Shown piece by piece: positions 1 to 64,000 of a stretch of DNA of 64,000 bases. How positions within the stretch are numbered: position 1 is the stretch's first letter; each line of letters starts with the position of its first letter. The stretch lies in the IMG/VR virus record IMGVR_UViG_3300029590_000324, one strand, 5' to 3'. The notes beneath the pieces are model-generated. The model was not told the origin of the DNA. It saw only the letters and a program-made list of their open reading frames with translations, and searched no databases. The position numbers were made by a program, and so were the translations under genes. Source of the stretch: a virus (lineage: Duplodnaviria > Heunggongvirae > Uroviricota > Caudoviricetes).

Positions 1-224
1 AAAGGCAGATGTTCTATCTGTAAGTCGTCTGTCAAATATATAAAAAGCTGTCCCGAGAATTACAGTTATGAGCTTATGCGGGAGATAGCCGAAGATATCT
101 GCAGGCGAAGAAAAAGAATGCCTCATGGAGATGTACTATCAAGGGAGTGGTAATTTGAGTTTTGTAATTGCAGTTATTGTGCTCATTGTAAATCTTATCG
201 AAACTGAGTAAGGAGGAAGTTATT

Positions 225-626
225 ATGGTAACAAGAGAACAGCAGCTCGCAGAAGCAATCAAGAGAATGAAGGCGCTGAAGCTTCATGAAAACACAATCG
301 AAGATTTAAAACAGGGGAGAGTAAACGTCAGCAAGCAGATGGGTGCTCTCTACTGGGCAAATGAAGAAGAGAAGGAGATAATTGCAAAGTTCGAAGCCAA
401 GCATAATGCCCTTGTCTATCACGCCATTTATACCCCGACACATTTCGGGCGCTGCTTTTCTATGCTGTTTGTCGGACAGTATGAAGATGAGTGGGAACTC
501 GACAGAAAGGACATTAGGAACTACACCCCGATCGCAATGGTCATAAATCTTGACGACGAATGGTGTTCCGATATGGGAAGCATCGGAGTGACCCCAATGT
601 TCGGCGGACTGATAAGAACTGCATAA
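225..626 (+). CDS. hypothetical protein (133 aa)
   Basis: ORF with AAGGAGG RBS 7 nt upstream; no recognisable motif. Confidence 0.5.
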   Translation: MVTREQQLAEAIKRMKALKLHENTIEDLKQGRVNVSKQMGALYWANEEEKEIIAKFEAKHNALVYHAIYTPTHFGRCFSMLFVGQYEDEWELDRKDIRNYTPIAMVINLDDEWCSDMGSIGVTPMFGGLIRTA

Positions 627-640
627 AAGGAGGACTGCAA

Positions 641-751
641 ATGAAGTATCTTGAAATAACGCAGACCGTTCAGCATTTCTGGGATGCGGAAATGAATGTG
701 CATATTGAAAAGGTATGCGTTGATGATGGTAACAGCGTTAACGGATTATGA
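641..751 (+). CDS. small hypothetical protein (36 aa)
   Basis: ATG preceded by AAGGAGG; tightly packed between neighbours. Confidence 0.3.
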   Translation: MKYLEITQTVQHFWDAEMNVHIEKVCVDDGNSVNGL

Positions 752-765
752 AAGGAGAAGTCATA

Positions 766-1011
766 ATGGAATTGATAGGTTATGCTGTAATTATTCGTAG
801 CGCTTACGACGGCATACTTCTTGTTCGGCTCTGCGATGATTATGATGCCGCAGTTAAAGAACTGCAGAAAGAATACTGCCTTGACTTATTGGAATATGAC
901 AACCTTCACATACCCGTAGATGAAACGTACGACGAAATGGAGAATCTGAAAACAATAAGTCTAACCGACGGTAACATCGTTACATATACAGTAGAGGAGG
1001 CTTATAAATGA
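766..1011 (+). CDS. hypothetical protein (81 aa)
   Basis: ATG 766 with GGAGAAG RBS; start overlaps previous stop. Confidence 0.45.
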   Translation: MELIGYAVIIRSAYDGILLVRLCDDYDAAVKELQKEYCLDLLEYDNLHIPVDETYDEMENLKTISLTDGNIVTYTVEEAYK

Positions 1012-1175
1012 AGAAGTACAGTGTAACACTTTTAGTAACTGGATATACAACGCTTCACATCGAAGCTGAAAATAAAGATGCAGCGGTGAAAGCGGCAGAG
1101 AAATCATTTTATAATAACTGTAATCTCTATCTTGACGATGCAGAAACAGATACTTGGGAGGTGGAAGAAGAATAA
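1008..1175 (+). CDS. small hypothetical protein (55 aa, MKKYSVTLLV...)
   Basis: Translated by hand; GAGGAGG RBS 7 nt upstream; ATG overlaps stop of previous ORF; absent from the ORF track because it is under 60 aa. Confidence 0.4.
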   Translation: MKKYSVTLLVTGYTTLHIEAENKDAAVKAAEKSFYNNCNLYLDDAETDTWEVEEE

Positions 1176-1291
1176 CTGTATATGATGACAAGGGGACAAC
1201 ATCATGCCGTCATGGAGATGACTGCGAATGTTATCTGTATGACGATGAACTGATAACTGTAATAAGAATAATCGGAAAGGAGAAGAGATAA

Positions 1292-2671
1292 ATGAAACCG
1301 AATAAACTTGAACGGTTTGTGAACGACCGAGAGCTGCATGAAAGAGCGCTTTCGCACATCGACCGCAAGGGACTCGATATGTGCGTGCTGTCCACGTTTT
1401 CGCAAGATGCAGCGTGGGCTCTTGCAGGCGACCTTATCGCTAATTGCAAAATCGAGTTCAAAGCCCCTGTAGAAATGTACATTGACAAGCTTACAGGCAA
1501 CTGGTTGACATTCGCCGAAGCAGAGAAGCGAAACTTTGAAGAAGTCCGCAAGCTTGCAGTTCTCGAAACGTTTGACCGAGTTCTGTGTAATACATTCTAT
1601 AAGATGTATTACGACGATTTTCACTACCTGATACATCCTAACTGTGTTTCTTACCGCAGGGGACTGTCAGCCGGCAAGACCGTAAAAGCTCTTGTCAGCG
1701 AGATGAACCGTAAGAAATGGTACAAAGGATACAAGCTTGACCTGAGCAAGTTCTTTGATACCGTAAATCGTGAAACGCTTGACAGAACACTCGATATTAT
1801 AACTCCCGATAAGGATTGTATCGATAACATAGTAATTAAACATTATCATGACGATACTATAATCGTAAACGGAAAACCCGAATACCGGTACAAGTCGCTC
1901 AGTCAGGGCAACCCTATTGCCTGTCTGCTGGCTGACCTGTGCCTGAGAGATATTGATGAAGCTGTAAGCAAGATGGATGTTATCTATTATCGCTATTCTG
2001 ACGATATCATAATCCTCGGCAGGGAAGCTGACCACGCCCTCGAAGTTATAAAGCAGATGCTCGAACCAAAGGGTGTAACTCTTAATCCTAAAAAGGTCAA
2101 AGCGTTGCAGGCAGATAAAGACTGGTTCGAGTTTCTGGGCTTTAAGATACGTGGCGACTTGATAACTGTGTCTGCGAAAACTCTCAGAGGTATCGAGCAG
2201 CATATAAAATCTGAAACGATACAGTGGAGCAGAGAACACAAAAGACTGGCTACCGAAGCAGAGACCAAGCGGATATGCAGGCGGCTCCAGAAGTATCTGT
2301 TCCTTGCATATGAAGAGAACAGCAACCAGTTCGGCATGTGTCAGTATCTGTTCGGAACCATTAACTGCAAACACGATATCGACATGATAGACAGGTATTG
2401 CAAAGACTGTTTAAGAGCAGTAATAACAGGTCGCAATAAGGTTTGGGGTCTCGGTTCTACAGATAATAACTCCAATTACACGATCCAGTTCCAGAAAGGA
2501 ATAAACGTTAAAGCTAACAGGGAAAGGACCGTGGCAGACGGAATAGATATGGTAAGGGCTGCCGGTTGGTACAGCCTTAATCATATGTACAAAGTCTATC
2601 ATACCGACCACGAACTCTGGCTGAGCGAGATAAACAAAATAAAAGGAGGTGTTATACATGACGCTGTATGA
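1292..2671 (+). CDS. reverse transcriptase (retron/group-II/UG-like lineage, not DGR type)
   Basis: RT motifs visible: SYRRGLSAGKTV (motif 1), KLDLSKFFDTV (motif 2/A), SQGNPIACLLADL (motif 4, QGxxxSP-like), YRYSDDIIILG (YxDD catalytic motif C), FEFLGF (motif 7); ~180 aa C-terminal extension with a Cys cluster. Confidence 0.85.
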   Translation: MKPNKLERFVNDRELHERALSHIDRKGLDMCVLSTFSQDAAWALAGDLIANCKIEFKAPVEMYIDKLTGNWLTFAEAEKRNFEEVRKLAVLETFDRVLCNTFYKMYYDDFHYLIHPNCVSYRRGLSAGKTVKALVSEMNRKKWYKGYKLDLSKFFDTVNRETLDRTLDIITPDKDCIDNIVIKHYHDDTIIVNGKPEYRYKSLSQGNPIACLLADLCLRDIDEAVSKMDVIYYRYSDDIIILGREADHALEVIKQMLEPKGVTLNPKKVKALQADKDWFEFLGFKIRGDLITVSAKTLRGIEQHIKSETIQWSREHKRLATEAETKRICRRLQKYLFLAYEENSNQFGMCQYLFGTINCKHDIDMIDRYCKDCLRAVITGRNKVWGLGSTDNNSNYTIQFQKGINVKANRERTVADGIDMVRAAGWYSLNHMYKVYHTDHELWLSEINKIKGGVIHDAV

Positions 2672-3101
2672 TGCGTTAATTGCAAAATCAGAATCGGGGC
2701 ATAAGCTCAGGTTCGATCTGGTCAAAAAGAATATCAGAATAGATAAGCGTGTCGTAATGGAAAACGGCAAGCTTGTAGCTGATATGATAGGCGGCGAAGT
2801 TATCGACTCGTTGGGGTCTCCTGTGTCCGGCTATGACGATCTGGTAACTCTTTACGAGAACTTTATTCATTCGTCACCGAGCAGTGAGAACAGCCGCAAG
2901 ACTTACCTGTTTAAACCTCTGTCTGCCGATGAGCTGAGCATGACCGACTTTTACCGTAACAATAGCCGAGACGTAATGCACGCAAAGCTTTGTGCCGCTA
3001 TTATAATCGGAAGTCTTAACGGTACCCTTAAATGGGAAACGCCCGGCTGGTTCCGTAAACTGACCGATAGGTTCATAATCTATCGCAGCTATATCCAGTA
3101 A
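2658..3101 (+). CDS. hypothetical protein translationally coupled to the RT (147 aa)
   Basis: GGAGG RBS lies inside the RT 3' end and the ATG overlaps the RT stop, so likely an RT accessory/effector; no known motif. Confidence 0.5.
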   Translation: MTLYDALIAKSESGHKLRFDLVKKNIRIDKRVVMENGKLVADMIGGEVIDSLGSPVSGYDDLVTLYENFIHSSPSSENSRKTYLFKPLSADELSMTDFYRNNSRDVMHAKLCAAIIIGSLNGTLKWETPGWFRKLTDRFIIYRSYIQ

Positions 3102-3144
3102 CCCGAAAACCATAAACCATACATATTAAAAGGAGAAATTTATT

Positions 3145-3978
3145 ATGACTAATAGCAATATGAACAACGCTAACCTTAACAACAGCAACCTCGATATGAA
3201 TGAGTTCGCAAAACTGGTGGCAAAGTCAATGCTCGATATGGCCAATACTCCAATCCCTACTGCCGACAATGATAACTCAGTTCCTGCACACGGTAAGTAT
3301 TTTGGCAAGACGATCTGCGGCGAAGTCTATAACCCCAGAACAACAAGACGTTGGATCTCCGCTCAGTTCATTAGACTTATGAGACAGGAGTGTGTCACCA
3401 CAAATATCAATCAGGTAATCGCAAATTTCTATACCTATAAGTACAGTATCCTCTATACCTGTAAGGAAGCTAAGCTGCTGGCTCACCTCAAAGATAACGA
3501 CCCCGTTGCATTTGAAGAGCGCAAGCATTTCTTTGATGTGAATAGCATCGCCGATATATTTATAAACTTCGCTAAGGAGTTCCAGCCCAGTCTTCAGAGT
3601 CTTATAAATACCGCTTGGTCATACTCAGACTTCGCTGTAATTGCAGAGGCTATTGAACTGGTAATTGCAAAGAGAGCGTTTGATATCCCCGAAGGCACAG
3701 GCATGAAGGGCGGCAGATACTTCAAGAACCACAAGCTTGCTAATGCGTTTATTCGCAGCTTCAAGAAGGCTGGTGCCTATTATACCTTAAAGAACTACAT
3801 TATGTTCGACAGAAGATTTGTCCTCCATTGGTTCGATGAAGTCTATACCAGAGAAAATGCTCTCAGAAAACTCAGACTTGAGATTCAGGCTCCTGACTAC
3901 TATTTTTATAAGGCACTTAAGGTTTCTATGGCGGAAAACTACATCAGCCTCAGCGATCCTTTTGCGAATATGGAATAA
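3145..3978 (+). CDS. hypothetical protein (277 aa), third gene of the RT operon
   Basis: AAAGGAG RBS; Asn-rich N terminus; no known motif. Confidence 0.5.
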   Translation: MTNSNMNNANLNNSNLDMNEFAKLVAKSMLDMANTPIPTADNDNSVPAHGKYFGKTICGEVYNPRTTRRWISAQFIRLMRQECVTTNINQVIANFYTYKYSILYTCKEAKLLAHLKDNDPVAFEERKHFFDVNSIADIFINFAKEFQPSLQSLINTAWSYSDFAVIAEAIELVIAKRAFDIPEGTGMKGGRYFKNHKLANAFIRSFKKAGAYYTLKNYIMFDRRFVLHWFDEVYTRENALRKLRLEIQAPDYYFYKALKVSMAENYISLSDPFANME

Positions 3979-4079
3979 AAAAATAACTGCAAACTCTCAG
4001 TCGGTAAATCTGTACATCATCCGGATTTCGCAGGTGTAGAAGGCTACTTTCGTCCCCTCAACACCTGCCAAATCACGGA

Positions 4080-5570
4080 TTCTTGATCTAAATGGTTTTA
4101 GTAAATCGCTGCGATTGAGAGTTATACTATTATAATTGTAACGGAGGAATACATGTGGTAACACGAAACAGTAATGGTGAATACGTTGTCAACGGCACAG
4201 TGCTCAGTTCTTACGATGCTTTCGATGTTTATAAATTCGTCAAGAGTGAATACAACGCAGAAGATATGGCGATGACTATCGAAGAAGAGTATGGTGCTCA
4301 GACAGAGGAAGAGGTAATTGCAAATCAAGAACTCTGGCATGACATACTGGATATGTATGAGGACTGCAGAAACAACGATGAGCAGTGGCATTACGACGCC
4401 GAATATGTTGTGTCCGAATTCCGCTCTGAGCTGGACGCTATAGCGGCAAATTACTAACTGCAAACCGACTTGTGAAAACAAAATTCAAGTCTGCAGCAAC
4501 ACGATCTCTCATTCTGGAGACCTCCAGAGTTCGAGATCGTTTATGCTGCCTCTTATCTAAATATCTTTAGTAAACATATGTTTCCACAAGCCGAATAATT
4601 CCTAATTCATAACACAAAATGCAATCAATAATCTCTCCCTCGGCGCTCAGTGATGCGTCACCCATCGCTTCACGCCGCTGTCGTGATTCTTCATATCTAA
4701 ATTACTTTAGCGACAATTTGGTGTTATGATTTCTTAATTCCCAGCGGCAACCTGTAAATTACGCATCTGGTCTGAAGCAAGAGTGTCAGGGATACTCCCT
4801 GAACTCTTCCTCAGACAAGATGGTATTATCTAAATCAATTTAGTGAACAACTGCTGTCGGGAATAGCCAATCTGATTTCTGTCCGTCCTAATGCAAACAT
4901 GTAATCCCTCAGATGAGAACCATCCAGCACACTGCTGGATGTTTCTCATCTCCGTGATACATATTATCTAAATGCTTTTAGCGAAAATTCGGCGGTCAGG
5001 AAATATATATCAATAATTGCAGTGCCTCAAATGCAGCAATGGTCATTGAGGAGCAACCGAAAAGTAGCCCGCTTTGCGGGCTAACTTCTCGGTGCGCCTC
5101 ACGACATTGTATCTAAAATCTTTTAGTGATATAATAGGTACTTCAATTAAATTCAGTAACCGTGATATCCAATATGCACTGCACCTTCGAAAGATGAGTC
5201 GATGACCCTCAATCAACTTCGTTGATTGAAGCGTCGATGACTCTTCTTTCAGAAGGTTCATATCTAAATTCCTTTAGCGATACCATGGATATTCCGGCCG
5301 CATAACCGAGTTTGGCAAACTGCATTTCGGGATCTTACACCGACGGGCACTATTCATACCTGACAAGTGCCCGACGTTTCAGATCCCTCATATCTAAACT
5401 GCTTTAGTAAATCGCCGCCAGGCTCGGTTCTGATAGCTGCAATCAGCATAATAACTTTGTACTATAGGAGGCGATCAGTCCAGTTACACTCCGCTTATCA
5501 GCGGGTGTCACGGACACTCACCTCCAATACATCTAAACCTTTGTAGAAAATATCTTGTTATGCTAATTGC
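4080..5570. repeat. array of 9 conserved palindromic ~25-bp motifs (consensus yATCTAAAtnnyTTTAGyrAa) spaced ~135 bp apart, alternating with unique GC-rich imperfect hairpins
   Basis: Motif copies near 4085, 4556, 4693, 4828, 4963, 5109, 5259, 5390 and 5528. Each unique spacer contains a long inverted repeat, e.g. ACGATCTC..GAGATCGT, AGCCCGCtttGCGGGCT, GGGATCT..AGATCCC. No ORF of 60 aa or more on the + strand between 4460 and 5600. Confidence 0.7.
4155..4457 (+). CDS. acidic hypothetical protein (100 aa, GTG start)
   Basis: GGAGG 7 nt upstream of GTG; lies between the first and second copies of the repeat motif. Confidence 0.4.
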   Translation: MVTRNSNGEYVVNGTVLSSYDAFDVYKFVKSEYNAEDMAMTIEEEYGAQTEEEVIANQELWHDILDMYEDCRNNDEQWHYDAEYVVSEFRSELDAIAANY

Positions 5571-5605
5571 AAAACAAAATAATTGTTTAATGGAGGTTAT
5601 AAATA

Positions 5606-5839
5606 ATGAAAAAGATAATAAAATTCACATTTATTGGAAACGACAGTTACAACAGACCCGTTTATAAAAACGAAAACGGAAAGTTATTTGTTGATGTTGA
5701 TCCTCGCAAAGATCATGAGCCAAAAATATGCACAAAATATCAAAATGCCTTTGATGGCGAACCTGATACACCGATAGACTGTATAACTGCATATTGCAAT
5801 GCAGAAATTGAATTTATACCCAAACGCATTACATGGTAA
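5606..5839 (+). CDS. hypothetical protein (77 aa)
   Basis: GGAGG RBS; first gene after the repeat array. Confidence 0.5.
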   Translation: MKKIIKFTFIGNDSYNRPVYKNENGKLFVDVDPRKDHEPKICTKYQNAFDGEPDTPIDCITAYCNAEIEFIPKRITW

Positions 5840-5956
5840 TTCAACCACTGATAAAAGTTTTTATGATTATCTGCTTAATAACGGTACTTCATTTGGAGTG
5901 GCTGTAAAAACGTATGCAGAGCATCTTCTCGACACGGCTAAAAGGGAGAAATAAAA

Positions 5957-6355
5957 ATGAATTATGATAAAACATATTATGAATACAACGAAAAGGAAAT
6001 CAGAGAGCTCCTGCTTTACAGGAAAGTCGTTGAAGTCAGAGGTAATACACTTGTTCTTGACAACGGAACAGAGCTTACCTTTGAAGGAAATGAAGGCTGC
6101 CCAGGCTGCGGCAACGGATGGTATTCCGTAACTGAACTTAACGAATGTGATAACGTCATTACGAACGTGGAGTTCGTTTGTGACAATGATACGAAAAACA
6201 AGTATGATGACGAAACATCGTACAAGATCTTCGTTTACGCCGAGGATAAGCATATTAAGCTTGCACAGATTGATGGAGACGATGGTAACGGATATTACGG
6301 CACAGGTTATACACTGTATGTAAAGTTTAATCAGTCATCGGATAAGGAGGATTAA
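5957..6355 (+). CDS. hypothetical protein (132 aa)
   Basis: AAGGGAG RBS; CPGCGNG motif. Confidence 0.5.
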   Translation: MNYDKTYYEYNEKEIRELLLYRKVVEVRGNTLVLDNGTELTFEGNEGCPGCGNGWYSVTELNECDNVITNVEFVCDNDTKNKYDDETSYKIFVYAEDKHIKLAQIDGDDGNGYYGTGYTLYVKFNQSSDKED

Positions 6356-6357
6356 AA

Positions 6358-6531
6358 ATGAAGCGAGCTTACATAGAAGACCGGTATGGTAACTGCGTTT
6401 GCGAACTTGAACCATACCTTGACGATGATGGAGAGCTGCTGGGCTGGTCAACGCCCAGCGAATACTTCATGCCCTGCGTAGTCGATGAGGGAGATACCTT
6501 CACAGTTATAGTAAAGGAAGTGGCAACATGA
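6358..6531 (+). CDS. small hypothetical protein (57 aa, MKRAYIEDRYG...)
   Basis: Translated by hand; AAGGAGG RBS; under the 60-aa track threshold. Confidence 0.4.
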   Translation: MKRAYIEDRYGNCVCELEPYLDDDGELLGWSTPSEYFMPCVVDEGDTFTVIVKEVAT

Positions 6532-6812
6532 TAAAAGAGTATCACCTTCATCTTGACAAAGACGGCAAAGACTGTTTTACAACCTATCTTGAGACAGTAA
6601 CAGCTATTGATAACGGTAATTCAGAAACTGTAATTCATTCAACTCAGCCAATATTTCTCACGTTTCGTGACGCTAAAGAATTGTATGTACATCTCAATGG
6701 CGAAATTCATCAGATAACACTGGGCAACTGTGTTGGAACTAATCGAGAAATTCGAGAGGGGCATGCAATAGATAAAATGTTAATTTCCGGAGAGTTTGAA
6801 TGGTTTAAATAA
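6528..6812 (+). CDS. hypothetical protein (94 aa)
   Basis: ATGA start/stop overlap with upstream ORF. Confidence 0.45.
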   Translation: MIKEYHLHLDKDGKDCFTTYLETVTAIDNGNSETVIHSTQPIFLTFRDAKELYVHLNGEIHQITLGNCVGTNREIREGHAIDKMLISGEFEWFK

Positions 6813-6825
6813 AGGGGGAATAATT

Positions 6826-7017
6826 GTGAGAGTAAGATATCTGACAATTCAAAAAGGGGAGACCCATCATATCTCCGAGTATCCAAACTTTCATAAGAGC
6901 GGAAGCGTTGAGGGTATGAAAAAGCTGTACTACGGCAAAGACGCACTTCTTGTACGGTGCGGAAGTTACATCTATAACGTAACGTCAAATCCCCGGATAT
7001 ACCATGATGCCAAATAA
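6826..7017 (+). CDS. hypothetical protein (63 aa, GTG start)
   Basis: AGGGGGAA RBS then GTG. Confidence 0.35.
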   Translation: MRVRYLTIQKGETHHISEYPNFHKSGSVEGMKKLYYGKDALLVRCGSYIYNVTSNPRIYHDAK

Positions 7018-7037
7018 TACATAATGGAGGAATGATT

Positions 7038-7415
7038 ATGGTCTGCGAATGGACAGGCAGTTACCTGTATCAGCCCGACACAGCGAACAAGAACGACTAT
7101 GATGTAGTTTGTGATGCGATAATTGATTATGTGAAAACCTATGGTGGAGAGCATAATCTCAGTATTACAACGTCGGAAGCTGAAGGCTGGGAAGTAAACG
7201 CAAAACCTATAAAGGCAAAGCAGTATAACATCGTGATCGACGGTAAGACTGTACCGATTGAAAAAATTTCCGAGGAAATAATAGCTTATTATGAAAGCTA
7301 TATGGATGACGAGGCTTCTAACTTCGGCAAGAATGCCTATTTTATTGGTGAGCCTTGGAGCGAAGAAGACCTCGAAATTTTCACAAGAGAAAACATGATA
7401 GAATACTGGAGCTAA
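7038..7415 (+). CDS. hypothetical protein (125 aa)
   Basis: GGAGG 7 nt upstream of ATG 7038. Confidence 0.5.
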   Translation: MVCEWTGSYLYQPDTANKNDYDVVCDAIIDYVKTYGGEHNLSITTSEAEGWEVNAKPIKAKQYNIVIDGKTVPIEKISEEIIAYYESYMDDEASNFGKNAYFIGEPWSEEDLEIFTRENMIEYWS

Positions 7416-7445
7416 CAGGATATTTGGAATTTGGAGGTAACAATT

Positions 7446-8045
7446 ATGGCTAACATTTGCTCTACACAGATAAGATTTTTTGGAAATGATGATGCACTTA
7501 CGGATTTTTTCAACAGGATCGAGCACGCTATTTCAGATGAAGCACACCCTGATATGAGCTACTGCGAAAGACGCAGCTTCCGCAACATCGCCAATGAATT
7601 CGGAATCGATCCTGATAAGGTTTCATTAAGAGGAGATATCGAATATGACAGGGATTGCGCAACAATATATACTGAAACCGCATGGACGCCTCGCCTTGGT
7701 ATATGGAGTGCGATAATTGCAAAATGCTATACCAAAGATGACGAGCAGCTCATTTCATTCAGCTGGTGCGCCGAGGAGTTCGGCTGCGATATCTACTGCA
7801 CAAACGACATGAATGAATTTGGCGACATGGCTTATTGTATTGACTATAATATAGGCAGCGATGCAGATTACCTCTACGGCGCCACAGAAGAAGAGGTGCT
7901 CAAAGAGGTTAACAGAGTTTTTGAAAAAGCAGGACTTGAGCCTGTCAAGTCTCTTGCGGAAGCGGAAGTGGCAGTTGAGGTCAATGAAGACTGGTTTATG
8001 TCAGTTCACAAGCTTGAACTGTTTGATACCTGCGATTTTGATTAA
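7446..8045 (+). CDS. hypothetical protein, paralogue family member A (199 aa)
   Basis: Shares CSTxIxFxGN, FxDLTD and ETAW[TR]P motifs with ORF 8592-9245. Confidence 0.55.
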   Translation: MANICSTQIRFFGNDDALTDFFNRIEHAISDEAHPDMSYCERRSFRNIANEFGIDPDKVSLRGDIEYDRDCATIYTETAWTPRLGIWSAIIAKCYTKDDEQLISFSWCAEEFGCDIYCTNDMNEFGDMAYCIDYNIGSDADYLYGATEEEVLKEVNRVFEKAGLEPVKSLAEAEVAVEVNEDWFMSVHKLELFDTCDFD

Positions 8046-8162
8046 GGAGGAGTTTGTAATGGGTAATTGGAAATACATTCTCAGAAGCGGCGGTAAGCTC
8101 AGAGTAAAGATAAACAGCGACGATAAGTTTGGTAAATTGTAATTTGAAAAGGAGATTTTATT

Positions 8163-8396
8163 ATGGATAACGCAAAGCTTAATGGTATGATAAAAGAATT
8201 CTATGACTGCTTTAACAGAGCGCAGGAGTTGAGACGTGCAGTTTTGGAATATATAGAAGAGACGCTCGATATTGATACTAACGAAAACTACGACTACTTT
8301 GAGGATGACAGCGATTTCTGTTTCGGCCTTGACTTAGAGACGATCGACGCTCTGGAAAACGGAGATGAGGATCTGATCAACGAACTTCGCAACTGA
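8163..8396 (+). CDS. acidic hypothetical protein (77 aa)
   Basis: AAGGAGA RBS. Confidence 0.45.
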   Translation: MDNAKLNGMIKEFYDCFNRAQELRRAVLEYIEETLDIDTNENYDYFEDDSDFCFGLDLETIDALENGDEDLINELRN

Positions 8397-8412
8397 AAAA
8401 GGAGATGTAGAT

Positions 8413-8577
8413 ATGAAAGCAGTAAATATTATGTGGGACACTGACGGAGACAAAAAGCTTTTTGAAGAATTGCCCTCAGAAATTGAAATTCCCGACGACG
8501 TTGACGAAGAAGATATCGGGGATTATATCTCAGACCTAATTGGATTTTGCCATTTTGGGTACGACCTCGAAGATTGA
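8413..8577 (+). CDS. small acidic hypothetical protein (54 aa)
   Basis: Translated by hand; AAAGGAGATG RBS. Confidence 0.35.
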   Translation: MKAVNIMWDTDGDKKLFEELPSEIEIPDDVDEEDIGDYISDLIGFCHFGYDLED

Positions 8578-8591
8578 AAGGAGAAAACATT

Positions 8592-9245
8592 ATGCCTAAT
8601 TGGTGTTCTACTAAAATAGAATTTACAGGAAACTTCGCAGACCTTACGGATCTGCACAATAAAATAGTACAGTACACATCGTCAAATGCAGAAACTTCAG
8701 GCTTTGGTGAACCTTGGCTCGGTAATGTGCTCATCGGGTTCGGCTTCGGCGACAGAATCGATAATCCCGAAAACATTATCCGCTGCCGTGGATGGATCGA
8801 CGACATCGGAAATGTAACCGACAGACAGGATAAGTCGAGTTTTAATATCTTTGCCGAAACAGCATGGAGACCAATGATCAAAATGTGGCGTGAGATAATT
8901 GCAAGGCATTATGATAATCGTATTTCCATACATTGGATAGCCGAGGAGGAGGACGGCGGGCTGTATATGACCGATGATATGGATTGGTTCGGCGCTGATT
9001 ATTACCATGTTAAATGGAGTATTGGGGAAGACGAAGATTACGAAGGCGATTATTTTGACGGCCCTGATAAAGTAGCCGAGCATATCAATGGCTTAATTGC
9101 AAAATACGATTTAGGCATTGATCTTATTACCGAAAAGGATATTAATACTGCGGACAATGAAGGCAGAAATATTTATTTAAGAGGAAATAACTGGTATATT
9201 GGTGTCATTATTCTCAAAGAAGCAAACGATAATGATGTTAAATAA
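8592..9245 (+). CDS. hypothetical protein, paralogue family member B (217 aa)
   Basis: AAGGAGAA RBS; homologous to 7446-8045. Confidence 0.55.
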   Translation: MPNWCSTKIEFTGNFADLTDLHNKIVQYTSSNAETSGFGEPWLGNVLIGFGFGDRIDNPENIIRCRGWIDDIGNVTDRQDKSSFNIFAETAWRPMIKMWREIIARHYDNRISIHWIAEEEDGGLYMTDDMDWFGADYYHVKWSIGEDEDYEGDYFDGPDKVAEHINGLIAKYDLGIDLITEKDINTADNEGRNIYLRGNNWYIGVIILKEANDNDVK

Positions 9246-9257
9246 GGGGTGAGGCAT

Positions 9258-9458
9258 ATGAACACATGTAAACTTTGCAATGGAAATTTCGATTTCCGAA
9301 AAATGCAGATCGCTGATTTTTTGTGCGGAACAGAGATTTGCTTCGGCGGAAACCTGAATGATTCTAACAGCAAAAACAGATTTAAATACTTTCCAGAGTG
9401 CGGCAGAAAACTGACTGACAATGATTTTAAGAGGAGTGGTGATAATGACAAAATCTGA
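9258..9458 (+). CDS. Cys-rich small protein (66 aa)
   Basis: CKLCNG..CGTEIC..PECG zinc-ribbon-like spacing. Confidence 0.4.
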   Translation: MNTCKLCNGNFDFRKMQIADFLCGTEICFGGNLNDSNSKNRFKYFPECGRKLTDNDFKRSGDNDKI

Positions 9459-9627
9459 AATGGAAATTAAACTCGCTCAATATCTGGATACGAGATGGAA
9501 AGCAGTTTTTTATGCTGATAATCCATTAGACGAAATAAAATTTTACACAGCTGCGTGTAATACTATTGCCCAGATCGGCGACTGGGAACTCAGAGACGAT
9601 GGTACGCATTGTGTAAAGCTGGATTAA
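9445..9627 (+). CDS. hypothetical protein (60 aa)
   Basis: GAGGAG RBS. Confidence 0.4.
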   Translation: MTKSEMEIKLAQYLDTRWKAVFYADNPLDEIKFYTAACNTIAQIGDWELRDDGTHCVKLD

Positions 9628-9642
9628 ACAAGGAGGAAGCCT

Positions 9643-9906
9643 ATGATAAAACCCGGTGCAAAATGGATAATGAAGGAACTGACAGATGTGTGGAGCCATC
9701 AGCCGAACGGAACTCTTCATAGCTATGACTACTTCGAAGACGAAAGCGGACAGTGGATATATAATATCGACTTCCATTATGACGGATGCTTTGCTCCTGT
9801 TCAGCTTAAAATTCCAAAAAGGATATCTATAACAAGAGCCGTCCAAAAAGCGAGAAGGATTTTTGAAAACACTACATACTACGACCAGCCTGACTGGAAC
9901 GATTGA
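9643..9906 (+). CDS. hypothetical protein (87 aa)
   Basis: AAGGAGGAAG RBS. Confidence 0.5.
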   Translation: MIKPGAKWIMKELTDVWSHQPNGTLHSYDYFEDESGQWIYNIDFHYDGCFAPVQLKIPKRISITRAVQKARRIFENTTYYDQPDWND

Positions 9907-9923
9907 TAATTGGAGGAGTAGAA

Positions 9924-10139
9924 ATGAAACTGGTATATGATTTTAATTTTAGTAAAGCTGCGAAGAAAGCCGAAACTCTTATCAACGAATGTGTAAGAGA
10001 AAAAGAAGGAAGAGCATTTACAAAAATATATGCAAACATCAATGGTCGGTTATTTGAAATCAATAAACCTGTATCTTTACATGTATATCAGGTTCTTCAT
10101 TCGGATGGCACTCCATTCTACGAAGACGAGATACACTAA
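9924..10139 (+). CDS. hypothetical protein (71 aa)
   Basis: TGGAGGAG RBS. Confidence 0.45.
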   Translation: MKLVYDFNFSKAAKKAETLINECVREKEGRAFTKIYANINGRLFEINKPVSLHVYQVLHSDGTPFYEDEIH

Positions 10140-10160
10140 ATGATAATCGGAGGAATAAAA

Positions 10161-10532
10161 ATGAAAACAAGATATAAAGTCAGATGTGTAACCCCTACCG
10201 GAATATATGACCATCGCTGTAACTCGTATAAGGAACTTCGTGAGTATTGCAGGAGCAAGTTTACAAAGGGATATTGGACTGGTTTTGAGTATTACGATTA
10301 TTACGGATATAACAGCAAGAATCAAACGGCATATTATATCAAAAAAGAAGACATTCGTTACAATAATTATATTTACGAAGATGCAGAATCTATCGTAACC
10401 GATCCAAAAGTTTTTACCGTCGGACGGTTCAGTCAGGTACAGATACTCAAAGTCGAAGGTAGGAAGATTACAATAAACAGAGCCGTTGCTGAAAAGTACG
10501 GCATCGTAATTGAAGAAATAAAAGAAGAGTAA
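10161..10532 (+). CDS. hypothetical protein (123 aa)
   Basis: CGGAGGAA RBS; the upstream sequence TAATCGGAGGAATAAAAATG repeats that before 9924. Confidence 0.5.
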   Translation: MKTRYKVRCVTPTGIYDHRCNSYKELREYCRSKFTKGYWTGFEYYDYYGYNSKNQTAYYIKKEDIRYNNYIYEDAESIVTDPKVFTVGRFSQVQILKVEGRKITINRAVAEKYGIVIEEIKEE

Positions 10533-10670
10533 TCATCACGCCAAATTCTGCACAGCCCACCATGGACTGTGGATAACGGCTCGGAACGAGGAACTTTCTC
10601 GATCCGACAACTGTAAAATCGTGAACGAAGCATATTAAAAAATATATGTTTAAATAAGGAGATGTTTTCT

Positions 10671-10898
10671 ATGGATATGAAACTGTGCAGCGAGTGCATG
10701 AATCGGTCCATTATTATGATGAAATCCAAAACAGGCAAGGAGTATCGAGAATACTTTTGCTCAGTTTCGGGTACCCGGTTGAAATTCACTAAAGAGTGCC
10801 CGATGAGTTATGATTTGCAGGAATACGAAAAGCTGATTGCAAAAGGCGAGGCTTATGACCAGCTGAGGTACAGAAAAGAAATGGAGGCAGCAACATGA
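10671..10898 (+). CDS. Cys-containing small protein (75 aa)
   Basis: AAGGAG RBS 9 nt upstream; CSEC...C pattern. Confidence 0.45.
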   Translation: MDMKLCSECMNRSIIMMKSKTGKEYREYFCSVSGTRLKFTKECPMSYDLQEYEKLIAKGEAYDQLRYRKEMEAAT

Positions 10899-11176
10899 AT
10901 AATAAGTTCATAAAGGAAATCGCAAATTACATGATAAAAACAGGAACTGCAAAAACCACATCCGGCAATTACATATTTTACTTTGATGATCTTGCAAAAA
11001 GGTTCAGAACAAGTAAGACAGCTATATCAGCAAATGCCGAGGCTATTCTTGACGAACTGATTCAGCATGAGGAATTCTGTTTTGATGGTCAGGAATTGGA
11101 GCCGGACTGTTTTAGTCTGATGTTCTATCTCAAGTATTGCCCTAATTGGGAAATGTTAATATGGGAGGAAGAGTAA
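10895..11176 (+). CDS. hypothetical protein (93 aa)
   Basis: ATGA overlap with upstream ORF. Confidence 0.45.
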   Translation: MNNKFIKEIANYMIKTGTAKTTSGNYIFYFDDLAKRFRTSKTAISANAEAILDELIQHEEFCFDGQELEPDCFSLMFYLKYCPNWEMLIWEEE

Positions 11177-11358
11177 TGATGAATGAATATGTAATCGTAT
11201 TTGATAGTGGAGCCCCCTCGTTTAAGTGCGGAATCAAAGAAACCATAACTGCAATTTCTCCTGCCGATGCTGTTGTTAAACTCATGCAGTCCGTTAAGGT
11301 AGATTGTATAACCTCAATTCAGAAACTTGATAACACAAAAGAGGAGTGTCGTATATGA
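11176..11358 (+). CDS. hypothetical protein (60 aa)
   Basis: GGGAGG RBS; TAATG stop/start overlap. Confidence 0.4.
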   Translation: MMNEYVIVFDSGAPSFKCGIKETITAISPADAVVKLMQSVKVDCITSIQKLDNTKEECRI

Positions 11359-11675
11359 AAAAGATATCTTATGCTGAACTTGTTAAAAATGAAAATCTTA
11401 TTCTCTGCAATAACATCACGAATCTTGAGCTTGAGCTTTATTGCGGTAATGATTACGATGAAGAAGATGATTATCCTTGCGATATCTATCAGTATTATCT
11501 TATCGACCAGAGTTTTGCCGATTATCTGGCAAGAGCAACCGATGAAATCGTATACTATTGCGACGAACTTGATCTTTATGTATGGGGAGTGACTCACTTT
11601 GGCACTCCTTGGAACGGCGTTTATCTTAATGTCAAAACCTTTGATGAAATGTGCGCCGACGGTACATACGATTAA
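11355..11675 (+). CDS. acidic hypothetical protein (106 aa)
   Basis: AGAGGAG RBS; last gene of the + strand block before the lysogeny module. Confidence 0.5.
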   Translation: MKKISYAELVKNENLILCNNITNLELELYCGNDYDEEDDYPCDIYQYYLIDQSFADYLARATDEIVYYCDELDLYVWGVTHFGTPWNGVYLNVKTFDEMCADGTYD

Positions 11676-12220
11676 CTGCGGTCATGCTTATATTCCCAAA
11701 TGAAATCTGCAAATTGTCCATAGACCCGGCGCTCTAAAGATGACTTAAGAAAAGCATTACGTTGATACAGCACTGCCATTCTCTTTGCCCTTATTTCAGC
11801 TGCCGTTTTGGATATATTGCAAATCTCAGATATTTCATCTGCCGAATGAATATCACAGCCCCAAAGCACACACGCAGGAGCAAGAATGCCAATCGCAAAT
11901 CTTTCTGCCTCATACTCATCGTCGGTGGGGATGATAATATGGCCCAGCTCGTGAGCTATAGTGTATCGTCGTGCTTGGTATATTTCGGTGTCTCTTATAA
12001 TGATATAATATCTGTTGTTCTCGATAACTGTTTTTCCTCTCTGCTCGGCGGCCAAAACATAAGGACTTTCAGTCGGCAGAACAGAATCTTCTATTACTTC
12101 GGAATTGTAATGATTGCAAATCTGAGACAGTTTGACAGGGAGCGCTTTAATGTTGCAGTTGATCAAACATTGCCACGCTGCATTTCTGGCTCGTCTGTAT
12201 TTTTCATACAAAAAAATCAC
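11672..12220 (-). CDS. ImmA/IrrE-family zinc metallopeptidase (anti-repressor protease)
   Basis: HEXXH motif (IAHELGHII); immediately downstream of and co-oriented with the S24 repressor gene. Confidence 0.65.
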   Translation of the reverse strand: MIFLYEKYRRARNAAWQCLINCNIKALPVKLSQICNHYNSEVIEDSVLPTESPYVLAAEQRGKTVIENNRYYIIIRDTEIYQARRYTIAHELGHIIIPTDDEYEAERFAIGILAPACVLWGCDIHSADEISEICNISKTAAEIRAKRMAVLYQRNAFLKSSLERRVYGQFADFIWEYKHDRS

Positions 12221-12269
12221 CTCAGCAGTTATTGTTTGTAACTGCCGGGGTGATTATTAAGGAGGGGCG

Positions 12270-13040
12270 TTAGTAATTGTTAGTAGATTTGGAGATGTTG
12301 CGTAAACTGTAACTGCGAGCAGCGAGCATCTGAGGTTCTTCGTTCATATAGTACCCGATGACTTTGCCAAAAATTTCGATCTTATGGTCTGTAGTTATAA
12401 CCGAATATTTGGAATTATAAGAATGAAGACCATCTTCCTGATAAACTTTAAACAGGGGACAACCATCAACTATGGCAATAACTTCATCTCCATATCGGAT
12501 CTCACAATTACGGTTTACCCAAACAATGCAGCCATTGGGATATTCAGGCTCCATGCTATCTCCGTCAATCGGAATTCCACAATCTGCACCGACAGGGATT
12601 TCGTCAATAGGAAACGACTCTTTTTCAAAAGAATCATCTTCCGTAAAGGGGAAAGAAACACCTGCGCCTGCAGCGATAACCGCAACATCCATTTTGCGCA
12701 TAGAGATTTTTCGTCTTTTGTTTTGAGATTCTACAAGTCTATCGGATATTTCAGAACAGCGACCGATAAAACGCTGTTGTTCATTATCAGGCAGCGAGTG
12801 GAAGACATTTAATAATGCTTTGTCGTTCTCAGATAATGATATTTTATCAAACAATAGGTTGTCAACGGTAACGTTAAGGTATCTTGCGATTTTAACTACA
12901 ATATCAAGAGTTATCTTAGAAGTCGGTTTCTTTTCCCACTGGCTGAATAAGCTCTTGTTACAGCCAATAGCAGCTGCAACGGAAGCTTTAGTCTTTCCGC
13001 TGTTTACTATTTTCTGTATTATGGTTTCACTGTATTCCAT
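12270..13040 (-). CDS. phage CI/LexA-like repressor (N-terminal XRE HTH plus C-terminal S24 peptidase)
   Basis: N terminus KASVAAAIGCNKSLFSQWEK (HTH); C terminus GDSMEP (S24 Ser-Lys dyad signature). Confidence 0.8.
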   Translation of the reverse strand: MEYSETIIQKIVNSGKTKASVAAAIGCNKSLFSQWEKKPTSKITLDIVVKIARYLNVTVDNLLFDKISLSENDKALLNVFHSLPDNEQQRFIGRCSEISDRLVESQNKRRKISMRKMDVAVIAAGAGVSFPFTEDDSFEKESFPIDEIPVGADCGIPIDGDSMEPEYPNGCIVWVNRNCEIRYGDEVIAIVDGCPLFKVYQEDGLHSYNSKYSVITTDHKIEIFGKVIGYYMNEEPQMLAARSYSLRNISKSTNNY

Positions 13041-13322
13041 ATTTCAATATTACCTCGTAAATTGTTGTATAGTTTCTTAATTGTATCTTTGTCGATAATA
13101 AACAAAGATGAATATAATTTGAAAAAACACTTGACTTTACGTTCAAAAGCGTATATAATCATATTATAAGTTGAATATTCTCAACTTTAGTATTATTATA
13201 CCACATTTCGTGATAAAAGTCAAGTAAACTAATTATTTCTTGTCATACACATTTGCTGTCCGATTTTCCGACCAGATCGTGTGCTACAATTAGTATGGCA
13301 AAATATATAAGGAGGTCTAAAG
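13041..13322. promoter_or_regulatory. divergent promoter/operator region of the lysogeny switch
   Basis: TTGACT (13131-13136), 17-nt spacer, TATAAT (13154-13159); perfect inverted repeat ATCTTTGT-N10-ACAAAGAT at 13084-13109 as candidate operator; TGCTACAAT extended -10 near 13280 upstream of the + strand hicA-like gene. Confidence 0.55.
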
Positions 13323-13520
13323 ATGCTTATAAAAGAATATTCTGTGCGAGAAGTGCAGGATATATTATCACGGAATGGGTTTACATATCTTAGAACTCAC
13401 GGCAGTCATCGTATTTATTCAAACGGTAATTGCAGCGTTTCAATTCCGTCTCAGAAAAAGACAGTTAATAAAATGCTGTTTCTGAGAATTATTAAAGAAA
13501 ACAATTTGATATTAAATTAA
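13323..13520 (+). CDS. hicA: HicA-family (YcfA-like) mRNA interferase toxin homologue
   Basis: NGFTYLRTHGSHRIY..VSIP..LRIIKEN aligns with the HicA consensus GW..VRQKGSH....VP.H..L..GTL..ILKQAGL, including the catalytic His; GGAGG RBS. Confidence 0.6.
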   Translation: MLIKEYSVREVQDILSRNGFTYLRTHGSHRIYSNGNCSVSIPSQKKTVNKMLFLRIIKENNLILN

Positions 13521-13536
13521 ATGGAGGATTTTACAA

Positions 13537-13776
13537 ATGGAAAATATGAATAGAATTATGGCACTTTCCCAGATGAATGATGTAGTCGATTTTGCAACGG
13601 TCGTAAGAGAAGCGGCAGACAAAGCACAGGAAAGATTTGATAAGTGGTCCGAAAAAACTCAGGAGAGCGAAACGGGCGAAACAATGCAGGAATATATCGA
13701 TCATCTCAATTCCGCTGCTGACGCTTTCGATGAAGCCTTTTCCGAACTGAATGAAGCTATAGAAATGGACGTGTAA
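13537..13776 (+). CDS. acidic hypothetical protein (79 aa); positional candidate for a non-HicB antitoxin
   Basis: Immediately downstream of hicA where hicB normally sits, but lacks the HicB RNase-H-like or RHH features. Confidence 0.4.
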   Translation: MENMNRIMALSQMNDVVDFATVVREAADKAQERFDKWSEKTQESETGETMQEYIDHLNSAADAFDEAFSELNEAIEMDV

Positions 13777-13788
13777 GAGGGTGTATAT

Positions 13789-13974
13789 ATGGAAGTAATT
13801 ATACTAATTATCATTTTTGCATATCCTTTAATTTTCTTTCTTGTCCAATCAGTTGAAGCCGACGATGAAAGAGAAGCTAAAGCCGCCGAACAGGCTGCTC
13901 GTGAAGACTTGATGAGGAGACTTGCAGAAGCAAGAAAGCGCAATGCAGAATTGCGAAATAAGAAAGGAGAATAA
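13789..13974 (+). CDS. small membrane protein (61 aa)
   Basis: N-terminal hydrophobic helix IILIIIFAYPLIFFLV followed by a charged coiled-coil tail. Confidence 0.45.
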   Translation: MEVIILIIIFAYPLIFFLVQSVEADDEREAKAAEQAAREDLMRRLAEARKRNAELRNKKGE

Positions 13975-13976
13975 TA

Positions 13977-15158
13977 ATGCTTGGATTGGTAAGTACCATT
14001 TTCGCATGGCTTGGCATTGGTGGTGCTGTGGTGCATGAAAAGGTTAAAGAAACATGTGTAGATGCAAAATTAGAAGCCGCTAAAGAATCCAGAATAGCCG
14101 CAGCTGAATATGCCAGAGTCGGTAGCATTGAAGAAAAGATTGCAAATATTAACAAGGCGACAGAGCTGGGGCTTATTTATGATGAAAAATTCCAAATAAG
14201 TATAACATTGACGATTCTTGAGTTTGCGGCACGTCGTGATGAAGATATCTCTTCTTCAGATATTAACAGGTTTAATGGAACCGTTTTTTTTAATGGAGAT
14301 CAATTTCCATCTCCTTTACTCGATAAGGAAAAAATAGATACTGTTCGTCGTTTTTTTGATTATCATGATTTTAGGATCATGGCATATGTTGCAAAGAACA
14401 GTGATGAATCAAAATACATTGAGGGGCTTACATGTAGAATCCTTAACATTCTGGGGTATTATTATGATGAAATTGTGATGGAAAAGCTTACTCATACTTC
14501 GGAATTTAGGCTTATGACTAAATGTATTTATGATCCCTATGATAAAAGTGGTCCTTTTTCACCTCGTCCCGGGTATCTGGAACTGTTTGATAAATATCAT
14601 ATTTTGTATATAAATTATCGTCAATCCGACCTTGACAATCTTTTGCCATTGGGAAAAGCAGAAAAATTAAGAAAAGCAAAAGCCGTTGGGTTATATTACG
14701 ACAGCGATGTTCTGGAAAGAATTACTTACGGAATTGCAAATCGTCGTCCCAATAATGCTCGAAACCTATTTATCGAAACACTCTTTGGACAGCCTCAAAA
14801 GCATTTATTTTACTCAAGGGAAGAAGAAATCATAAATCAAAATTTTAAAAACGTTTGCAAAGTGCTGGAAGTCGTATTGTGTCTTGAAGATCCTATTTAT
14901 TTAAAGAGATTCATGTGCAAGCTGCTGAATTGTCTTGGTTATTATTACGATGAACAATATATGCAAAACTGGCTGGATACAAAAGAGTTTTGCCATGCGG
15001 AATGTTCCAAATATAGAATGGATGAAAAAGCCAATAACCCCAAGTGCCTTCACCCTGACAGCAAAGAAATTCTGGAAAGAAATGCAGATATGCTGGCAGA
15101 AGAACTTCCGCCCGACACATGGAATAGAAATTATCAGAAAGGCAGCGAGCAAGTATGA
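13977..15158 (+). CDS. hypothetical protein (393 aa) with N-terminal TM helix and internal LNxLGYYYDE repeats
   Basis: TAATAATG start/stop overlap with upstream ORF; repeated segments RILNILGYYYDEIVMEKLTHTSEF and KLLNCLGYYYDEQYMQNWLDTKEF. Confidence 0.55.
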   Translation: MLGLVSTIFAWLGIGGAVVHEKVKETCVDAKLEAAKESRIAAAEYARVGSIEEKIANINKATELGLIYDEKFQISITLTILEFAARRDEDISSSDINRFNGTVFFNGDQFPSPLLDKEKIDTVRRFFDYHDFRIMAYVAKNSDESKYIEGLTCRILNILGYYYDEIVMEKLTHTSEFRLMTKCIYDPYDKSGPFSPRPGYLELFDKYHILYINYRQSDLDNLLPLGKAEKLRKAKAVGLYYDSDVLERITYGIANRRPNNARNLFIETLFGQPQKHLFYSREEEIINQNFKNVCKVLEVVLCLEDPIYLKRFMCKLLNCLGYYYDEQYMQNWLDTKEFCHAECSKYRMDEKANNPKCLHPDSKEILERNADMLAEELPPDTWNRNYQKGSEQV

Positions 15159-15550
15159 AATTAATCGATAACTTCAATCTTGAATTCAGCAAGAATATCA
15201 TCACATCAACGAATATTCACAACGGATTTGCAGAAATGAAGCTGGACTGGTTCCAGCTTCCGCTTGCAGTCCGGGAGAGATTGGTAATTGATACCTTAGA
15301 AAAGGAACTTGACTATGATGACCAGTGGTATTACTTTAGCATATTTGTTCCACTGCTTAATGGAATACCAAACTTTGGAGATACATACTATTATATAGAT
15401 GAATATGCTCCCAACGAACAGATGTACGAGGAGTTTGTAAAAACAAATTTTGATTTTCCGGGCTTCGTTAAAGCTTCTGTTGAAATAATAGATGTTGTTA
15501 ATCTTGCTTCGGCTTTATTGCCAAGCAAAAATATGAAAAAGCCCGCCTGA
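15155..15550 (+). CDS. hypothetical protein (131 aa); possible non-canonical antitoxin/partner of the MazF-like gene
   Basis: ATGA overlap with upstream ORF; no MazE/AbrB-like features. Confidence 0.5.
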   Translation: MKLIDNFNLEFSKNIITSTNIHNGFAEMKLDWFQLPLAVRERLVIDTLEKELDYDDQWYYFSIFVPLLNGIPNFGDTYYYIDEYAPNEQMYEEFVKTNFDFPGFVKASVEIIDVVNLASALLPSKNMKKPA

Positions 15551-15573
15551 TTCTATGAAAGGAGAACTTGTCA

Positions 15574-15984
15574 ATGAATGTTAAAACAGGAGATGTAATT
15601 AGAATAACACTGCCAAACGCTATCGGGCATCAGCAGGGCGGAGAAAGATATGCCGTCGTTGTTTCAAACAACATTGGAAATAAAGTTTCTCCTACAGTAG
15701 AGGTTCTTCCGGGAACTACAAAAAGAGATGACAGCACTCTTCCAACTCATGCACACTTTAAAGCCGGAGAAATTCAAGGACTGCCAAGAAATACGACTTT
15801 TGAAGCCGAAAGCCAATGGGTCATTAACAAATTTCAGATAATTGAAATTGTTGGGCATCTGAGCGATAAACAGCTTGAAAGAATTGCGACAGCCATGATA
15901 ATGGCGACTCCTCTTGTCTTAAAAGCTTTTGAGAGCAATGTGCATAAGACTCAGCGCTTTCAGAAAATCCTGAATTTCTCTTGA
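15574..15984 (+). CDS. mazF: MazF/PemK/EndoA-family endoribonuclease toxin
   Basis: VKTGDVIRITLPNAIGHQQGGERYAVVVSNNIGNKVSPT...LPTHAHF aligns closely with B. subtilis EndoA [39 protein letters not shown]...LPTHVEI; AAAGGAG RBS. Confidence 0.8.
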   Translation: MNVKTGDVIRITLPNAIGHQQGGERYAVVVSNNIGNKVSPTVEVLPGTTKRDDSTLPTHAHFKAGEIQGLPRNTTFEAESQWVINKFQIIEIVGHLSDKQLERIATAMIMATPLVLKAFESNVHKTQRFQKILNFS

Positions 15985-16009
15985 CATATTTGAAAACGTG
16001 TGTTATAAT
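15981..16009 (+). promoter_or_regulatory. strong sigma70-type promoter
   Basis: TTGACA (15981-15986), 17-nt spacer, TATAAT (16004-16009). Confidence 0.65.
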
Positions 16010-16061
16010 GAAGCAAATACAAGCATATACTACTTTATCATAATACATGGAGTGTGATAAC

Positions 16062-17300
16062 ATGAATGTGTCAAAAAGAAACGAAGCCATAGCGATATTA
16101 AAAAGACTATTTTCGACAAAGCTTAACGTGTGCCAAGATATTTATTCCGCTGAGCTTATAGATACCGGCAAAATGACATGGGGAGAACTTGGCCCTCTTA
16201 TGTCTAATCTCGACTTAGAAAACGTATCAGATATTGTACTGTGCTGGTTGTATGAAGCTGTGTCGAAACACAGTGCTGCACTGAAAATTCCTGATGTTTC
16301 ACATTTTTTTACCGCCTCGGAAATCACCGAGGCTAATTCTGCTTATATCAAAAGAAGCTATTCTAAATTGCCAATAGCATTTCCGATACTGGCAAGACTT
16401 ACGGACAATGATAATTATCTGACGGCATTATCCATACAGGATATTGCGAATCTGAAATCTGTTGGCATTATACAGTGGAAAGAAGGAATGCAAAGAGAAA
16501 CTGTCATTACCAAGCTTTCCGATAATGACTTTATAAGTCATATCAAATATGATGACAACCGTGCCAGAGCAATCGGAAAGTCTATGAGCGACGGAACGTT
16601 CTTTCCAAATTCTCTTCGTTGGCATATCGTGGCGGACGAATCTGACTATGAGGTAAAAGATGATAGAGTTATATTGAAATCAGGGTATATTGCCGAGATC
16701 GATGGTCAGCATCGAGATAAAGGCAGCGAGTATGCTCTTATGAATAACCCGAATATTATAATGACTATGCCCATTGTTCTGACAATAGGCTCTCGTGCAA
16801 CTGCTCAGAGAATCATCAATCAAGACGAAGAACGTGCCCCCATCAATAAGAGCGTAGTGGCTCAATACAAATATACTATGGGAAACAATGTTCTGAAAAA
16901 GATTATTGGCAGCGGCGAGCTTGACGGCATTTACAAGTTCTGTGATACTCAGCAGGGAATTCAGGTCGGTCAGGGCTTTATTCTTAAATCGGATTTTGCA
17001 GCTGCTATTGATAAGTATTATTCTGCAAGAACGGTCAAGGAACAGAGTAAAGTTGCAGAATGGCTTATTGAATTTTTTAATGAGCTTGCAAGTATCAATT
17101 ATGATGCGTTTGTAGGTTATAAAAAGAGTATCTCTGCCAAAAATTCTGTATTTCCGATCTATGTTTATTTAAGTAGTAAACTTCAGAATCGTTCAGGCTG
17201 GGAAGATGAACTTGCTGCTGTTTTCCCTAAATTGGATTTTTTAAATTCAAAAAAGAGTATAGAAATAATCAATAAAGAAATGGGGGAGAAGAATGTATAA
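16062..17300 (+). CDS. DGQHR-domain protein (DndB-like, ParB/Srx superfamily)
   Basis: Literal IDGQHR motif (YIAEIDGQHRDKG); GGAG RBS 9 nt upstream. Confidence 0.6.
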   Translation: MNVSKRNEAIAILKRLFSTKLNVCQDIYSAELIDTGKMTWGELGPLMSNLDLENVSDIVLCWLYEAVSKHSAALKIPDVSHFFTASEITEANSAYIKRSYSKLPIAFPILARLTDNDNYLTALSIQDIANLKSVGIIQWKEGMQRETVITKLSDNDFISHIKYDDNRARAIGKSMSDGTFFPNSLRWHIVADESDYEVKDDRVILKSGYIAEIDGQHRDKGSEYALMNNPNIIMTMPIVLTIGSRATAQRIINQDEERAPINKSVVAQYKYTMGNNVLKKIIGSGELDGIYKFCDTQQGIQVGQGFILKSDFAAAIDKYYSARTVKEQSKVAEWLIEFFNELASINYDAFVGYKKSISAKNSVFPIYVYLSSKLQNRSGWEDELAAVFPKLDFLNSKKSIEIINKEMGEKNV

Positions 17301-18231
17301 CGAGGAAAAAAAGCTGGAATTCTTGGCAAGCATGAAAGAAGGAAGCTATACGGACATGTCTTGCAATACCTATATGTATAAGTTCGAAAAATTTTCCGAC
17401 ACTGAAGAGCTTCTTAAAAAAGACCTATATGATTTTAATTATAACGATTTTAAACTTTTGTTTGAGAGAAATAAAATCATTAACACCAATACCATGCTTA
17501 ACAGCAAGAGTATTATAAATAGGTATATAGAATGGGCAACCAAGATGGGATACTGTTCAATCGATACCATAAATGAACTTAAAAGAGTTATAAGCGAAGA
17601 CATAAATCCAAGATGGAAAATCATAACTGAAATGTTTGCAGACGAAAATGATTTGTTGGATTGTATCAGCAGTGTTATGATGGAACAGGATTCCTCGATG
17701 ATAATTTGGTATCAGGCTTTTTATGGTTTGTATTGGAATGGATTATGCAATGTAGAAATCTATAATCTGAAAAAATCAGACGTGCAGGGCAATCGTATAA
17801 AAGTTGGAGACGATACTATTATAGTATCAGATCGTTTTGCTGAAATAATTAATGAGTATAAGGACATGGATAGTGTCGTAATAAACGATAGTGTTATGCC
17901 ATTTGCTCAGTCTATTTATCTGATAAGAGCTAAGAATAAAAAGAATTCCCTTGGCCAGATCAACGATAATTTCCATGCTCAGCGCAGAAGAGCATGGGAC
18001 AGAATGGAGGTTGATATTGATAATAAGTATTATGGTAAAGTTCTCGTCCCCACTTGGATAATGAGATCCGGTAATTTTTATCGTGCATATCTCGACGAGC
18101 AGAAGGGAAAGGAAATCACATCAAACAATATATCGGATTATTTTAGAGTGTTTGCTATTTCAAATCAGAAAAAAATTGGTTATAGCACATATCGTGATTA
18201 TCAGAATTGGAAAAACGTTTTCTATAAATGA
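17293..18231 (+). CDS. hypothetical protein (312 aa) overlapping the DGQHR gene end
   Basis: 8-nt overlap with the upstream gene implies coupling; no clear tyrosine-recombinase R..HxxR..Y pattern. Confidence 0.5.
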   Translation: MYNEEKKLEFLASMKEGSYTDMSCNTYMYKFEKFSDTEELLKKDLYDFNYNDFKLLFERNKIINTNTMLNSKSIINRYIEWATKMGYCSIDTINELKRVISEDINPRWKIITEMFADENDLLDCISSVMMEQDSSMIIWYQAFYGLYWNGLCNVEIYNLKKSDVQGNRIKVGDDTIIVSDRFAEIINEYKDMDSVVINDSVMPFAQSIYLIRAKNKKNSLGQINDNFHAQRRRAWDRMEVDIDNKYYGKVLVPTWIMRSGNFYRAYLDEQKGKEITSNNISDYFRVFAISNQKKIGYSTYRDYQNWKNVFYK

Positions 18232-18287
18232 TCCGCTGCCTGTGATATGGCAGTACATAAAAAATTTTTAGCAACATCCACAATCGC

Positions 18288-18316
18288 TTGACAAGTTTAA
18301 ACTCATCTGATATAAT
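18288..18316 (+). promoter_or_regulatory. sigma70-type promoter upstream of tRNA-Lys
   Basis: TTGACA (18288-18293), 17 nt, TATAAT (18311-18316); upstream element CATCCACAATCGCTTGACA shared with the promoter at 41440. Confidence 0.6.
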
Positions 18317-18532
18317 ATAAATACAGTCAAGGGAGAACGGTTCAGAAATGAGCCGTTATTCCAAGAAGCCCAAAACATATTGGATATAATGAACAATCTT
18401 TCCTCAACTCTTGATGGGGCTGCTGGGTGGAATATCGGAGATGTTATTTAACCTGTAACTGTAAGTTACAAAAATGTTCATAATTATATTTTTGTCAGGT
18501 ATAAATTGCAAAATCAAAGTATGAAAAATTAT

Positions 18533-18608
18533 GAGTCATTAGCTCAGTCGGTAGAGCAGTAGTCTTTTAAACTATTGGTCTGGGGTTCAAATCCCCAATG
18601 GCTCACCA
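18533..18608 (+). tRNA. tRNA-Lys (anticodon TTT)
   Basis: Cloverleaf folded by hand: acceptor GAGTCAT/ATGGCTC, D arm GCTC..GAGC, anticodon stem GTAGT/ACTAT with loop CTTTTAA, T arm TGGGGTTCAAATCCCCA, encoded CCA. Confidence 0.75.
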
Positions 18609-18690
18609 AATATATGTTTTTTATACTATTATTCATTGGTGCGAAAACATATTGGATATTTTACAATTTAAAAATTAAGGAGGAGTCATC

Positions 18691-19347
18691 ATGACCAACG
18701 AAAAAATGACAATCACAAAGGCACTTTCCGAGCTGAAGGTGCTCGGTAACAGAATCACAGCAGAGATTCGCAGTGCGACATTCTGTAACGTAAGCAAGCA
18801 TACAATGCGCACGCTAAACGGCAAAAATATCACTGACGTAAAGGCAGAGATGCAGGGCAGCTATGATAAAATAGTCGCTCTCATCAACAGGAATAATGCC
18901 ATCAAGAAAGCAGTGAATAAGGCAAACGCTTCCACAATCGTATCTATCGGTGGAGAGCAAATGACTGTCGCCGAAGCTATTTATATGAAGCAGACGGGTA
19001 TTGATTATATGAAGGCTCTGCTCAATACCATGACAACTCAATATACAAATACACAGAGCCTGCTCCAGAATAATAATGGAGAAAAGTTAACAAGGGCTTG
19101 TGAGGCCTATATCGTTAGCCTTTATGGAACAAACAGCAGCAATAACACTATTTCCAGCGAAATGGTGGAGACCATAAATGCGGCAAGAGCGAAATATATT
19201 GATGAGAATACTTTTGATCTCATCGAAGGTATTGATACAAAAAAAGCAATCGAAGATCTGAAGAATAAGATCGACGCTTTCGAAGCTGAGGTGGATGCAG
19301 CCATTACAGTGGCAAATGCAACCACCGAAATTGAAATCAGTTACTGA
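18691..19347 (+). CDS. hypothetical protein (218 aa)
   Basis: AAGGAGGAG RBS; perfect hairpin TGATTAAgTTAATCA directly at the stop codon. Confidence 0.55.
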   Translation: MTNEKMTITKALSELKVLGNRITAEIRSATFCNVSKHTMRTLNGKNITDVKAEMQGSYDKIVALINRNNAIKKAVNKANASTIVSIGGEQMTVAEAIYMKQTGIDYMKALLNTMTTQYTNTQSLLQNNNGEKLTRACEAYIVSLYGTNSSNNTISSEMVETINAARAKYIDENTFDLIEGIDTKKAIEDLKNKIDAFEAEVDAAITVANATTEIEISY

Positions 19348-19504
19348 TTAAGTTAATCATCCATCGTCAACCGAAAATACTTAACTGGTTTCAACTGAAC
19401 ATCAACAGTCTAAAATGATGAACAAAACAATTTGAAACTGCAAAAGCTTTCAAATGCTAAAGATATTATTCAGATAAGAATATCGAGTATTTATGATGTT
19501 TTCG

Positions 19505-19680
19505 GGCAGAGTTTAAAGTTCGAATAATAGCTGAAAGTTTAAAATTCAAAGCTTAATTGTTTTAAACATTAAAGTTCAGAATTTATGGTAGCAGACGTGC
19601 GTACTTGATGGCAGACTTGCTGCACTTCAAAGTTCAAATTGTAAATTGTAAATCATAAAGTTCATAGAAATCCCCGATAT
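19505..19680. repeat. five direct copies of AAAGTTCA(R)AAT-like motif in a non-coding AT-rich region
   Basis: TTAAAGTTCGAATAAT, GAAAGTTTAAAATTCAAAG, TTAAAGTTCAGAATTTAT, TTCAAAGTTCAAATTG, ATAAAGTTCATAGAAAT; also GCAGAC(G/T)TGC repeated twice. Confidence 0.5.
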
Positions 19681-19819
19681 AGGTTAAAGCGGCGAATCCA
19701 TCGGCTGTGTGTGATCCTCGGGGCTGGTTGATGGTGGATAAACATTTATATACCCCCTACGATGGCAAGCTCCTCTTAGCGTTGAAGATCTCATGTGCAG
19801 TACGTCAAGCTGCACGAAT

Positions 19820-19915
19820 GCAACAATAAGCCTAATTTGGTAAGGCAGGAGGTTGCTAACCTCTGAGTAATCATCGTATGATGGTGTTCGAGTTCGAGTC
19901 TCGGTTGTTGCGCCA
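19820..19915 (+). tRNA. tRNA-Ser (anticodon GCT), class II with long variable arm
   Basis: Acceptor GCAACAA/TTGTTGC perfect; 3-bp D stem; anticodon stem GGAGG/CCTCT with loop TTGCTAA; 23-nt variable arm; T arm TCGAG-TTCGAGT-CTCGG; discriminator G; encoded CCA. Confidence 0.7.
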
Positions 19916-20106
19916 ACGGAATTAGTGTAATTAAAAAAAATAAATAATTGGTAAAATGAAATCTGAAGCGAACCACTGTGCAAGTACCTTTATTCATGAG
20001 ATTGGGGAAAAGTAGTAGCAAAGAGCCAATTACATAACGCCGGTCTTCCACCCCGGAATTGTTGGTTATACTCCAATCACTAAATCCTTTTTTATTTATT
20101 ATTTGA

Positions 20107-20182
20107 TGGGATATCGCCAAGAGGGAAGGCAGTAGATTTTGACTCTACCATTCCGTGTGTTCGAATCACACTATCCCAACCA
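20107..20182 (+). tRNA. tRNA-Gln (anticodon TTG)
   Basis: Acceptor TGGGATA/TATCCCA (U1-A72); anticodon stem GTAGA/TCTAC with loop TTTTGAC; T arm GTGTG-TTCGAAT-CACAC; encoded CCA. Confidence 0.65.
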
Positions 20183-20931
20183 ATATCCATACCCTCTTAG
20201 TCAAGGAGTTAAGACGTCGTTAAAACGAAGGCATTGGGTGCAAATCCCGTAGATGGATATGGATACAACAATAAAGCACCCTACACCTTAACATAATCTC
20301 GGAGCAGTACGCATAATCGAAGGTCGGTCAGGGTGCATATATGAGCCGTTGCTTGGGGTAAGTACCCGAGCGGCTCACCAATGATACCGATAAGCAGATG
20401 CAGACTGAAGCTTGTAGGTGAAAACTCAGTGGCCAAGGTCATCTGTGCTGCATAACAGATGATAGCAAGGGGTAAAACGTGGCGGAGATTATCTTAGTGT
20501 CACCCTTGTAACTGTAAAATCCACATCAGCTTGCGGTATGGCGATATAGCTGTCTGAGTGGTTGAGGTTCGGACATTACCGATTCCGATATAAGACCGCA
20601 CGGGTGCTCCGCTGCCCATTATGATTTAAACGCGGCCTTTAGTTCCTGATAAGATCGACTCCCTGACGAGGGATAGGTCTGGCAAGTTTAAATACAGCTT
20701 CGGCTTATTGGAGACGCCTACGGGTGCAGAAGCCAGAACTCACAAGATAACGTTAAAACAGAAATGTGAAAAACAGGTTTTGCAGGGGTTCCTTAATACC
20801 GCCGTATAGAGGGTGTGATGAGCAAGGATCCAGCTCGTTGCGCAACATAAGAAATGTTGTCACGCCGTAAGACCCGAATCGGCAGATGTCGAAGCTGGAC
20901 ATCGTGGCAGCCCGGAAAGACGGGCACATAA

Positions 20932-21008
20932 CTCCCAGTAGTCCAGAGGCAGGAGACAAGGGACTTAAAATCCCTACAGGATGGGTTCGAATCCCATCTG
21001 GGAGACCA
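20932..21008 (+). tRNA. tRNA with anticodon TAA (Leu by anticodon) but class I architecture with a short variable loop
   Basis: Acceptor CTCCCAG/CTGGGAG; anticodon stem AGGGA/TCCCT with loop CTTAAAA; 5-nt variable loop; T arm ATGGG-TTCGAAT-CCCAT; discriminator A; encoded CCA. Confidence 0.6.
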
Positions 21009-21012
21009 ACAT

Positions 21013-21095
21013 GCGGGTGTGGTGAAATTGGCAGACACGATAGACTTAGGATCTATTGCGCAAGCGTGCAGGTTCAAGTCCTGTCACCCGCACCA
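21013..21095 (+). tRNA. tRNA-Leu (anticodon TAG), long variable arm
   Basis: Acceptor GCGGGTG/CACCCGC; anticodon stem ATAGA/TCTAT with loop CTTAGGA; variable hairpin TGCGCAAGCGTG; T arm GCAGG-TTCAAGT-CCTGT; discriminator A; encoded CCA. Confidence 0.7.
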
Positions 21096-21142
21096 GATGT
21101 TAATAATAGCTAACGTCAGTTGCTATATTATTAACGAAATAT

Positions 21143-21227
21143 GCGAGAGTGCTGGAATAGGCAGACAGAGCAGTCTCAAAAACTGCTGCAAGAATGCGTG
21201 TGGGTTCGAAGCCCATCTCTCGTACCA
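21143..21227 (+). tRNA. tRNA-Leu (anticodon CAA), long variable arm
   Basis: Acceptor GCGAGAG/CTCTCGT; anticodon stem GCAGT/ACTGC with loop CTCAAAA; long variable arm; T arm GTGGG-TTCGAAG-CCCAT; discriminator A; encoded CCA. Confidence 0.7.
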
Positions 21228-21289
21228 AAATAGCGTAGAAATATTGGATATGGAGGTTATTGCAATGTTAAAACTTGAAATAAAATAAA

Positions 21290-22600
21290 CCAGCCGCAAT
21301 CCCATTGGCTTTAGACGATGGGTTAAGCTCGCTGTGATATAACAGTGATGTAGAAAGGCGGTAACAAACCAATGTTTAAATCATTCAAATATAGGCTTTA
21401 TCCAAATAAAACACAAGAAATACAAATTCAGAAAACATTCGGTTGTTGTAGATTTGTTTATAATCAGACGCTTGCTTATAGGAAAAATCTTTATGAAGCA
21501 GAAAAGAAATCTATAAACAAGATAGGTTGTAACAACTATGTTAATCAAGTTCTTAAAAAAGAATATGAATGGCTTAAAGAGGTAGACAAATTTGCTCTTA
21601 CTAATTCTGTTTATAATATGGATAGCGCATATCAGAAATTTTTCAAAGAACATTCTGGTTATCCTAAATTCAAAAGTAAGAAGAATAATCATAAATCTTA
21701 TTCTACTAACAGTACAAACAACAACATAGAGGTTGATTTCGAGAAGAACAGAATTAAGCTTCCAAAACTTAAATGGGTAAAAGCAAAAGTTCATAGAGTA
21801 TTTGTTGGTATAATTAAATCTGCAACTTTATCTCAAACGCCAAGTGGCAAGTATTTTATTTCTATTCTTGTAAATTGTGAGAATTTTCAGATGAAGTCTA
21901 CTGGTGCTATGGTTGGTATTGATTTAGGTATCAAGGATTTAGTCATCACATCTGATGGTGAAAAGTTTGAAAACTCCAAAACTCTTTACAAGTATGAAAA
22001 GAAACTTGTAAAGGAGCAAAGAAAACTTGCTAAAAAGACAAAGGGTAGCAATAATAGGAACAAACAGCGTATTAAAGTCGCAAGACTGTATGAGAAGATA
22101 ACAAATATCCGTGTTGATAATTTGCATAAAATTTCTCACAAACTAATTCAGGAAAACCAACTGATAGTGAGTGAGGACTTAAAAATTAGCAATATGGTTA
22201 AAAATCATAATCTTGCAAAGAGTATTTCTGATTGTAGTTGGTATGAACTTACAAGGCAGTTACAGTACAAGGTTCACTGGAATGGTAGACAGTATATCAA
22301 GATTGATACTTACTTTCCAAGTAGTCAGACTTGTAGTGTATGTGGGTATATTAATAAGGAAACTAAGGATTTATCTGTAAGAGAGTGGACTTGTCCTTGT
22401 TGTAATACACGTCACGACAGAGATATAAACGCTGCTATAAATATTTTGTATGAAGGATTAAGGCTGATTAAATCAGCCTAAATAATAATGTAGTACGGTA
22501 GGAACTATCGGAATTTACGCTTGTGAAGTTAGTAGGTTACGAGGACGATGAAGCAAGAAGCCGACTGGCTTTAGACGGTCGGTAGTTCACAAGCAGTATT
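21290..22600 (+). mobile_element. IS200/IS605-family element carrying only tnpB (IS1341-like), with subterminal hairpins
   Basis: Left hairpin CCCATTGGCTTTAGACGATGGG (21301-21322) and right hairpin CCGACTGGCTTTAGACGGTCGG (22561-22582) share the loop TGGCTTTAGACG and flank the tnpB ORF; boundaries approximate. Confidence 0.5.
21372..22481 (+). CDS. tnpB: TnpB (IS605 OrfB-family RNA-guided nuclease-like transposase accessory protein)
   Basis: N-terminal [16 protein letters not shown] typical of OrfB; C-terminal RuvC-like region with zinc finger CSVCGY..CPCCN; 369 aa. Confidence 0.8.
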
Positions 22601-22822
22601 CAATTCTGTTTGATTGGGTTGGAGATTGTGATGAAGTCAACTGTGCCCAGAGTTCATCGTTCACCCATAGTGGCGATTTACATATACAAATCAAATCATA
22701 AGGAGAGATGGTTGTGAAATCCATCAAGGTAATCTTTTACAGTATTTGCCGTACAGCTGCTTAATTCTTTTGGCTGTGCGGCTAAAATTGACCCCAAAAC
22801 ATATTAGAAAGGATAACTGCAA

Positions 22823-23131
22823 ATGACAAATAATTATAATGCTTCGAATTATGCCAAAGGCTCCGATGGTGCAAAGCTGAATGACGAAAATCTTAAGGAA
22901 ATGAATGCTTCCGGTAAGTGTAATACTTGTAAATATTTTCAGTTCAGAGGTTACAAATGTACGAAGAAGACTGAGGAAGGCAATTTTGTTCGTTCTGCCA
23001 TGATGCCAATTACATATACCGAAACAACTTCAAAGGGCAATTTTATCAACGTGTTAAAGCCCTCTTCTTGCAAGGATTATGAGAGTAAGGGTAAGCGCAA
23101 GATTGAAAAGACAGAGGAGGCGGCCGAATGA
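22823..23131 (+). CDS. Cys-containing hypothetical protein (102 aa)
   Basis: ORF after the IS right end; weak RBS. Confidence 0.4.
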   Translation: MTNNYNASNYAKGSDGAKLNDENLKEMNASGKCNTCKYFQFRGYKCTKKTEEGNFVRSAMMPITYTETTSKGNFINVLKPSSCKDYESKGKRKIEKTEEAAE

Positions 23132-23700
23132 AACTTCTCGTAGTGGTTGATATGCAGAATGACTTTATCGATGGGTCTCTCGGTTCTGATGCAGCACAGG
23201 CAATCGTTCCTAATGTAGTTGAAAAAATCAAATCTGCTGATAAAAACACGGCAATTTTATTCACAAAAGATACTCATTATAACGATTATGCTGAAACTCT
23301 TGAGGGGAGAAAACTTCCTGTTCAGCACTGTCTCGCTCGTTCTTTCGGCTGGATGATAAATGATGATGTCGCTGACGCATGGTATCACTCCAATACATAT
23401 GCAATATTGGAGCCCGAAGTCAGAGAAGGGAACATCGTTCTTAAGAACACATTTGGCAGTACCCAGCTTATGAGTTTACTTATTCGTGAAGGTAAAATGT
23501 TCGACGAAATTGAATTTATCGGGCTGGACACCGATATCTGTGTTGTATCCAATGCCCTCATGGTGAGAGCTGCACTTCCTGATATGCCAATCGTTGTTGA
23601 CGCCTCCTGTTGTGCCGGATCAACACCTGAAAAGCATAAGGCGGCACTCGAAGTTATGAAGAGCTGTCAGATTGATATCATAAACGAGAGCGAGGTATAA
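23128..23700 (+). CDS. pncA: nicotinamidase (isochorismatase family)
   Basis: VVVDMQNDF (catalytic Asp), TKDTH..PVQHCL (metal-binding His pattern as in PncA WPxHCV), GLDTDICV (catalytic Cys). Confidence 0.7.
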   Translation: MKLLVVVDMQNDFIDGSLGSDAAQAIVPNVVEKIKSADKNTAILFTKDTHYNDYAETLEGRKLPVQHCLARSFGWMINDDVADAWYHSNTYAILEPEVREGNIVLKNTFGSTQLMSLLIREGKMFDEIEFIGLDTDICVVSNALMVRAALPDMPIVVDASCCAGSTPEKHKAALEVMKSCQIDIINESEV

Positions 23701-23702
23701 CT

Positions 23703-24527
23703 ATGATTTACATAAATAATGCACCTTTTGGAGATAAAAGTTTTCCTAATGGTGAAACCATTTTTGATATGGGAACTTATTATGTCAAGGATGCAGTAAA
23801 TGAAATCAAGCTTGTATATGAATCGGACGCTGATATCTTTAAGCTCATTGTGGCCAAGAAGTGTCTTGATGAACAGTCAAAGGAAAACAGAGTTGATTAC
23901 GGTTGGGATGAAGCAATCATAACTCTGACCATTGCATATATGCCATATTCAAGAATGGATAGGCAGATGTCTTCAATGGCGTTCAGCCTCAGATATGTTG
24001 CCGATATCATCAATTCTCTTAATTTTGATTCGGTAACAATACTTACACCTCACTCCAATGTAACTCCGGCACTTATTAACAATGTCAGAACCATATACGA
24101 TATCGGCGTTAATGAGGCATATAAATACAGTTCCCCCGATTACGTATTCTATCCCGACAACGGAGCCTGCAAGTCGTTTGGAGAACATCTCAAATATACT
24201 AATTACTTTTACGGTAACAAGAAGCGTGAGCTTTCAACCGGAAAGATTGAAAAGTATGAGCTGGTTAATGCCCCCGATATTAAGGACAAAAACATTCTGA
24301 TAATCGATGACCTTTGTGTTAAGGGCGGCACATTTATTCTTGCAGCTCAGGCTCTTAAAGCGGCAGGTGCAGCCAAGGTAGATTTGTTTGTAACTCATCT
24401 TGAAAAGGCTGTGTATAAAGGAATACTGCTCACGACAGACTGGATTGATCATATCTATACAGTCAATACACTGGAAATCCCCATTGAAAACGACAAAATA
24501 ACAGAAATAAGAGGTAATTTCATATGA
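23703..24527 (+). CDS. ribose-phosphate pyrophosphokinase (Prs)-family protein; candidate ADP-ribose pyrophosphokinase (Adps-like)
   Basis: IAYMPYSRMDRQ resembles Prs IPYFGYARQDRR; PRPP-binding loop IIDDLCVKGGT resembles VLVDDMIDTAGT; stop overlaps the NAMPT-like gene start. Confidence 0.6.
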   Translation: MIYINNAPFGDKSFPNGETIFDMGTYYVKDAVNEIKLVYESDADIFKLIVAKKCLDEQSKENRVDYGWDEAIITLTIAYMPYSRMDRQMSSMAFSLRYVADIINSLNFDSVTILTPHSNVTPALINNVRTIYDIGVNEAYKYSSPDYVFYPDNGACKSFGEHLKYTNYFYGNKKRELSTGKIEKYELVNAPDIKDKNILIIDDLCVKGGTFILAAQALKAAGAAKVDLFVTHLEKAVYKGILLTTDWIDHIYTVNTLEIPIENDKITEIRGNFI

Positions 24528-25990
24528 ATGAAATAATGCCAATGCTTCTTTGTGATTTTTACAAAGAGTGTATGATGGTTCAGCAGAGCCCTAAGCTCAC
24601 TAAGCTCGTATCCTATATGACACCAAGAATGTCCAGAGTACACGATGACAAACTCGTCTTCTTCGGACTTCAGGCGTTTATCGAGAAGTATCTTGTGGAA
24701 TATTTCAATAACGAATTTTTCAATAAGCCTGTCGATGAGGTCTGCGCCGAGTATGAAAGAGTTCTCGGCAGCACTCTCGGCAAGGGTACATATGATACCG
24801 CAAAAATCAGAGCTCTTCACGAGCTGGGCTATTTGCCTGTTAAGATATCGGCACTTCCCGAGGGAACCCGTGTCCCCATGCACGTTCCTATGCTGGAAAT
24901 AAGCAGCACACACCCTGATTTTATATGGGTCGGACAGTTCCTTGAAAGTCTTATGAGTGCTTCACTCTGGCATCCAATGGTGTCTGCAAATGTGGGTTAT
25001 TGGTATCGTCAGATCGTTGATAAGTTCTACGACATCAGCGTTGAAGATGACGTGCCCAGAGCCAAGGCTCTCGGAGACTTTTCATTCAGAGGTCAGCATA
25101 GTCTTGAAAGTGCGACTGCCTCTTCTGCCGGTTGGTGTACTTCGTTTCTGAATACAGCGACAGTACCCGCAATTCCTTGGCTGGAAAAATATTATCACTG
25201 CGATTGTACCAAGGAGCCCGTAGCTTACGGGGCGGTATCAACCGAACATTCAGTGATGACCAGCAACTTCTCTATCGACGGCGATGAGATTACATTTCTC
25301 CGTAAGCTGCTGACTGAGCTTTATCCCAATAACAGTTTCAGTGTAGTATGCGATTCTTATGATTACTGGAATGTAGTCAATAATATTTTGCCTCAGCTAA
25401 AGCCTGAAATTATGGCTCACAACGGCTGTATGCTGATAAGAGGGGACAGCGGAGACCCTGTTGAGATAGTGACCGAAACTGTGTTTGCACTCTGGGAAGA
25501 ATTCGGCGGAACAGTCAACAGCAAGGGTTATAAGGTACTCGACCCTCACGTTAAGGCGATTTACGGGGACAGTATCACCGTTCAGCGCTGTCAGCAGATA
25601 TACCAGAGGCTCATTGACAACGGTTTTGCCTGCAATAATGTAATCCTCGGTGTCGGCAGCTTCTCAATGATGTGCGTTGAAGAGGACAATATGCTCAAGC
25701 CTTTTACCCGTGATACATATTCAATAGCTATTAAGGCGACTTATGGTGAGGTAGATGGTAAGCCCATAATGATTTTTAAGAATCCCAAGACAGATACGGG
25801 ATTCAAGAAGTCCCAGAAGGGTATGTGCTTTATCTATAAAGAGCACGGCGAGATAAAGTATCAGGACGGCTTTACAGCTGAGACAGTTCCTGTCAATGGC
25901 TTGTTCCGCACAGTGTTCGAGGATGGTAAATGCTATAATACTCAGACGCTTGCTGACGTTCGTAATACGCTTTACGAAGGAGGATTCTGA
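24524..25990 (+). CDS. nicotinamide phosphoribosyltransferase (NAMPT/NadV) family enzyme; candidate Namat-like
   Basis: Several blocks align with human NAMPT: ALPEGTRVP~AVPEGFVIP, LGDFSFRGQHSLESA~LHDFGYRGVSSQETA, SVVCDSYDYWN~SVVSDSYDIYN, LIRGDSGDP~IIRPDSGNP, NSKGYKVLDPHVKAIYGDSI~[20 protein letters not shown]. Confidence 0.85.
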   Translation: MNEIMPMLLCDFYKECMMVQQSPKLTKLVSYMTPRMSRVHDDKLVFFGLQAFIEKYLVEYFNNEFFNKPVDEVCAEYERVLGSTLGKGTYDTAKIRALHELGYLPVKISALPEGTRVPMHVPMLEISSTHPDFIWVGQFLESLMSASLWHPMVSANVGYWYRQIVDKFYDISVEDDVPRAKALGDFSFRGQHSLESATASSAGWCTSFLNTATVPAIPWLEKYYHCDCTKEPVAYGAVSTEHSVMTSNFSIDGDEITFLRKLLTELYPNNSFSVVCDSYDYWNVVNNILPQLKPEIMAHNGCMLIRGDSGDPVEIVTETVFALWEEFGGTVNSKGYKVLDPHVKAIYGDSITVQRCQQIYQRLIDNGFACNNVILGVGSFSMMCVEEDNMLKPFTRDTYSIAIKATYGEVDGKPIMIFKNPKTDTGFKKSQKGMCFIYKEHGEIKYQDGFTAETVPVNGLFRTVFEDGKCYNTQTLADVRNTLYEGGF

Positions 25991-26418
25991 TGACACCAAC
26001 AGTAAAAGAAGACGATGCTTTCGTAGATGGTTTTCTGTATAAGCGTCTCAGAGATGCCTACGTGGAGCATGACCGCTTGATAATTGCATATGACCTTGAC
26101 GATACAGTGAGGCCATATAAAAGCGAATGCTGTGATCACACGAAGAACTTGATACGCAAAGCAAAAGCGGTTTTGAACCCCTATTTCATCGTGTTTACAG
26201 CCAATCCTCACAACGAAAAGAATATCCAGTTTCTTCATGATGAGAACCTTCCATTCGATACTATCAACGAGAATATCCCGGAAATTGGCAGATATGGAGA
26301 CGGTTTGAAGATATATTATAACCTATTTCTTGATGATAAGGCCGGACTTTTCGAGGCTTGTAATGCCCTGGCAACACTTTGTTGGCAAGTGGAAATGGGA
26401 TATGTAAATAAGGAGTGA
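25990..26418 (+). CDS. HAD-superfamily phosphatase-like protein (142 aa)
   Basis: Motif I IAYDLDDTV (DxDxT); sits within the NAD module. Confidence 0.45.
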   Translation: MTPTVKEDDAFVDGFLYKRLRDAYVEHDRLIIAYDLDDTVRPYKSECCDHTKNLIRKAKAVLNPYFIVFTANPHNEKNIQFLHDENLPFDTINENIPEIGRYGDGLKIYYNLFLDDKAGLFEACNALATLCWQVEMGYVNKE

Positions 26419-26422
26419 TATT

Positions 26423-26797
26423 ATGGCACAAATTGGAATCAGAAACAGTTGTAAAACAGTCAAATTAAAAAATATACCAGTCGGAAATTTATTTATGAAG
26501 AATGGTTCTTACTATATCAATACTGATATGAGCTTAGCAATGAGAAAGCGTATTCTTGAACTTACTGGTGTTGATATAATGATTGACGGGAAGACATTTA
26601 AGTCAACATACCAGATAATGCTCGAGATAGCTGACAAGTGGTCTGAACTTTCTGACGTCGACAGGACTGCATTGCTTGAAATGAATGGCATTACTAAGCG
26701 TTCTTGTGTTGTCAATCTTCAATCTGGGATAGCTTCCTATATGAGTGATGACGAAATCGTAATAAAAATCAATAATTCTATAACTTTGGACGAATGA
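26423..26797 (+). CDS. hypothetical protein (124 aa)
   Basis: ORF within the NAD module; no known motif. Confidence 0.45.
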   Translation: MAQIGIRNSCKTVKLKNIPVGNLFMKNGSYYINTDMSLAMRKRILELTGVDIMIDGKTFKSTYQIMLEIADKWSELSDVDRTALLEMNGITKRSCVVNLQSGIASYMSDDEIVIKINNSITLDE

Positions 26798-26809
26798 GGA
26801 GAAATTAAG

Positions 26810-27625
26810 ATGAATGATTTTAATGCAAAGAAGATAACTTCCAAGATTATCAACTGGATCCGTTGGTACTTTGACAAGAACGGCGATGAGAACACAACTG
26901 CCGTCGTCGGTGTTTCGGGCGGCAAGGATAGTTCGGTAGTGCTTAAGCTGTGTGTTGAAGCACTTGGTCCCGAGAGAGTAATCGCAGTGCTGCTCCCCAG
27001 AGGCGAACAGAATGATATCAGATATTCTTATACAGCTTATACTGTATGCGGAATTCCTGATACGAATATTTATGAAATTAACATCAATAAAATATGCGAG
27101 GCATTTGATTTCAAACTGTTTAGCTATAGTCGTCTGCCTCAAACATGTGATCAAAGAAACATTGATTGCATGAAAACCAACTATCCTGCAAGAATTCGTA
27201 TGACTGTTCTTTATGGCATAGCTGCTCTTAGGGGCGGCAGAGTAGCCAATACCTGCAATCTCAGTGAAGATTGGGTCGGCTACGCAACCAAGTTCGGTGA
27301 TGGTGCAGGTGATTTCAGTCCTCTCCACGATTTTACAGTACAGGAAGTTAAGGCAATCGGCAGAGAGCTTGGGCTTCCCAGCTGTCTGATCGATAAGGTG
27401 CCTACCGACGGTCTCTGCGGTAAGACTGATGAGGAGAATCTCGGATTTACATATGAGACACTCGATAAGTATATCCGTACAGGCGAATGTGACGAAGACA
27501 CAAAGAAGATTATAGACGGAAAGCATTATGCAAATCTTCATAAGCTGAAGCCTATGCCTAAGTTCAGATACAGACCCGATCTTGACGGAAAGGCGGAGAA
27601 GAACAATGAAGTCACATCAGATTGA
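26810..27625 (+). CDS. nadE: NH3-dependent NAD+ synthetase
   Basis: PP-loop VVGVSGGKDSSVV; 271 aa, typical NadE length; GAGGAG RBS. Confidence 0.7.
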   Translation: MNDFNAKKITSKIINWIRWYFDKNGDENTTAVVGVSGGKDSSVVLKLCVEALGPERVIAVLLPRGEQNDIRYSYTAYTVCGIPDTNIYEININKICEAFDFKLFSYSRLPQTCDQRNIDCMKTNYPARIRMTVLYGIAALRGGRVANTCNLSEDWVGYATKFGDGAGDFSPLHDFTVQEVKAIGRELGLPSCLIDKVPTDGLCGKTDEENLGFTYETLDKYIRTGECDEDTKKIIDGKHYANLHKLKPMPKFRYRPDLDGKAEKNNEVTSD

Positions 27626-27905
27626 AACAGTTGATAACAATATCGCAAAGCTTCAGGCAGTTTATAAGACACAACTGCAGAAGCAGTTTAATATTGGCTT
27701 TTCTTATGGCAGCCAGGCTTTTTGTCAGGTCATTAAGGATAAAATCAACGGATTTACAGGTGATGATAGATCAGCATTGATTGCAGATATATCGAACTTT
27801 GTAGATATAACGCTCAAGAATTCACCACAGGAAATTCAGAAGGCGATAGAAGAAACACAGAAAAGAGCAAACTGTTTGCTCGGAAAGGACAATGCGAATG
27901 AATAA
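27606..27905 (+). CDS. hypothetical protein (99 aa)
   Basis: Start chosen at the internal ATG with a GGAG RBS. Confidence 0.4.
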   Translation: MKSHQIETVDNNIAKLQAVYKTQLQKQFNIGFSYGSQAFCQVIKDKINGFTGDDRSALIADISNFVDITLKNSPQEIQKAIEETQKRANCLLGKDNANE

Positions 27906-29040
27906 TAGATTTAACTTTGTGGGAAACATATCGATTCCCAAGGAAACTTCAAAGAAGCCTTTGCTGTCAACAAAGACAATTGAGTATGTGAGAAATGGTA
28001 AGAAAAACTCTATGGAGCTGACTTCGCTGAACTTTGGTATCAAGGAAAGCGACACCAATATGGCATTTATGGAGGTGTCGGATAGCCCCAGAAGCATTAT
28101 CAAGTCAAAAGACACTGATAATAACGATATTGAAATTGATTGGGACGATCGCAAGGATCCCGATATTGTTGCAACAGTTGCAAATTACAGAAAGTACATT
28201 GTTAATCTGGGCGAAGAGTTTGATGGCCGTCAGGAATTTCTCACGCAGTTTGATATGATTGAATTTCTTGCAGAGAAGCTTCCTGAATACAAGGGCAAGA
28301 TTCTTGCTGTGGGCGATTACCAGAAGACATATTCGAAGGGTAAATGGTATGAAAAGTTCAGACTTCAGAACCTGTACGCTGTCGAAGAGGATAGAAAGAG
28401 CAGACTCGGACTGACGTTTGATTTCTACTATAACAAGGACAGTATTGATAAGACTGATTTCAAGGATGAAAAGAAAATCTATCTTGATGGATATATTAAA
28501 CAGTACATAAACAAGGATGAGGGCAGTAAGTATATTCCCATGCAGCTTGTATTCAACGCAAGCAAGTATGATATGGAAAACGAAAAGCATAAGCAGTTGT
28601 TTGATTATAAGATGTCATATATGGACATTAAGAATAAGAATATGTGTCATCTTGCTTGGGAAGTGGTTCTTCTCAGGGGCGCTGAAGCTGTTGATTTTAC
28701 ATATGATATGCTAACCCCTGCTCAGAAGATGCAGGTTGACCTTGGTGTCAGGGAGCTTGACGATTTTAAGCCCAAGAATGGTGTACTTGGAGATAAAGTA
28801 AACGAGTACAGAGTTTTTGAGCCTGTACTGAAAGACTTCGGCAAGGGCGATGATTTCTCTGATGGACTGGTCGAACTTGATATGAAGATGTCTGAGTTCG
28901 AAGGCGAGATTTATGTGCCTAATGCCGTCGAAGAAAAGCTTGACGAAACCGAGGATGAGCCCAAGAAGTCAGCGAAGAAAGTCGATGATGATGTTCCCAA
29001 GGCTGACGGACAAGATGACGAGGCTTTTGACTTGTTCTAA
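27892..29040 (+). CDS. hypothetical DNA-binding protein with acidic C-terminal tail (DDEAFDLF); possible SSB-like or annealing protein
   Basis: Acidic C-terminal tail resembles SSB-type interaction tails; located just upstream of the recombination/replication genes. Confidence 0.3.
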   Translation: MRMNNRFNFVGNISIPKETSKKPLLSTKTIEYVRNGKKNSMELTSLNFGIKESDTNMAFMEVSDSPRSIIKSKDTDNNDIEIDWDDRKDPDIVATVANYRKYIVNLGEEFDGRQEFLTQFDMIEFLAEKLPEYKGKILAVGDYQKTYSKGKWYEKFRLQNLYAVEEDRKSRLGLTFDFYYNKDSIDKTDFKDEKKIYLDGYIKQYINKDEGSKYIPMQLVFNASKYDMENEKHKQLFDYKMSYMDIKNKNMCHLAWEVVLLRGAEAVDFTYDMLTPAQKMQVDLGVRELDDFKPKNGVLGDKVNEYRVFEPVLKDFGKGDDFSDGLVELDMKMSEFEGEIYVPNAVEEKLDETEDEPKKSAKKVDDDVPKADGQDDEAFDLF

Positions 29041-29744
29041 TGGGCAAGTTTAAGGACTTGACCGGTCAGAAATTTGGTCGTCTGACCGTAATTGAAAGAG
29101 CTGGCTACAAATATGGAAGAACGGCTTGGCTGTGCCGGTGTAGCTGCGGAAATCCCCAACTGGTAATTGTTACTGGACACGATTTAAATATGGAAAGAGT
29201 AAAGTCGTGTGGATGTATTTTAGGAAGTAATAATTTTGACATTTCCGGCAGTCATGGTATTGGATATACAAATAAAAACGAGAAATATATATTTGATCGT
29301 GACGATTTTGAACTGATAAATAATGGATGTTGGTATGTAAATGCAAACGGATATTTAACATCGAAAAGAAATAATCAAGCCGTTCTATTTCATCGTATTG
29401 TGACAAATTGTCCAGACAATATGAAGGTTGATCATATCAACCATAATAAATTAGATAATAGAAAAAGTAATTTGAGAATTTGTACAGATTTGGAAAACAG
29501 CAAAAACAAAGGATTGCGCAAGGATAACAAATCCGGTGTAACTGGAGTTAGATGGGATAAACAAAAAAATAAATGGACAGCATCAATCCGATATAATAAT
29601 AACAAAATTTACCTCGGTGGTTATGATGACTTTGCTGAAGCTGTAAAAATTCGAAAAGAAGCAGAAGAAAAATATTTCGGCGAATGGTCTTACGATAATT
29701 CGCAAAAAATATCAAAGGAGAACGATTATGCCAATCGAATATAA
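29040..29744 (+). CDS. HNH homing endonuclease with AP2 DNA-binding domain
   Basis: HNH region HRIVTNCPDNMKVDHINHNKLDNRKSNLRICT; AP2-like GVTGVRWDKQKNKWTASIRYNNNKIYLGGYDDFAEAVKIRKEAE. Confidence 0.7.
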   Translation: MGKFKDLTGQKFGRLTVIERAGYKYGRTAWLCRCSCGNPQLVIVTGHDLNMERVKSCGCILGSNNFDISGSHGIGYTNKNEKYIFDRDDFELINNGCWYVNANGYLTSKRNNQAVLFHRIVTNCPDNMKVDHINHNKLDNRKSNLRICTDLENSKNKGLRKDNKSGVTGVRWDKQKNKWTASIRYNNNKIYLGGYDDFAEAVKIRKEAEEKYFGEWSYDNSQKISKENDYANRI

Positions 29745-30786
29745 GAAAAATAAAGTAAAATGTGACATTGGAAGCTATATACACCTTATCAGAGGTGTGC
29801 GTAAAAGCGGAAAAACAACTCTATTCAGAGATTTACTTCTTGAGGAATATGGGTCAACCGATTATGGTTGCCAGATTGCGATAGGTAACGAAACCGGAGC
29901 TGATGCACTGGATGAGCTCATTTCTGTCCCCGCAGAAGATTGGGCTACTTTAATGGAGATTAAAGAGGATCTTATTGAGAACCGATCAGAACGTGAGTTT
30001 AAGCTTATTTGCCTTGATACTGTGGATGAATTGGTTAAAATTGCTATTGCCGAGATAATGAGACAGCACAAAAAGATTAAGGGAACAGCTGCCGAATCTC
30101 TGAACGCTGCCTTTGGTGGTTATGGTGCTGGCAGAAAAAAAGTTGAAGATCTCATTGATGGTCTTCTTGCAGATTTAAGACATGCAGGATATGGTATTTT
30201 TCTTATTGGACATACCAAGCTTAAAGATGTTAAGGAGAAAAACGGCGACGAATACCAGCAGCTTACATCAAATCTTAATTCTGATTATGATGGCATATTT
30301 GCAAATAAAGCCGATGTTATTATGACAATTTCTATTGATAAAACAATAGAAAATGGAGTAATAACAGGTACTAAGCGTTATATGCACTTCCGTGATGATG
30401 GATTTGTGGACTGTGGTTCTCGTTTCAAGGGTATGGTTGATAAGTGCGAATATGGTGCGAAAAACTACATAGAAGCCTTTGAAAATGGTGTTAAATCCTC
30501 TATGGTTAAGCCTCTTTCTGACAAGGAAATCAAGAAGCAGAAGGAAGCAGAGGAAACAGCAAGAAATAAGGCAGGTCTTGAATTTGCAAAAAATGCAACC
30601 ACTAACAAAATCGACCTTGACCGCAATGAAGAAATCATTGCCGAAATCAAGTCCCGTTTCACCGATGCAACAGAGAAAATTCAGTCTGCCGTCAAGTCTA
30701 AGATGGCTGAAGTCGGTCTTAAGAACTTCAAGGACACCGAAGTCCCCACTGCATCACTTGAAGCAGTGCTTGCAGTGCTTGGTTAA
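29728..30786 (+). CDS. AAA_24/Sak4-like RecA-fold ATPase
   Basis: Walker A GVRKSGKTT; Walker B-like KLICLDTVDEL; size and position typical of phage Sak4-type proteins. Confidence 0.5.
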   Translation: MPIEYKKNKVKCDIGSYIHLIRGVRKSGKTTLFRDLLLEEYGSTDYGCQIAIGNETGADALDELISVPAEDWATLMEIKEDLIENRSEREFKLICLDTVDELVKIAIAEIMRQHKKIKGTAAESLNAAFGGYGAGRKKVEDLIDGLLADLRHAGYGIFLIGHTKLKDVKEKNGDEYQQLTSNLNSDYDGIFANKADVIMTISIDKTIENGVITGTKRYMHFRDDGFVDCGSRFKGMVDKCEYGAKNYIEAFENGVKSSMVKPLSDKEIKKQKEAEETARNKAGLEFAKNATTNKIDLDRNEEIIAEIKSRFTDATEKIQSAVKSKMAEVGLKNFKDTEVPTASLEAVLAVLG

Positions 30787-30792
30787 TGTCCT

Positions 30793-31296
30793 ATGGGTAG
30801 ACCTTGTAAATGTCATATAACAGGCGTTGAAGGGAATACTGACACATTCGTAAAAATCGGAAGATTTTATTATCAGTCTCAGGCGGTATATGATCAATAC
30901 CGCCACGAGATTGATACCCGCAACGCCATTGTATCAAAGATAGCATATGATTTTCTTGGGTATCAAACAGGGCAAAAGTTCCCATCATATATTCAAAAGA
31001 AGTTAAATGAACTGAGCTTTTATAGTTACGACGTAATCCTCAAGACTATTGAAAAGATGCAAGATAATATCCTGCGCTACACAAACAACAAAGAATTTAA
31101 AAACGAATCGGGTAAGATATCGTACATATTCGCAATTATTAGTAACAATATCAATGATGTAAACAAGTCGTATCAATGGAATAAGAAGTGTGAGCAGCAA
31201 AAACATAATACCGAAATTATAGACATTCCTGAATCGGTTCCTGCATCATCAAATGTCAGAGACATAACGTCATGGTTGGACGGTGATGATATTTGA
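30793..31296 (+). CDS. hypothetical protein (167 aa)
   Basis: ATGA overlap with the helicase gene. Confidence 0.45.
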   Translation: MGRPCKCHITGVEGNTDTFVKIGRFYYQSQAVYDQYRHEIDTRNAIVSKIAYDFLGYQTGQKFPSYIQKKLNELSFYSYDVILKTIEKMQDNILRYTNNKEFKNESGKISYIFAIISNNINDVNKSYQWNKKCEQQKHNTEIIDIPESVPASSNVRDITSWLDGDDI

Positions 31297-32768
31297 GCAA
31301 AGAACTAAATGAGTATCCAAAAGAATTAACCGATGGTCGCAATGCAGTCGAGGCAAGTTTTATCTTCTGCCTTTGGAAACAACCAGACCTATATAGTGAT
31401 TACGGTGCTTTAAACGACAATAATGACGAAACGATCAAGACAGAAGATGGAATTTTCTATTATTCTCTTGGCAAACAGCTTTATAAACAGGGTTTCAAGG
31501 CTTTTGATAATGTTTCGATTTATACTTTTCTTGAAGATAAGCCAACAGTAAAAAAACATTTTGAAAAGCTTGGCGGCTATAAGACAGTTGAAGAACTTCG
31601 CAGTCTTGTAGACGTGGAAAACACCGATGCTTATTTTGACCAGATTGCCAAAATGAATACGCTGATGATGCTCCACGATAAAGGCTTTAATGTGCTTGAT
31701 AATGTCAAAAAGCTTATGAAGATGACTAATCAGGAAGTCTATGACTACTATGACTATCTGCTAAATTCTATCAGCTTAAATACGGGACATGACTCAGTAA
31801 TTGAAGATCTTGTTATTGATCAGGCTTATATAGACAAGTGCGATGCAGGCGAGGAAATGGGTTTGAACTATGGTAAGGTTTGTCATATCCTGAATTATCT
31901 TACTATGGGGCTGCCGCTCGGTGAAATGACAATGATTGGCGGCCATTCAGGCACCGGAAAATCAAGTTTTATATTTGAATGTATTGTTCTTCCTCTTGTT
32001 GAGCAGGGGATTAAAGTAGCAATAATCAGCAACGAACAGAAAATTCACTCGTTTCAACAGCTTTTACTTGTACATATTCTTACTCAAGATCTTGACTATT
32101 GGGAACTGACAAGAAAGAAAATAAAAATGGGACATTTTACAGATTCGCAAAAAGAAATGCTTGAACTTGCTCGTCAGATATCAGCTGAGAAATATCCCAA
32201 TATTAAGTTTGTCAAGCTTTTTGATACCGATATGGCAAAAACCAAAAAGATAATTCGTAAGCTCGCTAAGCTTGGCTATCAGGCGGCAATCTATGACACA
32301 CTAAAAGTCGAAGATACTTTTGACCGCTCAACATGGGAACAGCTTCTTATTCAATCCCGTCAGCTTTTTCAGCTTGGAAGCAAAGAGAATATAGCCGTCA
32401 TTACTACATTTCAGCTGGCTCTAAGCACTTTAAATAAGCGTTGGCTCGATGCGGGCTGTCTTTCTAACGGTAAACAGGTTAAGGAAGTATATTCCGAAAT
32501 GATATATCTCCGTCAGTTGTGGGACGACGAGTACACAGGCGAGAAGCATGATTGTAAGGCATATCGATTAAAGCGTGATGCTAATGGCAAGTTAACTAAA
32601 ATCAAAGAGATGATAACGCTTGACAAGGATAAAAAGTATCTTGTAGCATTTCTTGATAAAACCCGTAACGACGAAGATAAGCAAACTGTTCTATATGAAT
32701 GGAATGGCAGATTCAATAAATGGACCGAATTAGGATATTGTACGATATATAACGATCACGCCGCATAG
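31293..32768 (+). CDS. DnaB-family replicative helicase
   Basis: Walker A GHSGTGKSSFIFE in the C-terminal RecA-like domain; ~490 aa with an N-terminal helical domain. Confidence 0.65.
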   Translation: MSKELNEYPKELTDGRNAVEASFIFCLWKQPDLYSDYGALNDNNDETIKTEDGIFYYSLGKQLYKQGFKAFDNVSIYTFLEDKPTVKKHFEKLGGYKTVEELRSLVDVENTDAYFDQIAKMNTLMMLHDKGFNVLDNVKKLMKMTNQEVYDYYDYLLNSISLNTGHDSVIEDLVIDQAYIDKCDAGEEMGLNYGKVCHILNYLTMGLPLGEMTMIGGHSGTGKSSFIFECIVLPLVEQGIKVAIISNEQKIHSFQQLLLVHILTQDLDYWELTRKKIKMGHFTDSQKEMLELARQISAEKYPNIKFVKLFDTDMAKTKKIIRKLAKLGYQAAIYDTLKVEDTFDRSTWEQLLIQSRQLFQLGSKENIAVITTFQLALSTLNKRWLDAGCLSNGKQVKEVYSEMIYLRQLWDDEYTGEKHDCKAYRLKRDANGKLTKIKEMITLDKDKKYLVAFLDKTRNDEDKQTVLYEWNGRFNKWTELGYCTIYNDHAA

Positions 32769-32776
32769 GAGAAGCT

Positions 32777-33799
32777 ATGAACGTAATTACTATAACAGAA
32801 TTTTTATCCAGCCATCCCGATTCTGTCAGTGAAATCCTTGAAGACATAGGCTTTTCAAATATCAAATTTGACGCCATTAAAAAGCAGTTTCGCTTTGCAA
32901 GGGGAGAGGGCAATAATCCTACATCTATCCTTATGAATTTGGACACGCTGAAATACTTCTGCTTCAGCACCAACAGTAAGGGTAATCTCTATACTCTTGT
33001 AATGGAACGAGAGGGAATGTCGTTTCCCGAATGTCTCAGATACATAGCAAAGAAAATTGGTATTCAAGCAACGAGTGCTGTCAGCAATATTAAACTTCCG
33101 TTTGGAGGTTTCTTTAAAAGTCTCCATAAAGAAGTCGCCGAGCCGGAGAGTGTGGTGCAGACATACTCTCCCTCGGTATTAAATGATTTTGTCAATATTC
33201 CTAATATGCTTTTCTTCAACGATGGCATCAATTTTGAAGTGCAGTCGGAGTTTAATATCGGTTATGACATTGAGACGAATCGGATAACAGTTCCAATCTG
33301 GACATTCAAGGGCGAATTATGTGGAATAATGGGAAGACTTAACGATAAGAACTGCGCTCATGAGGATAGATGGCTACCAATTATTCCGTGTTCGAGAAGT
33401 CTGACGCTCTTTGGATTTCATCGGAATTATCAAACGATACAAGAAAAGAATTTATGTATTATATGCGAGTCAGAAAAGGCTCCCATGCAAGCGGCCTCAT
33501 TTGGGTGTAATTGTGTTCTTGGTTCTTCGGGCTGTCATATCAGTCAAACGCAATCAAAATATATAAAGTCATTGATGACAGATAAAGTGATCGTCGCCTT
33601 CGATGAGGGGCTGGATGAAGAATTTGTGAGAGATGAAGCCAGTAAGCTTGTCTGTGATAATTCCATTTTAAAGAATAAAGTCGGATATATCTGGGATGAT
33701 GATAACGAAATTCTGGAGAAAGACAAAAAGCAATCAATAACAGATTTAGGCAAAGATAAATTTGCTTATGCAATAAATAAGAAAGTGAAGTGGTTGTAA
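32777..33799 (+). CDS. DnaG-like primase (TOPRIM)
   Basis: N-terminal segment resembles the primase zinc-binding fold but lacks the Cys ligands; central ICESEKA and VIVAFDEGLDEE fit the TOPRIM E...DxD pattern. Confidence 0.45.
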   Translation: MNVITITEFLSSHPDSVSEILEDIGFSNIKFDAIKKQFRFARGEGNNPTSILMNLDTLKYFCFSTNSKGNLYTLVMEREGMSFPECLRYIAKKIGIQATSAVSNIKLPFGGFFKSLHKEVAEPESVVQTYSPSVLNDFVNIPNMLFFNDGINFEVQSEFNIGYDIETNRITVPIWTFKGELCGIMGRLNDKNCAHEDRWLPIIPCSRSLTLFGFHRNYQTIQEKNLCIICESEKAPMQAASFGCNCVLGSSGCHISQTQSKYIKSLMTDKVIVAFDEGLDEEFVRDEASKLVCDNSILKNKVGYIWDDDNEILEKDKKQSITDLGKDKFAYAINKKVKWL

Positions 33800-34891
33800 A
33801 TGGGGCAGAGAGAATTAGACCCTCGATTAAAAGCATTGTTCGATGCCAAGAAAAAAGTGTATTCTATTTCAAAGCTTAATACAATCGACCAGTGTGAATA
33901 TCAGGCGTATTTATCATATGTCAAGCATGCAAAACAGAGCAGCAGCTGTTATAGTATCCTTGGTACGAGAATCCACGATTGCCTTGAGGCAATTATGAAC
34001 GGCGAGAGCACTGAAGCAGCTCTACTTCCTGCTCTTAATAAGGAGCTTGAAGATATGGATATGCTTGGAATTGATTTTCCCAACGATAGAAACGGTGGTA
34101 CGAGCATTCGTGACAACTGGATAGCTGATATGAAAGATTTTTGTACAGGCTTCGTAAAGCCAAAAGGAAAGTTTGAGACAGAACAGTTGTTTATATACGA
34201 TTGCGGCGATCAAACCCATTATCTTCAAGGCTATATCGACCTCATTAGGTATAACAATGATGGCACATTGAGTATCTTTGACTGGAAAACGTCATCACAG
34301 TTTACGGCAAAGGATTTGATCCACCATGGCAGACAGCTTGTACTTTATGCAATGGGCAAAGAACAGGAAGGCTATACTGTTAAAAATGTTGCTTGGATAA
34401 TGCTCAAATATGCCGAAGTCAGTTGGAACGGTAAGGCTCGTAAAAATGCTAAAACAGAAACTCGCATTAAGAAGATATTCAATAGAAGCAAAATACTTAA
34501 AGAGCTGAAACCGTATCTCGAATCGGATCTTGAAAATCTTGGCTTTACGGAAATTGATATTGAGATGATACTTGATGATGCTGTAAAACGTAATTCTTGG
34601 GACAAGCTTCCCGAAGAGGTTCGTAAAAAGTACACGATTAAGCCTTATGTCAGATGGTATGAGATAACTGATGAACTTAAGCAGGAGACATTGGATTATA
34701 TAAAAAACCGTATTGAGCAATTTGAAAGTAAGAGCGATAATGAAGTTGACTGGGAACCTGTTGAAATTGATAAATCGTCAGAGTTTTTTTGCAGCGTTTT
34801 ATGTGGATACAAACATATTTGCAAGTATATTGCTGATTATAAGTGCACTAAGGAAGAACTTAAGCAGAACGATGATGACGATTTGTTTTAA
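33800..34891 (+). CDS. PD-(D/E)XK Cas4/RecB-family exonuclease with Fe-S Cys cluster
   Basis: IDLIRYNNDGTLSIFDWKTS (D..DxK), RQLVLYAM (QxxxY), N-terminal Cys plus C-terminal CSVLCGYKHIC. Confidence 0.6.
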   Translation: MGQRELDPRLKALFDAKKKVYSISKLNTIDQCEYQAYLSYVKHAKQSSSCYSILGTRIHDCLEAIMNGESTEAALLPALNKELEDMDMLGIDFPNDRNGGTSIRDNWIADMKDFCTGFVKPKGKFETEQLFIYDCGDQTHYLQGYIDLIRYNNDGTLSIFDWKTSSQFTAKDLIHHGRQLVLYAMGKEQEGYTVKNVAWIMLKYAEVSWNGKARKNAKTETRIKKIFNRSKILKELKPYLESDLENLGFTEIDIEMILDDAVKRNSWDKLPEEVRKKYTIKPYVRWYEITDELKQETLDYIKNRIEQFESKSDNEVDWEPVEIDKSSEFFCSVLCGYKHICKYIADYKCTKEELKQNDDDDLF

Positions 34892-34902
34892 GGAGTGGTT
34901 TG

Positions 34903-37900
34903 ATGCAAAATTATCACAAACACACAAGTTGCTCCAATATTTTCATAGCAGATTCAGCCGCTTCTTTGAAAGAATATGCCAAACGTGCTGTTGAACTTGG
35001 ACATAAAGTTATTTCATCGGTAGAACATTATTGGCAAGGGTATTATTATGAAGCATACGAGCTTGCCAAAGAATATGATTTAAAGTTCATTTTCGGAGCA
35101 GAAGCTGGCTGGGTCAAGGATAGAACATCGAATGATCGTACAAGATGTCATATTATTCTGTTGGCACGAAATGAAAATGGAAGACGAGCAATCAACGACA
35201 TTTTATCTGAAGCCAACTTAACAGGATATTATTATGTTCCACGTATTGACATTGATTTGCTTTTATCTTTACCACCTAAAGATGTGTTTGTTACATCTGC
35301 CTGTATTGCTTTTTGGAAATATGATGATGTCGACGATATTGTTCTGAAGCTTTATAATCATTTTAAGGATAATTTTATGCTTGAAGTTCAATATCATAAT
35401 ACTGAAAAACAAGCACAATTAAATAAACATATTCTCGAATTATCTGAACAATATGGAATAAAAATGATTGCTGGGCTTGACAGTCATTACATACTTGAAA
35501 GCGATGCCTGGAAGCGTGAAGATATATTAACAGCTAAAGGAATTCATTACGAAGATGAAGATGGATGGTATATGGATTATCCTGATGATAAAACCGTTAT
35601 GGACAGGTTTCTTGCTCAGAACGTGCTTACACGAGAGCAAATTCAAGAAGCGATGGATAATACTGATATTCTTCTTACGTTCGACGATATCATTTTGAAT
35701 GATGACATTAAACTGCCGTCGGCTTATCCGGATAAAACTCAAGATGAAAAGAATAAAATCTATAGCAGATTAATAACAAAACAATTCAAAGAATATATGA
35801 AAGCAATTCCTCAATCTGAATACCAGACTTATTTTGAAGGGGTCAAGCATGAGGTTGATGTATATAAGAATACAGGAATGGTCGATTATCCAATGCTCGA
35901 TTATAAAATTGTCCAAAGGGCAATTGAAAAAGGCGGGGTAATCACTGCGACCGGCAGAGGTTCCGGAGTAAGTTTTTTTACAAATACTCTTTGTGGATTT
36001 TCAAAACTTGATAGATTTAAAAGCCCTGTTAAACTTTATCCTGAAAGATTTATGTCCGAAACTCGTATTCTTCAGACCAGATCTCTTCCAGATCTTGATT
36101 TAAACGTATCGGATCCTGAAATATTTGCTGAAGCTCAGAATGAAGTCTTAACTGAAATATATGGAACTCCGGGGCACGCATATCCTATGATTGCCTTTGG
36201 AACAGCCAAAAAGAAATCAGCCTTTAAACTTTATGCACGAGCGCAGAATATGAATTTTGACCTTGCAAATGAAATCTCTAAACAAATAGATGCGTATGAA
36301 GAAGCTTATAAAATAGCTGACGATGATGAAAAGGATGACATAAATATTTATGATTATGTCGATGAGCAGTACCATCAGTATATAACCAATAGCCAAGAAT
36401 ATTGGGGCATTATTATGGATAAGAAAAAAGCTCCTTGCGGATATCTTCTTTATGCTGGCGACATCAGAAAAGAGATTGGACTTATTAAATGTAAGAGCGA
36501 ATCGACTAAGAAAGAGTATATTACCGCTGTAATTGACGGTGCAATAGCTGAGCATTATAAATTTCTCAAAAACGATTTGCTGAAAGTCGATGTTGTTTTA
36601 CTTATTGACAAAATATATAAACGTATCGGGATTAAGCAACATACTGTAAATGAGCTTGATGATATCGTAAGAGATAATCAAAAGGTGTGGGATATCTATG
36701 CGAAAGGCTTAACGATTGGTGTTAATCAAATCGAAAAGGCAAGCACAGCTAAAAAGATGATGAAGTATAAGGCGACTAATGTTTCGGAGCTTTGTGCTTT
36801 TATAGCTGCTATACGCCCCGGTTTCAAATCAATGTATTCTACATTTGAAAGAAGGGAACATTTCGAATATGGCATTGCTGCGATTGACAAACTTATTCAA
36901 ACACCACAGTTTCCAGAGTCTTTTATTTTATATCAAGAAATGCAGATGAGTATTCTGAACTATGCTGGTTTTCCTATGGACGAATGCTATGGTATCATTA
37001 AAGCAATTGCAAAAAAGCATCCAGAAAAAGTCAAGCCTTTGAAGAGTAAATTTGTTGATGGAATAAAAAATCGTATCATTGAAGAAGAACATATGACCGA
37101 AACAGAAGCTGAAGAAAAGAGTTTGCAAATATGGCAGATTATCTCAGATAGTTGTCGCTATAGCTTTAATGCTTCTCATTCGCTCAGTATGGCGTATGAT
37201 TCTTTGTATTGTGCATATTTAAAAGCCTATTATCCTTACGAATTTTATGAAGTGCTCCTTGAAGAATTTTCAGGAAAAGGCAAAAAAGATAAGGTTTCTA
37301 CTTTAAAAGCTGAAATGCTTAAAGGTTTCAATATTCGAGAAGGTGAATATAAATTCGGATTAGACAACAGACGATTCGTTGCAGACCCCGAAAATGGAGT
37401 GATCAATCCTTCGCTTGTTTCAATTAAGAATTTAAGTCAGAATTTAGCAGAGAGCCTATATGATTTTGCTCAAGGCAATACATTCGATAATTATTATTCT
37501 CTATGGAAAGCTTTAAAAGAAGCAAAAATAATAAGTTCTGATCAGCTTGAAATTTTAATTCAATTAGATTATTTTAAAGATTTCGGATCAATCGTAAAGA
37601 TTGAAAAATTTATGAATGCTGTTAAAGAACTCTATGGCAGGGCTTCATTCAAAAAAGCAAACCTTCCGATAGAATATGAAGAGATCATTGCAAAATATTC
37701 TAAAGAAACCGACAAGACATATAGCAAATTCAACTATGATTTAGCGTTAAAAGAAATCTGGAAGACTATTCCCGACAATAAGACGCCGTTATCTACGAGA
37801 ATATCATATGAAAATGTCCGTCTCGGATATATCAAATCAACAATGCCCAAGCTGAGTGATAATTATTATGCAATATCTGATATCAATATGAAATATGCAA

Positions 37901-38115
37901 ACAAGACAATAACAGCATATCGTCTTAATAATGGAGAACTTATTACGATGAAAATCAAAGCCAAAGTATTTGATGCAAATCCACTTAATCAATATGATAT
38001 CATCAAAGCTATTGATATTTCCGAAGAACCCAAGTGGGGTAAAACTCCCGAGGGTGAATGGTATCGTAAGGAAGAAACAGAACTTATTCTCAAAAAATGG
38101 GCGAATGTGAGGTGA
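34903..38115 (+). CDS. dnaE: DNA polymerase III alpha subunit (DnaE-type)
   Basis: N-terminal PHP domain (YHKHTSCSN..EHYWQ); ~1070 aa; AGGAG RBS. Confidence 0.8.
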   Translation: MQNYHKHTSCSNIFIADSAASLKEYAKRAVELGHKVISSVEHYWQGYYYEAYELAKEYDLKFIFGAEAGWVKDRTSNDRTRCHIILLARNENGRRAINDILSEANLTGYYYVPRIDIDLLLSLPPKDVFVTSACIAFWKYDDVDDIVLKLYNHFKDNFMLEVQYHNTEKQAQLNKHILELSEQYGIKMIAGLDSHYILESDAWKREDILTAKGIHYEDEDGWYMDYPDDKTVMDRFLAQNVLTREQIQEAMDNTDILLTFDDIILNDDIKLPSAYPDKTQDEKNKIYSRLITKQFKEYMKAIPQSEYQTYFEGVKHEVDVYKNTGMVDYPMLDYKIVQRAIEKGGVITATGRGSGVSFFTNTLCGFSKLDRFKSPVKLYPERFMSETRILQTRSLPDLDLNVSDPEIFAEAQNEVLTEIYGTPGHAYPMIAFGTAKKKSAFKLYARAQNMNFDLANEISKQIDAYEEAYKIADDDEKDDINIYDYVDEQYHQYITNSQEYWGIIMDKKKAPCGYLLYAGDIRKEIGLIKCKSESTKKEYITAVIDGAIAEHYKFLKNDLLKVDVVLLIDKIYKRIGIKQHTVNELDDIVRDNQKVWDIYAKGLTIGVNQIEKASTAKKMMKYKATNVSELCAFIAAIRPGFKSMYSTFERREHFEYGIAAIDKLIQTPQFPESFILYQEMQMSILNYAGFPMDECYGIIKAIAKKHPEKVKPLKSKFVDGIKNRIIEEEHMTETEAEEKSLQIWQIISDSCRYSFNASHSLSMAYDSLYCAYLKAYYPYEFYEVLLEEFSGKGKKDKVSTLKAEMLKGFNIREGEYKFGLDNRRFVADPENGVINPSLVSIKNLSQNLAESLYDFAQGNTFDNYYSLWKALKEAKIISSDQLEILIQLDYFKDFGSIVKIEKFMNAVKELYGRASFKKANLPIEYEEIIAKYSKETDKTYSKFNYDLALKEIWKTIPDNKTPLSTRISYENVRLGYIKSTMPKLSDNYYAISDINMKYANKTITAYRLNNGELITMKIKAKVFDANPLNQYDIIKAIDISEEPKWGKTPEGEWYRKEETELILKKWANVR

Positions 38116-38119
38116 TAGA

Positions 38120-38650
38120 ATGCTTTCCCATTATAAATATACCGATAAGGAAAAAGAAGAGCTGATGAAGTCTCTGACGATAATAGTCGATTCCCGTGAA
38201 AAAGTCAACAAATCAATTCTTGATTGGTTCGATAAAAATCACATCAATTATGTAGTTAAAGCTCTGAAGAACGGTGATTATAGCTTCTATATTCCCGCCA
38301 ATGAAAAGCTGAATATAGATCGAGATATGTATTTCGACCGCCAGATTATGGTGGAACGCAAAGCGAGTCTCGAAGAAATCAGCGGAAATATAACTCAAAA
38401 CAGAGCGAGATTTGAAGAGGAGCTTGCTACATTCTCCGGCAAAAAATATCTGATGATAGAGAATGCAAACTATGCTGATATCATTCAGAAAAAATATAAG
38501 ACGGATATTTCGCCAAAAGCATTCCTTGCAACGTTGCATACATATAACCACAGATACGGACTTGAATTGATGTTTATGCCCGACGCAGCGTTCAGCGGTG
38601 TTTATATTTATGGCGTATTATCGTATTATCTGAAATCACAATTAAGATAA
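38120..38650 (+). CDS. ERCC4/XPF-Mus81-type nuclease domain protein (possible flap/junction resolvase)
   Basis: IVDSRE ... VERKASLEEISGNI matches the ERCC4 signature VDxRE ... ERKxxxDLxxSI. Confidence 0.45.
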   Translation: MLSHYKYTDKEKEELMKSLTIIVDSREKVNKSILDWFDKNHINYVVKALKNGDYSFYIPANEKLNIDRDMYFDRQIMVERKASLEEISGNITQNRARFEEELATFSGKKYLMIENANYADIIQKKYKTDISPKAFLATLHTYNHRYGLELMFMPDAAFSGVYIYGVLSYYLKSQLR

Positions 38651-38689
38651 CAAGTGCAGCTCTCTGGCTGCATCTGAGAAAGGAAATAG

Positions 38690-39991
38690 ATGGACAAGGT
38701 ATTTGACATATTTAAAAAGCTGCAATCAACTACTAAGCGCAACGAAAAAATTCAGATCCTTAAAGAGAACCAAGATAACACTTTGTTCCAGACGACTCTG
38801 AAATGGCTCCTTAATCCGTTTGAAATCACGGGTATCAGCACAAAAAAACTCAATAAACAAGTTCCATATAACACCTCTCCTATTCAGACTTGGAGAGATA
38901 TGATGGTGTACTTGTCCGAAAACAATACCGGTAAAGACACGGATATTGCTATCGTGCAAGGATTTATTGAAAGCCAGCCCGAGAAATATCGGGATTATTA
39001 TAAGCAGCTTATTACTAAATCACTAAAGCTTGGAATAGATGCGAAAACGGTAAATAGCGTTTATGGGAAAAATTTTGTACCCGTATTTGATTTGCAGCTT
39101 GCAGAAAAGTATTTTGAAAAGCCCCAAAAGATAATGGGTGATTTTACCCTTACCGAAAAACTTGACGGATATAGATTAGCAGCAATTATACATAATGACA
39201 AGGTTGAATTTTATTCTCGTCAAGGACAGCCTGTCGAGGGGCTTATCGAAGTCGAAACAGATTTGTCGCAATTTTGTAAAGAGGAGAAGATACATAATGC
39301 TTTTTTCGATGGTGAGCTTGTCGCTATAAACTGCGAAGAACTTACTTCTGCTGAGAACTACAAGATAGTAACTACTACGGCAAGAAAGAAAGGCATTAAA
39401 ACCGGTCTCAAATATATGGTGTTCGATACACTTAGGTATGAAGATTTCATTAAACAGACCTGCGACATAGAATACTGGAAGCGCAGAGCGTTACTTGAGA
39501 AGATATTTGAGGATAACAAGTTTGCCCATGTGCGTCTCTTGCCCGTTTTGTATCAGGGTTCTGATAAGGAAATGATAACTGAATATCTGAACAAAGCCCG
39601 TGATAAGAGCAAAGAAGGAATTATGATCAACCTTAACGAGGGCAAGTACGATTTTAAAAGAACATATAACTTGCTCAAAGTAAAGGTAATGCAAGATGCT
39701 GATCTCAGAATTATAGATGTTTACGAAGGCATAGGTGAAAACACAGGTAAGCTTGGTGGAGTTGTCGTTGAATTTATATATCAGGACAAGCATTATGTTT
39801 GTGGCTGCGGCAGTGGTTTTAACGAAAAAGAACGTGTGGAATATTGGAAACACCCCGAATTGATAGTAAGCAAGATCGCTACGATATCGTATTTTGAAAT
39901 TACTAAGAACGATGAGGGCGGATATGGTCTGAGGTTCGCCATTTGGACACATCGTATCAGAGACGACAAAACAGAAATAAGTATGAATTAA
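38690..39991 (+). CDS. ATP-dependent DNA ligase
   Basis: Motif I KLDGYR; 433 aa with a C-terminal OB-like region. Confidence 0.75.
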   Translation: MDKVFDIFKKLQSTTKRNEKIQILKENQDNTLFQTTLKWLLNPFEITGISTKKLNKQVPYNTSPIQTWRDMMVYLSENNTGKDTDIAIVQGFIESQPEKYRDYYKQLITKSLKLGIDAKTVNSVYGKNFVPVFDLQLAEKYFEKPQKIMGDFTLTEKLDGYRLAAIIHNDKVEFYSRQGQPVEGLIEVETDLSQFCKEEKIHNAFFDGELVAINCEELTSAENYKIVTTTARKKGIKTGLKYMVFDTLRYEDFIKQTCDIEYWKRRALLEKIFEDNKFAHVRLLPVLYQGSDKEMITEYLNKARDKSKEGIMINLNEGKYDFKRTYNLLKVKVMQDADLRIIDVYEGIGENTGKLGGVVVEFIYQDKHYVCGCGSGFNEKERVEYWKHPELIVSKIATISYFEITKNDEGGYGLRFAIWTHRIRDDKTEISMN

Positions 39992-40012
39992 CACGTTGAA
40001 AGGAAGTCATAT

Positions 40013-40660
40013 ATGAGTAAAGATTGGACAGGCAATAAGAAAACAACATTCGTTACGCTCGGTGCAAGTAATCACACCGACCACGATAGAGCTGAACACG
40101 ATTATTACGCTACTGAACCTAAAGCCGTTGAAGAACTAATGAAAGTAGAAAAATTCAATGGCTCTATCTGGGAAAATTGTTGTGGTGAGGGTCATTTGTC
40201 AGAGTCTATGATTAAAGCTGGCTATGATGTTGTAAGCACGGACTTAGTTGATAGAGGCTATGGAGAAGGTAATATTGATTTCTTCAAATGCAATAAAACT
40301 CTTGCTGACAATATAGTTACTAATCCACCCTATTCAACAGCATTAGAGTGGATGGAACATTCGCTTGACTTGCTTGAAAGCGGTAAAAAACTTGCACTAT
40401 TTCTTCCGATACAATTTCTTGAAAGTGACAAAAGAACAAAATCGTTTAAGACAAGACCGCCTGTAAGAGTGTGGGTAGCTGCTAACAGACTACTTTGTGG
40501 AATGAACGGTGATTTCAGTGCAAAAGATAAAGATGGTAATACTCTTTACAATAAAGATGGAACAGAAAAAAGAATGTCATCTGCAAAGTGTTACGCTTGG
40601 TTTGTCTGGGAAGTAGGCAATTATAGCAACGCACCTGTTATCGGGTGGATAAATACATAA
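40013..40660 (+). CDS. DNA N6-adenine (or N4-cytosine) methyltransferase
   Basis: Catalytic NPPY (IVTNPPYSTA). Confidence 0.6.
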   Translation: MSKDWTGNKKTTFVTLGASNHTDHDRAEHDYYATEPKAVEELMKVEKFNGSIWENCCGEGHLSESMIKAGYDVVSTDLVDRGYGEGNIDFFKCNKTLADNIVTNPPYSTALEWMEHSLDLLESGKKLALFLPIQFLESDKRTKSFKTRPPVRVWVAANRLLCGMNGDFSAKDKDGNTLYNKDGTEKRMSSAKCYAWFVWEVGNYSNAPVIGWINT

Positions 40661-40692
40661 GGTAATTAATATATTAGAAAGGATAGAATACA

Positions 40693-41430
40693 ATGAGTAT
40701 AAAATCAGAAACATTTAGAGCAGAACTCGACACAATTACAAACTCCAACATTCGTCAGTTTTGTATAGATATGCTTGAAGATGCTCCCGATTACTTTTTT
40801 ACAGTAGCAGCTTCGAGCACTGGCAAGTATCATCCATCTTATGCCCTATCCACAGGAGGATTAGTTCGTCACACAAAAGCCCTTGTAGGGATCGCAAACG
40901 ACCTGCTTGCACTTGAGCAGTTTGATTTTGACAACGATACCAAGGATATGATCCGTGTTGCGGGAATACTCCACGATGCAAAGAAGCACGGCGACAACGG
41001 CAGCACTTATACGGTTTTTGACCATCCTGTTATCGCAGCTGAATGGGTTTGTAACAGCAGAAGTGAAGCTATCTCGCAGGCGGATAAAAACAAAATAGCA
41101 AGTATGATCGCTTCACATATGGGTGGTTGGAACACAGATAAGCGTAGCAACATCGTTCTCCCTAAGCCCGTGACTGCCGCACAGCAGTTTGTACATATGT
41201 GTGATTATCTTGCAAGCCGTAAGCATTTAGAGTATGTTTTTGAACAGCCCAACATTAACTCTTATTCGGCACCTGCTGCGGAGAATTCTGACGAGTTCAT
41301 TATGCCCTTTGGAAAGTATAAAGGTCAAAAATTCGTTGATATAAAGTCTGATATTGATTACCTTACATGGCTTCAAGAAAACTGCACTCTTAGAGAGCCG
41401 CTTAAATCCTTTATCGAAAAAGAAATTTGA
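40693..41430 (+). CDS. HD-domain phosphohydrolase with C-terminal DUF3820-like motif
   Basis: HD dyad AGILHDAKKHG; C-terminal FGKYKGQKFVDI...YLTWL. Confidence 0.55.
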   Translation: MSIKSETFRAELDTITNSNIRQFCIDMLEDAPDYFFTVAASSTGKYHPSYALSTGGLVRHTKALVGIANDLLALEQFDFDNDTKDMIRVAGILHDAKKHGDNGSTYTVFDHPVIAAEWVCNSRSEAISQADKNKIASMIASHMGGWNTDKRSNIVLPKPVTAAQQFVHMCDYLASRKHLEYVFEQPNINSYSAPAAENSDEFIMPFGKYKGQKFVDIKSDIDYLTWLQENCTLREPLKSFIEKEI

Positions 41431-41448
41431 TTCCACATCCACAATCCC

Positions 41449-41477
41449 TTGACATATTGGATATAATAATATATAAT
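41449..41477 (+). promoter_or_regulatory. sigma70-type promoter with conserved phage element
   Basis: CCCTTGACATATTGGATATAAT; TTGACA 41449-41454, 17 nt, TATAAT 41472-41477. Confidence 0.6.
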
Positions 41478-41543
41478 AGTAACTGTAACAAAAACAAATC
41501 CCCTCGATAAGGGGGATATAATACTATGAAAGGATGAAAAACA

Positions 41544-42185
41544 TTGAACAGAGACATAATCAGAGCAATTTATGCTCTTATTGCTACAAATATATGCTGC
41601 ACTGCTTGTTTAGGATGCTATTTTAACAGTGCATTAAAGCATATTGGATATGATAAGCAAAACCCTACAATATCCGTTGAAGATTTTTCATCAACTCACG
41701 CTACAGAAAAAGCCACCTTGGTAACAGTTTCGTATGATGAAAAACTTGACTTGGACACTTCTTTCAAAACATATATGGATTACCGCACCATAACCGATAC
41801 ATCGTCCGCTCAGTACAACCTCCAGCAGCACGCATGGACTGATGAAAACGGACTAAGACGTATTGGGGATACATACATGGTGGCACTTGGAACTTACTAT
41901 ACAGAAAATTGCGGAGAACAGTTTCATGTGATCTTAGACAGTGGGTCGGAATTTGATGTCACCGTTGGAGATATTAAAGACGATCGCCATACCGATGTGA
42001 ATAATCAGTATTCTCCAGTGTATGATAACGACGGCAATTTTATCAGTGCGAATATTATCGAATTTATCGTAGATACAGATTTGATGCCCTCTTGTGTGCG
42101 TCGCAGTGGAACAGTGGGAACACTTAACGATTTTGAGGGAAATGTTATTTCAATAGAAAGGCTTTATGACGGTTTAACAGTATGA
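41544..42185 (+). CDS. hypothetical secreted/lipoprotein-like protein (213 aa, TTG start)
   Basis: N-terminal hydrophobic segment ending ACLGC (lipobox-like); start codon uncertain. Confidence 0.35.
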   Translation: MNRDIIRAIYALIATNICCTACLGCYFNSALKHIGYDKQNPTISVEDFSSTHATEKATLVTVSYDEKLDLDTSFKTYMDYRTITDTSSAQYNLQQHAWTDENGLRRIGDTYMVALGTYYTENCGEQFHVILDSGSEFDVTVGDIKDDRHTDVNNQYSPVYDNDGNFISANIIEFIVDTDLMPSCVRRSGTVGTLNDFEGNVISIERLYDGLTV

Positions 42186-42373
42186 CAAGCAAAGAAAAAT
42201 ATACAGATGAAGTTGAACGTATGGTTAAAAGATATGAAGAGATTAACCGAAGGGCAAAAACAGTGATCCGCAAACCCACTCCGGAAGAACTGAAATTTTA
42301 TGAAGAGGTTTTAGCGCAACACAATTCGCCTAAATATTCAGGCGGATTAACATATCAGAAAGGAGAATCATAA
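42182..42373 (+). CDS. hypothetical protein (63 aa)
   Basis: ATGA overlap with upstream ORF. Confidence 0.4.
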   Translation: MTSKEKYTDEVERMVKRYEEINRRAKTVIRKPTPEELKFYEEVLAQHNSPKYSGGLTYQKGES

Positions 42374-42374
42374 T

Positions 42375-42629
42375 ATGATTGAAAATTTTCGAGTTAAATT
42401 AACAACTCCCAGAGATGTTATAGATTTTTCTGCAGCAGCAAGCAGCTTACCTCTCGGAACAGAAATAACAGCTGCTCATGGCAATTTTATAGTAGATGCC
42501 AAGTCCATCATGGGCCTTTATTCTCTTAATCTTAGCGAGCCCATCGCCGTGGAAATTAAGTCAGATGACGTTGATACATATATTAAAGATTTTAATAACT
42601 GGATCGTGAGGGACGAAATATGCGAATAA
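42375..42629 (+). CDS. HPr-like fold protein lacking the phosphorylatable His
   Basis: VDAKSIMGLYSLNL matches the HPr core LKSIMGVMSLGI, but the His15-equivalent region is not conserved. Confidence 0.35.
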   Translation: MIENFRVKLTTPRDVIDFSAAASSLPLGTEITAAHGNFIVDAKSIMGLYSLNLSEPIAVEIKSDDVDTYIKDFNNWIVRDEICE

Positions 42630-43303
42630 TTAACCCCGGTTTTAACTTCGTTTACGAACCAAATGCAGAACAGATGCTTGATACTATCGAAAAAGCATAT
42701 CGCATTTGTTACCAGTCCGAGCCCAAAGGCAATAGAAACTCATTTATCACTAATAAAATAAAGATAGGACATGAGAGCCCACTGGAGCACGCTAATATTT
42801 CTGTTGTCATTGAAACCAATAGGGGAGTTACCCACGAGATAGTCCGCCACAGGATAGCTTCTTTTTCTCAGTCATCTACTCGCTACTGCAATTATTCCAA
42901 GGACAAGTTTGGAAATCAGTTAACCTTTATTCGTCCCGAATGGGTCAGTGAAAATGTTCTTGGCGATTGGGGAAGGCTTGATGGCTGGAAAAAGTGCAAG
43001 GATATTTCAGACGAAGAGATGATGTGGCTGAATAGCTGTCACCAGTGCGAAGAGATTTATCTTTCTTTAATCGCACATGGCTGGACGGCTCAGCAGGCTC
43101 GTGATGTTTTAAATAACTCTATAGCTACCCAGATTGTGGTAACGATGAATGTTCGTGAATGGCGTCACTTTTTTAAGCTGCGTGCGATCGGCACAACAGG
43201 TCAGCCACATCCTGAGATGCTCCAGATTATAATTCCAATGCTGGAAATGTTTAAAGAAAAAATTCCTGTACTCTTTGACGACTTGGAGGTAAAACATGAA
43301 TAA
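42620..43303 (+). CDS. thyX: flavin-dependent thymidylate synthase
   Basis: ThyX motif RHRIASFSQSSTR (RHRxxSxxxxSxR). Confidence 0.8.
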   Translation: MRIINPGFNFVYEPNAEQMLDTIEKAYRICYQSEPKGNRNSFITNKIKIGHESPLEHANISVVIETNRGVTHEIVRHRIASFSQSSTRYCNYSKDKFGNQLTFIRPEWVSENVLGDWGRLDGWKKCKDISDEEMMWLNSCHQCEEIYLSLIAHGWTAQQARDVLNNSIATQIVVTMNVREWRHFFKLRAIGTTGQPHPEMLQIIIPMLEMFKEKIPVLFDDLEVKHE

Positions 43304-43832
43304 TATAGTTTGTATTCTCGGCCCATCCGGTTCAGGCAAGACAACTGTAGAACAGATCCTTAACGAAAAATATGGCTTAAAGCCTATCCGTTCATATACG
43401 ACCAGACCAAGAAGAAATCTGGAAGAAGTTAATCATATCTTTGTCTCGAATGAAGAATTTGATACCATTAAGTTCGAAGATATGGTAGCTTTCACAAATT
43501 ATAACGGCTATCGTTATTGTGCAACAAAGCAACAGGTTGATAAATGTGATACATATGTAATTGATCCTGCTGGTTTAGCAATATTGGATAATTTATATAA
43601 TGGCAATAAGAATATTATATCGGTTTACTTGAAAGTCAATGCCAACATTTGCTTAGAACGTATGCAGGGTAGAGGAGACAGTTTTGACGACGCTTTTGAA
43701 CGTATAAAAAACGATCTTCTGGCGTTTAAGGATGTTCATGCTGATTTGATAATCAATAACGAAGAATATGGTCCGGAAAGAGCAGCCGATATAATCTATT
43801 GCAAATTTTTCGAAATGCCCGATGACTGCTGA
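43296..43832 (+). CDS. P-loop nucleotide/nucleoside-monophosphate kinase (guanylate-kinase-like)
   Basis: Walker A GPSGSGKTT; 178 aa. Confidence 0.5.
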   Translation: MNNIVCILGPSGSGKTTVEQILNEKYGLKPIRSYTTRPRRNLEEVNHIFVSNEEFDTIKFEDMVAFTNYNGYRYCATKQQVDKCDTYVIDPAGLAILDNLYNGNKNIISVYLKVNANICLERMQGRGDSFDDAFERIKNDLLAFKDVHADLIINNEEYGPERAADIIYCKFFEMPDDC

Positions 43833-44196
43833 TAAAATCTATTCAAGTGTATATCAGGATGTCTATCGTATTCATACGGGAGTGATTTTTCTTGTAAATA
43901 AATTTACCCAGGTCTATTACTCCCTAAAAGACGTTCCCAATAAAAGATATTATAATTCAGAATATTTACGTATACTCACCGACAATGCCATAAATGAGGC
44001 AACCGGTGAGATTTATAGAATAGGTACTGTCATTTATGAGGGATTTCCGATTAGACTTGCAGAAAAAAACATGTGGTCGTATGAGCTTAAGTTATGTTCG
44101 GGGGCGTGTGTAGGCGGAGCTAAGGAGTTCAGACAGCTTACAGAAATAATGAACGACATAATAGAAGGAAAATACGACGAAATTACAAACGATTAA
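43822..44196 (+). CDS. hypothetical protein (124 aa)
   Basis: Overlaps the upstream stop. Confidence 0.45.
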   Translation: MTADKIYSSVYQDVYRIHTGVIFLVNKFTQVYYSLKDVPNKRYYNSEYLRILTDNAINEATGEIYRIGTVIYEGFPIRLAEKNMWSYELKLCSGACVGGAKEFRQLTEIMNDIIEGKYDEITND

Positions 44197-44208
44197 AGGA
44201 GAACTATA

Positions 44209-46407
44209 ATGAGAGTATTATTGCTTTTAAGAGGTTCCGCAGGCTGCGGAAAATCAACATGGATCGAGCAGAACGGATTGAAGCCGTATGCGATTTCGCC
44301 TGACGACATCAGACTTATGCACCAGAGCCCCATAATGCAGCCTGATGGTTCTTACGGTATCAGCCAGAGCAACGATAAAGCTGTATGGAATACTTTATTC
44401 AATTTGCTTGAATATCGTATGCAGAAAGGCGAGTTTACGGTGATCGATGCAACAAACTCTAAAACCGTAGAAATGAACAGATACAAAAATATGTGCGACA
44501 CCTACCGTTACAGAATTTATTGTGTCGATTTCACAGATATTCCCATTGAGGAAGTCAAAAGAAGAAACGCAGGCAGACCCGAGGTCAAAAGAGTTTCCGA
44601 TGAGGTCATTGATAAAATGTACTCAAGGTTTGCTACTCAGAAGATTCCTGCAGGCATTAAAGTAATAAAGCCTAATGAATTAGACAAGATCTGGTTCAAG
44701 AGCATTGATTTGTCTGAATATAAGAAAATCCACCATATCGGAGACATTCACGGTTGCTATTCTGCACTTCAGTATTATTTTGACTTCAACGGCGGACTTA
44801 AAGACGACGAGTTCTACATATTCCTCGGTGATTATATCGACAGGGGAATTGAGAACGTCGAGGTGCTTAACTTCCTTATCTCCATCAAAGATAAAAAGAA
44901 CGTCTTTATGCTTGAGGGAAATCATGAGAGATGGCTGTGGCTTTATGCCAACGATGTCCGTGGCAAATCCAAGGAATTTGAACTTGTTACCCGTCCTCAG
45001 CTTGATGCTGCCAAGATCAGCAAAAAAGACCTCAGAATGCTTTACCGCAAATTTGGTCAGTGCGCTTATTATACATATAACGGTAATCAGTTCATTGTAA
45101 CTCACGCCGGCCTCAGCACAATCCCCGACAATCTCACATTTGTTGCAACTGATCAGATGATTCACGGCGTTGGTTCGTATAATGATTTTGAGACTATCTC
45201 TGACACCTTTATAAGAACTACACCCGAAAATACATATCAGATTCACGGACATAGGAACACGAAGTCGCTTCCTGTGCAGGTCAATGACAGAGTATTTAAT
45301 CTCGAAGGAAAGGTTGAATTTGGTGGCTGTCTCCGCTGCGTTCAGATAAGCAATGACGGATATAAGACTATGGAAATGCCCAACTATGTCTTCAAAACAC
45401 CCGAAGCTGTACAGGAACAATCTGTAGTAAACAGTTCTGTTGCCGATGTTATCATGTCTCTCCGTAGCAATCGTTACATTCAGGAAAAGTCTTTCGGCAA
45501 TATCTCGTCTTTCAATTTTACTAAGCAGGCATTTTACGACAAGGTTTGGGATGAGCAGACAACAAAGGCAAGAGGCTTATATATAGACACCGTAAAGGGC
45601 AAGGTCGCAGCGAGAGCTTATAATAAATTTTTCAATGTAAACGAGCGTTCGGAAACTAAATTTGATATGCTCCAGCATAAGCTCCAGTTCCCTGTAACGG
45701 CATACGTCAAGGAAAACGGCTTCCTCGGAATTGTTAGCTACGATGAATATAATGACGACCTTTTCATTGCCAGCAAATCGACTATCGAGGGCGATTTTGC
45801 GGGATATCTCAAAGATATGCTCTATCGCAAGGTTTCTGCCGATAATATCGCCGCTATGAAACAGTATATCAAAGACAATGATGTATCGTTCGTATTTGAG
45901 TGCGTTGATATGAAAAACGACCCTCACGTTATCGATTATCCCGACAGCGAACTGTTCCTGCTGGATATTGTACATAACACAATGGAGTTTTCAAAGTATG
46001 ATTACGAGCAGATGACCAATATAGCGGATAAATTTGGCATGAAGCATAAGGAAAAAGCCTATGAGATTGCCAACTGGCAGGAATTTTTCGACTGGTATTA
46101 TGAGGTGCTTGATCCCGATTATGAGTATCACGACAGAAAAATCGAGGGCTTTGTCATTGAAGATAGTGCGGGATATATGGTTAAGCTCAAGCTGACGTAT
46201 TATAACTTCTGGAAGTTTATGAGAAGCGTAGCTCAGGAGGCTATTCGTAAGGGATATATTCAGAGAACTGCGGCTCTTACAACTCCTTTGGCAAATGAAT
46301 TCTATGCTTGGGTCAAGCAGCTGCACGATGTTGAAGATAGGGATAGCATTCCTCGTGACATATGCACACTGAGAGGACTGTTTTATAAAGAAAAGGAGAA
46401 ATCGTAA
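44209..46407 (+). CDS. polynucleotide kinase-phosphatase-ligase (Pnkp-like trifunctional RNA repair enzyme)
   Basis: N-terminal P-loop LRGSAGCGKST; central calcineurin-type phosphoesterase motifs GDIHGCY, GDYIDRG, GNHE; C-terminal nucleotidyltransferase motif I KENG (KxNG); same domain order as Clostridium thermocellum Pnkp. Confidence 0.7.
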   Translation: MRVLLLLRGSAGCGKSTWIEQNGLKPYAISPDDIRLMHQSPIMQPDGSYGISQSNDKAVWNTLFNLLEYRMQKGEFTVIDATNSKTVEMNRYKNMCDTYRYRIYCVDFTDIPIEEVKRRNAGRPEVKRVSDEVIDKMYSRFATQKIPAGIKVIKPNELDKIWFKSIDLSEYKKIHHIGDIHGCYSALQYYFDFNGGLKDDEFYIFLGDYIDRGIENVEVLNFLISIKDKKNVFMLEGNHERWLWLYANDVRGKSKEFELVTRPQLDAAKISKKDLRMLYRKFGQCAYYTYNGNQFIVTHAGLSTIPDNLTFVATDQMIHGVGSYNDFETISDTFIRTTPENTYQIHGHRNTKSLPVQVNDRVFNLEGKVEFGGCLRCVQISNDGYKTMEMPNYVFKTPEAVQEQSVVNSSVADVIMSLRSNRYIQEKSFGNISSFNFTKQAFYDKVWDEQTTKARGLYIDTVKGKVAARAYNKFFNVNERSETKFDMLQHKLQFPVTAYVKENGFLGIVSYDEYNDDLFIASKSTIEGDFAGYLKDMLYRKVSADNIAAMKQYIKDNDVSFVFECVDMKNDPHVIDYPDSELFLLDIVHNTMEFSKYDYEQMTNIADKFGMKHKEKAYEIANWQEFFDWYYEVLDPDYEYHDRKIEGFVIEDSAGYMVKLKLTYYNFWKFMRSVAQEAIRKGYIQRTAALTTPLANEFYAWVKQLHDVEDRDSIPRDICTLRGLFYKEKEKS

Positions 46408-46649
46408 TGTCGGAGTGGATAAGCGTAAAAGATAAGTTGCCCGAAAAGAGTGACCACAATGACTATTTAATAACCGATGGAGAACATTTCTATGTTGGTC
46501 ATTATAGATACAAGGCAAAAGCTTGGGATCATTCAATATTGGGCTGGATTCAAGGTATGTACGCAGATACGGGTGAAACATATGATATTAATATAACCCA
46601 TTGGATGCCACTACCTAACCCTCCTGAAAAGGTTTCCGAAGATGATTAA
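46407..46649 (+). CDS. hypothetical protein (80 aa)
   Basis: TAATG stop/start overlap with the Pnkp-like gene. Confidence 0.45.
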   Translation: MSEWISVKDKLPEKSDHNDYLITDGEHFYVGHYRYKAKAWDHSILGWIQGMYADTGETYDINITHWMPLPNPPEKVSEDD

Positions 46650-46998
46650 ACACTGCATTATTTTTGCCACGACAAAGGCAAGAGCACATTTTATTTTTTA
46701 TAACCTTCTTGAAGTAATGCTCGATGAGGGTATTCAAATTGTTGAGCTGAAAAGAAATTCGGATGTAGTCCTTTTCTCCAACGGCGAAGAATGGCATACA
46801 TACGTAATAAGCGAAAACTGTTGTGGCAGACGTTGGGACAGGGCGTTTGTTGACAGTAAGATTTCTTTCGTAGAAATAGAAACATATGTTGAGCCTGCGA
46901 AGAATCCCCATGCCGAAGACTATAGGATGCTTTATTTACCGGATGAAAAGAGTTGCCATAGCATTTTTAAGGAGGAATTTATAGATGAAAATAATTAA
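46642..46998 (+). CDS. hypothetical protein (118 aa)
   Basis: Overlapping start. Confidence 0.45.
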   Translation: MIKHCIIFATTKARAHFIFYNLLEVMLDEGIQIVELKRNSDVVLFSNGEEWHTYVISENCCGRRWDRAFVDSKISFVEIETYVEPAKNPHAEDYRMLYLPDEKSCHSIFKEEFIDENN

Positions 46999-47185
46999 AA
47001 GATATTGGCTTGACCTTGTGTCGATTGTACTTTGGATTGGTTGTGGTGTTATGGTTATTGCCAATGGTTCTATATCGGTCGTAGCATACAGTTGTCTGCT
47101 TTTCTGTTATATTACAGAAAAGATTATTTCCATAATGTATAAAGAACTTATTTCCAGATACAAAGAAAGAGAGGAGAAATCATAA
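46985..47185 (+). CDS. small membrane protein (66 aa)
   Basis: Hydrophobic segment LVSIVLWIGCGVMVIANG. Confidence 0.4.
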   Translation: MKIIKRYWLDLVSIVLWIGCGVMVIANGSISVVAYSCLLFCYITEKIISIMYKELISRYKEREEKS

Positions 47186-47397
47186 TGTCCAATAATTCAT
47201 CATCAAACGGTTCATCAAACAAGTCGTCAGGCGGCGTAGGATTTTTCGGGCTGCTCACGATTGTCTTCATTGTTTTAAAGCTTTGTGGAGTTATTCACTG
47301 GGGTTGGCTCTGGGTGCTGGCTCCGCTGTGGATACCCATTGCAATATTTTTTCTTGTGCTGATTATCGGCATTATAATTGAGATTATCAGTGGGTGA
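47185..47397 (+). CDS. small membrane protein with two TM helices (70 aa)
   Basis: Ser/Asn-rich N terminus followed by two hydrophobic helices. Confidence 0.45.
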   Translation: MSNNSSSNGSSNKSSGGVGFFGLLTIVFIVLKLCGVIHWGWLWVLAPLWIPIAIFFLVLIIGIIIEIISG

Positions 47398-47423
47398 GCA
47401 TACACAACAGAAAGGTGAGACTA

Positions 47424-47642
47424 ATGCGTAATCCAAACAGACTGTACGACTTTTACGACAGGCTTCGTGATATTCACATGGAGCATTTTCCTGACTGGCG
47501 CTTCGGTCAGTTCATGACAAACTTCTTGAAAACTTGTCAAAGATGCGCTTACTCAAATCTATTTTACTGGGAAGAAGACAGGTTTCTGGAAGAGGTGAAT
47601 AAATTTGTCGAAAGGATGAAAGGCAATGCCAGGGGTGTATAA
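47424..47642 (+). CDS. hypothetical protein (72 aa)
   Basis: Internal ATG with AAAGGTGAG RBS. Confidence 0.35.
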   Translation: MRNPNRLYDFYDRLRDIHMEHFPDWRFGQFMTNFLKTCQRCAYSNLFYWEEDRFLEEVNKFVERMKGNARGV

Positions 47643-47645
47643 ACA

Positions 47646-47984
47646 ATGAAAAAGGCTGAATTAACGTGGTTCCAAAGGGGCATTTTAAACGAAATACAGA
47701 AATATTGTGTTTTACATACTGGGTACGATATTTATTATCCGTTTGAATTTTTGGGTATTCGCCGACAAGAAATAAGTGTTTGGGATAATCAAATAAATTT
47801 TATTACACAAACGAAAATTAAACCATTGCCGCAAGGTCAAAATGTAGCTATATGGAATGTTTATTTTAATCTTAGGGGTGAATGCAAAATTGAACTCGAA
47901 GAGGTTTACTATAACAAATATGTAGAGTACGTCGAACAAGACGATTACAACTTGTACTATGATTATCAGAATTTTCAAAGATAA
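47646..47984 (+). CDS. hypothetical protein (112 aa)
   Basis: ORF with overlapping stop. Confidence 0.45.
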   Translation: MKKAELTWFQRGILNEIQKYCVLHTGYDIYYPFEFLGIRRQEISVWDNQINFITQTKIKPLPQGQNVAIWNVYFNLRGECKIELEEVYYNKYVEYVEQDDYNLYYDYQNFQR

Positions 47985-48024
47985 GCAGCAATAACCAAAT
48001 TTAAAATAAAAGGAGAAATTACAA

Positions 48025-50067
48025 ATGAGCTTTGTAACAATGAGAGATAATCTGATAGCACATTTTAATCAGATTACCAAGGATGCCAACAATGTCTTCG
48101 TGGTGAATGTTGACAAGGACGAGATGTGGAATCTCTATCTTGACAGTTTCCCCAAGGGCACTAACGAGATCTATCGTAAGCGTAGAGAACACGACTGCTC
48201 CTGTTGCCGTAGCTTCATCAAGGCAATCGGTAACGTTGTAGTCATCAAAAATGGCAAGGTCACAACCGTCTGGGATTTTAATGCCGAAGATCCGGTTTAC
48301 CAGCCCTCCATAGACGCCCTCAACGCTTTTATCAAATCAAAGACAGTAATCGATGTCTTTTTAAGCAAGTTCAATCGAATAGGTTCTCAGCATTCATTTG
48401 AGAAGCTGGAAGACGGCTCCATAAAGACATGGGAACACTTCTACCTTCAGCTGCCCGGCAGATTTGTAAACAACTCTCGCAATTCGATCCCCGACATTCA
48501 GGGTGATTTCAGAGACACAAAGAACGTATTCAAGCGCTCTCTTGACGAGATCACCGAAGATTCTGTGCTGACCGTTCTGGAACTCATTTCTTCCAATTCT
48601 CTTTACAGAGGTGAGGAGTGGAAGCCTGTGCTCGAAAAGTTCCTGCAGTATAAGCGCAAGTATATGACACTTTCTGAAGCAGACAAGGATAACTATGCTT
48701 GGGAAAATTCTGCCGCTGCCGGCAATGTTATTGGCCGTATCAGGAATCACAGTATTGGTACTCTGCTTGTGAATATCAGTGAAGATATGGATCTCGACCT
48801 CGCAGTCCGTAAATACGAACAAATCGTGGCTCCTGCAAACTATAAGCGTCCCAAGGCTATCTTTACAAAGAAGATGCTGGACGACGCTAAGAACACTATT
48901 AAAGAGCTCGGATATATAGACTCTTTGGCAAGAAGATATGCTACTCTGGACGACATTACCGTAAACAATATCCTGTTCTCAAATAAGGACTCTGCAAAGA
49001 GGATTTCCGGCGCAAGCGTATTTGATGAAATGGAGAAGGAAATTGCAGTTAATCCTAAGAAGTTCAACAAGGTCGAGGAAGTTCCTATCGAAAAGTTCAT
49101 CTCTGACGTACTGCCTGCCGCAAGAGAACTCGAAGTTCTGTTTGAAAATAAGCACAGTTCAAATCTGGTTTCACTCATCGCACCTGTTAATAAGGACAGC
49201 AAGACGATGTTTAAGTGGAATAACAATTTCAGTTGGAGTTATGCGGGCAATATTACAGATAGCCAGATAAGAGAGAATGTTAAGTCTGCCGGCGGCAAGG
49301 TTGACGGTGTGCTCAGATTCTCTATTCAGTGGAATGAATGCGGAACTGATAACTGTGACCTCGATGCGCATTGCATTGAACCCAATAATCATGAAATATA
49401 TTTTGGAACCGATAAAAAGCCTGATCGTTCATCGATGGGCGGTCAGCTTGACGTTGATATTATACAGCCTTGGGGTAAGGTTGCTGTGGAAAATATCACA
49501 TGGGGTGATCTGTCAAAGATGAAAAACGGTGTATATCGCTTCATGGTCAACCAGTATTCAGGCGCAGTTAAGAAGGGTTTCAGGGCGGAAATCGAATTCG
49601 ATGGTCAGATTTACTCTTTTGACTACAACAAGCCTATGAGATCAGGAGAAACTGTTCGGGTCGCAGATGTTACGCTGAAGGACGGCGTATTTACCATTAA
49701 GGAATATATTACGTCCAGCATGTCTGCAAAGTCCATCTGGGGCATTACAACGAACCAGTTTGTGCCCGTATCCGTTATGTGTTATTCTCCCAATTACTGG
49801 GACGAGCAGAACGGTATCGGCAATAAGCATTACTTCTTCATGCTGAAGGATTGTATCAATGACGAGGCTCCCAACGGCTTCTTTAATGAATATCTCAAGC
49901 AGGAGCTTGTGCAGCACAAGAGGGTATTTGAAGCCCTCGGTTCCAAGATGAAAGTCGAGCCTTCCGATGACCAGCTTTCAGGTCTTGGTTTCTCATCAAC
50001 GAAGAGAAACGAGTTGATCGTTAAGGTCAAGGGTAATACCGAAAGAGTTATGAAAATTAAATTTTGA
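48025..50067 (+). CDS. large hypothetical protein (680 aa)
   Basis: AAAGGAGAAA RBS; no recognisable catalytic motif. Confidence 0.55.
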   Translation: MSFVTMRDNLIAHFNQITKDANNVFVVNVDKDEMWNLYLDSFPKGTNEIYRKRREHDCSCCRSFIKAIGNVVVIKNGKVTTVWDFNAEDPVYQPSIDALNAFIKSKTVIDVFLSKFNRIGSQHSFEKLEDGSIKTWEHFYLQLPGRFVNNSRNSIPDIQGDFRDTKNVFKRSLDEITEDSVLTVLELISSNSLYRGEEWKPVLEKFLQYKRKYMTLSEADKDNYAWENSAAAGNVIGRIRNHSIGTLLVNISEDMDLDLAVRKYEQIVAPANYKRPKAIFTKKMLDDAKNTIKELGYIDSLARRYATLDDITVNNILFSNKDSAKRISGASVFDEMEKEIAVNPKKFNKVEEVPIEKFISDVLPAARELEVLFENKHSSNLVSLIAPVNKDSKTMFKWNNNFSWSYAGNITDSQIRENVKSAGGKVDGVLRFSIQWNECGTDNCDLDAHCIEPNNHEIYFGTDKKPDRSSMGGQLDVDIIQPWGKVAVENITWGDLSKMKNGVYRFMVNQYSGAVKKGFRAEIEFDGQIYSFDYNKPMRSGETVRVADVTLKDGVFTIKEYITSSMSAKSIWGITTNQFVPVSVMCYSPNYWDEQNGIGNKHYFFMLKDCINDEAPNGFFNEYLKQELVQHKRVFEALGSKMKVEPSDDQLSGLGFSSTKRNELIVKVKGNTERVMKIKF

Positions 50068-50081
50068 TGGAGGAAAAGATT

Positions 50082-50459
50082 ATGGAAAACATGTTTGAAT
50101 ACGCAACCAGAAATAAAGTAAGATTCCCCTTTAAGGGTCAGATATTCGTGGAAGATCTCTGGGATCTGAGAGCTGATGACCTCGATACCGTGTTTAAGAC
50201 ACTTAACAGGCAGGTCAAGCAGTCAAAGGAGGAGAGCCTTCTTACAACAAAGACAGCTGAAGACACAGCGCTTGATATCCAGATTGCTATCGTAAAGCAT
50301 ATCTTTGATATCAAGATGCAGGAAGCAAACGCAAGACTGCTCGATAAGGAGCGTAAGGCTCAGAAGCAGAAGATCATGGCTATTCTTGCTAATAAGCAGG
50401 AACTGGAGCTTCAGAATAAATCTGTTGATGAGCTTCAGAAGATGCTTGAAGAGATCTGA
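50082..50459 (+). CDS. coiled-coil hypothetical protein
   Basis: GGAGG RBS before the internal ATG; stem-loop GTCTCGTG..CACGAGAC just downstream (50478-50506). Confidence 0.45.
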   Translation: MENMFEYATRNKVRFPFKGQIFVEDLWDLRADDLDTVFKTLNRQVKQSKEESLLTTKTAEDTALDIQIAIVKHIFDIKMQEANARLLDKERKAQKQKIMAILANKQELELQNKSVDELQKMLEEI

Positions 50460-50529
50460 GTCAGCTGCGCAGGTGTGGTCTCGTGGATATGTTTCACGAG
50501 ACTAAGCCTGTATCTAAAGGAGGGGTAAT

Positions 50530-50733
50530 ATGACACTTAAAGATGCCGAGTGCATTGAACTGGTAATACAAGATATGCGTAATGCCAAACTTATCGCAAA
50601 TGCTCTGCTGATTGAGAACTATGATGTTCAAATCACACCAACAATATCTGCAACAAGTTTTAATCATGCCCGTTTAACAAAATACCGCGTAACAGTAAGA
50701 CAAGGATTAAATAGAGTTGTTGCAACAACATAA
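50530..50733 (+). CDS. hypothetical protein (67 aa)
   Basis: AAAGGAGGGG RBS. Confidence 0.45.
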   Translation: MTLKDAECIELVIQDMRNAKLIANALLIENYDVQITPTISATSFNHARLTKYRVTVRQGLNRVVATT

Positions 50734-50753
50734 AACAAAAGGAGAGGATAAGT

Positions 50754-51047
50754 ATGAAGCATTCTAAACTTGAGAAATATTTTAACCAAAAGGCTGAAGT
50801 ACAAATTGTCGATGATACAGGTAAAATCTTCTGTTTAGGACACTTTCCTGATCATGATCGTCTTTTCGAAATGGCTGAATACGACTTGACTGATAATGCA
50901 CCAACCGCCAACGTTTCACCCGTAAAGCACGGGCATTGGATTTCAACGAAATACAAATGTTCAGAGTGCGGAGTAATTGTGTGGGGTAATGATTTTAATT
51001 TCTGCCCTAATTGCGGCGCTACTATGCTCAAGGAGGGTGAAACTTAA
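50754..51047 (+). CDS. zinc-ribbon protein (97 aa)
   Basis: C-terminal CSECG...CPNCG. Confidence 0.5.
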   Translation: MKHSKLEKYFNQKAEVQIVDDTGKIFCLGHFPDHDRLFEMAEYDLTDNAPTANVSPVKHGHWISTKYKCSECGVIVWGNDFNFCPNCGATMLKEGET

Positions 51048-51460
51048 TGGAATGGTTTGTATATAACTATAATATCAATAAGCATGAGATTGAAGCGTTC
51101 AATATTTTCAAGCACGGTGGATTTGCTAAATATTTTGGTAAACTTATCAGAACAATAAAGGATAAAGCTGAGTTTGCCGAGGCAGTAAGAAAAGAATTGT
51201 TTTACTATTATGGTAGCAAAACTAAATGGGAACTTGTTGTGAAACTTACTGAAGATAATCGGGTATTTCTCTATCCATGGTGCGGCAGCATTGATCCCGA
51301 GAATGAAAAGGTTGAAGTGACGGATGATCATTGGCGGGATTTCGCTAAACTCCATATTAAACGTCAGCAACATACAAATGAAGCCAAGATTGATATTTAC
51401 AATCAGGTGATGTTCAGGTTTTATGAGTTCGTCAATTACTGTTGGAGCTTTAAGAGATGA
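51047..51460 (+). CDS. hypothetical protein (137 aa)
   Basis: TAATG overlap. Confidence 0.45.
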   Translation: MEWFVYNYNINKHEIEAFNIFKHGGFAKYFGKLIRTIKDKAEFAEAVRKELFYYYGSKTKWELVVKLTEDNRVFLYPWCGSIDPENEKVEVTDDHWRDFAKLHIKRQQHTNEAKIDIYNQVMFRFYEFVNYCWSFKR

Positions 51461-51840
51461 GTAATATAAGTATCAATAACTTCACCATTGAAAAAGTCGT
51501 ATCGGTAAAGGCTATCGATACAGGCATAGGTGTAATTCAAAAGAATATTCCCGATGCAATCGAGGTTTCACACAAGAAATATAAAGCTTTCTGCAGGAAT
51601 AAAGTTTTATCAAGCGAACTGGTAACTTTTGCCGACAGGGTAGTGAGCCGCGATGAATTCGGCAATGCAGTTGCTATGGTGCTTGTAGGATATGATAAAC
51701 CCGATACATACTATATCAATCCTGAACTTTATAAAATGGGGCAGGAACGGCGTCAGCTTATTGAAAATGTTTGCGGACAGGTCAGAGAACCCCGAACAGT
51801 TTTATTTCTTGACGAAGTAAAAGGTTTTGAATTGAAATAA
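51457..51840 (+). CDS. hypothetical protein (127 aa)
   Basis: ATGA overlap. Confidence 0.45.
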   Translation: MSNISINNFTIEKVVSVKAIDTGIGVIQKNIPDAIEVSHKKYKAFCRNKVLSSELVTFADRVVSRDEFGNAVAMVLVGYDKPDTYYINPELYKMGQERRQLIENVCGQVREPRTVLFLDEVKGFELK

Positions 51841-51852
51841 GAGGAGATTGAT

Positions 51853-52161
51853 ATGAAAGAACAAACTATATACACGTTTTCCGATGACGATTTGAAGTTG
51901 TTAAAACAACCAATTCCAATCAATCCGTGTTCGCATTGTCTTGATTCCGGCAGTTGTTGTGGATGCCCGGAAGAACGCAAGTATCAAACTATCATAAAAC
52001 CCTATCGTGACAATAATTTATTGGTTTTTGCCGATACAATTCGCAATATACGAAAGAAGCGTAGCGAATCCGACTGCTTATTGAAGCGTTCAAAAGAGTT
52101 GAACAAAGAAGCTAATGACGCTTTGTTGAGCTTACCAGAGCAGTTGCGAAAAATTGTTTAA
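51853..52161 (+). CDS. Cys-containing hypothetical protein (102 aa)
   Basis: CSHCLDSGSCCGCPEE motif. Confidence 0.45.
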   Translation: MKEQTIYTFSDDDLKLLKQPIPINPCSHCLDSGSCCGCPEERKYQTIIKPYRDNNLLVFADTIRNIRKKRSESDCLLKRSKELNKEANDALLSLPEQLRKIV

Positions 52162-52203
52162 TACAAAGGAGAGCTTTACAAGGTGCAAATAAGGAGGACA
52201 TAT

Positions 52204-52749
52204 ATGGATACAAATTGCTTAGTAGTTAATCTATTCGGTGTTCCCGGCGCAGGCAAAAGCACTGGAGCAGCTTATATTTTCAGCCAACTCAAAATGGCTG
52301 GCGTAAATGCTGAACTAATTACAGAATTTGCCAAAGACAAAGTGTGGGAAGAAAACCCAACAATATTTCAACCCGATAATCAGATTTACATATTTGGCAA
52401 ACAATTTTATAAAATGAACCGCTGTAAAGATAAGGTCGATGTAATTGTAACCGACTCTCCTTTGCTGTTGTCTTCATTTTACAATTCAAGCAAAATTCTT
52501 GGTAAAGAGTTTGACAAAACCGTATATAATTGCTTCTCTTCATTTAATAACAAAATATATCTGTTAAAGAGAGTAAAGCCCTATAATCCTAAAGGCAGGC
52601 TTCAGACCGAGGAAGAAAGCGATGCTCTTGTAGCTCCATTGATGGAAAAATTGAATTCTTGGAATATCCCATACACTGTTCGCAATGGCGATATCAAAGA
52701 TTATGATGATATCGTAAATGAAGTATTGGAATATTTGAGAAATAACTAA
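52204..52749 (+). CDS. P-loop NTPase / deoxynucleotide-kinase-like protein
   Basis: Walker A GVPGAGKSTGAAY; AAGGAGG RBS. Confidence 0.45.
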   Translation: MDTNCLVVNLFGVPGAGKSTGAAYIFSQLKMAGVNAELITEFAKDKVWEENPTIFQPDNQIYIFGKQFYKMNRCKDKVDVIVTDSPLLLSSFYNSSKILGKEFDKTVYNCFSSFNNKIYLLKRVKPYNPKGRLQTEEESDALVAPLMEKLNSWNIPYTVRNGDIKDYDDIVNEVLEYLRNN

Positions 52750-52810
52750 AGAGCAACCGCTTCAAAGATAAATTAAGGAGCAACACATATGACCAATAAG
52801 GAGGAGCACA

Positions 52811-53002
52811 ATGATCGTTAACAAAGGCAAACAAGGTTGTTATAACTGCATAAACCGTGAGTATGACAATACTTTTGGTCTCATATGCCAACATAAAGCC
52901 TCGATTGAGGGTATTGAAGTCATGAAGAATTTTTATACCGCCAACGAGGTGTCAGAATGCGACTATTATGAATACGATGAAAACTCGTCGATTGATAGGT
53001 AA
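52811..53002 (+). CDS. small Cys-rich protein (63 aa)
   Basis: AAGGAGGAGC RBS. Confidence 0.4.
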   Translation: MIVNKGKQGCYNCINREYDNTFGLICQHKASIEGIEVMKNFYTANEVSECDYYEYDENSSIDR

Positions 53003-53013
53003 GGGGGATAAAA

Positions 53014-53379
53014 ATGAATAACATACCAGAAATTCTTAATGCACAGATTAAAAATGTATCAATTTATTACGAAGACCACGGCATTCTTACATTTGGTATT
53101 GCCGTTGATATTTCCGATGGAACAGCATGTGTTATAGGTGGATATGCTTTAGATGAATATAATAAGAATACAAAGAAACGTCAATGTTGTGCTTATAGTA
53201 TGGATTTAATTACACGAATTATGAAAGTTGTTGGTGTAAGTAAGTGGGAAGATTGTAAAGGTAAGTACATAAGAGTAGTTTCAAATGGTTTGGGTAGGTC
53301 TATTACAAAGATAGGAAATCTTATAAAAGACGAATGGCTGGATATACCAGAGTTTTTCAAAGAATATGGAATTGAGTAA
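53014..53379 (+). CDS. hypothetical protein (121 aa)
   Basis: AAGGGGGA RBS. Confidence 0.45.
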   Translation: MNNIPEILNAQIKNVSIYYEDHGILTFGIAVDISDGTACVIGGYALDEYNKNTKKRQCCAYSMDLITRIMKVVGVSKWEDCKGKYIRVVSNGLGRSITKIGNLIKDEWLDIPEFFKEYGIE

Positions 53380-53426
53380 TATGATGAAAAATTGCTTTTA
53401 TTATGAAATCAAAGGAGTGTATAAAA

Positions 53427-53771
53427 ATGACCGAACATAAAAGACTGGCAAATTTACTCCGTATGATACCATATGAATATTTAGATGGGGACATCTGCCC
53501 TGAGAACATCTCTGACTTCTTGCTTGACAAAGGAGTGGTTTTCCCTCATGTTAAAGTAAATCAGTCCATTTGGACAGATGATCAATTTGTTGACGGGATT
53601 CCTCATGAGGGACATGTCACATCTATAAAAATCACTAATGGCTATAATGCTTATTATTGCAGCTTCGATGAGTTCCCTGTGTCCTTCGCTTTCGTCGATG
53701 ATGACATTGGTAAGACTATATTCTTTACCCGAGAAGAAGCCGAGAAAGCTCTTGAAAAAGGAAAGATATAA
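53427..53771 (+). CDS. hypothetical protein (114 aa)
   Basis: AAAGGAG RBS before the internal ATG. Confidence 0.4.
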   Translation: MTEHKRLANLLRMIPYEYLDGDICPENISDFLLDKGVVFPHVKVNQSIWTDDQFVDGIPHEGHVTSIKITNGYNAYYCSFDEFPVSFAFVDDDIGKTIFFTREEAEKALEKGKI

Positions 53772-53786
53772 ATGGAGGGATAATTT

Positions 53787-53999
53787 ATGAAGTGTCCATA
53801 TAGAACAATAACGGAAACTACTGACGGTATTTCCAAGACAGAATTTTGTGATTGCTACGGTTCGGCTTGTCCGTGGTATTGCAATACGATTACTAAGGGA
53901 GACAAGACAATCTCAGAAGAAAGTTGCCAAAGATGCTATACAGAACATCTCAGAGCAAGATATTTTGATGCAAATCGAAAATTTCTATCAAGCAAATAA
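53787..53999 (+). CDS. small Cys-rich protein (70 aa)
   Basis: ATGGAGGGA RBS; CPY..CDCYGSACPWYC. Confidence 0.4.
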   Translation: MKCPYRTITETTDGISKTEFCDCYGSACPWYCNTITKGDKTISEESCQRCYTEHLRARYFDANRKFLSSK

Positions 54000-54022
54000 A
54001 CATTTTATTGAAAGGTGATGCA

Positions 54023-54319
54023 ATGAATAAACGAGATAAATGTCCAATATGCAAAAGCAGTAAATATGCTTATAACGCTTATGATGAAGAATACTGGGGT
54101 TCAATAATAACTGTTGAACAGAATGGGTATTGTCCTCAATGTGGTTATATTATAAAACAAGCATACAGTCCTGTTTTTGAAGCTTTTTGCGATATTAAGA
54201 AAGGTCATAAGTGTTCTAACGGAACATACATACAGAAAAATACTCGTAAACACAAAAGGTATCGTAGGAGAAGCAAGATAAGACTTGAGGTAAATCCCGA
54301 ATGGATTAAATATGTTTGA
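54023..54319 (+). CDS. zinc-ribbon protein (98 aa)
   Basis: CPICKS...CPQCGY. Confidence 0.45.
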   Translation: MNKRDKCPICKSSKYAYNAYDEEYWGSIITVEQNGYCPQCGYIIKQAYSPVFEAFCDIKKGHKCSNGTYIQKNTRKHKRYRRRSKIRLEVNPEWIKYV

Positions 54320-54348
54320 TATAGTTTAAAGAGGAGTGTGATACATAA

Positions 54349-54849
54349 ATGCTTGAACCTGCAATGCTTCATAAGGAAGCAGTTCTTAATGGCTTAAAGA
54401 AACACATATACGATGACGAAATGACTTATTATTCGGGCTGGAACGGTTTTGAACTTCCAGAAATACCCGATAAATTCGATGGCTGGGATTATAGATATGC
54501 TATCCTTGATGATAACGATAATAGCAAAGTCATCGGCTACTTTTGTTATACATACGATATGCACAACAGAAGTATTAGTAACTTTGGTTTATATTCATTT
54601 GATAAAAACAACTCCACTATCGGCAAAGACGTTCTGCGAGAAATGAGACATATTATCAAAGATTATAAACCCCATCGTATTGAATGGCGGATGGTTGGTG
54701 GTAATCCTGTCGAACGTCATTATGACAAGTTTTGTAAAAGGTATAACGGTAAAAAGTTTATTTTTACCGATGCTTACAGAGACAGATATGGGGAATACCA
54801 CAATGATGTGATGTATGAAATTATATTTAAGGACGGTGATAACCAATGA
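54349..54849 (+). CDS. hypothetical protein (166 aa)
   Basis: AGAGGAG RBS. Confidence 0.45.
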   Translation: MLEPAMLHKEAVLNGLKKHIYDDEMTYYSGWNGFELPEIPDKFDGWDYRYAILDDNDNSKVIGYFCYTYDMHNRSISNFGLYSFDKNNSTIGKDVLREMRHIIKDYKPHRIEWRMVGGNPVERHYDKFCKRYNGKKFIFTDAYRDRYGEYHNDVMYEIIFKDGDNQ

Positions 54850-55049
54850 AAACATTAAGCCAGTTCCAGTGCGAAATCTGTAATACAGTTTATAAGTCAG
54901 AAACTGAGTGTAAAGTTTGCGAAGACAGTCATTATCTTCCTGTTACGATAAAGGCGTATAAGTTCAATTCATATAAGAACGATGGCGAATACCCTCAGTA
55001 TATAGATGTAGCCATGGAAAATGGTAAGATAATCAGGTATAAGAGGTAA
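54846..55049 (+). CDS. small zinc-finger protein (67 aa)
   Basis: CEICN...CKVCED. Confidence 0.4.
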   Translation: MKTLSQFQCEICNTVYKSETECKVCEDSHYLPVTIKAYKFNSYKNDGEYPQYIDVAMENGKIIRYKR

Positions 55050-55055
55050 TAGCTA

Positions 55056-55253
55056 ATGAAAGTATATGAAAATGATTGCGTGGACTGCGGACTGCCATGT
55101 TTATATTCCGGCTGTCCTTATTATAGCTCTCCTCATTGGTATTGTGATCGCTGTGAAGAAGAAATGCTTCCAGAAGATCTCAGAGAATTAGATGGAGAAC
55201 AGTTGTGCCAAGATTGTATAATGAAAGTATTGCCTAAAGTAGGGAGAGATTGA
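55056..55253 (+). CDS. small Cys-rich protein (65 aa)
   Basis: CVDCGLPC..GCPYY..CDRC..CQDC. Confidence 0.4.
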   Translation: MKVYENDCVDCGLPCLYSGCPYYSSPHWYCDRCEEEMLPEDLRELDGEQLCQDCIMKVLPKVGRD

Positions 55254-55326
55254 TGAGAGTACATATTCGGGCCCCTTAGATGTTGTTGTTGTTTCGGACT
55301 ATAAACGTATTAGAAAGGGTGATTAA

Positions 55327-57534
55327 ATGATAGTTGTAAAAAGAAACGGGGATAAAGTCCCATTTAATAAGAATAAGATTTACAATGCTGTATTGAAAGC
55401 TTATGAAGAGGTTTATCCTGACTATAAGACGAATCAGACAGATGCTGAAACAATAACTGATTTTGTTTTAAGTAAGATACATTTTATGATTGAGATTACT
55501 GTTGAACAGATACAGGACATTGTTGAAAATGCTCTCATTAAATATGATGGGATAGTTGCAAAGGCATATATTACATATAGATACAGACGAGCTATGGCAA
55601 GAGATGAGTATAAACAGCTTATGTCTGATATTAAAGAAAAGATTACTGCTGAAAACGTACAGAATCAAAATGCTAATGTCGATGAGCATTCTTTTGGTGG
55701 TAGAATAGGTGAAACTGCCGACCTTGTAATGAAACGTTATGCTCTTGATTATTGTATGTCAGATATGGCGAGGAATAATCACCTTAACAATGAAATTTAC
55801 ATACACGACCTTTCCCATTATGCTGTGGGAGACCATAATTGTTTAACCGTTCCTTTTGATGATTTGCTTGCAAATGGCTTTAATACAAGACAGACTGACG
55901 TTAGACCAGCACAGTCAGTAAGTACAGCGTTTCAACTTGTGGCAGTTATATTTCAGTTACAGTCATTACAACAGTTTGGTGGAGTTTCAGCCAGTCATTT
56001 AGATTGGACTATGATACCTTATGTTAGAAAGAGTTTTTATAAGCATTATAAAGATGGGATAATCTATATAGAAGAATTAGGTACAGAAGATTTTGATAAT
56101 GGTTACATTACCAATAATATGTCTATTGAAGATGAACTTTATAAACGTTTTCCTAAAGCTAATAAATATGCAATGGACATGACCATAAAAGAAACATATC
56201 AGGCGGTTGAAGGTATGTACCATAATCTCAATACACTTCAAAGTCGCTCAGGAAATCAACTGCCTTTTACAAGCATCAATTACGGAACTTGCACTCTTCC
56301 AGAGGGTAGACTTGTAATTAAAGCCTTGCTTGACATATCTATCAAAGGCATTGGTAAATTACATAAGACAAGTATTTTTCCCTGCGGTATATTCCAGTGT
56401 ATGAAAGGTGTAAATCGTGAAAAAGGTGATTCGAATTACGATTTATTCCAACTTGCTCTTAAATCTACAGCTCAGAGACTTTATCCCAATTATGCAAATG
56501 TAGATTGGAGCGGAAATGAGGGTTATGACAGAAATGACCCCAAAACGTATTTTAGCACTATGGGCTGTCGAACAGCTAATGGTTGGGATATAAACGGTTT
56601 CGGACAACTCAAAGATGGCCGTGGTAATATATGCCCCGTAACAATTATTATGCCAACTCTTGCTATGGAGTCAAAGAGAGAACTTCAGGGGAGCGACGCA
56701 TATTCTAAAAATAATTTAATTGAAACTTTTTTATACAAGCTTGATTTGAAAATTCATGAAGCCAAAGATATGCTCATTGAACGTTTTGAATGGATTTGTT
56801 CCCAGAATCCCAAGTCAGCAAAGTTTATGTATGAAAACAATGTAATGGCTGGATATGATGGCAAGGATATCCGCAGTGCTTTAAAGCACGGAACACTCGC
56901 CATCGGTCAGCTTGGTCTTGCAGAAACACTTCAAATTCTTATCGGCTGTGATCATACAACCGAAGAGGGTATGAAACTTGCCAAAAGAATAGAAAAGCTG
57001 TTTAAAGACAGATGCTCTGAATTTAAGGAACAATATAAACTTAATTTCGGTGTCTATTTCAGCCCAGCAGAAAATCTTTGTTACACAGCTATGCAGAAAT
57101 TTAAAGCAAGATATGGTGAAATTCCTAATGTTTCAGATAAAGACTTTTTCACAAATTCAATGCACGTTCCTGTATGGAAGAAGATGAGTCCGTTTGAAAA
57201 AATTGATATTGAATCACAGCTCACGGGTTACTCAAGCGCAGGATGTATTGATTATATAGAACTGAATAGCTCCGTGAAACATAATCTTGAAGCTCTTGAA
57301 GAAATCGTTAATTATGCTATGGATAAGGACATTCCATATTTTGCTATCAACGTTCCAAATGATATGTGTACCGATTGTGGTTACACCGATGAAATAAACA
57401 ATGCGTGTCCTATGTGTGGGTGTCCTAATATTCGCAGACTTCGCAGAGTAACTGGGTACCTTACAGGCGATTATACAGAGGCATTTAATAAAGGCAAACA
57501 GCAAGAAGTTAAAATGAGAGTAAAGCATGAATGA
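55327..57534 (+). CDS. nrdD: anaerobic ribonucleoside-triphosphate reductase (class III)
   Basis: N-terminal ATP-cone-like region; C-terminal zinc ribbon CTDCGY..CPMCG followed by glycyl-radical motif RRVTGYLTG; 735 aa. Confidence 0.8.
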   Translation: MIVVKRNGDKVPFNKNKIYNAVLKAYEEVYPDYKTNQTDAETITDFVLSKIHFMIEITVEQIQDIVENALIKYDGIVAKAYITYRYRRAMARDEYKQLMSDIKEKITAENVQNQNANVDEHSFGGRIGETADLVMKRYALDYCMSDMARNNHLNNEIYIHDLSHYAVGDHNCLTVPFDDLLANGFNTRQTDVRPAQSVSTAFQLVAVIFQLQSLQQFGGVSASHLDWTMIPYVRKSFYKHYKDGIIYIEELGTEDFDNGYITNNMSIEDELYKRFPKANKYAMDMTIKETYQAVEGMYHNLNTLQSRSGNQLPFTSINYGTCTLPEGRLVIKALLDISIKGIGKLHKTSIFPCGIFQCMKGVNREKGDSNYDLFQLALKSTAQRLYPNYANVDWSGNEGYDRNDPKTYFSTMGCRTANGWDINGFGQLKDGRGNICPVTIIMPTLAMESKRELQGSDAYSKNNLIETFLYKLDLKIHEAKDMLIERFEWICSQNPKSAKFMYENNVMAGYDGKDIRSALKHGTLAIGQLGLAETLQILIGCDHTTEEGMKLAKRIEKLFKDRCSEFKEQYKLNFGVYFSPAENLCYTAMQKFKARYGEIPNVSDKDFFTNSMHVPVWKKMSPFEKIDIESQLTGYSSAGCIDYIELNSSVKHNLEALEEIVNYAMDKDIPYFAINVPNDMCTDCGYTDEINNACPMCGCPNIRRLRRVTGYLTGDYTEAFNKGKQQEVKMRVKHE

Positions 57535-58067
57535 AATATATAAGTATAGATAAATGTGATACTGCTAACGGCACAGGCATAGGAGTTGTACTCTGGGTAT
57601 CGGGGTGCAACTGCCACTGCCACGGCTGTCATAATCCTCAAACTTGGGATTTCAGTGTAGGACAATCATTTACAGAAGATACGATGCAGGAACTCCTCGA
57701 CGTTCTCAATAAACCATACATCTCTCGATTAACTCTTTCCGGGGGACATCCTCTTGAATCACAAAATCTTGAAACTGTTTATCAAATTGTTAAAACGGTT
57801 AAAGAAAAATTTCCAAACAAAAAAATCTGGCTCTATACAGGTTATACTTGGGAAGAGATTTTAAATAATGACAGAGAAAACAAAAGAGCCAATACGAACA
57901 GCATATCTCCACTTGATATTGTTAGATGCTGTAATATTCTTGTTGACGGTAAATATGAAAAAGATAAAAGAGATATATCGTTAGCATTTGCCGGTTCAAG
58001 CAATCAACGTGTTATTGATATTCAAAAAAGCTTCAAGCAAAACAAAGTAGTCCTTTTCTGTGACTAA
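57531..58067 (+). CDS. nrdG: anaerobic RNR activating enzyme (radical SAM)
   Basis: ATGA-coupled to nrdD; N-terminal Cys cluster GCNCHCHGC. Confidence 0.65.
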   Translation: MKYISIDKCDTANGTGIGVVLWVSGCNCHCHGCHNPQTWDFSVGQSFTEDTMQELLDVLNKPYISRLTLSGGHPLESQNLETVYQIVKTVKEKFPNKKIWLYTGYTWEEILNNDRENKRANTNSISPLDIVRCCNILVDGKYEKDKRDISLAFAGSSNQRVIDIQKSFKQNKVVLFCD

Positions 58068-58085
58068 AATAATTTCCAAATTCCC

Positions 58086-58114
58086 TTGACATATTGGATA
58101 TAATATGCTATTAT
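58086..58114 (+). promoter_or_regulatory. sigma70-type promoter with conserved phage element
   Basis: CCCTTGACATATTGGATATAAT copy; TTGACA 58086-58091 with a -10-like TATTAT 17 nt downstream. Confidence 0.55.
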
Positions 58115-58153
58115 ATAAATAAGTTAAGCAATATTGGAAAGGATTGATGTCAT

Positions 58154-58351
58154 ATGCTCGTAGCTCCCAAAGGAGAAATTATCTGGGCGGTATATATATG
58201 TAATGGCATGCAAACTCATGCCATTACATCTTCTGCCCTTAGAGATGTTTATTTTTTATGTGAAGTTCAAGGTAATAAATTGGTGAAAACAAAAAAGAAA
58301 TCACCAAAACCAATGGAGCTTGAACACTATATTGATTATCTGAAAGGATGA
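58154..58351 (+). CDS. hypothetical protein (65 aa)
   Basis: GGAAAGGA RBS. Confidence 0.4.
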   Translation: MLVAPKGEIIWAVYICNGMQTHAITSSALRDVYFLCEVQGNKLVKTKKKSPKPMELEHYIDYLKG

Positions 58352-58596
58352 ATGAAATGACTTATGTTATTGTTGGTATAGTAACCGTTGCAATATGTAT
58401 CGGCGCTTTCGTTATCGGATTAAGAGAAGGCAGAATTCAAGGGGAAGGCTGCGCAACGATTGTTATAATTTTTAAACTCAAAGATGTTTTTAATCGTGTG
58501 CTGATGCTTGTTCCTGCAGAAAAACATGAGGAACTGTCAACTATCATTAAGGATTTTTACGATGATATACAAGTAACGGTGGATATCGATGATTAA
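58348..58596 (+). CDS. hypothetical protein with N-terminal TM helix (82 aa)
   Basis: ATGA overlap with upstream ORF. Confidence 0.45.
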   Translation: MNEMTYVIVGIVTVAICIGAFVIGLREGRIQGEGCATIVIIFKLKDVFNRVLMLVPAEKHEELSTIIKDFYDDIQVTVDIDD

Positions 58597-58813
58597 ACTA
58601 CCACAGAAATCAGGCGAAGTAGTGATTGGCAGCTTTGACGAATATTTCAGACCGTATGCTAAAATCAAAATAGGGGACTATTTACTTTATAATCCTGCAA
58701 TGGATAAGGTAGTGGTTGTTTCAATTAATGATCGTCCTCAATATGCCCTAAAACATATTAGAAAGAAAGGCTTACTTAAAAAGAGCTGCATTGTAACTAT
58801 TGAAAAATTATGA
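58589..58813 (+). CDS. hypothetical protein (74 aa)
   Basis: Overlapping start. Confidence 0.4.
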   Translation: MIKLPQKSGEVVIGSFDEYFRPYAKIKIGDYLLYNPAMDKVVVVSINDRPQYALKHIRKKGLLKKSCIVTIEKL

Positions 58814-58837
58814 GGCGCTTAACAAAGAGGTGATATA

Positions 58838-59032
58838 GTGGATTACAGTGAAATCATTGATGATATTCTTGATAAAGTCTTCGTGGAAACCTTTAGGAAT
58901 TCACTGAATAATCCACCTCCTTGGTTTAACCAATTCGTCGATTGGCCAGATATAAAGAAGGTAAAAAATAATGAAACAGATAGTACAAACATACTATACC
59001 CTTATTTTAACGATAAGAAAAGAAGAACATGA
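58838..59032 (+). CDS. hypothetical protein (64 aa)
   Basis: AGAGGTG RBS; its 3' end overlaps the next ORF by ~60 nt in another frame. Confidence 0.35.
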   Translation: MDYSEIIDDILDKVFVETFRNSLNNPPPWFNQFVDWPDIKKVKNNETDSTNILYPYFNDKKRRT

Positions 59033-59396
59033 GATCCGACAAAAGCTTGACCAGTATTGTGGTTATGGGGGCAGATGGTACTACACAGAAATGCAGCCTG
59101 CCAAAACAGAGTGTATTACATCATATGACGAATTTATTCAAAGATGTTCATATCCTTGTTTCGACTGCATGTTCCCGTGGGAAAAATCAAAATTTGGCGA
59201 TAAATATTCGGAGTTACCTTTAAAATGGGGTTGGGCGAAGTTTTCCAATAAGAACTTTGTTTCGTGCGAAATAACTACCGAATATCTAAAACATGAAATT
59301 TATACTTTGCAGGATTTAATAAAGCGCCTTCCGGCAAATGAGATGATTGAATATCTCAAGGATAACGGATTGAATGTGTGTCCAATAACAAGATAA
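58971..59396 (+). CDS. hypothetical protein (up to 141 aa; true start probably internal)
   Basis: The long overlap with 58838-59032 suggests either an internal start or a frameshifted single gene. Confidence 0.35.
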   Translation: MKQIVQTYYTLILTIRKEEHEIRQKLDQYCGYGGRWYYTEMQPAKTECITSYDEFIQRCSYPCFDCMFPWEKSKFGDKYSELPLKWGWAKFSNKNFVSCEITTEYLKHEIYTLQDLIKRLPANEMIEYLKDNGLNVCPITR

Positions 59397-59446
59397 TATT
59401 TATGGACTTACTTCCAAGTCTGTGGCAATAAAAAAGGAGAGAAATC

Positions 59447-59947
59447 ATGAAATTTGAAAAAATATCAGCAAGTCAGTTTTTAAAGGATGTTAAGAATTGT
59501 GCTCCCGGTCTTACCGAGGAAGCATACATAGCGCTGTACGACCAGTTGAAGCTGCCAAAGCGTGCCACATCAGGCTCCGCAGGCTATGATTTCTATGCTC
59601 CATATGCGTTTAAGCTTGAGGCCGGTGAATCAATAAAGATTCCCACCGGCATAAGAGTGCTGCTCGATAACGACAAGTTCCTTGCCATTTATCCCAGAAG
59701 CGGACTTGGATTCAAGTACCGCCTGCAGCTTGACAACACTTTAGGCATCATCGACAGTGATTACAGCGGTTCGGATAATGAGGGACATATATTTGCCAAG
59801 ATCACCAACGATACCCACGAAGGTAAAACCGTACTCGTCAAAGCCGGCGAAGCTTTTGCACAGGGTATAATCCAGCAGTATTTTATGATCGAAGACGATG
59901 ACGCCGACGGTATCAGAAATGGCGGCTTCGGTAGCACTACAAAATGA
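59447..59947 (+). CDS. dut: dUTP diphosphatase (trimeric dUTPase)
   Basis: Motifs SAGYDFYAP, RSGLG, GIIDSDYSG and C-terminal GGFGSTT. Confidence 0.8.
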   Translation: MKFEKISASQFLKDVKNCAPGLTEEAYIALYDQLKLPKRATSGSAGYDFYAPYAFKLEAGESIKIPTGIRVLLDNDKFLAIYPRSGLGFKYRLQLDNTLGIIDSDYSGSDNEGHIFAKITNDTHEGKTVLVKAGEAFAQGIIQQYFMIEDDDADGIRNGGFGSTTK

Positions 59948-60097
59948 TGAGACTTCTCATCTTCGTTCTGCTTATATTCATTGTAGCTAATATAATCATT
60001 CTGATTATTGATTACTACAGGAGAAAAAAGCAAGAAAATAGAAACAATAAACCCGATAAAGGGTTCTTTAATTAAAATCAAAAGGAGTAATGTAAAA

Positions 60098-61153
60098 ATG
60101 AATAAGGGAATTATCACAACAGTTGTCCTCGCCATTGTTCTGGTCGTAGGTATCATCGGCTTCGCAGTATGCACCACTAATATTGGTGCAGGCTATGTCG
60201 GCTACAAGTATGACCGCACAATTAAAAACGGGGCACCAAATACCATCGAAGGCACGTCGGTAATAGACGCTCAGCTTACTGGTCTCGTCTGGATCAATCC
60301 TATAACTCAGGAAGTTCTTAAGTATCCCACCACTATCGTTACCCGTAACTGGACAGGTATCGCCGAAAACGACAGTAAGGAAGACTGGTCAATGACCGTT
60401 GGTACCAAGGAGGGTAAGAATATTGAGGCCGACATCTATATTTCAGTGAAGCCCAGAGATATCGGTTCAATTATTAAGAACTTCGGTACCAAGAAGTTCG
60501 ACAGCATTGTCGATGATGACATCTACGGTCTCGCCAAGGGTAAGCTTTCGGTTATCACTCAGAATTATTCTGTATATGATATCCAGTCTTCTCGCTCTCA
60601 GATACAGACCGAAACAGCTGAAATACTCGCCGATACACTTCTTAATACATACGGCGTTGAGCTTGTGCGCTTTGAGATCGGCACACTTTCACTTCCTGCG
60701 GACATTCAGACTAAAATTGACGAGAAGACAAATGCGATGAACGAGGTTGAGCTTGCTAAGCTTGCAAGAGAGAAGCAGGATGAGACCAATCAGATGATCG
60801 TGGATCAGCAGAAGGCAGAATCTGAAAAAGAACTTGTCCGTCGCCAGAATGAAGCTGATGCAGCTGCATATGAGAAGCAGAAGGCAGCCGAGGCTGAGCT
60901 TATCGTTGCTGAAAATAAAATAAAGGTCGCCGAAGCCGACGTTGAGGTTGCAAGACTTCAGAAAGAAGCGGAGCTCGAAAAGCAGAAATCTTTCACTGCT
61001 GAATATTTTGAAGATAAGAAGCTCGATGTCCAGATGAAGGCTGTTGAAAAAATCAATCCCAATGTCAAGACAATTATTACCGATGGCAGCGGCAGTGGAT
61101 ACGCCGGACTTGTTGGTATCAAGGAAGTCCTTGATGATCTTGACGAGGAATAA
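60098..61153 (+). CDS. membrane-anchored SPFH/Band-7 (prohibitin/HflK-like) domain protein
   Basis: N-terminal TM helix; long charged Ala/Glu/Lys-rich coiled-coil C terminus typical of the SPFH family. Confidence 0.5.
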   Translation: MNKGIITTVVLAIVLVVGIIGFAVCTTNIGAGYVGYKYDRTIKNGAPNTIEGTSVIDAQLTGLVWINPITQEVLKYPTTIVTRNWTGIAENDSKEDWSMTVGTKEGKNIEADIYISVKPRDIGSIIKNFGTKKFDSIVDDDIYGLAKGKLSVITQNYSVYDIQSSRSQIQTETAEILADTLLNTYGVELVRFEIGTLSLPADIQTKIDEKTNAMNEVELAKLAREKQDETNQMIVDQQKAESEKELVRRQNEADAAAYEKQKAAEAELIVAENKIKVAEADVEVARLQKEAELEKQKSFTAEYFEDKKLDVQMKAVEKINPNVKTIITDGSGSGYAGLVGIKEVLDDLDEE

Positions 61154-61184
61154 TAGATTGCTACAGTCCAACAAGGCGGCGAAT

Positions 61185-61361
61185 ATGTATAAGCCAAAAG
61201 TAATTACACCAAAACAATTATCAGAATATCTGAATTGTTCAATAAATATAGCATATGATCTGTGTCACAGACGGGATTTCCCATCATTTAAGGTCGGAAG
61301 AAAAATACTTATAATTGAAGATGAGCTCCATTCATGGATGCTTAAACAAACAACAAAATAA
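61185..61361 (+). CDS. excisionase/AlpA-family HTH DNA-binding protein
   Basis: ITPKQLSEYLNCSINIAYDLCHRRDFPSFKVGRKILIIEDELHSWM matches the excisionase-family HTH pattern. Confidence 0.5.
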   Translation: MYKPKVITPKQLSEYLNCSINIAYDLCHRRDFPSFKVGRKILIIEDELHSWMLKQTTK

Positions 61362-61366
61362 TAAGA

Positions 61367-61400
61367 TAAGGGATCACTTCGGTGGTCTCTTATTTTTTTG
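61367..61400 (+). terminator. rho-independent terminator
   Basis: Stem GGGATCAC/GTGGTCTC around loop TTCG, followed by TTATTTTTTTG. Confidence 0.6.
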
Positions 61401-61738
61401 CTTAAAAATATAGATATGCAGATATACCAGAACCAGTGAATGAATCAGTCTCAAGATTTGGTAAGGTGATTTGGCAGGTGTGTCTTATCCCAATTATTAT
61501 TATTGTTCGTGAAACTTCGACACACCTCTGATGGTGTGTTTTTTGTGTGATGGTGTGTTTTTCAGCAACTGTTTCAAAGTGGTGTGTTTTTCAAAAAGCA
61601 TATTTTCCCATAGACACACTTTCGACACACCAAGCAATACTTTATATGCTTGAAAGTGGCTATAATACGCAATAAAATGCGCTGATACCAAATGAGTTGA
61701 AATCTAATAACATGATTTAATTCCTCCAAATAATTATT

Positions 61739-62356
61739 GTCACACCCTCACGGGTGTGTGAGTTGAAATCATTGTTCATTTGACCCTCATAATAATTTGT
61801 AAGAAGTCACACCCTCACGGGTGTGTGAGTTGAAATCCTGCAGCGGTGTCCCTTTCCTCCGATATCGTGTGGTCACACCCTCACGGGTGTGTGAGTTGAA
61901 ATCTTGATAGCACGGACGCATTCGGTCATGCGTTCGTCACACCCTCACGGGTGTGTGAGTTGAAATTCCCCAAGTTACGGAATGTGTCCGTAAATAGTCA
62001 GGTCACACCCTCACGGGTGTGTGAGTTGAAATTCCTGCCGCTTCTGCTCCTGCCGATATTCTTCAAGTCACACCCTCACGGGTGTGTGAGTTGAAATATA
62101 TATTTAGTGATGTACCGTGAGACTTTCTCATGTCACACCCTCACGGGTGTGTGAGTTGAAATATAAAAGAGCGTAAGATTGATGCAGCGTTAGTTAGTCA
62201 CACCCTCACGGGTGTGTGAGTTGAAATAAGGTTGACAGGTATTTCGGACTGGAAAAATATGTCACACCCTCACGGGTGCGTGAGTTGAAATTTCATCAGT
62301 TCACCCGTTTCCTTCGCAAGTGGATGGTCACACCCTCACGGGTATGTACTGAAAAT
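61739..62356 (+). CRISPR. CRISPR array of 10 repeats and 9 spacers with type I-C-like repeat GTCACACCCTCACGGGTGTGTGAGTTGAAAT
   Basis: 31-nt repeats at 61739, 61806, 61872, 61936, 62002, 62067, 62132, 62197, 62261 (variant GTGCG) and a degenerate terminal repeat at 62327. Spacers are unique and 33-36 nt. The AT-rich leader at 61400-61738 contains a partial repeat remnant GAGTTGAAAT at 61693. No cas genes in the window. Confidence 0.9.
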
Positions 62357-62477
62357 TATGACAATTTCCAGATAGCTGATTTGCACCCATTACGCCCAAA
62401 ATACAAAGCTAAAGCCAATCACAATCATATCTTAATAAATAAAAACAGCGCAGAAACTTTCGCTTCTGCGCCGAACA

Positions 62478-63008
62478 TTATTCCCTAAAAATATTAAGCA
62501 AAGCCGAAAACAGCAGATAATAAATACAGTCTGAAAGAACCGTGCAGATAATACCCGCAGCTATCATTTTAGCTGTGCCGAACAGCGGCTCCTTGATGTG
62601 ACTTACCTGCGGAGCCTTGCTCTTGGCGAACAACAGGGCAGTCGCCGCAATATGCGCCGCAATGCCGATAATCAGCAGCCAAACAGCGTCGTATCTGAAA
62701 ATAGAATACAGAAAAATGCAGCCTACCATAAACACAATGTTGATGATAAGATGTATGCCTGCGGAAATGTCACGCCTTGTTATTTTGCTGCAAAGAAGAT
62801 TCGATGGAAAGGTTATGACCGCCGCCAAGACCGCCAGCAGCAGATTGCTTCCTACAAGTGATGCAAAGAAAAGCGAGTAGAATTCCATTGGAAAGATATT
62901 CCACAGTATCAGCCACAGCACTACAGCGGCTGCGGAGCATATTGCGGCGATTTTTTTGCGCTTAGGCGTGAAAAATGGCTCTCGGATTGTTTTGGCTTTT
63001 TCGGACAT
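62478..63008 (-). CDS. integral membrane protein (176 aa)
   Basis: Multiple hydrophobic helices; may be the first host gene. Confidence 0.5.
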   Translation of the reverse strand: MSEKAKTIREPFFTPKRKKIAAICSAAAVVLWLILWNIFPMEFYSLFFASLVGSNLLLAVLAAVITFPSNLLCSKITRRDISAGIHLIINIVFMVGCIFLYSIFRYDAVWLLIIGIAAHIAATALLFAKSKAPQVSHIKEPLFGTAKMIAAGIICTVLSDCIYYLLFSALLNIFRE

Positions 63009-63235
63009 GGCTTTATGTGCGGTCAGACAGACTGACCCACGCTCCTTTCGAATAAAATAGACAACTTTTCATGCGTTTCCCATAAATATGTATTACAATG
63101 ATTATACGATTTTCACGCTCTTTTGTCAAGCGGATAAAATGGCCCTGTACCGTATGAGAACCGTTCCTGCCTTGACATTCGCAGATAAAAGTGGTAAGAT
63201 ATATCCATATTATATATGTATGAAAGGGTGTTCAT

Positions 63236-64000
63236 ATGGATTTTTCAAAGCTGAATTTCGGCGTGGACGGCGACAGCATCACAGCAGGGGAGCAGTGGTC
63301 GTATCACGTATATAAAGAGCTGGGAATGGCTTCCCATCACAATGTTGCCGTAGGCAGCTCCGTTTGGTACAAGCGCACTATCGCGTACAGCGGCGGAAGC
63401 GTTACCACTCAGGATTATACTTCTCCCGATTTTGCTGGCATCAGCGACGGCTGGGAGGAAACTGACGACCCTGTTGAGCTTCAGAAGAGAGCCAACAACT
63501 GCGCTGTCGTTCATACCCAGCGCTTTATTGAAGAGGTAAAGAGCGGAAAGGCTCCCGTGCCCGATGTGTTCGCTTTTGCAATGGGCACAAATGACGCTGA
63601 GGACTGCCTTGGCTGCCCCGATAAGGCTCTGGAGGGCAAGACCCTTGAAGGCAATGAAAGCGTTGACCTTTTCACCGAGGCAGGCGCAGCAAGATGGTGC
63701 ATACAGCGCATTATGGAGGAGTTCCCACTCTGCCGTGTGTTCGTGCTCACACCTATCCAGACCGCAACACCCGAGCATAACAAAAAGATCGAAAAGACTA
63801 TCGAGGTGCTTCGCAAGGTAGCGGGCGGAATGAGCGCACAGGTCATCGACTGCTTCCACAACAGCGGTATCTGCGAGAAGTTCGAGGTGATCGGCGGCAC
63901 GGGAAAATATCTTCGTGACGGACTTCACCCCGATGTTCCCGGTCAGACCCTCGAGGGAATGTATGCCGCCAAGGAGATACGCAACAATATGTTCAACTGA
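63236..64000 (+). CDS. SGNH/GDSL-family hydrolase
   Basis: N-terminal GVDGDSITAGE (GDSx block I); 254 aa ending exactly at the window edge with a stop codon. Confidence 0.55.
   Translation: MDFSKLNFGVDGDSITAGEQWSYHVYKELGMASHHNVAVGSSVWYKRTIAYSGGSVTTQDYTSPDFAGISDGWEETDDPVELQKRANNCAVVHTQRFIEEVKSGKAPVPDVFAFAMGTNDAEDCLGCPDKALEGKTLEGNESVDLFTEAGAARWCIQRIMEEFPLCRVFVLTPIQTATPEHNKKIEKTIEVLRKVAGGMSAQVIDCFHNSGICEKFEVIGGTGKYLRDGLHPDVPGQTLEGMYAAKEIRNNMFN

What the first reader, a model, noticed from the sequence alone, without database searches (positions are those of the whole stretch)
20183..20931. ~750-bp ORF-free GC-richer region inside the tRNA cluster: candidate large structured ncRNA
No ORF is supported and no canonical cloverleaf could be folded between tRNA-Gln and the UAA tRNA. 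The region is full of local helices, for example the acceptor-like minihelix GAGCCG..CTTGGGgtaagtaCCCGAG..CGGCTCACCA at 20340-20390, TCATCTGT..ACAGATGA at 20426-20449 and GGCTTCGGC at 20699. Large ornate RNAs of phages and prophages in Firmicutes (GOLLD, ROOL classes) are characteristically found next to tRNA clusters. This could be such an RNA, a cluster of degenerate tRNA-like elements, or a ribozyme.
Basis: inference. Interest (0 to 1): 0.6.

Follow-up and report, generated by a model that had tools for sequence, protein, structure and literature searches.

The report
Phage tRNA-operon mosaic structured RNA
A 750-base gene-free stretch inside a gut phage's tRNA gene cluster is a patchwork of conserved, folded RNA pieces, two of them crippled tRNA look-alikes; it matches no catalogued RNA family and its job is unknown.

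Summary
The interval 20183-20931 is real. It is ORF-free, richer in G+C than its flanks, and lies between tRNA-Gln and tRNA-Leu(UAA) in a six-tRNA operon of an uncultured human-gut phage.

Rfam 15 finds nothing there, even at E<=10. It is not GOLLD, ROOL, tmRNA, RNase P, an intron or a known ribozyme.

About 20 related contigs show it is not one uniform giant RNA. It is a mosaic of independently folding modules that are gained, lost and swapped between phages:
- a cloverleaf-shaped pseudo-tRNA with a stub anticodon arm;
- a closed hairpin domain;
- an acceptor/T-arm minihelix ending in ACCA, which is a 34-nt deletion derivative of a full cloverleaf kept in relatives;
- an 85-nt element (20516-20600), conserved about as well as the tRNAs, in phages that otherwise share no DNA similarity with this one;
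- an H-type pseudoknot followed by about 300 nt of hairpins.

Across nine homologues, 97.7% of the proposed pairs are kept, with 8 compensatory pairs. The block is also more conserved than neighbouring coding DNA.

A relative carries the catalogued RAGATH-33 RNA in the same array.

Best reading: these are new phage tRNA-island structured RNAs, probably released by tRNA-processing enzymes. Their function is unknown.

The parts
18288..18316 (+). Consensus sigma-70 promoter (TTGACA-17-TATAAT with TG) upstream of tRNA-Lys. Probable start of the transcript that carries the tRNAs and the gap.
   Evidence: a 12/12 match, and no strong terminator before the gap. An equivalent TTGACA-17-TATAAT sits upstream of tRNA-Lys in L102. 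Transcription itself is inferred.
20107..20182 (+). tRNA-Gln(UUG) with encoded CCA. Forms the 5' boundary of the gap.
   Evidence: 55.5 bits.
20184..20259 (+). Cloverleaf-shaped pseudo-tRNA: 7-bp acceptor stem, D arm, 4-bp stem with UAAA tetraloop in place of the anticodon arm, 3-bp T stem with a 7-nt loop, no CCA.
   Evidence: The MFE of the isolated segment is a cloverleaf, but z = -0.18. ARAGORN does not call it. The only Rfam trace is Tymo_tRNA-like, 13.1 bits, E = 5.2. It is identical in L117/L115. L205 has two pair-preserving changes in the D stem and one disruptive change in the T stem. L002/L004/L120 carry an unrelated ~250-nt module here instead.
20274..20342 (+). Closed hairpin domain ('module E'): GCACCCU (20276-20282) pairs with AGGGUGC (20330-20336). 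The tip is variable.
   Evidence: Fold z = -2.19. Present in all window-type relatives, with tips of different length.
20343..20380 (+). Acceptor/T-arm minihelix with encoded discriminator A plus CCA (GAGCCG-UUG-CUUGGG-GUAAGUA-CCCGAG-CGGCUC-ACCA).
   Evidence: Fold z = -4.06. L004 and L115 carry 34 extra nt that restore D and anticodon-like arms, and the MFE there is a cloverleaf ending in ACCA. There is a compensatory G-C to A-U change in the acceptor stem of L115. All six genuine tRNAs in the operon also encode CCA.
20381..20515 (+). Hairpin module: UCAUCUGU/ACAGAUGA at 20439-20462, and CAAGGG/CCCUUG at 20466-20508. Shared only with close relatives.
   Evidence: By energy alone it is not significant (z = -0.95).
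20516..20600 (+). 'Module A', the most conserved element. Its layout is: AAAAUCCACAUCAGCUUGCGGU, then hairpin 1 (20538-20553), then CUGAGUGGUUGAG, then hairpin 2 (20567-20584), then CGAUAUAAGACCGCA.
   Evidence: Found in every homologous array. In L101/102/103/111/122 it starts 6-7 nt after the CCA of tRNA-Lys. In L101/L102/L111 it is the only sequence besides tRNAs that still aligns with the window. Hairpin 2 has 5 of 6 pairs with compensatory changes and hairpin 1 has one. Covariance model R1 scores it 105.8 bits and finds no other copy in 1.1 Mb of related loci.
20602..20635 (+). Candidate H-type pseudoknot: S1 pairs 20602-20606 with 20613-20617; S2 pairs 20609-20612 with 20632-20635.
   Evidence: 93.3% of cells paired, against 27-57% for slid controls. 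Each stem has one compensatory pair (G-C/A-U and C-G/U-A).
20636..20931 (+). 'Module B', a multi-hairpin domain that abuts tRNA-Leu. It contains:
- an 11-bp hairpin at 20813-20843 with an invariant palindromic loop AAGGAUCCA;
- a hairpin at 20844-20858;
- a three-way junction at 20859-20908, which includes GAUGUC-GAAGCUG-GACAUC (20885-20903);
- a terminal hairpin GCCCG-GAAAGA-CGGGC (20910-20925).
   Evidence: Fold of 20790-20931 gives z = -4.03. On 9 homologues, 14 local helices of modules A+B keep 97.7% of pairs, with 8 pairs changed on both sides (shuffles 4.0, 0/500; slid controls 0-3). Several helices hold G-U pairs, which would be A-C mismatches on the other strand. Identity to L116 is 86.6%, against 66-79% for coding DNA.
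20932..21008 (+). tRNA with anticodon UAA and encoded CCA. Forms the 3' boundary of the gap.
   Evidence: 54 bits. In every homologous array where the downstream boundary is held (L213's contig ends before one), the module-A RNA is followed by a tRNA-Leu with anticodon UAA or CAA, built on at least three different tRNA backbones.

Best explanation
The interval is the non-tRNA part of a phage tRNA operon. It is probably transcribed from the promoter at 18288-18316 together with six tRNAs.

It is a chain of independently folding RNA modules, each closed by its own stem. Recombination shuffles these modules among a small group of human-gut phages. Two of them are tRNA-derived but cannot decode: a cloverleaf with a stub anticodon arm, and an acceptor/T-arm minihelix ending in ACCA. 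The rest are non-tRNA structured elements. The core element is an 85-nt module kept as strictly as the tRNAs themselves.

Inferred steps:
- RNase P and the 3'-end tRNA-processing enzymes cut at the flanking tRNAs and at the internal tRNA-like handles.
- This would release stable non-coding RNAs of roughly 160 nt (20183-20342), 38 nt (the minihelix) and 550 nt (20381-20931).
- These RNAs would act during infection, as the equally unexplained GOLLD, ROOL and RAGATH RNAs of phage tRNA islands are thought to do.

Shown: conservation, strand, local structure, modularity, and absence from known families. Inferred: transcription, processing and function.
For: - No ORF, and the frame is not preserved.
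- Structure is specific to the + strand, and G-U-containing helices are maintained.
- Covariation is present: hairpin 2 of module A has 5/6 compensatory pairs; the pseudoknot stems have one each; 14 helices on 9 homologues are 97.7% paired, with 8 double-change pairs against 4.0 in shuffles and 0-3 in slid controls.
- Purifying selection is visible. The block is 86.6% identical to L116, where coding DNA is 66-79%. Module A and the tRNAs are the only DNA still alignable with L101/L102/L111.
- Modularity is seen in several places: a 235-nt cassette with an embedded tRNA-Asn-like element in L002/L004; a 34-nt indel that converts cloverleaf to minihelix; a ~140-nt cassette near the 3' end; and alternative 5' modules. 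Some insertions are bounded by short direct repeats or closing stems.
- The same arrays host a catalogued structured RNA: RAGATH-33 in L116, 110.5 bits.
- There is a consensus promoter and no terminator before the gap.
- Cloverleaf MFE folds with non-canonical anticodon arms appear in several independent modules.
- GOLLD and ROOL are described as lying near tRNA islands, with tRNAs sometimes inside the GOLLD linker (PMC12286853; PMC5737381).
Against: - There is no expression or processing data.
- The family is tiny, about 20 contigs, all from human gut. Most helices therefore vary little, and the shuffle control is inflated by relatedness.
- Close relatives (L210/L211) lack the element altogether, so it is dispensable.
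- Several sub-segments are no more stable than shuffled sequence.
- The pseudo-tRNA at 20184-20259 is not statistically tRNA-like. In L205 it carries a T-stem-disrupting change, which fits decay.
- The invariance of module A's single-stranded blocks could partly reflect recent horizontal transfer rather than selection.
Confidence: 0.55

Rival explanations
1. It is one giant ornate RNA of the GOLLD/ROOL type. A single ~650-750-nt fold, possibly homo-oligomeric, would have a conserved core and a variable linker that can carry tRNAs.
For: - Same genomic niche: a phage tRNA island, with tRNA-like elements embedded.
- A conserved core (module A) sits next to variable regions, as in GOLLD.
- An invariant palindromic loop GGAUCC on an 11-bp hairpin (20824-20832) could form a self-kissing contact.
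- The whole gap folds with z = -2.83.
Against: - No match to RF01998 or RF03087 at E<=10, with local covariance-model alignment.
- Modules occur independently. L111/L122 have module A without the pseudoknot and module B. L101-103 have a different 3' domain. The 5' half is replaced wholesale in L002/L120/L116.
- RNAalifold long-range pairs have almost no covariation.
- The internal minihelix with ACCA looks like a processing site that would cut the RNA.
Confidence: 0.15
2. It is a graveyard of decaying tRNA genes and recombination scars in a fast-evolving tRNA array, with no function of its own.
For: - tRNA-derived remnants are present.
- Modules are gained and lost between close relatives, and the element is absent from L210/L211.
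- The window keeps only the closing stem of a deleted RAGATH-33 cassette.
- L205 has a T-stem-disrupting change in the pseudo-tRNA.
Against: - The block is more conserved than adjacent coding DNA.
- Compensatory substitutions maintain the hairpins.
- Module A is invariant over 25- and 17-nt blocks in phages that share no other DNA similarity.
- The non-tRNA modules show no residual tRNA signal.
Confidence: 0.12
3. Module A is a self-cleaving ribozyme with an HDV-like nested double pseudoknot. It would cut at its own 5' edge and so trim the 3' trailer of the upstream tRNA, as theta ribozymes do.
For: - The helix order P1-J1/2-P2-P3-P1'-J1/4-P4(variable)-J4/2-P2' can be drawn, and all cells pair.
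- In five phages the module starts 6-7 nt after the CCA of tRNA-Lys.
- P4 is the variable, covarying hairpin, as in HDV-like ribozymes.
- The phage encodes a kinase-phosphatase-RNA ligase fusion that could heal 2',3'-cyclic phosphate ends.
- Theta ribozymes are gut-phage, tRNA-adjacent elements (PMC10879173).
Against: - P1 and P2 never vary, so they are untested.
- P1 would be 8 bp with a bulged A, and it starts with C rather than G1-U.
- L3 lacks the U-CC, and J1/4 is UUGAG rather than GG.
- J4/2 is 9-11 nt and begins with A in half of the sequences, rather than CUAA.
- No HDV-family Rfam hit.
- An alternative local pairing, GUGGUU/GACCGC, competes with it, and the L116 substitution favours that alternative.
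- In the window the module is 330 nt from the nearest tRNA.
Confidence: 0.07
4. The tRNA-shaped, anticodon-less modules and the ACCA minihelix are decoys or competitive inhibitors. Their targets would be host, or the phage's own, enzymes that attack tRNA bodies or 3' ends. They would be part of the phage's tRNA-centred counter-defence.
For: - At least four independent modules keep a cloverleaf or minihelix shape while their anticodon arms are remodelled.
- The phage carries tRNAs with U-rich anticodons (Lys-UUU, Gln-UUG, Leu-UAA).
- It carries a T4-type polynucleotide kinase-phosphatase/RNA ligase 1 fusion.
- A PemK/MazF endoribonuclease gene is syntenic with this tRNA set in many phages.
Against: - The evidence is purely contextual.
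- Anticodon nucleases recognise the anticodon loop, which these modules lack.
- The most conserved parts (modules A and B) are not tRNA-like.
- Phages with the MazF-tRNA synteny mostly lack these modules.
Confidence: 0.08

Closest known systems
GOLLD RNA (Rfam RF01998)
   Same: A large non-coding RNA of phages and prophages, next to tRNA islands. It has a conserved part plus a variable part that can contain tRNAs, and its function is unknown (PMC12286853).
   Different: No covariance-model similarity at E<=10. Here the conserved core is a short 5' element (85 nt) rather than a ~400-nt 3' domain. The modules occur independently of each other, and an internal ACCA minihelix suggests fragmentation.
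ROOL RNA (Rfam RF03087)
   Same: Found in phages and prophages, commonly near tRNAs, possibly co-transcribed with them, and made of many stems (PMC5737381).
   Different: No covariance-model similarity. [quoted passage not shown] Distribution is far narrower: about 20 gut contigs, against >1500 sequences.
RAGATH-33 RNA (Rfam RF03102)
   Same: A catalogued candidate structured RNA of unknown function. In relative L116 it sits in the same tRNA array as a stem-closed cassette. This is the nearest precedent for what the window's modules are.
   Different: The sequence and structure are different. In the window the RAGATH-33 cassette itself is deleted, and only its closing stem remains at 21096-21142.
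HDV-like theta ribozymes of gut phages (Kienbeck et al. 2024, PMC10879173)
   Same: Gut Caudoviricetes elements placed directly 3' of tRNAs. Module A can be drawn with the same nested double-pseudoknot helix order, with a variable P4.
   Different: Module A lacks G1-U, the L3 U-CC, the J1/4 GG and the J4/2 CUAA with its catalytic C. P1 is bulged. The element is 85 nt against ~55 nt. Theta-associated tRNAs rarely encode CCA, whereas here all of them do.
Phage T4 stable RNAs of the tRNA region (species 1 and 2, rnaC/rnaD); this comparison rests on my own knowledge
   Same: Small stable RNAs of unknown function, co-transcribed with phage tRNAs and released by the tRNA-processing machinery.
   Different: No sequence relationship was tested or is expected. 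The T4 RNAs are ~120-140 nt, and they are not known to be modular or to contain tRNA-shaped elements.

Membership tests
GOLLD (RF01998) | Match to the family covariance model (conserved 3' domain) | tested here: not met
   cmscan at gathering score and at E<=10 on 3.1 kb and on the 749 nt alone gave no hit. Relatives gave none either.
GOLLD / ROOL | Location in a phage or prophage next to tRNA genes | tested here: met
   The gap lies inside a six-tRNA operon of a phage.
ROOL (RF03087) | Match to the family covariance model (six multistem junctions, three pseudoknots) | tested here: not met
   No hit at E<=10.
GOLLD / ROOL | Homo-oligomeric nanocage assembly | not testable with these tools
   The only hint is an invariant palindromic loop GGAUCC at 20826-20831.
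HDV-like / theta ribozyme | Nested double-pseudoknot helix order P1-P2-P3-P1'-P4-P2' | tested here: inconclusive
   All cells of the drawn P1 and P2 pair, but they never vary. P3 and P4 covary. A competing local helix exists.
HDV-like / theta ribozyme | Catalytic C as the first nucleotide of a short J4/2 (CNRA/CUAA) | tested here: not met
   J4/2 is 9-11 nt and begins with A in L002, L101-103, L111 and L122. The theta ribozyme segments are given.
HDV-like / theta ribozyme | G1-U wobble at the cleavage site, a continuous 6-7-bp P1, and P1.1 formed by the L3 CC and the J1/4 GG | tested here: not met
   P1 starts with C-G and has a bulged A. L3 is (G/A)A(U/C)AUA. J1/4 is UUGAG.
HDV-like / theta ribozyme | Self-cleavage in Mg2+ | not testable with these tools
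   Needs in vitro transcription.
tRNA (RF00005) | Score above the model threshold, or an ARAGORN call | tested here: not met
   No tRNA hit in 20183-20931 at E<=10. The embedded tRNA-like elements of L002/L004/L111/L122 do pass (37-57 bits, model positions 3-68).
tRNA-like minihelix (RNase P / CCA-enzyme model substrate) | Coaxial acceptor plus T-arm helix of ~12 bp with a 7-nt loop and 3' NCCA | tested here: met
   20343-20380 has 6 + 6 bp, a 7-nt loop and ACCA. The MFE frequency is 0.68 and z = -4.06. Cleavage by RNase P was not tested.
tmRNA, RNase P RNA, group I/II introns, HEARO/omega RNA, Y RNA-like | Match to the Rfam models; for tmRNA also an ARAGORN call | tested here: not met
   No TROVE/Ro, IscB or reverse-transcriptase gene was found among the window ORFs that were scanned.
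RAGATH-33 (RF03102) | Match to the family model | tested here: not met
   Absent from the window. It is present in relative L116 at 110.5 bits, below the gathering score of 120.4, with E = 8e-24.

The most novel reading that the evidence does not exclude
These arrays could represent a new class of phage tRNA-island RNA system. An 85-nt core element with a nested double-pseudoknot topology, plus tRNA-shaped but anticodon-less modules (including an ACCA minihelix), would be produced from the tRNA operon and act on tRNA ends or on tRNA-binding enzymes. The action could be a new self-cleaving or CCA-end-binding RNA, or decoy tRNAs. It would work together with the phage's MazF-like RNase, its replacement tRNAs (Lys-UUU, Gln-UUG, Leu-UAA/CAA) and its kinase-phosphatase-ligase repair enzyme.
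Probability: 0.12. Interest if true: 0.8.

Novelty: new member of a known kind. Interest (0 to 1): 0.45.

Why it matters
Phage tRNA islands are already known to harbour enigmatic large RNAs (GOLLD, ROOL, RAGATH motifs), and none of them has a known function. This locus adds uncatalogued members.

It also shows something the big families hide. The RNAs are built from stem-closed cassettes that are swapped between phages. Some cassettes are tRNAs that kept their shape and lost their anticodon.

The link to a phage that also carries a MazF-type RNase, U-rich-anticodon tRNAs and a tRNA-repair enzyme gives a concrete hypothesis to test: these RNAs take part in the conflict over tRNA integrity.

If they are merely processed spacers, the finding is a modest addition to RNA family catalogues.

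Tried and rejected
- **Rfam.** cmscan at gathering score and at E<=10 on the window, the gap alone and 20 related loci found only tRNAs, one RAGATH-33 in a relative, and noise.
- **BLAST.** blastn of the gap against 50,697 phage genomes gave no match.
- **Collection scans.** Exact and degenerate pattern scans for module A gave the following:
  - viral collection: the same 8 contigs plus chance hits in coding DNA;
  - metagenome collection: 9 contigs;
  - genome collection: only a chance hit in an Acidobacteria MAG.
- **Covariance model of module A.** It found no diverged copies in 1.1 Mb of related loci.
- **MazF-like neighbours.** 80 loci were fetched to look for diverged versions of the RNA. 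None were found, apart from loci from contigs already known to carry it.
- **Whole-region RNAalifold.** The long-range pairs have a covariation term of only -1.83 kcal/mol, so they were not used.
- **Module A or hairpin 2 as a tRNA-like arm.** Loop lengths vary from 5 to 8 nt, so this was rejected.
- **Hammerhead reading of CUGAUGAG at ~20655.** The window has CUGAUAAG, there is no GAAA after stem II, and Rfam finds nothing.
- **RNase P-like CR motifs (ACAG..GGCUUAU, CGGAAAGACGGGC).** They are in the wrong order, and the second is a self-contained covarying hairpin.
- **Group II domain V reading of the 34-nt minihelix.** The bulge is on the wrong strand, and Rfam finds nothing.
- **tracrRNA-like link to the CRISPR-like array.** The only match is 10 nt (20809-20818), which is chance-level.
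- **TnpB omega RNA.** That RNA lies at the 3' end of tnpB, not 440 nt upstream of it, and relatives have the RNA without TnpB.
- **Small ORFs.** The frame is not preserved among homologues.
Full report
**Observation**

ARAGORN and Rfam agree on six tRNA genes on the + strand:
- Lys-UUU at 18533
- Ser-GCU at 19820
- Gln-UUG at 20107-20182
- Leu-UAA at 20932-21008
- Leu-UAG at 21013
- Leu-CAA at 21143

Nothing is called between Gln and Leu-UAA. All six encode CCA.

The 749-nt gap has no + strand ORF above 37 aa. Its G+C is 0.46-0.50, against 0.31-0.40 in the flanking genes. The + strand folds better than shuffles (z = -2.83) and the - strand does not (z = -0.82).

A consensus promoter (TTGACA-17-TATAAT) lies at 18288-18316. 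No convincing terminator precedes the gap.

**Setting**

The window is a large phage; nearly all its long ORFs are on the + strand. It encodes:
- a replication module: PolIII alpha, DnaB-like helicase, primase;
- anaerobic ribonucleotide reductase and dUTPase;
- ThyX;
- an NAD salvage cluster at 23128-27625;
- a TnpB at 21372-22481;
- a tyrosine recombinase at 17293-18231;
- a PemK/MazF endoribonuclease at 15568-15984;
- a polynucleotide kinase-phosphatase-RNA ligase 1 fusion at 44209-46407.

All relatives found are IMG/VR contigs of 111-146 kb or human-gut metagenome contigs.

**Known families**

cmscan against Rfam 15 finds only the tRNAs, at gathering score and at E<=10 on 3.1 kb. On the 749 nt alone it finds one meaningless Tymo_tRNA-like hit (13 bits, E = 5.2). 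GOLLD, ROOL, HEARO, tmRNA, RNase P, group I/II introns and all self-cleaving ribozyme families are therefore excluded, as far as covariance models can see. blastn against 50,697 phage genomes finds nothing.

**Homologues show a mosaic**

Homologues came from neighbouring-protein searches, DNA pattern scans and contig look-ups. About 20 distinct contigs carry related sequence. They do not share one RNA. The modules behave as follows.

- *Pseudo-tRNA (20184-20259).* Present only in the closest relatives. L002, L004, L120 and L207 carry an unrelated ~250-nt module in its place.
- *Hairpin domain (20274-20342).* Present in all window-type arrays, with tips of different length.
- *Minihelix.* In L004 and L115 it carries 34 extra nucleotides that make it a full cloverleaf ending in ACCA. 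In L116, L120 and L207 a different cloverleaf-shaped element, with a 7-bp/6-nt 'anticodon' arm, stands in its place.
- *Cassette in L002/L004.* A 235-nt cassette follows module A. It is closed by a 9-bp stem and contains a tRNA-Asn-like element with a frayed acceptor end and no CCA. In L111 and L122 the same cassette has its anticodon arm replaced by a short capped stem, yet it still scores 37-40 bits as tRNA.
- *3' cassette.* A ~140-nt cassette flanked by a CAGCCC direct repeat is present near the 3' end in L002, L115, L116 and L205. A diverged version is in L003.
- *RAGATH-33.* L116 carries this catalogued RNA (110.5 bits) as a stem-closed cassette between tRNA-Leu(UAG) and tRNA-Leu(CAA). 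The window keeps only the closing stem, at 21096-21142.
- *Absence.* Close relatives L210/L211 lack the whole element.

**The conserved core**

One element is present in every array: module A, at 20516-20600.

Its blocks AAAUCCACAUCAGCUUGCGGUAUGG and CUGUCUGAGUGGUUGAG were invariant in the six arrays first aligned. Among all arrays recovered later they carry only isolated single-base changes.

In L101, L102 and L111, across 11-14-kb loci, only the tRNA genes and module A still align with the window at the DNA level. The one shared protein in those loci is 28-34% identical.

In five phages module A begins 6-7 nt after the CCA of tRNA-Lys.

In every array whose downstream boundary is held, the RNA that starts with module A ends at a tRNA-Leu with anticodon UAA or CAA. 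These tRNAs sit on at least three different backbones.

Hairpin 2 (20567-20584) has compensatory changes in five of six pairs, and hairpin 1 has them in one pair.

The invariant segments can be drawn as two further helices: CCAC.AUCAG with CUGA.GUGG, and UGCGGU with ACCGCA. Together with the two hairpins, these give the helix order of an HDV-like ribozyme. However:
- These helices never vary, so they are untested.
- A competing local helix, GUGGUU/GACCGC, exists and is favoured by the L116 substitution.
- The defining core of HDV-like and theta ribozymes is absent. That core comprises G1-U, the U-CC in L3, GG in J1/4, and a short J4/2 starting with the catalytic C (segments listed in the supplement of PMC10879173). 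It is missing here.

I therefore do not file module A as an HDV-like ribozyme, though self-cleavage cannot be excluded without an assay.

**Downstream structure**

Directly after module A, an H-type pseudoknot (20602-20635) has one compensatory pair in each stem.

For modules A plus B, I fixed 14 local helices from the window's own folds and counted them on nine homologues:
- 97.7% of cells are paired, against 28-42% when partners are slid.
- 8 pairs change on both sides, against 4.0 in shuffles (0 of 500 reach 8) and 0-3 in slid controls.
- The covariation score is 0.139, against 0.015-0.040.

The structure was derived from one of the sequences and the sequences are related, so these figures are supportive rather than proof.

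Several helices contain G-U pairs, which fixes the strand.

The block is 86.6% identical to L116, where coding DNA is 66-79% identical.

An 11-bp hairpin at 20813-20843 carries an invariant palindromic loop, AAGGAUCCA. This is a possible self-kissing site.

**Interpretation**

The evidence shows a conserved, + strand, structured, non-coding and modular region that belongs to no catalogued family.

I infer that it is co-transcribed with the tRNAs. I also infer that RNase P and the 3'-end enzymes cut it at the flanking tRNAs and at the tRNA-like handles. The ACCA minihelix has the form of the classical RNase P model substrate (own knowledge). The products would be stable RNAs of about 160, 38 and 550 nt.

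In kind, it resembles GOLLD, ROOL and RAGATH RNAs. These are described as lying near tRNA islands of phages, sometimes with tRNAs inside them, and their function is unknown (PMC12286853; PMC5737381).

The rivals are a single giant fold, a tRNA graveyard, a ribozyme and tRNA decoys. Each is scored in the report sections.

**Context that may bear on function**

The PemK/MazF gene lies upstream of the tRNA/module A operon in every lineage for which the locus extends far enough.

In 16 further phages, a MazF-like gene sits about 1.3 kb upstream of a compact tRNA set: Leu-UAA, Lys-UUU and Gln-UUG. Those arrays have no large RNA.

Together with the kinase-phosphatase-ligase fusion, this points to a phage toolkit built around tRNA cleavage, replacement and repair. 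Whether the RNA modules belong to that toolkit is untested.

**Verdict**

This is a real feature: a new, narrowly distributed set of phage tRNA-island structured RNAs. It is not a member of any known family, and its function is unknown.

Noticed in passing
window 61690-62358 (+ strand): A CRISPR-like array: 10 copies of the repeat GTCACACCCTCACGGGTGTGTGAGTTGAAAT, 31 nt long, with a palindromic core and a type I-C-like appearance. The period is 64-67 nt. The last copy is degenerate, and a partial repeat sits at 61694. No cas gene was found among the ORFs scanned. The array lies at the end of the + strand gene block, just before genes switch to the - strand.
   Followed up: partly
window 44209-46407 (+): A 732-aa fusion of a polynucleotide kinase (AAA_33), a metallophosphatase and a T4 RNA ligase 1 domain. 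This is a one-protein version of the T4 PseT + Rnl1 tRNA-repair pair.
   Followed up: no
window 15568-15984 (+); L101 4585-4995; L102 5300-5701; L111 9857-10285; L133-L168: A PemK/MazF endoribonuclease gene with no recognisable MazE next to it. It is syntenic with the tRNA operon in all module-A phages. In 16 other viral contigs it sits ~1.3 kb upstream of a compact tRNA set, Leu-UAA / Lys-UUU / Gln-UUG. This suggests a functional link between a phage MazF and tRNAs with U-rich anticodons.
   Followed up: partly
window 20932-21008: The tRNA with anticodon UAA is only 77 nt long with a short variable arm, so it is class I in shape. Bacterial tRNA-Leu is normally class II. Relatives place class II tRNAs (84-85 nt) with anticodon UAA or CAA at the same position. 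Its amino-acid identity is therefore uncertain.
   Followed up: no
window 21096-21142; L116 9401-9528 (-): The 47-nt spacer between tRNA-Leu(UAG) and tRNA-Leu(CAA) is the closing stem left behind by a ~220-nt cassette. In L116 that cassette contains RAGATH-33 RNA (110.5 bits, E = 8e-24, just under the gathering score).
   Followed up: yes
window 21372-22481 (+) and 22482-22822: A TnpB (IS605 OrfB / Cas12f-like) gene lies just after the tRNA array, followed by ~340 nt without an ORF, where its omega RNA and right end would be expected. Relative L209 has a TnpB at a different place in its array.
   Followed up: no
window 19430-19680: An AT-rich stretch upstream of tRNA-Ser contains repeated AAAGTTCA/AAAGTTCG words at irregular spacing. 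No explanation was sought.
   Followed up: no
L016 7476-7859; L017 7661-8310; L018 7457-8103; L019 7458-8033: More distant relatives, which share the 218-aa neighbour protein at 37-39% identity, also have 380-650-nt gaps between tRNAs. These gaps have no + strand ORF above 53 aa, and their G+C is 0.38-0.40 against 0.32-0.33 for the locus. They are unrelated in sequence to the window's gap and have no Rfam hit. They may be further uncatalogued tRNA-island RNAs.
   Followed up: partly
L208 539-650; L212 7465-7575; L213 7233-7340: In three further phages, another conserved ~110-nt non-coding module (CCUAACGUCAAGUC...GGGUAACUCGAAAA) sits between a tRNA and module A.
   Followed up: no

Follow-up and report, generated by a model that had tools for sequence, protein, structure and literature searches.

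A gut phage operon of the NARP1 type that may rebuild NAD+ from ADPR by way of nicotinic acid

The window analysed here, a 64,000-nucleotide stretch of DNA from a gut phage, carries an operon in which an Adps-type and a Namat-type gene are accompanied by genes for a nicotinamidase, a HAD phosphatase and an NAD+ synthetase. We give an even chance to the reading that this operon is NARP1 in a nicotinate-dependent ("deamidated") form, which would rebuild NAD+ from ADPR through nicotinic acid and NaAD. NAD+ depletion is among the commonest anti-phage strategies of bacteria, and NARP1, NARP2, NARP3 and the phosphatase-extended NARP1-AP have all been described since 2024. No description of a nicotinate-type NARP1 route was found in the literature searched, and we know of no report of nicotinate ADP-ribosyl transfer. 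NARP1 itself consists of Adps and Namat and occurs in phages SPbetaL1, Bas63 and FADO (Osterman et al., bioRxiv 10.1101/2024.02.11.579819).

The features of the operon are as follows.

22823..23131, + strand: orf102, a small protein containing Cys; it opens the coupled block, its stop overlapping the PncA start by 4 nt
23128..23700, + strand: predicted PncA-type nicotinamidase, isochorismatase fold (PF00857, Isochorismatase, E 6e-22, 79 bits)
23703..24527, + strand: predicted Adps-type ADP-ribose diphosphokinase, Prs-like (phrog_619, 1.6e-64)
24524..25990, + strand: Namat-family transferase with a non-Asp pyridine pocket (PF04095, 1.8e-27; phrog_448, 8e-156)
25157..25159, + strand: Ala212 codon (GCG) of the transferase, aligned with SPbetaL1 Namat D215 and human NAMPT D219 (nicotinamide-amide recognition)
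25990..26418, + strand: minimal cap-less HAD-superfamily phosphatase (D35-x-D37-x-T39, T70, K107, D115-D116)
26423..26797, + strand: orf124, hypervariable, between the HAD gene and NadE
26810..27625, + strand: NH3-dependent NAD+ synthetase NadE (TIGR00552, 159 bits, cut-off 63.65; PF02540, 2e-47)

The junctions from orf102 to NadE measure -4, +2, -4, -1, +4 and +12 nt, and spacing this tight indicates one translationally coupled operon. Five of these genes had been named in the first-pass annotation; all five were recovered at exactly the same positions on the + strand, together with the 4-nt overlap between the Adps-like and Namat-like genes. The arrangement is not a chance one, since at least 24 metagenomic contigs carried the identical module, and unrelated phages and bacteria shared its gene set at 30-65% identity. 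Gene order varied, as in MT835544 (Namat-Macro-NadE-PncA) and L043 (NadE-PncA-Adps-Namat), with the content kept. The module was abundant in human-gut metagenomes and almost missing from cultured-phage databases; a PncA homologue was found in 7 of 50,697 phage records, two of which held the module. Phage Phass-1, which has an alternative genetic code, carries the same gene set, and the module was also found in contigs with RtcB, RNA ligase and PhoH.

The Prs-like protein was 39.8% identical to the validated Adps of SPbetaL1 and 35.8% identical to that of FADO, compared with 19.6% for E. coli Prs. It missed the NCBIfam thresholds for housekeeping Prs (TIGR01251, 79 bits, cut-off 113; all equivalogs, 26-72 against 296-536). 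The residues K173, H117, D152, D202 and D203 and a PP loop DDLCVKGGTF were identified, K173 aligning with K185 of ICP1 and K162 of SPbetaL1. A truncated N-terminus, a K-x-R-x-x-x-T-G-x-I beta-hairpin and a DD-x-x-x-x-GGTF PP loop are common to this protein and validated Adps (PMC13586617). Judged by its sequence, the protein is an Adps and not a housekeeping Prs.

For the transferase, the best solved structures were those of SPbetaL1 Namat (9W5X/9W5W, 405 bits), against 186 bits for the Xanthomonas (Xcc) Nampt and about 150 for human NAMPT. The enzyme was 41-44% identical to Namats and fell within the Namat superclade of a neighbour-joining tree without support values. It also passed the NCBIfam model NF006629, named "nicotinate phosphoribosyltransferase" (441 bits, cut-off 405). 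The catalytic core is intact (D11, Y13, F186, R189, H242, R306, D308, D349, G378, S379, R396 and D397). The first-pass annotation had proposed that the pair belongs to the Adps/Namat (NARP1) lineage, and these comparisons agree with it. Its fallback, a plain NadV route lacking an NMNAT, fits poorly with a transferase that groups with Namat and a Prs-like protein that groups with Adps, and the combination of a canonical Prs and a NadV with an NMNAT elsewhere was not encountered among the window ORFs scanned.

The earlier description of a bona fide NAMPT-family enzyme had to be revised, because the pocket is not that of a true nicotinamide-type Namat: the recognising Asp is Ala, and two coupled pocket positions have changed with it. 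Relative to SPbetaL1, the substitutions are D215 to A212, G213 to N210 and A242 to S239. Of the NARP1 nicotinamide-centre residues F189, D215 and R306 (SPbetaL1 numbering), the first and last are kept as F186 and R306, and D215 is replaced by Ala212. In SPbetaL1 Namat, D215 contacts NAD+, and D215A causes an 8.1-fold loss of activity with nicotinamide while some of that activity is kept (PMC12774641). The corresponding D219 of human NAMPT forms a hydrogen bond to nicotinamide and determines the specificity for the substrate (PMC7096376, PMC9322656). We infer from the altered pocket that nicotinate may be the acceptor. Ala or Ser at position 215 might merely relax specificity and not switch it, which counts against the nicotinate-dependent reading.

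The NARP1 adenine clamp is made of the SCL stacking residue R40 and the SCH motif GS-X-phi-X-phi-X-phi-TRD, in which positions 3 and 7 are aromatic. Two of the three clamp residues are retained here, as R38 (R40) and F380 (F392, in GSF). The clamp helix is broken by a 9-aa insertion (382-392; GSFSMM-CVEEDNMLK-PFTRD), and Y396, the Tyr of position 7, is lost, a Pro being aligned in its place with Phe394 next to it. The enzyme also lacks the "ICGDP...RK" insertion seen in typical Namat. The window pair therefore resembles NARP1 in its overlapping Adps-clade and Namat-clade genes, its catalytic residues and R40 and F392, but differs in the pocket and in these clamp-region and insertion features. 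It is also flanked by a nicotinamidase and NadE, neither of which canonical NARP1 requires or carries. In SPbetaL1 Namat, R40 and F392 are dispensable for the reaction with PRPP, which validated Namat can also use (PMC12774641). Retention of R40 and F392 is consistent with ADPR-PP as the donor. With the insertion present and Y396 gone, adenine could be bound less tightly and PRPP become more favoured, and this too counts against the nicotinate-dependent reading.

The product of 23128-23700 has the isochorismatase fold, with a predicted Asp-Lys-Cys triad (D8/K106/C138) and Asp/His/His metal site (D48/H50/H67) aligned with the motifs of Pyrococcus and M. tuberculosis PncA; a shortened loop makes the choice of Lys less secure. 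Its closest solved structures are the nicotinamidases 1ILW and 3PL1, with the D, DxH, HC and C motifs aligned, and it scored 19 against the NCBIfam PncA equivalog cut-off of 174. A nicotinamidase is the predicted function. NadE (271 aa) has the P-loop SGGKDS at residues 36-41 (S36 to S41), and no CN_hydrolase (glutaminase) domain was found in it. Its closest PDB entries are the NH3-dependent NAD synthetases 3FIU and 2E18. The best match is the Francisella enzyme 3FIU, which we take to prefer NaMN, an observation that speaks against the nicotinate-dependent reading.

We compared the nearest relatives of the transferase. The Namat-type G-S-[FY] motif, and not the NadV-type GGG, was found in all 150 nearest cluster representatives. 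Of these, 95 have D/G/A at positions 215/213/242 and about 52 have A or S at 215, a non-Gly residue at 213 and S at 242, so that coupling is near-perfect. The non-Asp pocket occurred in 58 of 165 nearest relatives, which formed one pure clade in a neighbour-joining tree (no support values); Asp was invariant in the 107 Asp-type sequences, including validated Namat, NadV-type homologues and a bacterial Nampt. Within the non-Asp clade, position 392 is aromatic in all members but one and position 40 is Arg in most, and the clamp-helix insertion ranges from 9 to 35 aa. PncA and/or NadE adjoined the transferase at 15 of 18 distinct non-Asp loci and at none of 12 Asp-type loci (Fisher p = 1e-5, for loci that are not phylogenetically independent). 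The PncA homologues (38-52% identity) lie in L006, L009, L011, L014, L015, L024, L032, L033, L035 and Phass-1, and NadE homologues within the same modules in L014, L024, L032, L033, L043, L044, L047 and Phass-1. PncA and NadE are thus co-inherited with the non-Asp pocket type across the whole clade. The first-pass annotation had taken them as added, broader salvage capacity; a nicotinate-based variant fits this distribution better. Two observations run counter to the nicotinate-dependent reading: three non-Asp loci have neither PncA nor NadE in the available flanks (L007, L008, L010-L013), and five gut-phage contigs have PncA without the Adps/Namat pair (L037-L041).

Under the nicotinate-dependent reading, a host NADase defence would split NAD+ into ADPR and nicotinamide. 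PncA would convert nicotinamide to nicotinic acid and ammonia, and the Adps-type enzyme would pyrophosphorylate ADPR with ATP to ADPR-PP. The Namat-like transferase, with its Asp to Ala, Gly to Asn and Ala to Ser changes, would then join ADPR-PP and nicotinic acid into NaAD, which NadE would amidate to NAD+ with ammonia and ATP.

The HAD protein has a Rossmannoid core and motifs I-IV (DxDxT, T/S, K and DD). It most probably feeds the pathway by stripping phosphate from phosphorylated ADPR species, the candidates being the ADPR-1''-phosphate that RES-type NADases produce, 2'-phospho-ADPR, and products formed when ADPR cyclic phosphate breaks down. In Vibrio phage Gary, NARP1-AP consists of Adps, the Macro-domain phosphatase Adpp (ADPR-1''-phosphate) and Namat (bioRxiv 10.64898/2026.01.28.702374). 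The window operon is similar in embedding a phosphatase gene in a NARP1-type operon, but its phosphatase has the HAD and not the Macro fold, and neither the operon nor the scanned ORFs of the window yielded a Macro domain. A Macro-domain gene holds the exact slot of the HAD gene in the sister module MT835544 and fills it in the relative L024. The HAD phosphatase is probably a non-homologous stand-in for Adpp. Since the same HAD gene follows an Asp-type Namat in Bacillus phage Hakuna, it belongs with the core Adps/Namat genes and not with the nicotinate arm.

Lachnospiraceae and Ruminococcaceae MAGs contain homologues about 65% identical, in chromosomal operons linked to NrtR/PnuC/NadR. At L033 and L035, both from gut Clostridia, NrtR accompanies pncA, nadE and an Adps-like/Namat-like pair of the non-Asp type. 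The C. acetobutylicum operon is nrtR-pncA-pncB-nadD-nadE (PMC2330246). The window operon shares with it pncA first and nadE last, NrtR in the chromosomal homologues, and the logic of nicotinamide to nicotinate to NaAD to NAD+, but the middle pncB and nadD are replaced by the Adps-like/Namat-like pair. The pair would therefore occupy the slot from nicotinic acid to NaAD, with ADPR, and not PRPP plus ATP, implied as the ADP-ribosyl source. ADPR is the best anti-repressor of NrtR and releases it from DNA, and NrtR regulates the gamma-proteobacterial prs-nadV operons, which were earlier read as PRPP supply (PMC2330246). Those operons and the bacterial NARP1 of Paenibacillus foliorum (PMC12774641) likewise place Adps/Namat-like pairs on chromosomes. 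The P. foliorum pair is probably Asp-type because of its high identity to SPbetaL1, whereas in the Clostridia the pairs have the non-Asp pocket and lie between pncA and nadE.

The same genes could serve a phage Preiss-Handler salvage, in which PncA makes nicotinate, the Prs-like enzyme PRPP and the transferase NaMN, host NadD yields NaAD, and phage NadE completes NAD+. We regard this as unlikely, although the non-Asp pocket argues for nicotinate equally in both schemes, and the NF006629 match, the use of PRPP by validated Namat, the interrupted clamp helix lacking Y396 and the historical reading of prs-nadV pairs all suit it. So does an NMNAT-like gene (PF01467) between Adps and transferase in the L006 module, which fits a mononucleotide intermediate and counts against the nicotinate-dependent reading. 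However, the Prs-like protein is clearly of Adps and not Prs type, and its SPbetaL1 counterpart, assayed with both ADPR and ribose-5-phosphate, was named an ADPR-PP synthetase. PRPP chemistry makes no use of R40 and F392, which are nevertheless conserved across the clade. The Macro and NADAR genes inside the sister modules L006 and L024 handle ADPR and make sense solely for ADPR derivatives. Although NadE is included, NMNAT/NadD was absent from 14 of the 15 PncA/NadE-associated modules, and a scan of the window's + strand ORFs of at least 80 aa, apart from the two largest (34900-38115 and 55327-57534) and some small ones, detected no NMNAT domain (PF01467), PncB, NadD, Macro, NUDIX, PnuC or NadR. 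The same scan separates the window from NARP2 (NadV and NMNAT, Vibrio phage KVP40) and NARP3 (PnuC and NadR, phage Bas30) (PMC13464706). All are phage-encoded NAD+ restoration, and NARP2 also uses the NAMPT family, but the window transferase shares only some 25% identity with the NadV-type enzymes of RB43 and phiAS4 and has GSF in place of GGG.

Alternatively, canonical NARP1 (ADPR-PP and nicotinamide to NAD+) could operate with PncA and NadE as a parallel arm sending surplus nicotinamide through the host Preiss-Handler route, the pocket changes being neutral or affinity-tuning. The conserved catalytic core and most NAD+-contacting residues, the otherwise typical overlapping operon and the partial activity of SPbetaL1 D215A with nicotinamide are compatible with this. 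It is nevertheless highly improbable in our view, as a nicotinamidase made by the phage would consume the very substrate on which its Namat acts, the three coupled substitutions are limited to the PncA/NadE-carrying clade, and Asp is invariant in the 107 Asp-type sequences. A further alternative concerns role and fits either chemistry: a captured host NAD-salvage operon (auxiliary metabolic genes) would aid the lysogen or its NAD+ supply and not be dedicated to counter-defence. The chromosomal homologues point this way, as does the source phage, which is SPbeta-like and temperate, carries an MrpR recombinase and occurs on 296-437 kb contigs; its DNA ligase is ATP-dependent, so ligation poses no special need for NAD+. 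We consider this role somewhat unlikely, because the module also occurs in very different phages, including Phass-1 and the contigs with RtcB, RNA ligase and PhoH, often beside the ADPR-processing Macro/NADAR genes typical of counter-defence loci, and repeated work has demonstrated that the NARP1 family overcomes NADase defences (10.1101/2024.02.11.579819).

The locus points to a further, overlooked variant of NAD+ reconstitution. The broader proposal is of a fourth route, in which a Namat-derived "nicotinate ADP-ribosyltransferase" catalyses a new reaction, serving counter-defence in gut phages and, in gut Clostridia, a housekeeping ADP-ribose recycling that is NrtR-controlled, ADPR-inducible and bypasses PncB/NadD, with the HAD enzyme as a second, non-homologous Adpp solution; to this we give slightly less than an even chance. 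If the chemistry is true, it would add an enzyme reaction to NAD metabolism and explain the selection of a nicotinamidase that seems self-defeating beside Namat. It would also give a function to the long-puzzling extra "prs" and "nadV" genes of NrtR-linked operons, at least in gut Clostridia, with ADPR as both inducer and substrate. A simple sequence rule, Asp versus Ala/Ser at the D215 position coupled with 213 and 242, could be used to re-annotate thousands of "nicotinate" or "nicotinamide phosphoribosyltransferase" proteins.

Two small ORFs of the operon, orf102 and orf124, had been overlooked in the first-pass annotation, and neither matched a Pfam, NCBIfam or PHROG family. orf102 is conserved solely in the close relatives L002-L005 and L017-L021. 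orf124 is missing from Phass-1 and L032, is 29-52% identical in relatives whose adjoining genes reach 94-100%, and probably lies outside the core of the pathway.

We examined the operon by ORF calling and family searches. The coordinates and domain calls of the first-pass annotation were correct; its gene list was incomplete, since orf102 and orf124 had been overlooked. The region 22823-27625 contains seven ORFs:

22823-23131, +, orf102
23128-23700, +, PncA-like nicotinamidase
23703-24527, +, Prs-like protein
24524-25990, +, NAMPT-like protein
25990-26418, +, HAD-like phosphatase
26423-26797, +, orf124
26810-27625, +, NadE

The successive junction gaps were -4, +2, -4, -1, +4 and +12 nt, indicating one translationally coupled operon. 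No family was detected for orf102 or orf124 in Pfam, NCBIfam or PHROG, and a promoter/terminator scan gave a result no better than that of shuffled sequence. In the related loci L002-L005 and L021, orf124 was 29-52% and NadE 83-86% identical, compared with 94-100% for the remaining module genes; this divergence is a recombination mosaic within the operon. Among other relatives, L018 carried a different PncA allele (48% identity) and an additional 220-aa ORF, and in L020 NadE was fused with the downstream ORF (357 aa).

The overlapping pair had been proposed to belong to the NARP1 family (Adps plus Namat), and this assignment held. The Prs-like protein scored below all curated Prs thresholds, and its best phage matches included the Adps enzymes of SPbetaL1 and FADO, both of which have been validated by experiment. 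In the alignment, it was 39.8% identical to SPbetaL1 Adps, 35.8% to FADO Adps and 19.6% to E. coli Prs. In common with Adps, it lacks an N-terminal segment and has its catalytic Lys at K173, a K-x-R-x-x-x-TG-x-I beta-hairpin and a DD-x-x-x-x-GGTF PP loop. This hairpin and loop form the remodelled donor site in an ICP1-type Adps structure (PMC13586617). The best solved-structure matches of the NAMPT-like protein were 9W5X and 9W5W, the crystal structures of SPbetaL1 Namat (PMC12774641). Its score was 405 bits to SPbetaL1 Namat, versus 186 to Xanthomonas Nampt and ~150 to human NAMPT, and its identity was 41-44% to Namats and ~25% to the NadV-type enzymes of RB43 and phiAS4. The protein also passed the NCBIfam model NF006629, 'nicotinate phosphoribosyltransferase' (score 441 bits, cut-off 405), and public MAG annotations therefore give the whole clade that name. 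The name comes from a provisional model, not an assay.

The NAD+-contacting residues of SPbetaL1 Namat were mapped onto the alignment with the window enzyme. The core was kept (D13, Y15, F189, R192, H245, R306, D308, G360, D361, G390, S391, R399 and D400 in SPbetaL1 numbering), as were the clamp residues R40 and F392. Three pocket residues were replaced (D215 by Ala212, G213 by Asn210 and A242 by Ser239), so the enzyme is not a canonical Namat. Unlike typical Namats, it lacks the 'ICGDP...RK' insertion, and its selectivity-clamp helix contains an insertion of 9 aa and has lost Y396. A His-to-Trp change at 'AGHLL' was considered as a loss of the catalytic His and was ruled out by counting against human NAMPT. 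The catalytic His (human H247) belongs to the EHS motif and is retained here as H242; the His that has changed is a different residue lining the pocket. The human NAMPT mutant D219S accepts nicotinic acid. D219 is the equivalent of SPbetaL1 D215; it forms a hydrogen bond to nicotinamide and sets substrate specificity (PMC7096376, PMC9322656). In SPbetaL1 Namat, D215A causes an 8-fold loss of activity with nicotinamide (PMC12774641).

An exhaustive HMMER search yielded the 150 nearest representatives of 50%-identity clusters. The Namat-type GS[FY] motif was present in all 150. D215, G213 and A242 occurred together in 95 representatives; in about 52, position 215 was Ala or Ser, position 213 was a residue other than Gly and position 242 was Ser. 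The three positions were almost perfectly coupled. When 165 sequences were placed in a neighbour-joining tree, the 58 proteins without Asp at 215 (non-Asp) all fell into a single pure clade within the Namat group, which argues that the pocket change arose once and that association statistics are phylogenetically non-independent. Phage Phass-1 lies inside this sole clade, and a separate, convergent acquisition of its Ala pocket was therefore rejected. Many Namat-family representatives were 550-1100 aa long, with the match to the query split into 2-5 stretches, suggestive of inteins or insertions of another kind. In two loci, a GIY-YIG-like ORF lies immediately upstream of the transferase gene (L007, 5003-5980; L008, 5012-5989).

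Of 18 distinct loci with a non-Asp member, 15 had a nicotinamidase and/or NadE next to it (the window; L006, L009, L011, L014 and L015 from IMG/VR; MT835544; Phass-1; L032, L033, L035, L042, L043, L044 and L047). Neither gene was found in the 12 Asp-type loci (SPbetaL1, FADO, wV8, ICP1, PM9, Hakuna, L016, RB43, phiAS4, L045, L046 and L048). Fisher's test gave p = 1e-5, a value that overstates independence because the non-Asp members form one clade. L010, L012 and L013 held a lone non-Asp enzyme with uninformative neighbours. PncA was also present on five further gut-phage contigs (L037-L041), none of which had Adps or Namat within its flanks; thus, PncA is not exclusive to the module. Across lineages the gene order was reshuffled and the gene content kept, a pattern that points to selection on the gene set. 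Phass-1, which uses an alternative genetic code and whose Namat-like protein is only ~35% identical to that of the window, has a module of precisely PncA, Adps, Namat, HAD and NadE.

Relatives with ~65% identity numbered in the thousands in Lachnospiraceae and Ruminococcaceae MAGs. The gene orders of these loci were as follows:

L033: NrtR, PnuC, NadR, PncA, Adps-like, Namat-like, NadE
L035/L036: PncA, Adps-like, Namat-like, orf111, glutamine-dependent NadE, NrtR, with housekeeping genes around

The Adps-like proteins of the gut Clostridia loci bear the same Adps signatures as the window protein. The classical operon of Clostridium acetobutylicum is nrtR-pncA-pncB-nadD-nadE, and the NrtR anti-repressor with the greatest effect is ADP-ribose (ADPR) (PMC2330246). 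In gut Clostridia, the pncB-nadD slot is instead occupied by the Adps-like/Namat-like pair, which by this gene order sits between the nicotinate-making enzyme and the enzyme that consumes nicotinic acid adenine dinucleotide (NaAD).

In the proposed pathway, PncA would convert nicotinamide to nicotinate, Adps would convert ADPR to ADPR-PP, the non-Asp transferase would combine ADPR-PP and nicotinate into NaAD, and NadE would convert NaAD to NAD+. We infer that ammonia from the PncA step would be a co-substrate of the NH3-dependent NadE. The evidence supported ADPR-PP rather than PRPP as the donor, because the first enzyme of the pair is an Adps, because R40 and an aromatic residue at 392, both dispensable for PRPP chemistry, are conserved across the clade, and because sister modules carry Macro and NADAR genes. 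Furthermore, neither NadD nor NMNAT was found in the window ORFs scanned or in any module seen except L006, which also favors ADPR-PP. In L006, an NMNAT-like gene lies between the Adps and transferase genes. Its presence inside a module, together with the clamp-helix insertion of the window transferase, would also fit a Preiss-Handler route based on PRPP, which we consider unlikely on balance. Further observations on ADPR- or NAD-related genes were:

L006, 4584-8445, YqeY-like, NMNAT-like (PF01467), NADAR/Gp30.3 and Macro-domain proteins
MT835544 (L024), 7848-8474, -, Macro-domain protein
P0189, HAD homologue joined to a NADAR domain

The published phage NAD+ reconstitution pathways are NARP1, NARP1-AP, NARP2 and NARP3. 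NARP3 was set aside as unrelated, as it consists of PnuC and NadR. A literature search found no link of nicotinamidase, NadE, nicotinate, NaAD or HAD phosphatase with NARP1, Adps or Namat, and the Phass-1 paper lists the nicotinamidase without comment. By comparative genomics, it is well supported that the module is a variant of NARP1, one that appears to be undescribed; its chemistry is predicted.

A HAD homologue directly followed Namat in Phass-1 and L032, and also followed the Asp-type Namat of Bacillus phage Hakuna, and the coordinates in BPS10C point to a similar arrangement. Bacillus phage records with the homologue numbered 54. A PDB sequence search with the HAD protein gave no match. 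In NARP1-AP, the Macro phosphatase Adpp converts ADPR-1''-phosphate to ADPR. Given this role and the Macro-domain gene that occupies the HAD slot between Namat and NadE in MT835544, we infer that the HAD enzyme may be a non-homologous analogue of Adpp serving the Adps/Namat core; its substrate is a guess.

The window genome is large, SPbeta-like and temperate, with every gene on the plus strand, and encodes an MrpR recombinase, a YorH-like protein, a tRNA cluster and replication genes. An identical Namat-like protein occurred in at least 24 gut-metagenome contigs, some of 296-437 kb, and relatives of 142-146 kb occurred in IMG/VR. A megablast of the region against the INPHARED phage collection (50,697 records) gave no match, and a single-protein scan of genome contigs returned one locus only, among those already found. 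The following features lie outside the operon:

1292-2671, +, reverse-transcriptase ORF (RVT_1)
15568-15984, +, PemK/MazF-type toxin ORF
18533-21227, six tRNA genes (Lys, Ser, Gln, three Leu), directly upstream of TnpB and the NAD module
21372-22481, +, TnpB of an IS200/IS605-family element (NF038281, 503 bits), 341 nt upstream of the operon
38690-39991, +, phage DNA ligase, ATP-dependent, not NAD-dependent
44209-46407, +, Pnkp-like fusion of AAA_33 kinase, metallophosphatase and T4-type RNA ligase
52183-52749, +, P-loop protein of 188 aa (Pfam AAA_28, 30.2 bits against a threshold of 27)

TnpB was present in the near-identical relatives L017, L018 and L020 and missing from L019 and L021, indicating a recent mobile insertion. 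The related modules in L032 and L048 are likewise flanked by a TnpB, and the Phass-1 module also adjoins a tRNA cluster. The ribosylnicotinamide-kinase domain of NadR also belongs to AAA_28, and the P-loop protein may be another NAD-related enzyme away from the module. The RVT_1 and PemK/MazF ORFs may be prophage-borne defence or addiction functions, and the Pnkp-like fusion suggests tRNA repair against anticodon nucleases.
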